From assembly GCA_041288095.1 (NCBI GenBank), contig JBGGMJ010000069.1, positions 1 to 25,414 on the forward strand: a stretch of DNA of 25,414 bases. Reading direction: 5' to 3'. The DNA comes from Myxococcota bacterium. Its GTDB lineage: Bacteria; Myxococcota; XYA12-FULL-58-9; JALHOP01. The stretch's first letter is position 1, and the number at the start of each line of letters is the position of its first letter. Under the pieces are notes generated by a model. It did not search any database and was not told the DNA's origin. It saw only the letters and a program-made list of their open reading frames with translations. Shown in pieces: positions 1 to 25,414 of this stretch. Both the position numbers and the translations under genes were made by a program.

Positions 1-351
1 CATCGGCTTCACCGCCGAGAGCTCGTCCTTGATGAGGTTCAAGTGGTCGGGGGTGAGGACCTTCGCGTCCATCGCCGACTCGTAGGCGTTAGCGGGGAAG
101 AGGTCCCAGCCGCCGAAGACGACGTTGTCCAGGTTCGCGAGCGAGATGAAATCCTTGATCAGCGGCGACCGATTGTCGGTGCGCTTACCGAGGCGGATGC
201 TGCCCATCTGCGTCAGCGAGCCGAAGGGCTTGCTGTGCCCCTTACGGACCAGCATGGCGCCGGCGATGATGGTGGTGCCGACAGCTCCCATACCGGGGAG
301 CAAAATGCCGAGCTTGCCGCTCGCTGGCTTGATCGCAGTGGGTTTCTTCAT
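1..351 (-). CDS. ino1: myo-inositol-1-phosphate (inositol-3-phosphate) synthase, 5' part (runs off the window)
   Basis: Not in the ORF track because it is truncated. Manual translation from the ATG at 351: MKKPTAIKPASGKLGILLPGMGAVGTTIIAGAMLVRKGHSKPFGSLTQMGSIRLGKRTDNRSPLIKDFISLANLDNVVFGGWDLFPANAYESA. It shows the Rossmann GxGxxG and the GSLTQ and FGGWD motifs typical of MIPS. GAGGA Shine-Dalgarno upstream. Confidence 0.92.
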   Translation of the reverse strand, partial: MKKPTAIKPASGKLGILLPGMGAVGTTIIAGAMLVRKGHSKPFGSLTQMGSIRLGKRTDNRSPLIKDFISLANLDNVVFGGWDLFPANAYESAMDAKVLTPDHLNLIKDELSAVKPM

Positions 352-371
352 TGGGGTGTCCTCGTTAAGGC

Positions 372-405
372 GGGCGCGTCATACCAAAACGCGCCCAAAC
401 CGCAA
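372..405 (-). promoter_or_regulatory. Possible sigma70-type promoter of ino1 overlapped by an 8-bp inverted repeat
   Basis: Minus strand reads TTGCGG-N16-TATGAC with a TG extended -10. The inverted repeat GGGCGCGT (372-379) / ACGCGCCC (389-396) straddles the -10 and could alternatively be a hairpin ending the TBDR transcript. Confidence 0.35.
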
Positions 406-437
406 GAGTCGCGGTCCGGCGAAGGATCTGCCGTGGG

Positions 438-2597
438 CTAGTGCGAAAGGGTCAAAGTGGCCATGAGGACGCGACCCAAAGCGGGGATATTCACGCCAAA
501 GGCCCCGGGCTCCGCGTACTGCGTGTTCAAGATGTTCTGAGCCAGCAGGCCGACGTCGACGCCCCAGTCCCCGACCGAGAGCTCGAGGGTGCGGATGTTC
601 GCGTCGAGGGTCATGTACTTCGCGACCAGACCAGCCGGCAGGTTGGTCGCCGGGTCGCTGAAAAAGGAGCGGCGCGCGCCGGCGCCGTGCGCGGTCAGCG
701 TGGCCTGCAGGTGGTACTGCGGCAACGTCGCGCCGACGGTGAGGTGGCCCTGCAGCTTCGGATAGCTCGGGAGGCGCCCGTCATTCTCGCCATAAATCAG
801 CGTGAAAAACGACGGCAGCGGATCCGGACCTTGCACCTTGCTGTGCTGGAACGACGCGTTGCCCTGCACGAAGAAGGGCGCCATGCGCAGCTCGCCGACC
901 AGCTCGCCGCCATAGGTCGTGCTCTGCGACAAATTGCGCGCTGTCTGCAATAGCGAAATGCGCACGTATTCGATGCGGTCGTCGACCACGGTGCGGAAGA
1001 CGTTGAGCTGGACGCTGAACAGCTCGGGCGCGGTGTAGGTGAGGGCCGCCTCGATGGTCGCCGCGGTCTGCGGCTTGAGGTCGGGGTTACCTTGCACGCC
1101 GCGGTTCGACACCGGCTGCGCGAAGAGCTGTGTCGGGGAAGGAGGCACGTACGAGGTCCCGTACAAGAGCTTGGCGGTGAGGTGCGGGATGACCTCGTAC
1201 GCCGACGCGAGGCGTACGCTAACGCGGTCATCCCACGCTTCGTTGTGGTCGTAGCGCACGTTGCCGGTGAGGCCGAGCTTCTCGATCGGGTAGATGACCG
1301 CTTGAGCGTACGTGCCCAGGTTGCCGTAACGGAAGCGGCGGCCGAGGGCACGCAAGGTCTTGTCGCCGACGTTGCCGCTGCCGTCGAGCTGCACGTCGTG
1401 GAGTGTGTCACCGCGGTCGAGGACGTCGAGATATTGAATGCCGACTAGGCCCAGGTGCGGCCCGAAAGCGTACGAAGCTTCGGTGCCGACGTCGTACGCC
1501 GACGAGCTGCGCCGGCGCTCGACGAATGAATCGGGCAAACCGACGTCGAGTCGCTCGGAGGCGAGGTTGCCGCCGTAATTGAGGGCCCCGTGCGTCTCGA
1601 GCAGGAGTCGGCCGCCGCGGATCTCCGCGCCGATCTTGTGATTGAGGCGCGTCAGCGTGTTCGCCATGCCGACGGTGGCGCCGTGGGTGAGGATACCATC
1701 GGCCGCGAACTCGGCCCCGTAGTCGACGCGTTGATGAGAGGCGAGAAACTGCAAGGTGCCGGCTTGCCCCAAGCCGAGGTCGCCGCTCGCAAACAACGAG
1801 ACAGGGCGCGCGATGTCGTTGCGGCTCTTCATGTCGCGGTATTGATTGATCAGCGGCGAAGACGGAGGCGCCGCGAGACCGGATCGGTCGATGTGCCAAG
1901 TCGAGGCCGCGAGCGTCAGGCGCGACGCCTTGCTCGTCCCGACGCCGCCGCTGACGTTGGCGAACGCCTGGGCGCCGTATAGGCCGCGATCGCGGACAAG
2001 GCCGCCGCTGCCCGAGGCGCTCACCAGATTTTCCGTCGGCTTGCGGGTGATGACGTTCACCACCGCCAAGAAGGCGTTGGCGCCATAAAGCGCGGAGCCC
2101 GGACCACGGATGATCTCGATCGCCTCGACCGCCTCCATCGGTATGAACTCGGGGCCCAAGAAGTTGCCGGCGAGCGTGTAAAAGGTCGCGGCCTGTCCGT
2201 CGATCATCACCTTGATGATGCGGCTCCACGAGTCGGGCCCGCCGGAGATGCCGCGCACACCGACGTTGCTCGCCACCAAGTCGTCGATGACGTAGAGACC
2301 CGGAACCGCTTTGAGCGCATCGGCGATCGACCGGTAGCCACGCGCCTGGATGACCGAGCGCGGTACCACCGTGATGATCGAGGGCGCCTCTGCTTGCGCT
2401 ACCTCGGATTTGGTCGCGGTGGTGACCACGAACTCGGACTCGAGCAGCTGGTAGAGGTCGCCGAGCTCGTCACCTGCCTGCGCTGTCGGATCGATCTCGT
2501 CGCTGAAGCTCGGCAGCGGAGCGTTATCCTGGGCGGACGCCGGTCGTCCGAGCGCTACGCCCAGCACGACCGACATCGCTGCCCAGGAATGCTTCAA
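438..2597 (-). CDS. TonB-dependent outer-membrane receptor (plug + beta-barrel)
   Basis: Signal peptide (..RPASA/QD), plug motifs VVTTATK..APSIITVV..GYRSIADALKAVPG and IEIIRGPGSALYGANAFLAVVNVIT, GNPDLKP, and C-terminal NILN..Y...GR. The TTG start overlaps the upstream stop (TTGA, 2594-2597). Confidence 0.92.
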   Translation of the reverse strand: MKHSWAAMSVVLGVALGRPASAQDNAPLPSFSDEIDPTAQAGDELGDLYQLLESEFVVTTATKSEVAQAEAPSIITVVPRSVIQARGYRSIADALKAVPGLYVIDDLVASNVGVRGISGGPDSWSRIIKVMIDGQAATFYTLAGNFLGPEFIPMEAVEAIEIIRGPGSALYGANAFLAVVNVITRKPTENLVSASGSGGLVRDRGLYGAQAFANVSGGVGTSKASRLTLAASTWHIDRSGLAAPPSSPLINQYRDMKSRNDIARPVSLFASGDLGLGQAGTLQFLASHQRVDYGAEFAADGILTHGATVGMANTLTRLNHKIGAEIRGGRLLLETHGALNYGGNLASERLDVGLPDSFVERRRSSSAYDVGTEASYAFGPHLGLVGIQYLDVLDRGDTLHDVQLDGSGNVGDKTLRALGRRFRYGNLGTYAQAVIYPIEKLGLTGNVRYDHNEAWDDRVSVRLASAYEVIPHLTAKLLYGTSYVPPSPTQLFAQPVSNRGVQGNPDLKPQTAATIEAALTYTAPELFSVQLNVFRTVVDDRIEYVRISLLQTARNLSQSTTYGGELVGELRMAPFFVQGNASFQHSKVQGPDPLPSFFTLIYGENDGRLPSYPKLQGHLTVGATLPQYHLQATLTAHGAGARRSFFSDPATNLPAGLVAKYMTLDANIRTLELSVGDWGVDVGLLAQNILNTQYAEPGAFGVNIPALGRVLMATLTLSH

Positions 2598-3850
2598 AAG
2601 TCGACGCCGGATTCCATCACGCGCAAGGTATCGAGCTGACCACTCGCATTGAAGCGGCGCTCGGCGAGATTCGACGGGAAGTCGCCGTTCTCGTCGTATT
2701 CGATCTCGGCTGTCAGACCCTCGAAATCGAGGTCTCCGCCATCGCGGACGATTTCCAGGGCGCGAGCAAACTCGACGGCCCCCGTTACCTGCTCGCCCGG
2801 TCCGTTGGCGATGAGCCGCAGCGCATCGCGAGCCTTGGTACCGTCGTATTCACCGGCCTTCTCGATGGCGAGAGCTGCCATGTAGACGGTGTTGACGATC
2901 GAGTTGAGCAGGTTGACGTTGGCGCCGGTCACCGTCGTGCCGCTGAAGGCCGTGAAGGCGTCGACGACCACCGCTTGTTGGGTGGGATCCGCGGGAACCG
3001 CACCGTAGGCGTAGACACCGTTCATCTTGGCGGCGCCGACGGCGGCGGCGAGCTCGGGGGTGCCGAGGATGACGCCGACGGTCAAGCGACCATCCCAGTC
3101 GGCTTTGTTCCAGGTGGTGAGCAAGGCAACCGCATCGGCGGCCGCGGCGTACAAGAAGATCACGTCCGGGTCGCTGGCGAACACCGCGTCGAGTTGCGCC
3201 TGAGCATTGAAGGTGCCGGGATTGGTGGAGTCGAAGGTGTAGGCGTGATTGACGGTCATCGTCCCGCCCTTGGCCGCGAAGGTCGACAAGAAGATTTCGC
3301 TCTGCTCGTTACCAGTCGCGAAGTTCAAGTGCAGCGCGGCCGCGGTGCGGGCGCCGGCGTCGTAGGCCGCGGCGGCGGCCCCGATGGCGCTGATGTAGGG
3401 CGATTCGAGACCGCGAAAGGCGAAGTCGTCGTCGTTGACGCTCGAGAGGGCCGCGGCGCCGGCGATCGGCGTAATCATCAGGCGCTGGTTGGCGCCGGCG
3501 ATCGGCGCGGCGGCAATGGCGGTATCGCTCAACCACGGCCCGATCCAGACTTGCGTGCCGTTGTCGACCAGGGTGTTGGCGACATCGGTGATGGGTTGGA
3601 CGCCATTGGTGCCCGAGGCCTCGTCATACTCGTCGAACACTAGGTCGTTGCCGAGGACGCCGCCGGCTTCATTGATCGTCTGCGCGCTGAACGCCACGGC
3701 GCTGTTTGCCAGCGGGTACAGGGTGGCGAACGTGCCCGTTTTCGGAACGATCGAAGCCAGGTGGAGCTCACCGCGCTCCTTTTTGTCGTCGCCACCGCAG
3801 GCCGCGATGGCGCACATGAGCACTGGAACCACGAAAGTTTTGGGCATCAT
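2594..3850 (-). CDS. Lipoprotein, type-I periplasmic binding protein (branched-chain amino acid/LivJ-like family), paralog B
   Basis: Lipobox IAAC, INEAGGVLG motif, IGPWLSD, DDDFAFR, and C-terminal DFEGLTAEIEYDENGD. 418 aa. Confidence 0.88.
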   Translation of the reverse strand: MMPKTFVVPVLMCAIAACGGDDKKERGELHLASIVPKTGTFATLYPLANSAVAFSAQTINEAGGVLGNDLVFDEYDEASGTNGVQPITDVANTLVDNGTQVWIGPWLSDTAIAAAPIAGANQRLMITPIAGAAALSSVNDDDFAFRGLESPYISAIGAAAAAYDAGARTAAALHLNFATGNEQSEIFLSTFAAKGGTMTVNHAYTFDSTNPGTFNAQAQLDAVFASDPDVIFLYAAAADAVALLTTWNKADWDGRLTVGVILGTPELAAAVGAAKMNGVYAYGAVPADPTQQAVVVDAFTAFSGTTVTGANVNLLNSIVNTVYMAALAIEKAGEYDGTKARDALRLIANGPGEQVTGAVEFARALEIVRDGGDLDFEGLTAEIEYDENGDFPSNLAERRFNASGQLDTLRVMESGVDF

Positions 3851-3886
3851 TGGAAATTCTCTCCGGGAACGAAGACAGACACACTA

Positions 3887-5143
3887 TTAGAAGTCGGCGC
3901 CTGGAACCAGCACGCGAACGACGTCGAGGCCACCGTTGGCGTTGAAACGACGCTCGCTGATGTTGCCGACGAAGTCGCCGCGTGCATCGAGCTCCAAGGG
4001 GGCCGACAGGCCAACGAAGTCGAGGTCTCCGCCTGAGCGGACGATGTCGACTGCTCGGCGATAGTCGACCGCCCCCATCACCGGCTCACCCGGAGCATTC
4101 GCGACTTCGCGCAAGACATCGCGGATCGCGGTGCCGTCGTTGACGCCCGCTCTCTCGATGGCGAGGGCGGCGAGGATAGTCGATTGCAAGGTCGAGTTGA
4201 CCACGGTCGTATTGACGTCGCCGAGGTCGAAGCCGTTCAATTCCTGGAACGCGCTGTTGATGGTCACCTGGTCGGCGGGAGCCGGCGCCGCGGCGGTGTA
4301 CGTGAGGGCATCAGCGATCTTGGGTCCGCCGACGGCGGCGGCGATGTCGGACGACGCGAGCACCGCGCCCAGGATCCACTGACCAGCCCAGTCCATCTTG
4401 TCCCAGGCGGTGAGCACCGCGACGGCGTCGGTCGGCGTACCGTAGAGAAAGATGACGTCGGGATTGCCGGCGAACACCGCGTCGAGGTGCGCCTGAGCCA
4501 CGAACGCGCTGGGGTTCGCGGTGTCGTAGTCGTATCCATGATTGACGAGCACAGTGCCACCGGCGGCGACGAACGTGTTGGCGAACGTATTGGCCTGGTC
4601 GGTAGAGACCGCGTTGTTCAAGTGCAAGACGGACGCCGTGGTGTGGCCGCCGGCATAGGCGACGCGGGCCGAGGCCACCGCCGCGGTGCTGACGACCTGG
4701 ATACCGCGAAAGACGAAGTCGTCGTCCGCGAGCGCGGACAGCTGCGAGGCGCCAGCGCTCGGCGCGATCAACAAGCGTTGGTTCGCGGCCGCGATGGGCG
4801 CCGCGGCGAGGGCGCTGTCGCTGGCTTGTGGTCCGACCCACACCTGGACACCCTGTGAGACGAGGTCGTTCGCGACGTCGGTGATCGGCACGACACCATT
4901 GGTGCCGGCGGCTTCGTCGCGCTCGTCGAACACCAGCTCCATCCCAAGAACGCCGCCTGCGTCATTGATCCATTTTTGCGCGAGACGCGCGCCACCTTCG
5001 AGCGTCTGATAGGCGCTCGAGAAGGCGCCGCTCTTGGGGAGAATCATGGCGATCGTGAGCTGACCGCGGGGAGCCTCGGTCTCGGTGCTTCCGCACGCCG
5101 CGATGGAGGAGAGTAGCAGTGCTGCAAGGAGGCCTTCGCGCAT
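3887..5143 (-). CDS. Lipoprotein, type-I periplasmic binding protein (LivJ-like family), paralog A
   Basis: The true start is the ATG at 5143 (MREGLLAALLLSSIAAC; alternative ATG 5152), not 5560. Lipobox IAAC, INDAGGVLG, DDDFVFR, DFVGLSAPLELDARGD. Collinear with paralog B and also 418 aa from 5143. Confidence 0.87.
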   Translation of the reverse strand: MREGLLAALLLSSIAACGSTETEAPRGQLTIAMILPKSGAFSSAYQTLEGGARLAQKWINDAGGVLGMELVFDERDEAAGTNGVVPITDVANDLVSQGVQVWVGPQASDSALAAAPIAAANQRLLIAPSAGASQLSALADDDFVFRGIQVVSTAAVASARVAYAGGHTTASVLHLNNAVSTDQANTFANTFVAAGGTVLVNHGYDYDTANPSAFVAQAHLDAVFAGNPDVIFLYGTPTDAVAVLTAWDKMDWAGQWILGAVLASSDIAAAVGGPKIADALTYTAAAPAPADQVTINSAFQELNGFDLGDVNTTVVNSTLQSTILAALAIERAGVNDGTAIRDVLREVANAPGEPVMGAVDYRRAVDIVRSGGDLDFVGLSAPLELDARGDFVGNISERRFNANGGLDVVRVLVPGADF

Positions 5144-5218
5144 GACATCCATTGCGGCACATTTTCGCGTCTGCCGTAGCAGTCGCGCAAGCCAATGTGG
5201 TAGTGGCCGCCGACGACC

Positions 5219-6058
5219 ATGCGCGCCGCCCGACACGCATTTGCGTACATCAGCCGCGGCGCCGCCTTGATCGCGCTCGCCCTCGTCGCGGCCGGCCCTT
5301 CGCCCGTGGCGGCGCAGGAGAACGGCGCGGGCCGCATCGTTTACTTCGACCCCGACGCGAACCACCAAGCCATCGTCAACATCGCGACGTGGTTCACCGA
5401 CTACTTGGCGAGCGCCTCCGTCGAGCTGGTTTTCCAGGCTGTCGAGAGCCGCGAGGCTTTCGAGCGTCTCCTCGCGGACCCCAAGACCCGTTTTGCCCTC
5501 GTGTCGTCGAGCTATGTCGCGACCGCGGACGCCAGGCTCGACCCGATCTTGGTCCCTCAAGTCGGAGGTGATCCGTTCTATTACAAGGTGCTCATCGACG
5601 TCGGCACCGGTGACGGACGCGAGCTGTCCGGAAAGAACCTTGCGGCTAGCGTCATCGCCAAGCCTGGCAGCAGCAATTTCAAGGAGCTGCTACAAGGACT
5701 AGCGGCCGGGGGTGTCCGCGTCGACGGAGTGCACGTCATCCCGGTAGCCAAGGACATCGACGCGCTGCTTGCGCTCTCGTTCGGCCAGGTCCAAGCCGCG
5801 CTGGTCACTCCCGAGAGCGTCGAGGTCTTGAAACGCATCAACCCCGGTGTGGCCGCCAAGTTTCGCGCCGTCTACCGGACCAGTCCGATTTTGCGGGCAC
5901 CGATGTGCGAAGTCGGTAAAAAGTCCAGCGCGCGAGAGCGCGCCAACTTGGTGAGTGCGCTACAGCGGATGTCGCAGAGCGATGACGGACGCAAGGCGAT
6001 GCGCACCATGGGCTTCGAGGGCTGGCTGCCCTTCCAACCGGAGATGCTGAAGCGATGA
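5219..6058 (+). CDS. Periplasmic type-II binding protein, PhnD/phosphonate-binding-like
   Basis: Signal peptide (..PVAA/QE), ELSGKNLA, DALLALSFGQVQAALV, and the C-terminal MSQSDDGRKAMRTMGFEGW pattern typical of PhnD-like proteins. Ligand not determinable. Confidence 0.72.
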   Translation: MRAARHAFAYISRGAALIALALVAAGPSPVAAQENGAGRIVYFDPDANHQAIVNIATWFTDYLASASVELVFQAVESREAFERLLADPKTRFALVSSSYVATADARLDPILVPQVGGDPFYYKVLIDVGTGDGRELSGKNLAASVIAKPGSSNFKELLQGLAAGGVRVDGVHVIPVAKDIDALLALSFGQVQAALVTPESVEVLKRINPGVAAKFRAVYRTSPILRAPMCEVGKKSSARERANLVSALQRMSQSDDGRKAMRTMGFEGWLPFQPEMLKR

Positions 6059-7038
6059 TGCGCATAGCGATCGTCATCATCGCCCTGGTCACGGGGTGTG
6101 TCGCGCCACGGGTGATCACGCCGGTGGCCCAAGGTCGCGCCGATCAGCCGCCGGTCGTGGTGATCCTGACGAGCTCGAACAACCGGCTCTACGAGGCGCC
6201 GATCACCGCCTTCCAAAGCCAGCTCGAAGGGGAGGCGACGGTTTACGCCGAGACCGTGACCGACCCGCGCGGCTTGGCCGAAGCCCTCCAAGTGGTGAAG
6301 CCGAGCTTGATCTTCGCGCTAGGCACGCAGGCAGCGATCTTCGCGCGACAGAAATTCCCCGAGGTGCCGCTGCTGTTCGCCATGGTGGTCAACCACCGGC
6401 GCTTGAAGGAGCTCCAGGCGCCGCAGGTCATGGGCGTCGCGCTCGAAGTGCCACCGGCTTCGGAGTTCACCCAGTTCAAGCTCGCGATGCCGAGCATGAA
6501 TCGTGTCCTCGTCTTGCACGCTACCGAGAACACTTCCGACGTCGTCGCCGGCGCCACCGAAGCGGCACGCAGCCTCGGCATCACGCTGGTCGCGGCGCCG
6601 GTACGCGACCTGGCCGAGCTGAAGACGCAGTACGCCCGCTATAGCAAACAAGTGGACGCCGTCTGGCTGCTCAACGATCCCGTGGTCATGAACCCGGCGG
6701 CCTTCGGCTGGCTGCGCGACGCCTCGTATCGCGACCGCGTGGCCCTGATTTCCTCGCTCTCCGACAAATTCGCCCGCGCCGGCGCCTTGATGTCCGTTTC
6801 CGTGGACTTAGGTTCCCTCGGTTTCCAGGCGAGCGCCATGGCGATGGGCGTTTTCAAGCAGCAACAAAGCCCCAGTGAAATCGGCATACAGCCGCCCATC
6901 GGCGCGCGTCTCGTCCTCAACATGGTGGTGGCACAGAAGCTCGGGCTGCAGGTCCCCGAGGAGGTGCTACCATTCATCAGCGAGGTCATCGTCTCCGAGG
7001 GTCCGGCGACACCACGCCCCGATGCCAACGATCGCTAG
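6055..7038 (+). CDS. Lipoprotein, ABC_sub_bind-like substrate-binding protein
   Basis: Lipobox VTGC, LIFALGTQAA, VPLLFAMV, VDAVWLLNDP, GALMSV, LVLNMVVAQKLGLQVP (the N..TA..LG..IP signature of this family). ATGA overlap with the upstream gene. Confidence 0.82.
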   Translation: MMRIAIVIIALVTGCVAPRVITPVAQGRADQPPVVVILTSSNNRLYEAPITAFQSQLEGEATVYAETVTDPRGLAEALQVVKPSLIFALGTQAAIFARQKFPEVPLLFAMVVNHRRLKELQAPQVMGVALEVPPASEFTQFKLAMPSMNRVLVLHATENTSDVVAGATEAARSLGITLVAAPVRDLAELKTQYARYSKQVDAVWLLNDPVVMNPAAFGWLRDASYRDRVALISSLSDKFARAGALMSVSVDLGSLGFQASAMAMGVFKQQQSPSEIGIQPPIGARLVLNMVVAQKLGLQVPEEVLPFISEVIVSEGPATPRPDANDR

Positions 7039-9124
7039 TCCCAACAGCCTCCGCTTCAAGCTCGTGCTGATGGTCATCAGCCTCGTCGTCGTGGTGGTCG
7101 CGCTCATCAGCGCCTACTTCCTGGTCAAACACCAAGGCGACCTGCGCGAAGCCATGGCGTCGCGCACCCAGGCGATGAAGACCGAGGTCGGCAAGAAGGG
7201 CATCGCCCTCGCAGGCAACGTCGCCATGGCGTCCGAGCGGGCCATCGCGGTGCTCGACTACCTCTTCCTCACCGAGGTCCTCACGACCACGATGAAGAAC
7301 GACGACGGCGTGCTCTACGGCATCGTCATGGACAACGAGCGGCGGGCCTTGGTGCATACCGACCCGGCGCTCGCCGGCACCATCCTCGACGCCGACAAGG
7401 ACAAGAGCGCGGCCGCCGCGGGTGACGCGGTCGCCCTGGAGCACGAAAAGGACGGCCAGCACTACCTCGAAGCCGTGGCGCCGATTCACGTCGGGGGTAA
7501 GCGTTGGGGCACCATACGCCTCGGCATGTCGCTCGAGCGCGTCGAGGCGGAGATCGCGAGCTACGAGCGCGAGGGCCAGCGGCAGATCACCAACAGCATC
7601 GTCGCGGTGCTCCTCGTCGCTCTCCTCTTGATCATCGTGGCGTCGATTGTCGGCGCCACCGTCGCGACCCAGGTGGTGAAGCCGCTGCGACTCTTGCTCG
7701 CCGGCGTCAACCGCATCCGCGAAGGCAACTTCGACGTCTCGGTCGATGTGCGTGGCAGCGCCGAGTTCGTGAATCTCGCGGTCGGCTTCAACGCCATGCG
7801 CGAGACCATCCGCGAGCGCGATGCACGCCTGCGCCAGAACGTCGAAGACCTGCGCATCGCCTTCGAGAAGGCCGAAGAGGCCAGTCGTTTGAAGAGTCAG
7901 TTCCTCGCCAACATCTCGCACGAGCTGCGCACGCCGCTGAACGCCATCGTCAACGTGCCTGTGACCTTACTCTCCGAGTACTCCGTTTTCGCGGTCTGGA
8001 CATGTGCCGCCTGCGGCGGTGTTTTCCAGAGCGACGACCCCACGGGCAAGGAGACTCCCGAGGCGTGTCCGGACTGTGGCAAGCCGGCGCTGTCGCGCGG
8101 CGAGAAGGTCTTCTTGGTCGGTGATCCGGGGCAGCACCGGCATTTCTTGAATCGCTTGCGGCAGCAGGCGCGCCATCTCTTGAACGTGGTCAACGACCTG
8201 CTCGATTTCTCGAAGGTCGAGGCCAAGCGCATGCAGCTCAACCTCGCGGAGGTGGACGTGGCCGCGGTCCTGCGTGACCTTGCCGAGACGGTCGACGTGC
8301 TCGCCCACGAGAAGGGCCTCGAGATCGTGTACACGTCCGAGCCGGGCGCGACCTTGGTGGCCGATCCGCTCCGCCTCACGCAGGTGCTCATGAACCTGGT
8401 CGGCAACGCCATCAAGTTCACCCCGAAGGGTGGGCGCATCGACGTGCGTGTCGAGCGCCAAGGCGACAAGCTGCGCTTCAGCGTCGCCGACAGCGGCATC
8501 GGTATCCCCAAGGACAAGCACGCCATCGTCTTCGAGAGCTTCCGTCAGGTCGACGGCAGTCATACGCGAGCGCACGGAGGCACCGGTCTCGGTCTCGCCA
8601 TCGCCAAACAGCTCGTCGAGATGCACAAGGGCCGCATGTGGCTCGAGAGCGAGGTCGGAAAAGGCAGCACCTTCGTTTTCGAGATCCCGGTGTCCGCCGA
8701 TGACGCCGTCGCCGATGACGATACGGTGTCGGCAAACGCGGACGCGGGCGGAGCGAAGGTGCGGGTCATGGTCATCGACGACAACGAGGTGCACCTGGAG
8801 GTGGCGCGCATCGTCCTCGAGAAGCGTGGCTTCGTGACCGAGCTGGTATCGAAGCCAGCGGAGGTCCTGGAGCGCGTGAAGGGTAGCCCGCCCGACCTCA
8901 TTATCCTCGACGTCATGATGCCGGAGGTCAGCGGCGTTGCTATCCTGAAGCGGTTGAAGGAGAACCCTGACACCGCCACCATCCCGGTGTTCGTCGCCTC
9001 TGCATACGATGCTCATCGGGAGCGGGTGGAGGAGCTGGGAGCGATTTGGTTACCCAAGCCATGGAACGCGCAGACCGTTGCACAGTTGTTCTCCACCGCA
9101 GTCTCTGAGATTGAGGCTTCGTAA
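7022..9124 (+). CDS. Membrane-bound hybrid sensor histidine kinase (TM-periplasmic sensor-TM-HAMP-HisKA with Cys4 insert-HATPase-REC)
   Basis: Likely start ATG 7022 (700 aa). Two hydrophobic helices, HAMP, H-box FLANISHELRTPLNAI, N-box NLVGNAIKFT, G1 DSGIGI, G2 GGTGLGLAI, and receiver VIDDN/LDVMMP/KP. Confidence 0.95.
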   Translation: MPTIASPNSLRFKLVLMVISLVVVVVALISAYFLVKHQGDLREAMASRTQAMKTEVGKKGIALAGNVAMASERAIAVLDYLFLTEVLTTTMKNDDGVLYGIVMDNERRALVHTDPALAGTILDADKDKSAAAAGDAVALEHEKDGQHYLEAVAPIHVGGKRWGTIRLGMSLERVEAEIASYEREGQRQITNSIVAVLLVALLLIIVASIVGATVATQVVKPLRLLLAGVNRIREGNFDVSVDVRGSAEFVNLAVGFNAMRETIRERDARLRQNVEDLRIAFEKAEEASRLKSQFLANISHELRTPLNAIVNVPVTLLSEYSVFAVWTCAACGGVFQSDDPTGKETPEACPDCGKPALSRGEKVFLVGDPGQHRHFLNRLRQQARHLLNVVNDLLDFSKVEAKRMQLNLAEVDVAAVLRDLAETVDVLAHEKGLEIVYTSEPGATLVADPLRLTQVLMNLVGNAIKFTPKGGRIDVRVERQGDKLRFSVADSGIGIPKDKHAIVFESFRQVDGSHTRAHGGTGLGLAIAKQLVEMHKGRMWLESEVGKGSTFVFEIPVSADDAVADDDTVSANADAGGAKVRVMVIDDNEVHLEVARIVLEKRGFVTELVSKPAEVLERVKGSPPDLIILDVMMPEVSGVAILKRLKENPDTATIPVFVASAYDAHRERVEELGAIWLPKPWNAQTVAQLFSTAVSEIEAS

Positions 9125-9588
9125 TGGCACTTTCCCCGTTCAAATCGCCGCAAGGCACCACGGCCCGCAGCGGTAACGAGCGGCGCCGCATCCTCTACGT
9201 CGAAGACGATGACGTGATCTGGGAGGTCGCCGAGTTCGCGTTGCGCAAGGACTACGAGATCACGCGCGCCCGCAACGCCCGCGAGACCTTCGATCTGCTT
9301 TCGCGGAACAAGTACGACCTCATCTTGATGGACATCCAGCTCGCCGGCTCGGACCTCGACGGCATTGCCATCACTCGGCTGCTGAAGGGCCGCTATGACG
9401 GCACCACCCCCCAATACGCCGTTGGTGTGAGCTCGCACGGGGCGCCCATCATTTTCGTGACGGCCTACACCTCGCTCTACAAGAAGGACGATTTGGAGCG
9501 TGCCGGCGGCGACGAGCGCATCTCGAAACCCGTGGATTTTACGCGGTTGTCGCTGGCGATGACGCGCCTCTTGGTGAGGGATCTCTAG
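9124..9588 (+). CDS. Single-domain response regulator (CheY/DivK-like receiver)
   Basis: ILYVEDD, LILMDIQL, FVTAY and SKP motifs, with no output domain. TAATG stop/start overlap with the kinase. Confidence 0.92.
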   Translation: MALSPFKSPQGTTARSGNERRRILYVEDDDVIWEVAEFALRKDYEITRARNARETFDLLSRNKYDLILMDIQLAGSDLDGIAITRLLKGRYDGTTPQYAVGVSSHGAPIIFVTAYTSLYKKDDLERAGGDERISKPVDFTRLSLAMTRLLVRDL

Positions 9589-9721
9589 GCGGCCCCCCTG
9601 GGACCCACTTGCGATCACACCAGTAGATAAGGCCTTGCGCTCGGCTTGAAACCACGCCAACTTGGGCAGCTTAGCGAACCGCCTTCCGCGCGGAGCATTT
9701 TCACCGGGGTAGGAGCTGCAA

Positions 9722-10141
9722 ATGGCATTGGCCAAGCGTGGACGTAAGGGACAAGAGGAACAAGAAGACCGCGAGCTCACCAAGAAGGATCTTGAGGGGC
9801 TGAAGAAGGCGCTGCTCGAAGAGCGCGGCCGCGTGCTTTCCCGTCTCGACAGCCACGTCACGCAAGCCACCGAAGACCGCGACAACCTCGCCGACGAAAT
9901 GGACATGGCGACGCGGCACTCCGACCAGGCCTACCTGCTGCGGCTCGCGGACAAGGAGCACAAGCTCCTCGCCGAGATCGATCACGCGCTCGCCAAGTTC
10001 GAGCACGGCACTTTCGGCGTCTGCGAAGGCACCGGCGAGCCCATCGAGCTGCGCCGTCTCGAGATTCGCCCGTGGACGCGCTACTCGCTCGAATATAAGG
10101 AGCAGCTCGAGCGCGAAAAGGGCAACCGCGCCGGTCGCTAA
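9722..10141 (+). CDS. dksA: DksA/TraR family RNA-polymerase-binding transcription factor
   Basis: Coiled coil with DxxDxA tip (DEMDMA) and IDHALAKFEHGTFGVCEGTGEPIELRRLEIRP. AGGAG RBS at 9711-9715. Confidence 0.88.
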   Translation: MALAKRGRKGQEEQEDRELTKKDLEGLKKALLEERGRVLSRLDSHVTQATEDRDNLADEMDMATRHSDQAYLLRLADKEHKLLAEIDHALAKFEHGTFGVCEGTGEPIELRRLEIRPWTRYSLEYKEQLEREKGNRAGR

Positions 10142-10147
10142 AGCGGA

Positions 10148-10176
10148 CAGTCGGCTATCGGCTATCGCTTCCGACT
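10148..10176. repeat. Short heptamer repeat (cagtcgg ctatcgg ctatcgc) within a weak hairpin between convergent genes
   Basis: Three 7-bp units at 10148-10168. AGTCGG (10149-10154) can pair with CCGACT (10171-10176). Confidence 0.45.
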
Positions 10177-11756
10177 CAGTGCTCTTCGTACAGATAGCCT
10201 GCTTGCTTCGCCCAGCGGATGACGCTGTCTCGGTACGCCGTGCCGTCCTTGCCGCGATCCAGGAACACGAACTCTGATTTGTACTTCTTGCCGGGCTCAC
10301 CAATGTACGTGGTGATCACCACACCCTGATTCTTCTGGGCCGTGTAAGCGACGCGCTCGAGCACCGCATCCAGGCTGGCCTTGTCCTTGAATACCATCTG
10401 GCGGTGGCAGAACTCGGGAAAGCCGAGCTGCGTAGCGATGACCGTTGGGGTCGAGACCGCGGTGCGGCGCGGGTTGCACTCGATGAAGTCCACATCACCA
10501 TCGACATCGCTGATGCGGGCGTCGATGCCCAGGTGGCCGCGGAAGCCGACGCGCTGCGCGAAGTCCGCGAACGGTTTCATGGCGCGAGCGTAAGCGTCCT
10601 GGATGCGCGAGCGGTCGCCGGGGATGGCGTTGCCGACGTGGCTCACGCCGTGCTCCATCTCCTGCGTGCTCGACGAGATGAGGGTCGCGCCGCGCTCGCC
10701 GCAGTGGAACAGGAAGCTGATGTCCTCGCCGGGCACCCACTGCTGCACCTGAATGCGGTCGGTTGCCTCCAGCGCGGCCACGCGCTTCTTGAGGTCGTCG
10801 ACATCGTTGACGAACTTCACGCCGGAGCCGCCCGCCGAATACTCCGCCTTGAGGATCAACGGGGTACCGACCGGGATGCGCGTATAGTCGATCTTGCCGG
10901 CGATGTTGTTGTGGTAGGTCTTCGGCACCGGGACGCCAAGGCGCTGACAGATGTTCACGCCGTCCAGCTTGTTGTTGAGCACCTTGCTCCAGGCGACCGA
11001 CTTCTTGTCGACGTGCTGGGTGTCGCGCATGAACATCTCGACGGGGCCGTACTCACGTTCGATCTCGGGGCGATGTTTGCGGAACTCGCTCTCCCGCATG
11101 ATGTACGGATTCGGCAGTCCGGCTTTCGCGCGCGACTTGCGAATGGCGTCGATACCGACCTGCTGCATGCGGTCCGGTAACACCACGATGTCGGAGGTGT
11201 TGGTCGAGATGCCCATGCCGCGGCCCGCATAGTCCTCGGCGCCGTAAATCAACTTCGTGTCGATATCGAGCGCGGTCATGTCGAAGTAGATGACGTTCTT
11301 CGGATGCACATCCACGAGGTGCGCGAGCGCCGCGCTGACGCCGGCACCGGCGTGTCCGAGCCACGCGTCGCCGCGTACCCACGCTTCGGCTCCCTCGCGC
11401 GCGGCGTACGTCACACCTGGCAGAATCTGTAGGCGCTGGCTGAAGGCTCTGACGGTCGCATTGGACAGGCCACCCAGCAGCTTCTCTTGGGCGCGGACGT
11501 CGGGTCTCTTGGCGAGGCCGATGAGCGATACGACGTCGAAGCGGACGAGACGCTCGGTGGCAACGGGGTCGAGGTCGGCGACCGAGAGGCTGGGGGCCGG
11601 CCCGCTTTGCATGGCCGCGACGTTCATCGTAGTGGGCGGAAGGTGACCTTGAGGCGATGGGGAAACCCTCGGCGTCGGATCAGCGTTCGTCGCGGGGAGA
11701 GTCGTGTACTGAATGGGACGCAAGGCCCCTTGATCAGCCTTTGAGCTGCCTTCCAT
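10176..11756 (-). CDS. ATP-grasp domain protein (putative amide/peptide ligase) with Pro/Ser/Thr-rich N-terminal extension
   Basis: ATP-grasp motifs LGVPVPKT, LILKAEYSAGGSGVKFV, QVQQWVPG, GFRGHLGIDA and FIECNPR. Substrate unknown. Confidence 0.8.
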   Translation of the reverse strand: MEGSSKADQGALRPIQYTTLPATNADPTPRVSPSPQGHLPPTTMNVAAMQSGPAPSLSVADLDPVATERLVRFDVVSLIGLAKRPDVRAQEKLLGGLSNATVRAFSQRLQILPGVTYAAREGAEAWVRGDAWLGHAGAGVSAALAHLVDVHPKNVIYFDMTALDIDTKLIYGAEDYAGRGMGISTNTSDIVVLPDRMQQVGIDAIRKSRAKAGLPNPYIMRESEFRKHRPEIEREYGPVEMFMRDTQHVDKKSVAWSKVLNNKLDGVNICQRLGVPVPKTYHNNIAGKIDYTRIPVGTPLILKAEYSAGGSGVKFVNDVDDLKKRVAALEATDRIQVQQWVPGEDISFLFHCGERGATLISSSTQEMEHGVSHVGNAIPGDRSRIQDAYARAMKPFADFAQRVGFRGHLGIDARISDVDGDVDFIECNPRRTAVSTPTVIATQLGFPEFCHRQMVFKDKASLDAVLERVAYTAQKNQGVVITTYIGEPGKKYKSEFVFLDRGKDGTAYRDSVIRWAKQAGYLYEEH

Positions 11757-11763
11757 GATCTGT

Positions 11764-11790
11764 GTATCGTCACTCAGCAGCGATCGTTGC
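11764..11790 (-). promoter_or_regulatory. Putative sigma28-like promoter GCAAC-N16-CGATAC, 7 nt upstream of the ATP-grasp ATG
   Basis: The -10-like element resembles the FliA consensus GCCGATAA. No Shine-Dalgarno is visible, suggesting a leaderless mRNA. A similar motif lies at 19730-19757. Confidence 0.4.
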
Positions 11791-11925
11791 CAACTCGCTC
11801 AATTTTGTTGGCCTGACGGGTGTTCAGGGCGGACCCGCGCATTGATGGCTGCTGACCACCAATAAGTCGCGGTGGCGGGTTTATGTGCCCGACCCGACTC
11901 GAGTTTTCGGTCTAGCTCGCGCTTT

Positions 11926-13818
11926 TCAGGCGAACAGCGGGGCGTCCGTCGGCGGCCGGGCGGGCCCTGGAATTCCCACGGCGTCAGCGGCCTCGGCCAC
12001 GGTCCGAACCTCGACGGAATCGACGCCGAAGAGGTCGGTGGCGGCCTTGAGCCAACCGATGCGGGCCGCTTGGAAGGTCGTATCCGGCGTGAAGTAGACA
12101 TTATGCGCGCGGTAGTAAATGCGCAGCGCCTTCTCCATGCCGAGGCCCTGGACCACGCGCGCTTGCGAGGTGCGGTTCACGCCACCTTCGGCGAGCAAAT
12201 AGAAGAAGTTGTTGGCAATGCCCGAGTTCCAGTGGACGCCGCCGTTGTCGGCGCTGCCCGTGTAACGGGTGCGGTAGTTGTCGCGCGACGACTTGTCCTT
12301 CGTCGGGTCGTTCATGTAGCGGATGGCGTCGTCGGGAATGTTCGGGGTGTAGCTGTCCTCGAAGAGCAGATAGTCGCGCAGGACGCCCGCGCCGCGCGCG
12401 CCGCGCAGAAACCAGTTGAAACCGGCGGCGCCGATGACGTCGGAGCCCGCTTCGTTCAGCGCGCCGGACTCGCCGCGATAGATGAGGCGGCTCGTTGCGT
12501 CGGTGAGACCGTGGGTGGCTTCGTGACCGCCGGTGTCGGAGTCGGTTTGCGACAGGTTCTCGCCGCCGTCACCGTCGCCGTAGTTCATGGTCTCGCCGTC
12601 CCAGAAGGCGTTGGCGTAGTTGTTGTAGACGTGGACGTTCGAGAGGAGGCGCTTGCCGCGGTCGTCGAGTGAGTTGCGGCCGAAGATCTCGCGCAGATAC
12701 TTGAGGTACTGCACGGCGGCGTATTGCGCGTCGACGGCATCGCGAACGCGCGCGTCGTCACCGGGGCCGGCCCAGCGGTTGTCGTTGTCCGTGAAAACGG
12801 TGTTGCGTGAGCCCGAGCCGCCGGCGCCGTTGTGGGCGTCGCGCGTCTCGGCGTCGTTGTGGGTCGGATCGCGCAGGACGTAGCCGTCGCCGTCGCGCGT
12901 CGTGGTGAGCGGGACGTTGCCGCTGAAGATCGAGTTGCCGGTGCCCTCGGCGGGCACGTCGCGTCCGGTCCGGGTGGCGGCGATGCCCTGGTTGCGGGCC
13001 TCGCTCACCTGGCGCGTCGCCTGCTCGTGGCGGGCCCAGGTGCGGTCGCTGAAAGTGAGAGGTAAGAGCTCACCGCTGTGCGCGTCGACGAAGTAGTGAG
13101 TGCGTCGCGGCTTGCCGTCCGCGAAGGCGGATAGTGCGATATAGTGGGCGAGGCGGAACTCGCCATCGTCGAGCTTGACGACCACGAGGCTAGGGCCGTG
13201 CGTGCGCTCGGGGATCGCGGCGAAGGCGCTGACCGCGGTAACCATCGACGAGTCCTCGCTCATGCGCGGCTTGGTATCGAGCGAGAGGTCGTTGGGGAGG
13301 GTGCCGCTGGTGACGTCGCGCACGGTGCCGTCTTGCCCCAAATGAGTGACCACTTCGCTGCCGAAGATGGGGACGCCGTCGTAGGTGCGAGCGAGGCGGA
13401 CGTTGGCGCGGCCGAGCTCGTCGCGGAAGGCGAGGCGTGGAGCAAAGCCGTGCGCCGAGCCGATGACGCGGGACTGCAGCGCCGTGAGGCTCGCCATGGT
13501 GGCGGCGACGGCTTCGCGCTCGGACATGCGGACGTAGTCGAAGTTGGGGCCGAAGATTTCGCTGGCGGAAAGGACGGCGAGGGAGCGACCGAGGTTGTCG
13601 GTCGCGGCGACGTTGACCGCGGACGGCCGAGCAGCGAGCTCCGCTTGGCGGATGGCCGAGGACCGAACGCCGATCACCGAGGGCCGATCGCCGTTTGCCG
13701 AGGACCGAACACCGATCACCGAGGGCCGATCACCGATTGCCGATGACCGACTACCGATGGCCGAGTGCCGAACACCGACTGCCGACAGCCGATTGCCGAT
13801 CCGACTCACGTCCGTCAT
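11926..13818 (-). CDS. M4 (thermolysin-like) zinc metalloprotease, copy 4
   Basis: FTP/PepSY-like propeptide (DELGRANVRL, YFVDAHSG), NAFW, HEATH, GALNEAGSD and GGVHWNSG. No hydrophobic signal peptide; the N-terminus is encoded by a 7-bp repeat. Confidence 0.93.
   Translation of the reverse strand: MTDVSRIGNRLSAVGVRHSAIGSRSSAIGDRPSVIGVRSSANGDRPSVIGVRSSAIRQAELAARPSAVNVAATDNLGRSLAVLSASEIFGPNFDYVRMSEREAVAATMASLTALQSRVIGSAHGFAPRLAFRDELGRANVRLARTYDGVPIFGSEVVTHLGQDGTVRDVTSGTLPNDLSLDTKPRMSEDSSMVTAVSAFAAIPERTHGPSLVVVKLDDGEFRLAHYIALSAFADGKPRRTHYFVDAHSGELLPLTFSDRTWARHEQATRQVSEARNQGIAATRTGRDVPAEGTGNSIFSGNVPLTTTRDGDGYVLRDPTHNDAETRDAHNGAGGSGSRNTVFTDNDNRWAGPGDDARVRDAVDAQYAAVQYLKYLREIFGRNSLDDRGKRLLSNVHVYNNYANAFWDGETMNYGDGDGGENLSQTDSDTGGHEATHGLTDATSRLIYRGESGALNEAGSDVIGAAGFNWFLRGARGAGVLRDYLLFEDSYTPNIPDDAIRYMNDPTKDKSSRDNYRTRYTGSADNGGVHWNSGIANNFFYLLAEGGVNRTSQARVVQGLGMEKALRIYYRAHNVYFTPDTTFQAARIGWLKAATDLFGVDSVEVRTVAEAADAVGIPGPARPPTDAPLFA
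13656..13800. repeat. Degenerate 7-bp tandem repeat (CCGANNN)x20 inside the 5' end of protease copy 4
   Basis: Twenty units in exact 7-bp register from 13656 to 13795 (one is CCGT-), plus a partial unit. Includes a 42-bp higher-order duplication (13656-13697 vs 13698-13739, 3 mismatches). Confidence 0.92.
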
Positions 13819-13822
13819 GGCG

Positions 13823-15706
13823 TTAGCTCACCAATCCTGCGGTCACGGTTTGCGCTTCGATGCCCACCGCGCTCGCCGCCGCCCGCACCGTGCGTAGCTC
13901 GGCCGAATCGCGGCCGTACAAGTCTTCAGCCGCGCGCTCCCACGCCGCGCGGGCCTGCGCGAAGGTGGTGTTGGGGGTGAAGTAGACGGTGTTGGCGCGG
14001 TAGTAGATGCGCAGCGCCTTCTCCATGCCGACGCCCTGAGCGATGCGCTGCCCCGAGGTGGGGTTCGCGCCGCCGTTGGCGAGCAGGTAGAAGAAGTTGT
14101 TCGGGACGCCCGAGTTGATGTGGACGCCGCCGCGGTCTTGTTCGCCGCGGTACATGGTGCTCACGTGATCGCGCGAGTACATCTCGCTGGTCGGGTTGCG
14201 GCGGTCGCGCGAGGGCGCATCCATGTAGCGCAAAGCGTCGCCGCTGATGCTGGGCGTGATCGCGCTCTCGCCGATCATGTAGTCGGTGGCGATGCCCTGA
14301 TCGCGGCGGCCACGCAGGAACCAGGACAGACCAGCGCTGCCCATGATGTCGGCGCCGGCCTCGTTCAAGGCTCCGGACTCACCGCGGTAGATCAAGCGGC
14401 TGGTGTTGGAGATGAGGCCATGCGTGATCTCGTGGCCGGCGATGTCGGGGTCGACCATCGGCCCGGCGACGCGACCGTCGCCGTCGCCGTAATTGACGCT
14501 CGTGCCGTCCCAATACGCGTTCACCAGGTTCCGGCGAACGTGCACGTTCGAGATGATGCGCGCGCCACGGTCGTCGATCGAGTTACGGCCGAACATCTCA
14601 CGCAGGTACCGGAGGTAGCTGACCGCCGAGTAGTGGGCGTCGATGCCGGCGCGTTGCCGCTCGTTGTCACCTGCCTCACCCCAGATGTTGTTGGTGTCGG
14701 TGATCGGCTGACCACCGTTGCCACGGCCGCCGAAGATGCCACCGAGTCCGCCAAAGCCACCGAACATACCCTGGGCGTTGCCGGCGTCGCGGGTTTCGCT
14801 GCCACTCGCCGGGTCGCGCAAGATGTAGCCGTTCATGCTGCCGCGCGAGGTCGCGAGCGGGACGACACCCGAGTAGATCGAGTTGCCATGGCCGGCCGGG
14901 ATGCTGGGCGCGGCGGCTTGCGGACGCAGCGAGAAGCCGGTGGTCGCGCGGCTGCCCAGGTGCGTGCGCGTGCGCTCGATCTCGTCTTCGTCGAGGAAAC
15001 CGCCGGCTTCGTCGAAGCCGAGCGGCAACACCTGGCCGGTCTGCGCGTCGACGAATACGTTGGTGCGGCGCGGCGGCAGATCCGCCGGCTCGATGGTGGC
15101 GGTCACGTGGTAGGCCAACCGGTATTCGCCGTCGTCACCCTGGACGATGGCGAGCTCGGCTTTGCCGCTCTGGGTCGGCGTCGCGCCGAGGGACGCGATA
15201 GCGGTCGCTTTGGCGGCGTCCGCCGAGACGCGCGCGTTCATGTCGAGCGGCAGACGCGCGGGGATGGCGGCGCCCGTCATCGATGCGACGCGACCTTGCT
15301 CGTCGAGATGAGCGATGGCTTGGGCACCGAAGATAGGCACGCCGTTGTAGGTGCGATCCATGCGCACGTGGCTGCGGCCGAGCTCGTCGCGAAACGCCTG
15401 CGACGGCACGAAGTCGTGCGCGTTGCCGACGAAGCCGGTGCTCGCGACGTTGCCGCGCGCGGCTGCGAGCGCGGCGGTGGTGACATTGACCGCCTCGGTC
15501 TCGCTCATGCGGGCGTAGCGAAACTGCGCACCGAACGCGAGAGCGCTCTTCTGTGGCGCCGCCGGTCCGCTGAAGCGGGCAGCCGGGGGCAGCTCGAAGG
15601 GCAGGGGCGTGCCGTCGAGAGCAGAGGGCGTCATGTCGACGACGACCGCTGGTTGGTGCGGGGCGATGGGCGAAGTGCGAACGGGGCCGATGGGATCGCT
15701 AGCCAT
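13823..15706 (-). CDS. M4 (thermolysin-like) zinc metalloprotease, copy 3
   Basis: Start ATG 15706 with GAGGA RBS (alternative TTG 15721). NAYW, HEITH, GALNEAGAD and GGVHINSG. No signal peptide. Confidence 0.93.
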   Translation of the reverse strand: MASDPIGPVRTSPIAPHQPAVVVDMTPSALDGTPLPFELPPAARFSGPAAPQKSALAFGAQFRYARMSETEAVNVTTAALAAARGNVASTGFVGNAHDFVPSQAFRDELGRSHVRMDRTYNGVPIFGAQAIAHLDEQGRVASMTGAAIPARLPLDMNARVSADAAKATAIASLGATPTQSGKAELAIVQGDDGEYRLAYHVTATIEPADLPPRRTNVFVDAQTGQVLPLGFDEAGGFLDEDEIERTRTHLGSRATTGFSLRPQAAAPSIPAGHGNSIYSGVVPLATSRGSMNGYILRDPASGSETRDAGNAQGMFGGFGGLGGIFGGRGNGGQPITDTNNIWGEAGDNERQRAGIDAHYSAVSYLRYLREMFGRNSIDDRGARIISNVHVRRNLVNAYWDGTSVNYGDGDGRVAGPMVDPDIAGHEITHGLISNTSRLIYRGESGALNEAGADIMGSAGLSWFLRGRRDQGIATDYMIGESAITPSISGDALRYMDAPSRDRRNPTSEMYSRDHVSTMYRGEQDRGGVHINSGVPNNFFYLLANGGANPTSGQRIAQGVGMEKALRIYYRANTVYFTPNTTFAQARAAWERAAEDLYGRDSAELRTVRAAASAVGIEAQTVTAGLVS

Positions 15707-15717
15707 GAGAATTTTCC

Positions 15718-17616
15718 TCAACCAACAAGAGTGGCGCCGCCTGGGGCGGCTTGGGGTGCTTCGATGCCGACCGCGGTGGCGGCATCACGAACGGTCGCAA
15801 GCTCGGCGGAATCGGCGCCGTAGAGATCGGCGGCCGCCTTCTCCCAACCAACCCGCGCCTGCGCGAAGGTGGTGCTCGGCGTGAAGTAGACCGTGTGCGC
15901 GCGGTAGTAGATGCGCAGCGCCTTCTCCATGCCGATGCCCTTCTCGATCTTGAGCTTCGAGGTCGAGTTCTCGCCGCCGGCCGCGAGCAGGAAGAAGAAG
16001 TTGTTGGCGATGCCGGAGTTGATGTGGACGCCGCCGTTGTCGCCGCCGCCCTTGTAGAGATCTTTGTAGTTGTCGCGCGAGTAGTTGGTGTTGCCGCGGG
16101 TTGCCTTGTCGCGCGTCGGATTGTCCATGTAGCGCCAGGCGTCGCCTTCCTTGCCGGGCGTGAACGAGTCCTCGCCGAGCAAGTAGTCGCGGTCGATGCC
16201 CTGATCTTTCATGCCGCGCATGAACCAGGAGAGACCGGCGCTGCCGATGATGTCCGAGCCGGCTTCGTTCAAGGCGCCGGACTCGTTGCGGTAGATGAGC
16301 CCGCTGGTGTGCTGCGTGAGGCCGTGCGTGATCTCATGGCCGCCGACGTCGCGGTCGACCATGGGCCCGGCGACGCGACCGTCACCGTCGCCGTAGTTCA
16401 TGGTGTCGCCGTCCCAGTAGGCGTTCACGAAGCTCTCGCGGACGTGGACGTTCGAGAGCAGCTGTTGCCCCTTACCGTCGATCGAGTCGCGCGCGAATAC
16501 CTGCTTGAGCAGGCCGAGGAACTGCACGGCGGCGTAGTGGGCGTCGATGCCGGCGCGTTGGCGGGCGTCGTCTCCGGCCTCGCCCCACTTGTTGTTGTCG
16601 TCGCCGAAGACCTTGTTCTCGGCGCCAGTGCCGCCCTCGCCGTTCATGGCGTCGCGAGTCTCGGTCTTGGCGGAGCCCGGGTCGCGCATCACGAACTTCC
16701 CGGAGGCGTCCTTGGTGGTGGCCAGCGGGACGACGCCAGAGTAGACCGAGCTGCCGGTCCCGTCCGCGATGACGGGCACCGGCTGCGGCGTTGGATTGCC
16801 GATGCCCGGGCCGCGCGGCAGTGATTTGCGTACCGCTTCGACGTGCTCCGGATCCGCGTAGCCGTGCAGCTCGTCGAAGGAGAGCGGCAGCATGGCGCCG
16901 CTGTGCGCATCGACGAAGTAGTTCATCTTGCTGGCGCCGGCCTCGTGACGCGCGAAGAGCACCACGTGATGGGCGAGGTGATAGGCGCCACTGTCGTCGG
17001 CGATGATCACGAGGCGCGAGCCGGCGGGCCGGGTCGGCTGTTTGCCGAAGGCGGCGAGCGCGGTCGCGAGCGCCGTGGCTTCGGAGACTGTCGGCTTGGT
17101 GTCGACGGGGAGGCGCGCCGGGAGCTTGGTGCCGGTGATGTCGGCGACCTTGTCCTCGGCTCCAAGATGGGAAACGACCTGCTCGCCGTAGATCGGCACG
17201 CCGTCATAGACGCGGTTCAAGCGGACGTTGACGCGGCCGAGCTCGTCCTTGAAGGCGAGCGCCGGCGCGAACCCGTGGGGCGATGAGGCGAAGCCGGCGC
17301 CGATGATCTTTGCCTTGACGGCGTTGAGGCTCGCGACGGTGGCGGCGAAGGCGCGCTCGTCGGTGAGCCCGACCACTTTGAACTGCGGGCCGAAGGCCTT
17401 GATGCCGGCGAGAGCCGAGATGGCGTCACCGACGCTCGAGGATTGCGTGGAGGCACCAGCGGACAGTGGCCGTGGGCGGATGAGCGACGCCGAGAGATCG
17501 AGAACGGGGGCGTCGGGAGCCTTGGCGGCTTTCGCGGACAGCGTGCCGCGGGGGGTGAAGCACGAGTCGGGCGCGAGCTTGGTGAAAACGGACACGAGGC
17601 TGCGGATGTCGTTCAT
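15718..17616 (-). CDS. M4 (thermolysin-like) zinc metalloprotease, copy 2
   Basis: Propeptide DELGRVNVRL and YFVDAHSG, then NAYW, HEITH, GALNEAGSD and GGVHINSG. No signal peptide. Confidence 0.93.
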   Translation of the reverse strand: MNDIRSLVSVFTKLAPDSCFTPRGTLSAKAAKAPDAPVLDLSASLIRPRPLSAGASTQSSSVGDAISALAGIKAFGPQFKVVGLTDERAFAATVASLNAVKAKIIGAGFASSPHGFAPALAFKDELGRVNVRLNRVYDGVPIYGEQVVSHLGAEDKVADITGTKLPARLPVDTKPTVSEATALATALAAFGKQPTRPAGSRLVIIADDSGAYHLAHHVVLFARHEAGASKMNYFVDAHSGAMLPLSFDELHGYADPEHVEAVRKSLPRGPGIGNPTPQPVPVIADGTGSSVYSGVVPLATTKDASGKFVMRDPGSAKTETRDAMNGEGGTGAENKVFGDDNNKWGEAGDDARQRAGIDAHYAAVQFLGLLKQVFARDSIDGKGQQLLSNVHVRESFVNAYWDGDTMNYGDGDGRVAGPMVDRDVGGHEITHGLTQHTSGLIYRNESGALNEAGSDIIGSAGLSWFMRGMKDQGIDRDYLLGEDSFTPGKEGDAWRYMDNPTRDKATRGNTNYSRDNYKDLYKGGGDNGGVHINSGIANNFFFLLAAGGENSTSKLKIEKGIGMEKALRIYYRAHTVYFTPSTTFAQARVGWEKAAADLYGADSAELATVRDAATAVGIEAPQAAPGGATLVG

Positions 17617-17634
17617 GGCGCTTGGACTCGGGTG

Positions 17635-17689
17635 TGAAAAGAACGGAAAGAAGAGAAGGCGCGCCGCGTGGTGGGCACGGCGCGCCTTC
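17635..17689 (-). terminator. Intrinsic terminator-like hairpin after protease copy 1
   Basis: Perfect 12-bp stem GAAGGCGCGCCG (17655-17666) / CGGCGCGCCTTC (17678-17689), followed on the minus strand by TCTTCTTTCCGTTCTTTT. Confidence 0.7.
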
Positions 17690-17696
17690 AGCGTTG

Positions 17697-19568
17697 CTAT
17701 GCGACGAGCTTGAGCTCGGCGCGAGGACGGGCTTCGATGCCGACCGCGTTCGCGGCCGCGATCACCGTCTTGGTCTCGACCGAGTCGGCGCCGTAGAGAT
17801 CGGTCGCCGCCTTGATCCAGCCTTCACGCGCCTGCGCGAAGGTGGTGCTCGCGGTGGTGTAGGTGACGTGGGCGCGGTAGTAGATCTTGAGCGCCTTCTC
17901 CATGCCGATGCCCTTCTCGACCTTCATCTGCGAGGTGCGATTGGTGCCGCCCTGGCTGAGGAGGAAGAAGAAGTTGTTGGCGATGCCGGAGTTCAGGTGC
18001 ACGCCGCCGTTGTCGCCGCCGCCGGTGTAACGCGACTTGTAGTTGTCGCGTGAGTACATGTCGCCGCTGCGCTGCTCTTTGTCGCGCATCGGATCGTTCA
18101 TGTAGCGGAGCGCGTCGCCGGGCGTCGCCGGCGTCCAGCAGTCTTCACCGATGAGGAAGTCGGTCTCGATGCCGGTGTCCTTCATGCCGCGGAGGAACCA
18201 GCTGAAGCCGGCGCTGCCGAGGATGTCCGACGCGGCTTCGTTCAGCGCGCCCGACTCACCACGGTAGACGAGGCCGTTGGCGGCCTGCGTGAGGCCGTGC
18301 ATTGGCTCGTGGCTCGCGACGTCCTTGTCGACCAGGGGGCCGGCGGTCTTGTTGTCGCCGTCGCCGTAGTTCATCGTCGAGCCGTCCCAGTACGCGTTGA
18401 CGTAGTTCGAGCGCACGTGGACGTTCGACAAGAGGCGCATGCCCTTGCCGTCGAGGGAGTCGCGGCCGAAGAAGTCCTTGAGGAACTTCAGGAACTGCAC
18501 GGCGCCGAACTGCGCGTCGATGCCGGCGCGCTGGCGCACGTCGTCCGAGGTCTCGCCCCACTTGTTGTTGTTGTCGCTGATGACGACGTTGCCCGAGCCC
18601 GCGCCACCCGAGCCGTTGCGCGCGTCGCGCGTCTCGGCGTTATTGGCTTGCGGGTCACGCAGCAAGAACTTGCCGTTCTCTTCGGTGGTCGAGAGCGCGA
18701 CGTTGCCCAGGTAGATGCTGTTGCCGGTGCCTTCGACGGCGGAGCCGCTGAAGCCCTTGCCCTGCGACGACGCCTGCTCGCGGAAGCCTTGGAGGCGGAA
18801 GTCCGGGATGAAGCCGCCGTGCTCGTTGAACGTGAGCGGCAAGACTTCGCCGCTGTGCGCGTCCACGAAGTAGTGCATCTTGCGTGGGGCCTTGGCGTCG
18901 CCGTAGGTCGCCACCGTGACGTGGTGCGCGAGGTGATAGGCGCCGTCATCGGTCTTGGCGATGAGCAGCGTCGGGCCGCCGACTTGCTCGGCCTTGCCGT
19001 CGAAGCAAGCGCGCGCGGTCGCCAAAGCGGACTCGGCCGACTGCGTCGCCTTGGTGTCGACCGGGAGCTGCGCCGGCAGGGTGTTACCGGTGAAGTCCGT
19101 GGCCTTGCCGCTGGCGTCGAGGTGGCTGATGACCTGCTCACCGAACACGGGCAGCCCGTCGTAGAGGCGGTTCATGCGGACGTGGGTGAGACCGAGGTCG
19201 TCGGTGGTGGCGAGCGCCGGCGCGAAGCCGTGCTTGCTGGGGGCGAAGGGGAGGCGCGACTGCAGCGCGGCCAGGGCGGTGTGCACCGCGGCGACGGCCT
19301 TGCTCTCGCTCATGTTGACGAACTTGAAGCTCGGGCCGAACGCGGCGGCTCCGGAGAGCAGCTTGAGCGCGCCACCCATGTTAGCCGCTGAAAGGCTCTC
19401 GTCCATCGCCATCGGAGCGGGTCGGCTGGCCGCGGCGGCAAGACCGGAGACGGGGGCTTGCGGGGCCATCGCCGAAGCCTTCTTGGGCGCGCTGACCCCC
19501 GACATGGCGCCGCCGGTGACGGCGACCTTGGCAATGGAGGTTTGATTGACGCGGATAGTGTCGGTCAT
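17697..19568 (-). CDS. M4 (thermolysin-like) zinc metalloprotease, copy 1
   Basis: Propeptide DDLGLTHVRM and YFVDAHSG, then NAYW, HEPMH, GALNEAASD and GGVHLNSG. No signal peptide. Confidence 0.93.
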   Translation of the reverse strand: MTDTIRVNQTSIAKVAVTGGAMSGVSAPKKASAMAPQAPVSGLAAAASRPAPMAMDESLSAANMGGALKLLSGAAAFGPSFKFVNMSESKAVAAVHTALAALQSRLPFAPSKHGFAPALATTDDLGLTHVRMNRLYDGLPVFGEQVISHLDASGKATDFTGNTLPAQLPVDTKATQSAESALATARACFDGKAEQVGGPTLLIAKTDDGAYHLAHHVTVATYGDAKAPRKMHYFVDAHSGEVLPLTFNEHGGFIPDFRLQGFREQASSQGKGFSGSAVEGTGNSIYLGNVALSTTEENGKFLLRDPQANNAETRDARNGSGGAGSGNVVISDNNNKWGETSDDVRQRAGIDAQFGAVQFLKFLKDFFGRDSLDGKGMRLLSNVHVRSNYVNAYWDGSTMNYGDGDNKTAGPLVDKDVASHEPMHGLTQAANGLVYRGESGALNEAASDILGSAGFSWFLRGMKDTGIETDFLIGEDCWTPATPGDALRYMNDPMRDKEQRSGDMYSRDNYKSRYTGGGDNGGVHLNSGIANNFFFLLSQGGTNRTSQMKVEKGIGMEKALKIYYRAHVTYTTASTTFAQAREGWIKAATDLYGADSVETKTVIAAANAVGIEARPRAELKLVA

Positions 19569-19729
19569 TTGGCAGCTCTCTATGGTTTTTTGGGAACACG
19601 GGTGCGACGCCGTCGTTGGTTCGACGAGCCGCTATGGTGGGACCGAAACACAGTGCGGCGTTGCACCTCGCTGCTCTTGCAGCGGTGACTCGCTACGCCT
19701 TGCTCACGACATGTTGCGGTGTGCGTGAC

Positions 19730-19757
19730 TTATCGCGGCAAGGTGCGATCTGGTTTC
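19730..19757 (-). promoter_or_regulatory. Putative sigma28-like promoter GAAAC-N17-CGATAA upstream of the protease array
   Basis: Lies in the intergenic region about 160 nt before the copy-1 ATG. The -10 (CCGCGATAA) resembles FliA GCCGATAA and has the same layout as the motif at 11764-11790. Confidence 0.35.
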
Positions 19758-19762
19758 GTGGA

Positions 19763-20509
19763 TTACGTCGGGAAGGTGACGGCCGGTGGGGGAAACGCTG
19801 GTTTTGCCAGCAAGTAGCCCTGTCCAAAGTGGACCCCGGCATCGCGCACGGCGAGAAAATCGTCGCGTTCTTCGATACCTTCGGCGACCACGCGGCTCCC
19901 CATGTCGTTACACAGGGTGACGATCGAGCGCACGAGCCTGCGGGTTCGCTCGTTCTTACTGATGCCGTGCACCAGGTCCATGTCGAGCTTGACGATGTCC
20001 GGGACCAGCTCGGCGATGTAGCGCAGGTTCGAATAGCCGGCGCCGAAGTCGTCGATGACCAAGCGGACGCCCTTGCCGCGGATCTCCTGGAGGACACTGC
20101 TGCAGAAGGAGAAGTGCGAGAGCGGTACGGACTCGGTGATCTCGAGGTAGACCTGATCGTCGTGAAAGAAGATGGGGTCGTCGGTGCGCACGAGCCAGCC
20201 TTCGTCGAACTCGTTGGGGTTGACGTTGACGAAGAGCGGCCTGCCGGGACAACCCTCGATGGTCAGTTGGCGCAACAGATGGCCGAACTCGCCCATGGCC
20301 TTGTCTTCGATAGCGGCCGCGAGGAGCTCGAGCGGGCCCTTGAAGTCCGGCGACTTGCTGCGCGCCAGCGCCTCGTAGGCGAAGGTCTTGCCGGTGTGGA
20401 CGTCGACGATCGGCTGGTATGCGATGGACACCGCGCGCGTCGCGATGACGTCGCGGATGGAGCCTGCTCCGGGAGCCTTCGGGGTGTCGGAGCGTCCAAA
20501 GAGGGCCAT
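19763..20509 (-). CDS. Stand-alone EAL-domain c-di-GMP phosphodiesterase
   Basis: YQPIV, YEALAR, FVNV, LEITES, IDDFGAGYS, VKLD, VAEGIE and QGY are all present, so the catalytic set looks intact. Confidence 0.93.
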   Translation of the reverse strand: MALFGRSDTPKAPGAGSIRDVIATRAVSIAYQPIVDVHTGKTFAYEALARSKSPDFKGPLELLAAAIEDKAMGEFGHLLRQLTIEGCPGRPLFVNVNPNEFDEGWLVRTDDPIFFHDDQVYLEITESVPLSHFSFCSSVLQEIRGKGVRLVIDDFGAGYSNLRYIAELVPDIVKLDMDLVHGISKNERTRRLVRSIVTLCNDMGSRVVAEGIEERDDFLAVRDAGVHFGQGYLLAKPAFPPPAVTFPT

Positions 20510-20559
20510 CGTTACTCGCCAGCTTGTTTGCGATCGCGCTTTGACGCAAGACTATTTGC

Positions 20560-21951
20560 ATGTCCGAAGAAGCTCGCCTCCGTGGCCGTGCGGCCTCCGA
20601 AGGCGCGCGCCTGCTCGCCCTGCGTTATCTGGATGAGGCGACGCAAGCGGTTCCGCGCCTCACAGACCCAAATGACGCCGAATCCCTGCACGATTTTCGC
20701 GTAGGTCTGCGCCGACTCCGGAGTGTGCTCCGAGCCTACAGGCGCGAGCTCTCCGACACCGTGAGGGGCAAGGACCGGGACCGCATCGCCACCATCGCCC
20801 GTGGCACCAACGACGGCCGCGACGCCGAAGTGCAGCTCCTCTGGCTCGAGAAGCGCTTCGAAGAAGCGCCGGCGAAGATGCGCACCGGCCTCGAGTGGTT
20901 GCTGCCGCAGGTGCGCGCTCGCATGGACGCGGGGTACACCGCCGCCCGTGGTGACACCTCGGCGCATTTCGCCAAAGCCGAGCGGACGCTGCGCGAGCGC
21001 CTCTCGTATTACGACGTACGCGTGCAGCTCGGCGAGCCGGTGCGCCAGCCGAGCTTCGGCGAAATCACCGCCGACTTGTTGCGTGAGCATGTCGGCGACC
21101 TCGTTGCGCGGCACGCACTCGTCACCGGCGCTGGCGAGCAAGAGAACATCCACAACACCCGCATCGCGGCGAAGCGCTTGCGCTACCTGCTCGAGCCCTT
21201 GAAGGGCGAGGTCGACGGCGCTGGTCCACTCGTGAAGCGCTTGAAGGACCTGCAGGACGTGCTCGGCGAGCTGCACGATATGCACGTCATCGGTCTGACC
21301 TTGGCCGGCGCGATGGAGTCGGCGGTGTCGCAGCTCAAGCGCGACGAGTGTGATGGTCTCTTGTGGCTGACCGAAGCGGCGCGCAACGACCGCGACCGGC
21401 TCTACGCGCACTTTCAGAAGAGCTGGAGTACCGAGCACCTGACGAAGTTCGTCGATCAACTGCGCGCGGCCGCCGATGACCTGGGAAAGCGCGACGATAT
21501 CGAGATCGAGCGCAAGTATCTGCTGAAGGCGTTCCCGCGCGAGGTGCGCAAGGCGCCCTTCGACCAGATCGAGCAGGGATACCTGCCGGGCGAACGTCTG
21601 CTCGAGCGGATCCGCCGCGTGCGGGGTCCCGAGGGCGAACGTTATTACCGCACCATGAAGTTCGGTAGCGGCATGGTGCGCACCGAGATCGAGGAAGAGA
21701 CCAGCGCCGACCTCTTCAAGAAGCTTTGGCCGCTGACGCGGGGCAAGCGCGTCATCAAGCGCCGTTACACCGTGGCCAATGGCTCCGACACCTGGGTGTT
21801 CGATGTCTTTCGCGGACGCAAGCTCGTGCTCTGCGAGATCGAAGTCGAGAGCGAGAGCCGCGCCATCGTCATTCCCGAGTGGCTCTCGCCTTACGTCGTT
21901 CGCGACGTCACCGACGAGTCGGAGTACACCAACGTCAATCTGGCGTCCTGA
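20560..21951 (+). CDS. CHAD (polyphosphate-binding) - CYTH (triphosphate tunnel metalloenzyme) fusion
   Basis: CHAD motifs LHDFRVGLRRLRS, IHNTRIAAKRLRY and LQDVLGELHD. The C-terminal CYTH starts EIERKYL, with IEQGYL, KRRY and CEIE. Confidence 0.88.
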   Translation: MSEEARLRGRAASEGARLLALRYLDEATQAVPRLTDPNDAESLHDFRVGLRRLRSVLRAYRRELSDTVRGKDRDRIATIARGTNDGRDAEVQLLWLEKRFEEAPAKMRTGLEWLLPQVRARMDAGYTAARGDTSAHFAKAERTLRERLSYYDVRVQLGEPVRQPSFGEITADLLREHVGDLVARHALVTGAGEQENIHNTRIAAKRLRYLLEPLKGEVDGAGPLVKRLKDLQDVLGELHDMHVIGLTLAGAMESAVSQLKRDECDGLLWLTEAARNDRDRLYAHFQKSWSTEHLTKFVDQLRAAADDLGKRDDIEIERKYLLKAFPREVRKAPFDQIEQGYLPGERLLERIRRVRGPEGERYYRTMKFGSGMVRTEIEEETSADLFKKLWPLTRGKRVIKRRYTVANGSDTWVFDVFRGRKLVLCEIEVESESRAIVIPEWLSPYVVRDVTDESEYTNVNLAS

Positions 21952-23038
21952 GCCAGAGCCGGATTTTCAACCCGCCGTGGGCCATCGGTGGGTGCGGTGT
22001 GGTGAAGCCTTCGCCGGCGGCACGCGCGAGCTGTGCGTCGGTGGTCGCGAAGCCGAAGTGCCAGGCGGCGAAGGGTCCGCGTGCGAGGTTGCCGAGCGCC
22101 GCGTAGAGATCGCGCAGGCGCGACGCGTCGCCGATGCGCGTCCCATAGGGAGGGTTCGCGAGGACGAGACCCGGTTCCTTGGGCGGTACGGCGCGCGACA
22201 ACGGCTGCACCGCGACTTCCACGGGGACCCCGGCACGCTCGGCGTTGGCGCGCGTCGCCTCGATGGCGCCGCTATCGCGGTCAGAGGCGGAGATGAGCAC
22301 GGGCGACCGGCGCTCCTGGCGACGGGCCGCGTCGCGCAGGCCGCGCCACGCCTTTTCATCGAAGGCCTTCCAGGTTTCGAAAGCGAAGCGGCGCGCCATG
22401 CCGGGCGCCTTGCGGCAGGCGATGAGGCCGGCTTCGACGGCAATGGTCCCGGAGCCGCACAGCGGGTCGAGAAAGGGCACGCTACCATCGTAGTCCGCGG
22501 CAGCGAGCAGTGCGGCCGCCAACGTTTCGCGCATCGGCGCCTTGGCGCTCGCGAGCCGATAACCGCGCTTGTGGAGATGGGCGCCGGAGGTGTCGAGGCT
22601 GACGGTGCAAACGTCGTGGTCGATGCGGACGAGGAGGGTCGCGGGTGGGGTGTCGTCTTCGTCGAGGTGCGACGGGCCCGCGGGCGGCGCGCCGAGCTTG
22701 CCGTAGACGCGCTCGGCCACGGCTTTGGTGTGGTAGAGCTTGGAACGATGACACGTGACGCGGACCGCTAGTGGCGCTCGCTTGTCGAGTCGACCGCCGA
22801 AGCGGATGGCCGCTATGCCGCTCTCGAGCGCGCCGAAGCTCTTCGCTGGAAACGACGCGACTCGCAGCAAGACACGCCCGGCAATGCGCGAGCGCAGGTT
22901 GACGGCGTAGATGGCCTCATCCTCGCCGCGGACGGTGACGCCACCGGCCTCGGCCTCGCCGGGGTGGCCGAGGGCGGCGAGCTCACGCGCCAGCAGCGCC
23001 TCACAGCCGGGCGCGCAGACAACGAATAGCTCGCTCAT
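21935..23038 (-). CDS. THUMP-domain class I SAM-dependent RNA methyltransferase (RlmL-like, 23S rRNA m2G2445 type)
   Basis: Start ATG 23038 (MSELFVVCAPGCEALL). LHKRGYR, APMRETLAAALL, DPLCGSGT and NPPYG. 17-bp convergent overlap with the CHAD-CYTH gene. Confidence 0.88.
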   Translation of the reverse strand: MSELFVVCAPGCEALLARELAALGHPGEAEAGGVTVRGEDEAIYAVNLRSRIAGRVLLRVASFPAKSFGALESGIAAIRFGGRLDKRAPLAVRVTCHRSKLYHTKAVAERVYGKLGAPPAGPSHLDEDDTPPATLLVRIDHDVCTVSLDTSGAHLHKRGYRLASAKAPMRETLAAALLAAADYDGSVPFLDPLCGSGTIAVEAGLIACRKAPGMARRFAFETWKAFDEKAWRGLRDAARRQERRSPVLISASDRDSGAIEATRANAERAGVPVEVAVQPLSRAVPPKEPGLVLANPPYGTRIGDASRLRDLYAALGNLARGPFAAWHFGFATTDAQLARAAGEGFTTPHPPMAHGGLKIRLWLRTPD

Positions 23039-23077
23039 TGTGTTTCCATTTGTGGTGTCAGGTGTGTCGATGATCGC

Positions 23078-24079
<1,002 letters not shown>

Positions 24080-24499
24080 CAGCGTCGCCGTTTCACTCAG
24101 CCGTCGGCTGGCGGGACGCAGGAACCACGACGCCGCGACCAGGCTGAGGATGATGATCGGTGTCGCCACCGCGCTCGCTGGGTCGCCGACCGCGCGGTGC
24201 GAGAGGGCGGCTCCGGTGAGATCGAAGACCATGCCGGCGTAGGCCCACTCCTTCAGCAGCGGCAGGCGTGGCGCGACGATCACCACCGCGCCGGCGACCT
24301 TCCAAGCGCCGAGAATGACCGCGACGTAGGTGGCGTAGCCCAGATGCTGCATGGTCTCGACGAGCTGCGGCGGCCGGATGAGATCGAACACACCACCGGC
24401 GAGGAATACGAAGACGACGAGGGCCGTCGTCACCCAGTAACCAATCGTTTGCTTATTCATAGGGGGTCTCCTTGAGACCCTCACGATGGGCGCCCTGGG

Positions 24500-24524
24500 C
24501 ATTGGTGACAATGACGCGCCAATG
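24500..24524. promoter_or_regulatory. Inverted repeat CATTGG-N13-CCAATG, candidate LysR operator
   Basis: Dyad located between the divergent doxX and lysR genes, the usual position for LTTR sites. Confidence 0.35.
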
Positions 24525-24551
24525 CGCATCATATGCTACAAAATGTTACAA

Positions 24552-25414
24552 ATGCGCGCACCCATCGAATTCAGCGAGCTCGAGGCCTTTACCCGCATCG
24601 TCGACGCCAAGTCGCTGTCACGCGCGGCGGCGGAGCTCGGCGTGCCGCGCGCAACCATCGGCCGCCGTCTGTCGCGACTCGAGCAACGCCTGGGCGTGCG
24701 TCTGTTGAAGCGGACGACCCGCAGCCTCGGGCTCACTGACGCCGGTGAGGCGTTCTATCGCCAGGCGCGCATCGCCATCGATGCGGTACAGCAGGCGGCC
24801 GCGAGCGTCCGGGTACCCGGCGACGAGCTGTGCGGCGAGCTGCGTGTGTCGCTGCCCGCCATCATCGACGACGAATTCGAGAATCTGTTGCTCGACTTCG
24901 CGGCGAAGAACTCACGCGTGAAGCTCACTGTCGACGTCTCGACGAGGTTCGTCGACCTGCACCGGGACGGATACGACGTCGCAATCCGCGCCGGCACGAC
25001 GCTCGAGCCGGGCCTCATCGCCAGGACTCTCGCCCGCACGCGTCTGCTCGCCGTCGCCTCCCGCCGCTACATCGAGCAGCACGGGAGGCCCAAGACGAAG
25101 CGGGACCTGGCTCGTCACAAGTGCTTGTCGGGTTTCATGCGTGGCGAGCTGCCGCAGCCGACCTGGCCGCTCGCCAAAGGCGGGAAGCTCGCGGTGGCCA
25201 CGGTGTTCAGCAGCAACTCCATGGCGCTGTTGCTGTCGGCAACGCGCCGGCACCTCGGCATCGGCTTCCTACCCGACATGCTGGTCCAGCCATACCTTAC
25301 GTCGGGCGAGCTCGTCGCCGTGTTGCCGGGTGTCCTCGAGACGCCGGTGCGGCTCGCGGTGGTCTACAGAGAGCGCGAGCTCATGCCGCCGGCGCAACGT
25401 GCCTTCATCGATGC
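24552..25414 (+). CDS. LysR-family transcriptional regulator (CrgA-like), truncated at the window end
   Basis: Not in the ORF track because there is no stop in the window. Manual translation: MRAPIEFSELEAFTRIVDAKSLSRAAAELGVPRATIGRRLSRLEQRLGVRLLKRTTRSLGLTDAGEAFY...GELRVSLP...VDLHRDGYDVAIRAG. Confidence 0.95.
   Translation, partial: MRAPIEFSELEAFTRIVDAKSLSRAAAELGVPRATIGRRLSRLEQRLGVRLLKRTTRSLGLTDAGEAFYRQARIAIDAVQQAAASVRVPGDELCGELRVSLPAIIDDEFENLLLDFAAKNSRVKLTVDVSTRFVDLHRDGYDVAIRAGTTLEPGLIARTLARTRLLAVASRRYIEQHGRPKTKRDLARHKCLSGFMRGELPQPTWPLAKGGKLAVATVFSSNSMALLLSATRRHLGIGFLPDMLVQPYLTSGELVAVLPGVLETPVRLAVVYRERELMPPAQRAFID

Follow-up and report, generated by a model that had tools for sequence, protein, structure and literature searches.

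The window analysed here, the whole stretch of 25,414 nucleotides from a member of the Myxococcota, contains an operon in which the genes for two solute-binding proteins are followed by a gene for a hybrid sensor histidine kinase, designated P0001, and by a gene for a stand-alone receiver (Table 1). Neighbouring genes overlap: the stop codon of the first overlaps the start of the second by 4 nt, the second overlaps the kinase start, and the start of the receiver gene overlaps the kinase stop by 1 nt. The gene order around the solute-binding protein and kinase genes is the same in three related loci (L011, L012 and L013). The kinase is encoded in a single open frame, which ends at 9124 and starts either at 6875 (GTG) or at 7022 (ATG). 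The ATG at 7022 was taken as the start, as its methionine is also the first residue of the orthologues in L011 and L012, and the residues of P0001 were numbered from there. The translation reads as the first-pass annotation had written it, with the H-box and the motifs CAAC and CPDC inside one open frame. A link of the insert to the gene for a DksA-type zinc finger protein at 9722-10141 was rejected, as this gene belongs to a separate, ordinary family.

Table 1. Genes, domains and motifs of the kinase locus (positions in the window).
Feature	Positions	Strand	Basis
Solute-binding protein gene, Phosphonate-bd type, periplasmic, first in operon	5219..6058	+	Pfam PF12974, E 2e-13
Second solute-binding protein gene, ABC_sub_bind type	6055..7038	+	Pfam PF04392, E 2.5e-19
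Hybrid sensor histidine kinase gene, P0001, 700 aa	7022..9124	+	Pfam sCache_3_2, HAMP, HisKA, HATPase_c, Response_reg
sCache_3_2 periplasmic sensor domain	7175..7561	+	PF17203, E 2.2e-12
HAMP domain	7661..7816	+	PF00672, E 1.4e-10
DHp helix alpha1 with H-box	7838..7981	+	First HisKA stretch (Pfam); aligns to HK853 helix 1
Phospho-acceptor His300 codon	7919..7921	+	Sequence reading, SHELRTP motif; H29 invariant in alignment A1
N-x-P (N311, P313), 11 and 13 residues past His	7952..7960	+	Family-specific
Cys4 insert of about 45 aa, residues 321-366, in place of short alpha1-alpha2 turn	7982..8119	+	HK853 alignment gap
Knuckle 1, CAAC (C328, C331)	8003..8014	+	C57, C60 invariant in 107-row A1
Acidic linker between knuckles, variable	8015..8065	+	
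Knuckle 2, CPDC (C349, C352)	8066..8077	+	C78, C81 invariant in A1
DHp helix alpha2	8120..8236	+	Second HisKA stretch (Pfam); aligns to HK853 helix 2
HATPase_c catalytic domain	8363..8692	+	PF02518, E 3.6e-34
Fused C-terminal receiver domain	8765..9076	+	PF00072, E 8.6e-18
Stand-alone receiver gene, 154 aa, likely cognate partner	9124..9588	+	PF00072, E 7.1e-15

By its domains, P0001 is a hybrid histidine kinase. The HisKA domain with the H-box and the phospho-acceptor histidine was identified with 53.7 bits (cut-off 26.9), and the GHKL-type ATPase domain with 118 bits (HATPase_c, cut-off 26.4). The ATPase Asn, Asp-x-Gly-x-Gly and Gly-x-Gly-x-Gly motifs are invariant in A1 (N191, D219, G221, G223, G249, G251 and G253). 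The fused receiver domain scored 65 bits for Response_reg (cut-off 30.2), and its translation shows the DD, D, S and K positions, corresponding to the acidic pocket, the phospho-Asp and the Lys. The orthologue in L012, P0002, is 83% identical to P0001 and is without the fused receiver.

The DHp hairpin of P0001 is interrupted. The Pfam HisKA match is broken into two stretches flanking the insert, and in an alignment with the kinase HK853 of T. maritima (3dge), query residues 10-45 are matched to helix 1 and residues 102-141 to helix 2. Between the helices, 56 residues are present in P0001 and 11 in HK853, an excess of about 45, so that the short hairpin loop of HisKA kinases is missing. This confirmed the placement of a Cys4 module inside the DHp hairpin by the first-pass annotation. 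Within the module, 17 residues separate C331 from C349. Because of the number of inter-helix residues and the split HisKA match, P0001 is, as judged from its sequence, a variant of the HisKA sensor kinase family and not a typical member.

A homologue search had been proposed earlier as a check on the conservation of the cysteines, and these were found to be kept across a large family. In a spacing survey of 250 proteins with 301 H-boxes, two classes were defined by the distance from the H-box to helix 2, a long class with 86-103 residues (n=134) and a short class with 43-47 residues (n=62); in the remaining 105 H-boxes, the helix-2 motif was unmatched or the spacing fell in neither class. Of the 134 long-spacing relatives, 132 contain CxxC twice, whereas the motif occurs in none of the 62 short-spacing ones. 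The first pair invariably lies 29 residues past the H-box Ser. The two exceptions are P0015, with CPDD, and P0213, with CPAPSC, where the four cysteines are retained, with CxxxxC in place of one CxxC. In alignment A1, the four insert cysteines are invariant in 107 of 107 relatives. This cysteine pattern is not due to chance.

Other positions of the insert are conserved to different degrees. Among the 134 insert-bearing relatives, Phe or Tyr is found at C1+7 in 131 and Pro after C3 in 118, while the linker between the knuckles varies from 13 to 30 residues, with a mean net charge of -4.4 and a negative charge in 98%. A conserved core with a variable acidic linker is the pattern expected of a metal module that is folded around an unconstrained loop. 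When the insert was used as a single query (residues 314-374), only the query itself was recovered among 21 candidates, because its sequence varies too much for a search seeded by words. Covariation over 134 rows (mutual information with APC correction) gave the pairs T315-L379, Y320-L365, T327-V334 and G333-D351, which would fit a hairpin between the two helices and another at a knuckle; since the top of the list consists mostly of clade markers, for example W326, these pairs were given no weight.

The DHp helix preceding the insert is also altered. Asn at H+11 and Pro at H+13 were identified in 136 of 136 insert-bearing DHp domains and in none of the 62 insert-free ones, which have Gly at H+11. 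In canonical kinases, H+11 is reportedly a partner-specificity position (Skerker 2008, Casino 2009); if so, this exchange would mean that the docking face has been remodelled in the insert-bearing clade.

The insert is shared by well over a hundred related myxobacterial kinases. A genome search with one protein reached only three close relatives. When one and the same query was run on genomes of different phyla, matches were obtained in 34 of 401 genomes of the phylum of the window and in none of 302 genomes belonging to two other phyla. In an IQ-TREE phylogeny of the ATPase domain only, 135 insert-bearing and 61 insert-free rows require one state change (SH-aLRT 83), and the insert-bearing kinases all lie on one side of a single branch, a pattern which is compatible with a single origin of the insert. 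At least six sensor architectures, counted by hand, occur in the insert-bearing clade. One state change combined with this variety of sensors implies that the ribbon is inherited together with the phosphotransfer core, whichever input the kinase has. An origin from an intein or a mobile element was rejected, as such motifs are absent, and the insert looks old because of the single change on the tree.

The first-pass annotation had described the insert as rubredoxin- or zinc-ribbon-like. Knuckle modules are indeed its nearest relatives by structure and by profile, at scores below threshold, while a true rubredoxin is not supported. For residues 318-368 of the Atlas ESM model (whole-protein pTM 0.40), the nearest structures are zinc-ribbon modules, namely Zn_Ribbon_TF, A2L, the FmdB Zn_ribbon_8 and an insert of class I tRNA synthetases, with a TM-score by query of 0.55-0.66, a value that means little for about 50 residues. 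Two CxxC knuckles are present, as in Cys4 zinc ribbons, and the curated profiles stay below their cut-offs: Zn_ribbon_8 (PF09723) with E 0.0021 and 18.5 bits (cut-off 34.4), FmdB (TIGR02605) with E 6.8e-5 and 22.9 bits (cut-off 31.3), and the rubrerythrin-like domain NF033497 with E 4.4e-5 and 23.1 bits (cut-off 32). A sequence search of the PDB with the insert gave matches at the level of the knuckles alone, a rubrerythrin chain with E 0.15 and, as the best rubredoxin chain, one with E 0.9; the top match, a designed C2H2 finger protein, is spurious, as it aligns only to the run ending in CPxCGK. A true rubredoxin is disfavoured, since the knuckle spacing is variable instead of fixed at about 29, the linker is acidic and the conserved aromatic core is absent. 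The insert is probably a structural Zn(Cys)4 ribbon, although zinc and iron are not separable by sequence.

A paralogue in the same genome (G000:C158) has Gln in place of the H-box His, no HisKA match and a weak HATPase_c match. This predicted pseudokinase retains all four insert cysteines; thus, the ribbon should have a role that does not need catalysis. A tandem of a kinase and a pseudokinase, both with the ribbon, occurs again in another genome from that genus (G030/G404).

The receiver encoded directly downstream of the kinase belongs to a distinctive subfamily of about 160 amino acids. Among 20 sampled loci, there are 12 in which the insert-bearing kinase is followed immediately, on the same strand, by a receiver with 38-55% identity to the one at 9124-9588. 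Five genomes together have 21 members of the subfamily, and 16 of these are located within about 6.5 kb of such a kinase. This linkage lends indirect support to the idea of a partner-specificity module in the first-pass annotation. No such receiver is found nearby at 6 of the 20 loci and for 11 of the 24 insert-bearing kinases in the five genomes. As duplication generally affects a kinase family and its cognate receiver family jointly, genomic linkage does not show a contact between ribbon and receiver. By a CheY-fold reading, the receiver has an insert of its own in the alpha3-beta4 loop, on the face directed away from the usual DHp contact.

A complex was predicted for two copies of the DHp-ribbon segment and two zinc ions with the 9124-9588 receiver as partner. 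The verdict was weak support, with an ipSAE of 0.39 (0.39, 0.45 and 0.38 in the runs) and 0.01 for the best of three controls, a pass that may reflect memory of solved complexes, as kinase-receiver complexes have already been solved. The partner had a pLDDT of at least 78 and the runs agreed in at least 78% of contacts. In the calibration, 116 of 157 solved complexes attained the mark, as did 2 of 215 mismatched pairs; with scores of 0.60 or below, these were only 18 of the 157 solved complexes but both mismatches, and nothing was drawn from the prediction.

On this basis, a structural Zn(Cys)4 ribbon at the tip of the DHp domain, helping to dock a dedicated family of receivers, is tentatively preferred. 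The insert, which replaces the alpha1-alpha2 turn at the end of the DHp four-helix bundle farthest from the membrane, would form a Cys4 zinc ribbon with two CxxC knuckles on short beta-hairpins and a floppy acidic loop between them. Each chain would bind one structural Zn2+, and the geometry of the hairpin would be fixed. The ribbon may also enlarge the docking surface for receiver domains directly beneath the phospho-histidine, and might in this way help to define a private phosphotransfer channel from this kinase clade to its dedicated receivers of about 160 amino acids, in the window the one at 9124-9588. The DHp hairpin is the best-studied determinant of receiver choice and of cis or trans autophosphorylation, and a ribbon at its turn would be a natural experiment in rebuilding pathway insulation in organisms with very many two-component systems.

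Most Cys4 ribbons are structural, and a pure scaffold is a somewhat doubtful but serious alternative. Here, the zinc ribbon would stabilise the hairpin or the dimer, or fix the handedness of the loop and with it the cis or trans mode, and would have no part in partner contact or sensing. The conservation of the cysteines and core residues next to a variable loop is in line with a scaffold, as is the ribbon in the pseudokinase, which would still need to dimerise. DHp helices are described as normally joined by short hairpin loops, whose handedness sets cis or trans autophosphorylation (PMC6798134); under the preferred reading, too, a module of 45 amino acids at this site is therefore placed to matter. 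However, the invariant H+11 and H+13 residues on the docking face and the tight linkage to one receiver subfamily are left unexplained by a scaffold, and both are also compatible with plain co-descent.

A thiol/zinc redox switch, a second, cytoplasmic input as the first-pass annotation had proposed, is unlikely. Oxidants or electrophiles would oxidise the four cysteines and release the zinc; the DHp tip would then unfold, with a change in the activity of the kinase, in its phosphatase activity or in transfer. Cys4 zinc sites can serve as redox switches, as in Hsp33 and RsrA, and the Cys4 site of P0001 adjoins the phosphotransfer surface. Histidine kinases are also described to be regulated through cytoplasmic cysteines, as RegB (PMC9147068) and SrrB (PMC8199190). 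However, the module stands behind at least six sensor types, each with its own input, which fits a structural part of the core better, and genes for redox partners were not found in the operon. The specific version in which oxidation or zinc loss at the DHp tip gates transfer from the kinase clade to its dedicated receivers, a zinc-thiolate switch in the phosphotransfer domain, is quite unlikely. If true, it would be a signal-input site inside the DHp domain that does not depend on the N-terminal sensors, and two-component pathways would be insulated or gated in a way that is new; any redox- or zinc-responsive metal site here would likewise represent an input site of a new class.

Proteins and nucleic acids are frequent ligands of zinc ribbons, and the insert could be a docking site for a third macromolecule instead of the receiver. 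Examples would be an inhibitor, a nucleic acid or a partner in a heterodimer, such as the pseudokinase encoded next to the kinase. The recurrence of the tandem pair with two ribbons would suit a heterodimer partner, and the acidic loop would allow a basic protein partner but argues against nucleic acid. As a conserved third gene besides the receiver was not found in the 20 sampled neighbourhoods, such a site is considered very unlikely. A rubredoxin-like Fe(Cys)4 centre for electron transfer or for iron or oxygen sensing has hardly any probability, since the W-x-CxxCG and CPxCG knuckles of P0001 and the sub-threshold rubrerythrin and rubredoxin matches are outweighed by a knuckle spacing of 17 to 34 residues among the relatives, a variable acidic linker, Gly after the first CxxC in 51 and Trp at C1-2 in 60 of 134 relatives, and the lack of a match of P0001 to Pfam rubredoxin (PF00301) at E <= 0.01.

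With its Cys4 insert in the DHp turn, P0001 differs from known kinases and from known ribbons. The first-pass annotation knew of no characterised kinase with this architecture; in agreement with this, no model covering the insert was found in Pfam and NCBIfam, no solved chain covering it in the PDB search and no description of a Cys4 ribbon in the DHp turn in the literature searched. The solved kinases that were matched all have a short loop as the turn that joins the aligned helices. With HK853 (3dge/2c2a) and also 7z8n, P0001 shares the H-box, the two helices of the DHp domain and the ATPase domain, but it has N-x-P where the end of canonical helix 1 contains the usual Gly, and the insert is covered by none of the solved chains.

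For RetS and GacS, the interaction between pseudokinase and kinase was described to run through the DHp domain (PMC8498467). Here, too, the gene of an active kinase stands in tandem with that of a catalytically dead paralogue in the same genome; in contrast, both members of this pair bear the ribbon. RegB is regulated through the cytoplasmic Cys265 (PMC9147068), SrrB through Cys464/Cys501, and WalK has a zinc site in its PAS domain (both PMC8199190). Like P0001, these kinases contain cytoplasmic cysteines or a metal site that could modulate activity. However, they have a single cysteine, a disulfide pair or a PAS site, respectively, and none is described in the cited passages with a folded Cys4 module in the DHp turn; the likeness implies no homology. 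The FmdB and Zn_ribbon_8 families (TIGR02605, PF09723) have, as P0001, two CxxC knuckles about 20 residues apart, but in P0001 the host is the helical hairpin of a signalling domain, the scores are below the cut-offs and the metal site is predicted. In class I aminoacyl-tRNA synthetases, for example ValRS (1gax), a ribbon is likewise inserted within a larger domain.

The insert-bearing protein P0001 is a hybrid sensor histidine kinase of 700 amino acids. The ATG at position 7022 was taken as its start, since the orthologues in the related loci L011 and L012 start at the same Met; a GTG further upstream, at 6875, is also in frame. With Pfam, sCache_3_2, HAMP, HisKA split in two stretches, HATPase_c and a C-terminal Response_reg domain were identified. 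The knuckles CAAC and CPDC behind the phospho-acceptor His, which had been read in the first-pass annotation, were found in the translation exactly as quoted, including all three positions and the gap of 17 residues between the second and the third Cys. Helix 1 of T. maritima HK853 (3dge) pairs with residues 10-45 of the 142-residue query and helix 2 with residues 102-141. The connection between helices α1 and α2 of the HisKA helical hairpin (DHp) comprises 56 residues in P0001 compared to 11 in HK853, which corresponds to an insert of about 45 residues.

Features of the kinase region and of neighbouring genes in the window
Feature	Position	Strand	Remark
TonB-dependent receptor gene, then two genes for Peripla_BP_6 binding proteins of the branched-chain amino-acid type	438-5173	-	divergent from the kinase operon
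Genes for two periplasmic solute-binding proteins, one of the Phosphonate-bd and one of the ABC_sub_bind type	5219-7038		overlapping each other and the kinase start
P0001, hybrid sensor histidine kinase	7022-9124	+	open reading frame
Codon of phospho-acceptor His300	7919-7921	+	translation
Insert in the DHp turn	7982-8119		alignment to HK853 (3dge)
Knuckle 1, CAAC	8003-8014	+	translation
Knuckle 2, CPDC	8066-8077	+	translation
Stand-alone receiver gene, 154 aa	9124-9588	+	begins on the third base of the kinase's stop codon
DksA/TraR-type C4 zinc-finger gene	9722-10141		directly after the receiver gene; ordinary family
Four tandem thermolysin-family (M4) metallopeptidase genes	11926-19568	-	about 630 aa each; FTP propeptide motifs

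Conservation of the cysteines was examined, as the first-pass annotation had proposed, in relatives found with the insert plus its flanks. These were gathered by a word-seeded search with residues 275-420 and by phmmer, run exhaustively against 1.84 billion cluster representatives; in both, many kinases aligned over the full 142-residue query, and the insert was present in 65 of the 120 proteins listed from the word-seeded search. Among 301 H-boxes in 250 proteins, the distance from H-box to helix 2 was classed as long (86-103 residues) for 134 and as short (43-47 residues) for 62, the remaining 105 having an unmatched helix-2 motif or a spacing outside both classes. Two CxxC pairs are present in 132 of the 134 long-spacing DHps, whereas CxxC occurs in 0 of the 62 short-spacing ones. 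The first pair lies constantly 29 residues past the H-box Ser in the 132, with an extra Cys in three; the exceptions are P0015, with CPDD, and P0213, with CPAPSC and four cysteines still there. In a MAFFT alignment (A1) of the DHp and ATPase-domain region from the window with 106 insert-bearing proteins of up to 900 aa, from which P0015, P0213 and every protein longer than 900 aa were omitted, the invariant positions are the four cysteines, the catalytic His and residues of the ATPase boxes.

Tallies of the insert residues, made on 134-136 rows, revealed F or Y seven residues after the first Cys (131/134) and Pro after the third Cys (118/134), while Trp two residues ahead of the first Cys and Gly directly after the first CxxC occur in just 60 and 51 of 134 rows, respectively. 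The linker between the knuckles comprises 13-30 residues, among them many E, D, A, P and G, with a mean net charge of -4.4 and a negative charge in 98% of the rows.

The insert is covered by no Pfam or NCBIfam model at its curated threshold. Matches below the cut-off were obtained for Pfam Zn_ribbon_8 (E 0.0021, 18.5 bits, cut-off 34.4), the FmdB family TIGR02605 (E 6.8e-5, 22.9 bits, cut-off 31.3) and a rubrerythrin-like domain (23.1 bits, cut-off 32). A PDB sequence search gave matches at knuckle level only, to RNA polymerase subunit P (E 0.042), rubrerythrin (0.15), ValRS (0.16) and rubredoxin (0.9). In the ESM Atlas model of P0001 (pTM 0.40, pLDDT 0.74), residues 318-368 are nearest to zinc-ribbon modules (TM by query 0.55-0.66); for the whole DHp region, an ordinary HisKA match spans just 75-78 of 121 residues and zinc ribbons are matched separately. 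From these data we infer the fold of the insert and its placement. For the rubredoxin/zinc-ribbon-like module proposed at first pass, a generic Cys4 zinc ribbon is favoured over a true rubredoxin, because the knuckle spacing is variable and the linker is acidic and variable in sequence.

The flanking helix also carries a signature. Counted from the phospho-acceptor His, Asn at H+11 and Pro at H+13 were identified in 136/136 insert-bearing DHps, compared to 0/62 insert-free ones, which have Gly at H+11. In the work on partner specificity of HK853-RR468 and EnvZ (Skerker 2008, Casino 2009), H+11 is reportedly one of the helix 1 residues that set the choice of partner. In that case, it would be unusual for this residue to be invariant in so many paralogues.

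The gene order of two solute-binding protein genes, kinase and receiver is kept in L011, L012 and L013; the L012 kinase is without the fused receiver, and the stand-alone receiver is retained. ABC permease or ATPase genes are absent beside the solute-binding protein genes, the products of which may serve the sCache kinase as co-sensors. No link between the DksA/TraR-type gene and the ribbon was seen. The receiver of the window was used to search 20 loci, taken from 16 genomes, that surround kinases with the insert. Of these, 12 contain a near full-length homologue (38-55% identical) directly downstream on the same strand and one contains it in convergent orientation; one locus stops at a contig edge, and a homologue was absent in six of the 20 sampled loci. 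In five genomes with every candidate scored, an insert-bearing kinase is located no further than about 6.5 kb from 16 of 21 members of the receiver subfamily, and 13 of the 24 kinases with the insert have such a receiver in their vicinity. A search at E <= 1e-10 yielded 102 clusters from just 178 candidates, which marks a tight subfamily; these are named solely as response regulators from MAGs of Myxococcota or Deltaproteobacteria. Its members (the window's receiver, receivers of the loci L021-L038, and P0254-P0355) comprise about 150-185 aa and have their own signature, including a 14-17-residue insert which we place in the α3-β4 loop. Some are fused to PilZ, one to HDOD-SpoIIE (L020:9983-11968, minus strand) and one, by motif only, to a Ser/Thr-kinase-like N-terminus (L021:8607-10013, minus strand). 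This genomic linkage supports a dedicated kinase-receiver channel; it does not imply contact between ribbon and receiver, since co-descent of a cognate pair would give the same linkage.

A quick IQ-TREE tree was calculated only from the 190 residues that follow helix 2, so that the insert and the DHp were both kept out. Of its rows, 135 carry the insert and 61 lack it, one more of each kind having been left out as too short, and a single change separates the two groups (SH-aLRT 83). The ATPase-domain tree is compatible with a single origin of the insert and falls short of proving it, because the insert-free rows were picked by similarity to the query. By hand tally, the 65 insert-bearing kinases of the first search have at least six sensor architectures: 7TMR-DISM (25), sCache with HAMP (21), Reg_prop/Y_Y_Y (6), HAMP alone (4), PAS (2) and HisKA_7TM (2), with the sensor domain undetected in 5; a fused receiver is present in some and missing in others. 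In the protein P0121 (1433 aa), two complete sensor-kinase units of the 7TMR-DISM type follow each other in a single chain, with 7TMR-DISMED2, 7TM and HATPase_c matched twice each; the query aligned to P0121 in two stretches.

With the 142-residue query at E <= 1e-12 and 10 candidates scored per genome in the window's own phylum, which gives an undercount, matches were found in at least 34 of 401 genomes, at least 28 of 316 high-quality genomes and at least 20 of 154 genera. With up to 10 candidates scored per genome, the pattern among families is patchy (at least 21/172 in f17, 0/67 in f21), and up to seven copies were found in one genome. No match was obtained in 151 genomes searched from the phylum of an Echinicola genome or in 151 from that of an actinomycete MAG. 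Named insert-bearing records are Myxococcota, Myxococcales, Polyangiales or 'Deltaproteobacteria' MAGs, except for two 'uncultured Bdellovibrionales'. The latter title is carried by L011 and L013, with kinases 92% and 55% identical to that of the window, and L012 (83%) is titled Myxococcota. Since a genome search puts the L011 genome in the window's genus, the title Bdellovibrionales seems to be a taxonomic mislabel.

Three insert-bearing genes are present in the window's genome, the other two in tandem on contig C158 (L020), and this pair is found again in another genome of the genus. The first (L020:4251-5948) codes for an active-looking sCache-HAMP kinase with a Cys4 ribbon. In the second (L020:5951-7660), Gln replaces the phospho-acceptor His, a HisKA match is absent and the ATPase domain is degenerate (HATPase_c, 33 bits). 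As this protein keeps CxxC...CPxC, the ribbon is retained where catalysis has been lost. The pair may form a kinase-pseudokinase heterodimer.

The α1-α2 loop lies at the tip of the four-helix bundle, on the side away from the membrane, and in the HK853-RR468 structure the receiver reportedly docks just below the His. As the best reading, we tentatively propose that a constitutive Zn(Cys)4 ribbon would cap the DHp tip, fix the hairpin and contribute to a remodelled receiver-docking surface. That the ribbon is purely a scaffold seems rather unlikely. A thiol/zinc redox switch, for which RegB Cys265 (PMC9147068) and SrrB (PMC8199190) provide an analogy in principle, is considered unlikely, and a site for a third partner improbable. 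An Fe centre like that of rubredoxin is very improbable.

The first-pass annotation had known of no characterised kinase with such an architecture, and in agreement with this, searches of the open-access literature in PMC and bioRxiv gave no account of a metal module inserted at the turn of the DHp; subscription papers could hold one. As described in PMC6798134, the α1-α2 loop of a DHp is as a rule short, and whether autophosphorylation occurs in cis or in trans depends on its handedness. The insert-bearing proteins represent a real, conserved and apparently undescribed variant of the HisKA kinases.

Follow-up and report, generated by a model that had tools for sequence, protein, structure and literature searches.

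The window, by which we mean the whole 25,414-nucleotide stretch that was analyzed, comes from an uncultured soil myxobacterium whose genome is a metagenome bin of 212 contigs, about 90% complete. Four M4 protease paralogues, termed D, C, B, and A, lie in tandem on its minus strand. D (17697-19568) encodes 623 residues, C (15718-17616) 632 residues beginning MNDIRSLVS, and A (11926-13818) 630 residues beginning MTDVSRIG. The longest ORF of B spans 13823-15721 (632 aa) from a TTG at 15721, and the stop codon of C overlaps this long version. The start of B is likely the ATG at codon 6 (MASDP..., 15706; MASDPIGPVRTS), as suggested by a GAGGA 7-8 nt upstream and by the homologues P0018 and P0020, which begin MASD; this gives a gene at 13823-15706 encoding 627 aa.

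All four ORFs match three Pfam families above their cut-offs. FTP was found at E values of 1.6e-8 to 2.4e-15 (34.7-56.5 bits, cut-off 21), Peptidase_M4 at 1e-34 to 1e-36 (117-124 bits, cut-off 22.4), and Peptidase_M4_C at 5e-44 to 2e-46 (150-159 bits, cut-off 24.4). PepSY gave a weak match in B, under the cut-off (E 0.0029), and none in A, C, or D. The zinc-site motif HExxH reads HEATH/HEITH/HEITH/HEPMH in the translations, the downstream-Glu motif NEAGSD/NEAGAD/NEAGSD/NEAASD, and the catalytic-His motif GGVHWNSG/GGVHINSG/GGVHINSG/GGVHLNSG. No variation occurs at H420, E421, H424, E444, and H524 of D among 47 aligned sequences. As judged from these motifs and domains, the four genes encode catalytically intact zymogens of the thermolysin family. 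A first-pass annotation of this DNA had described four tandem M4 paralogues of 623-632 aa, each with a propeptide and the three motifs and none with a C-terminal accessory domain. Pfam and the translations agree with that description, the Pfam scan revealing no accessory domain in any of the four, and the N-termini quoted there (MTDTIRVNQTS, MNDIRSLVS, and MTDVSRIG among them) match the translations.

The layout of the proteins is best followed in D, all of whose parts are likewise on the minus strand. A leader (residues 1-63; 19380-19568) is followed by the propeptide (residues ~64-272; 18753-19379), the mature domain (residues ~273-608; 17745-18752), which holds HEPMH at residues 420-424 (18297-18311), and a C-terminal tail (residues 609-623). 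Residues 122-611 align to full-length thermolysin 89-547 (5a3y_A, E 6e-58), with the alignment of the mature part starting at about residue 275. In an AlphaFold2 (AF2) model of D (pTM 0.83), the propeptide is folded and beta-rich at 113-236, while residues 1-63 and 259-272 fall below pLDDT 50. The paralogues share 13-27% identity over the leader, 39-48% over the propeptide, and 57-67% over the mature domain. The mature domain of B carries a glycine-rich insertion, GGFGGLGGIFGGRGNGG, in its N-terminal part. The leader of A is mostly made up of a 21-nt tandem repeat (13651-13792, minus strand; 6.8 copies of a 7-aa unit, S-A/V-I-G-x-R-x-S), which Tandem Repeats Finder scored at 137 for period 21 and 186 for period 42; the repeat number differs in the A orthologues P0014 and L016.

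An ATP-grasp protein of 526 aa (10176-11756, minus; Pfam ATP-grasp_3, E 1.4e-12) lies 170 bp downstream of A, and an EAL-domain protein of 248 aa (19763-20509, minus; E 2e-46) lies 195 bp upstream of D. In related loci, the slot after the array holds ORFs of 535 aa (L015) and 501 aa (L016), likened to the ATP-grasp gene by position and size, and the slot upstream of it holds ORFs similar in size to the EAL gene (249 aa in L016, 276 aa in L017). The order of the four protease genes is retained in two of three related loci, the third running into a contig end. D and C are 80 bp apart, and the intervening DNA contains a terminator-like hairpin (17655-17689, minus) that has a 14-bp stem with 11 G-C pairs, followed by TCTTCTTTCC. 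It is a consensus match only, and four such sites were observed in place of the 8.1 expected in shuffles; we therefore take it as no evidence of function.

Export signals at the N-termini

M4 proteases are textbook Sec-exported preproenzymes. The first-pass annotation had found no hydrophobic signal peptide in the four proteins and had pointed to alternative starts as a place where one might be predicted. We searched from all 25 in-frame ATG, GTG, and TTG codons up to codon 130 (A 6, B 8, C 3, D 8), calling signals by a Kyte-Doolittle hydropathy heuristic and not by a trained predictor such as SignalP. On this measure, no hydrophobic signal segment was seen from any of the 25 starts (best 10-residue mean within 45 residues at most 1.76), compared with 2.45-3.31 for five of five envelope proteins encoded in the same window, and the original observation stands. 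For Tat, there is no RR motif in A-D and no hydrophobic stretch after any start; Myxococcaceae relatives begin M-[ST]-I-R-R, likewise with no hydrophobic part. The sequences thus support the absence of a Sec, Tat, or lipoprotein signal in A-D from any start.

Wrong starts, frameshifts, or assembly errors could in principle mask ordinary signal peptides, and the fragmented bin and the TTG at which the longest ORF of B begins give some ground for this. No earlier start codon, however, stands between an array ORF and the in-frame stop preceding it, and later starts yield no signal. Starts are also conserved among orthologues, that of C being shared with P0005, P0008, and P0009, and the same N-termini occur in assemblies independent of this one, as well as in finished genomes of Myxococcus. 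With the nearest sequence clusters all alike in this respect, an artefact is extremely improbable.

Those clusters place the trait well beyond the array, to which the earlier annotation had treated it as special. None of the 120 nearest clusters at 90% identity exceeds a 9-residue hydropathy of 2.21 within the first 70 residues, among them Myxococcus xanthus DK1622 ABF91389.1 (725 aa) and Stigmatella ADO74914.1, and 28 of the 30 best representatives at 50% identity are signal-less. In the source genome, all seven M4_C matches were examined, and the six full-length ones are signal-less without exception. More distant M4 relatives do carry a signal: among the matches listed, the 134 M-starting representatives at 50% identity divide into 63 signal-like, 25 grey, and 46 without. 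Since 28 of 30 near relatives lack a signal while 63 of 134 score as signal-like, the trait is clade-specific and the heuristic is able to detect M4 signals. Judged by these comparisons, a disordered leader in place of the Sec signal peptide is a trait of an entire myxobacterial M4 clade. G070, the one near-complete genome (99%) that is negative for FHIPEP and has long M4 genes, carries classical signals on both of them. Our literature search, beyond whose reach lay many subscription papers, turned up no account of signal-less M4 proteins of this kind.

Leader and C-terminal tail

The leader comprises 60-90 residues placed before the propeptide. It had been called largely unalignable, which holds for its overall identity but not for short motifs that recur, namely M-x-D-x-I-R-x-N, AP-x-AP-V/I, and RPxP. 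The AF2 model agrees with the suspected disorder: the leader is predicted to be disordered, as seen for residues 1-63 of D, and it diverges fast apart from the short N-terminal motif. A region search for the leader on other protein families returned three orthologues only, and scanning the genome with a position matrix yielded no convincing match outside M4, which counts against the export proposed below.

At the other end, the proteins of the window's clade, which comprises P0001-P0020 as well as the four paralogues, extend 12-18 residues past the last M4 helix and finish in a hydrophobic x-L-(V/I/F/L)-(G/A/S). In a sister group the ending is T/S-L-R/V-R-K/R-A-A, and the Myxococcaceae members of the signal-less clade stop at AVGV(N/S/K), with no tail. 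We take the hydrophobic tail to resemble C-terminal degradation tags.

Alternatively, the tail could be the signal for one-step export that reads the C-terminus, for instance by a type I ABC exporter, with the leader unrelated to export. The conserved tail of the window's clade and the different tail type of the sister group fit such a role, and type I components occurred in 17 of 17 Myxococcota genomes in the available text of a review (PMC10196010). The array proteins, however, have no RTX nonapeptide repeats, no ABC or membrane-fusion genes are present in the window, and the tail is modelled at low confidence in D (pLDDT 66 falling to 48). Because the Myxococcaceae members have no tail, it cannot account for the signal loss across the clade. 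We consider this route improbable.

Candidate routes and the type III core

A purely intracellular regulatory or housekeeping function, with the proteases never exported, would agree with the lack of any export signal of a known type. It is very improbable, since the proteins keep an entire propeptide of the inhibitory and folding kind and their mature domain aligns with those of secreted enzymes, thermolysin and neutral proteases (E 6e-58 to 1e-50), as expected of a zymogen that acts outside the cell; moreover, broad-specificity M4 activity would be harmful inside the cytoplasm. We find it quite possible, at a little under an even chance, that the four proteases cross the inner membrane without using Sec or Tat. 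Export specifically by a type III apparatus is the leading candidate and is proposed tentatively, other forms of Sec-independent export making up the remainder.

We infer exit from the cell, its route, the sequence in which folding and cleavage occur, and a role in prey lysis along the following lines. The unfolded chain would pass, disordered leader first, through a needle-less, non-flagellar type III apparatus. Once outside the cytoplasm, the enzyme would be folded by its FTP/PepSY propeptide, which would then be cut off at the disordered linker (D residues 259-272), and four diverged proteases would be released to act on foreign protein.

The genome does encode a non-flagellar type III core, as a check proposed with the first-pass annotation had sought. 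It comprises SctJ, L, N, Q, R, S, T, U, V, a YscO-like protein, and TPR chaperones, dispersed over at least three contigs. One set of hits comprises SctQ, FliO, SctR, SctS, SctT, the YscO-like protein, and an SctP-like protein; SctU stands with a TPR chaperone, and a further set comprises SctN (with T3SS_ATPase_C), SctL, and SctJ, along with another TPR chaperone. No secretin lies beside the main type III cluster over the 45 kb covered, and the three secretin genes of the genome are all on contigs other than that of the cluster. The search for flagellar genes turned out differently: the flagellar cluster of the congeners is missing from this genome, although the array is kept. The VipB/TssC sheath (PF05943) was found in none of four genomes of the genus (the source and three congeners, 84-97% complete), and the contractile sheath Phage_sheath_1 (PF04984) was not found in the source genome.

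No direct tie connects the proteases to type III. SctV, SctU, and the main type III cluster each have a contig of their own, with the array on a fourth, and in four complete Myxococcus genomes the protease homologue is 350-383 kb away from the SctV gene of T3SS*, the needle-less system of M. xanthus. No small chaperone-like gene stands beside the array in the window. The composition test failed as well: under a naive model trained on 10 ORFs of type III loci, one of which is a sigma factor, six leaders ranked at the 33rd, 38th, 60th, 61st, 84th, and 93rd percentiles of 4,503 ORFs. FHIPEP is present in 348 of 401 sampled Myxococcota genomes; with so many positive, and kin not being independent, its co-occurrence with the array is a weak argument. 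The original suggestion of type III-like or other non-Sec export is thus supported in part: it has the signal-less zymogens, the type III core, and the failure to find a type VI sheath gene on its side, but gains nothing from adjacency, chaperones, or composition.

That no link from the array to any secretion apparatus was found also favors a serious rival, cytoplasmic storage, which we regard as possible but doubtful. Here the proteins would remain in the cell as propeptide-held zymogens and become active once the producer lyses or breaks, through developmental or altruistic lysis or in vesicles, as has been reported of protealysin, and the leader might, for example, prevent premature folding or control turnover. 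In the portion of PMC6778150 available, protealysin-like M4 enzymes are reported to be made with no signal peptide and kept as inactive precursors, and its references include 'Protealysin is not secreted constitutively'. Short, signal-less protealysin-like M4 genes do exist in Myxococcota (G097, G261, and G360, the 'IVPPHxL' proteins) as a separate group, and the conserved hydrophobic tail, L-V/I/F-G/A/S, would fit control of a cytoplasmic pool. Yet the array proteins do not belong to the protealysin type: their propeptide is the long FTP one typical of exported M4 enzymes, and they fall in with thermolysin and bacillolysin. Although the disordered leader evolves fast, its extreme N-terminus is conserved, a pattern that resembles a recognition signal, and four diverged copies, their order kept across the genus, suggest selection for diverse extracellular substrates.

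Returning to type III export, the array may be part of a wider set. The genome encodes other signal-less proteins with domains of extracytoplasmic type, namely 3xPG_binding_1+VanY, LysM+PG_binding_1+SLT, Peptidase_M64, two M36/M4-like proteases, and one DUF1521 protein; all three of its PG_binding_1 proteins lack a signal. DUF1521 is, in the available text of PMC6506597, a domain of the type III-secreted NopE1/NopE2. We put forward, as a speculative and rather unlikely extension, that a disordered signal-less leader marks lytic zymogens across Myxococcota as T3SS* substrates. The M4 clade, ABF91389.1 among its members, would belong here, perhaps together with the M36-like, M64, VanY, and SLT proteins; the apparatus would push them unfolded to the periplasm or the prey contact site, where their own propeptides would refold them. 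If true, this would account for the requirement for T3SS* in prey lysis. The signal-less peptidoglycan enzymes could equally be read as endolysin-like proteins freed by lysis.

Relation to known systems

With thermolysin and bacillolysin (MEROPS M4; PDB 5a3y, 1npc, 4b52) the array shares the FTP propeptide, the M4 and M4_C domains, and the catalytic motifs. Unlike them, it lacks a signal peptide and carries the disordered leader, of 60-90 residues, and a short conserved tail. The replacement of a signal peptide by a disordered leader points to either an undescribed export route for large hydrolases or an undescribed form of storage. PopC, a subtilisin-like protease of M. xanthus, is reportedly a secreted protein that has no signal peptide and takes an unknown route; it offers a signal-less secreted myxobacterial protease from another family, likened to the array by description and not by sequence.

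The matrix-associated protease FibA of M. xanthus (MXAN_6106) has the same FTP, M4, and M4_C zymogen layout. The available text of PMC3236237 gives it as experimentally extracellular, with a lipoprotein-type signal sequence at aa 1-24 and two C-terminal PPC domains. The array has neither the signal sequence nor the PPC domains, and the signal-less member in M. xanthus, ABF91389.1, is distinct from FibA. Protealysin of Serratia (PDB 2vqx) is a signal-less M4 enzyme, as are the array proteins, and 2vqx_A matches D at E 5e-27. Protealysin-like enzymes, however, have ~340-365 aa and a short (~50 aa) PPL-motif propeptide with no FTP, whereas the array proteins have 623-632 aa and FTP.

In the parts of PMC10433427 and PMC12075869 available, T3SS* of M. 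xanthus is described as needle-less and required for prey lysis, with effectors unknown. The source genome has the same kind of core in a secretin-free cluster, with core genes here scattered over contigs. By analogy, signal-less lytic zymogens are what T3SS* effectors might look like, and with a member of the clade present in the model strain M. xanthus DK1622 (ABF91389.1), whether they are T3SS* substrates can be asked at once with existing mutants.

A tandem array of M4 zymogens

The genome that holds the window comprises 5.85 Mb in 212 contigs and is about 90% complete. The window is one whole 25.4-kb contig (G000:C69), and among public sequences it is closest to metagenome bins that bear the label Myxococcota. 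The minus strand carries the four M4 genes in tandem: D (17697-19568; 623 aa), C (15718-17616; 632 aa), B (13823-15721) and A (11926-13818; 630 aa). Read from its TTG, B encodes 632 aa, but the ATG at 15706 is the more probable start and gives 627 aa. The four are tightly packed, with C overlapping the long reading of B, a gap of 4 bp between B and A, and one of 80 bp between D and C that contains a terminator-like hairpin by consensus match. Their same-strand neighbours are an EAL gene upstream and, directly after the array, an ATP-grasp gene (10176-11756, minus strand) whose N-terminal 260 residues belong to no known family. The order D-C-B-A followed by an ORF of ATP-grasp-like size is also found in two related bins, while a third carries D and C up to the contig end. 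NCBIfam did not yield a more specific name for the ATP-grasp protein, nor for the M36-like and DUF1521 proteins described below.

The first-pass annotation had described four tandem M4 paralogs with propeptides, catalytic motifs and no C-terminal accessory domains, and the Pfam scan and motif reading bear this out in all four. FTP, Peptidase_M4 and Peptidase_M4_C match each protein far over the Pfam cut-offs, with no further domain. HExxH, NExxSD and GGVHxNSG are retained throughout, and the motif residues are invariant across a 47-sequence alignment. D matches full-length thermolysin (5a3y_A) at E 6e-58, with the mature enzyme beginning near residue 275. The mature domain of B and its orthologues contains a glycine-rich insertion, GGFGGLGGIFGGRGNGG (approximately residues 322-345; window 14700-14760, minus strand), that the other paralogues lack.

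Each protein extends 12-18 residues past the last M4 helix (11926-11980, 13823-13870, 15718-15770 and 17697-17745, minus strand). In the four paralogues and close relatives this tail ends L-(V/I/F/L)-(G/A/S), the sister group ends TL(R/V)RKAA, and Myxococcaceae homologues have no tail.

Among the paralogues, the mature parts share 57-67% identity, the propeptides 39-48%, and the leaders (the N-terminal heads before the FTP propeptide) 13-27%. The corresponding values for D orthologues are 88-95%, 67-89% and 56-73%. These identities indicate that the array duplication predates the genus and that the leader is the fastest-evolving part.

Leaders without a signal peptide

ORFs A-D already extend to the earliest start codon downstream of a stop. 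Within their first 130 codons, each possible in-frame start (ATG, GTG or TTG) was scored for 10-residue hydropathy within 45 residues. The best value from all 25 starts was at most 1.76, against 2.45-3.31 for five controls from the window, a TonB-dependent receptor and four periplasmic binding proteins. The same heuristic, which is not SignalP, does detect signals on remoter M4 relatives. The earlier claim that the four proteases lack a Sec signal thus stands by hydropathy, alternative starts included.

The proposed disorder of the leader was likewise recovered when D was modelled with AlphaFold2 (pTM 0.83): residues 1-63 and a linker at 259-272 fall below pLDDT 50, and the remainder is folded. 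The leaders had also been called largely unalignable. This is roughly right for overall identity among the paralogues, but a few short motifs are shared, namely a start of the form M-x-D-x-I-R-x-N, AP-x-AP-V/I, and RPxP. The leader of A consists mostly of a 7-residue tandem repeat whose copy number varies among orthologues. Neither a regex scan, a position matrix scan nor a leader-only database search, which returned three orthologues, placed leader sequence on any non-M4 family.

The missing signal extends beyond the array. Seven M4_C matches were found in this genome; besides A-D, they include a 747-aa gene on C79 starting MAEPLSLNAPVS and one on C124, both without a signal, and a seventh that is short and weak. 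None of the nearest 120 clusters (90% identity), a few of which are fragments, has a hydrophobic stretch above 2.21. Named members come from Archangium, Hyalangium, Stigmatella, Corallococcus, Cystobacter and Myxococcus, and include M. xanthus DK1622 ABF91389.1, with the N-terminus MTIRRTEGPKP. For this M. xanthus homologue, we found no locus tag or proteomic record in the literature, and the supplement of PMC4158809 does not contain 'thermolysin'. Among 1.84 billion representatives searched, 14,517 proteins match at E ≤0.001. The best 30 representatives comprise 28 without a signal, one grey and one signal-like by the hydropathy heuristic, and the 134 listed representatives that start with M comprise 63 signal-like, 25 grey and 46 without. 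These counts, ordered by closeness, indicate that signals are usual in ordinary M4 relatives but have been replaced in the window's clade.

The reading with most support is a set of four diverged M4 zymogens, which would leave the cell by a pathway other than Sec or Tat. The main rival is the protealysin model, in which the precursor is kept inside the cell and activated after lysis, as set out in PMC6778150; the four proteases are not members of the protealysin subgroup.

Candidate export machines

The leading candidate for exporting these zymogens is a type III-like apparatus, being the sole one-step, N-terminus-reading machine found in the genome. As the first-pass annotation had proposed, we searched for type III and Tad genes, and found a type III core and TadE-like genes. 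The non-flagellar type III core is scattered over contigs: SctV neighbours a PP2C phosphatase and a sigma factor on C31, SctU and a TPR chaperone lie on C41, and a cluster on C92 encodes SctJ, a FliG-like protein, SctL, SctN (T3SS_ATPase_C), YscO-like and SctP/FliK-like proteins, SctQ, FliO, SctR, SctS, SctT and a second TPR chaperone. No secretin gene occurs within the 45 kb read of C92; all three in the genome map to other contigs. Two further proteins encoded inside the cluster (G000:C92:11340-16788) are candidate substrates or structural parts: a DUF4781 protein (779 aa), and a 673-aa protein that starts MSLDRVGQGP and belongs to no family. Two TadE-like genes lie on C27. VipB/TssC was not found in this genome or three congeners, nor a phage-type sheath in this genome; with completeness at 84-97%, the sheath result is read as 'not found' rather than 'absent'.

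Flagella are unusual for Myxococcota, and the leader start is faintly like flagellin N-termini. In three congeners, a second FHIPEP gene lies inside a full flagellar cluster, a few genes from a sister M4 gene. This cluster (L018-L020, G066:C2:500001-560000), with genes named from N-terminal sequence and gene order, encodes flagellin, FliD, FlgE, FlhA, FlhB, FliPQR, MotAB, FliF, FliG and FliI, and is flanked by an RND pump on one side and an MFS-like gene on the other. In this genome it is missing at G000:C79:14773-27697, with both flanks kept. The suggested flagellar route was therefore rejected here, since the cluster has been lost while the array has been kept.

Several observations speak against the type III idea. 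The array and the type III genes lie on different contigs, and in four finished Myxococcus genomes the M4 homologue is 350-383 kb from the SctV gene of T3SS*, the needle-less type III system of M. xanthus. No chaperone-like gene was found among the array's neighbours in the window, and the leader sequence turned up on M4 orthologues alone. A composition model built from the N-termini of ten type III-locus ORFs, one of them a sigma factor, placed the six M4 leaders at the 33rd to 93rd percentile, which is not high. The distribution of the two families is neutral evidence: of 401 Myxococcota genomes sampled, 348 have FHIPEP and 180 have M4_C (both tallies including the unpublished genome G195), and co-occurrence was set aside as a discriminating test because FHIPEP is too widespread. 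Four genomes have a strong M4_C match and no FHIPEP. Three of them (G097, G261 and G360) carry short protealysin-like M4 genes only, and G070 (99% complete) has a pair of long M4 genes whose products each bear a classical signal. These four agree with the type III idea and, at n=4, speak mildly for it.

Other signal-less proteins and known systems

ORFs of this genome were screened for a disordered head and no signal, and then scanned with Pfam; because selection was on composition, the screen demonstrates that such proteins exist here, not their frequency. It returned further enzymes expected to act outside the cytoplasm, which are in line with the type III idea and mildly favour it. The genome encodes three PG_binding_1 proteins, none with a signal: a protein with three PG_binding_1 domains and VanY (G000:C43:32936-34762) and one with LysM, PG_binding_1 and SLT (G000:C100:31595-33022), each with a long disordered head, and a short third (G000:C197:7017-7199). 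These may be lytic effectors that are exported, or they may resemble endolysins, and endolysin-like release by lysis would explain signal-less peptidoglycan enzymes equally well.

Disordered heads without a signal were also found on a Peptidase_M64 protein and on two paralogous metalloproteases of approximately 610-620 aa (G000:C90:14289-16154 and G000:C62:57964-59796) with HExxH and a weak M36/M4 match. One of the latter starts MTIKRTSPS, resembling the MTIRR start of Myxococcus M4 proteins. A link to MepA of M. xanthus was not obtained, as only six close relatives were present in a large protein database, none of them named. A glucose/sorbosone dehydrogenase (GSDH; G000:C212:43999-45339, E 7e-88), of a family that is usually periplasmic, lacks a hydrophobic segment in its 110-residue head. 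A 378-aa signal-less protein (G000:C10:7744-8883) matches DUF1521 at E 1.9e-14, the self-cleaving domain of type III-secreted NopE1/NopE2 (PMC6506597), and is a possible genuine substrate of the genome's type III system.

In the literature searched, which did not include many subscription papers, among them the original T3SS* paper, no account of FTP-type M4 proteases without a signal was found for myxobacteria. PopC, an M. xanthus protease reportedly secreted without a signal peptide, is a precedent. The secretin-less type III cluster agrees with the description of the needle-less T3SS*, whose effectors are stated to be unknown, in PMC10433427 and PMC12075869. The M. xanthus M4 protease FibA is a different protein from the signal-less clade, being described, in PMC3236237, with a signal sequence and PPC domains.
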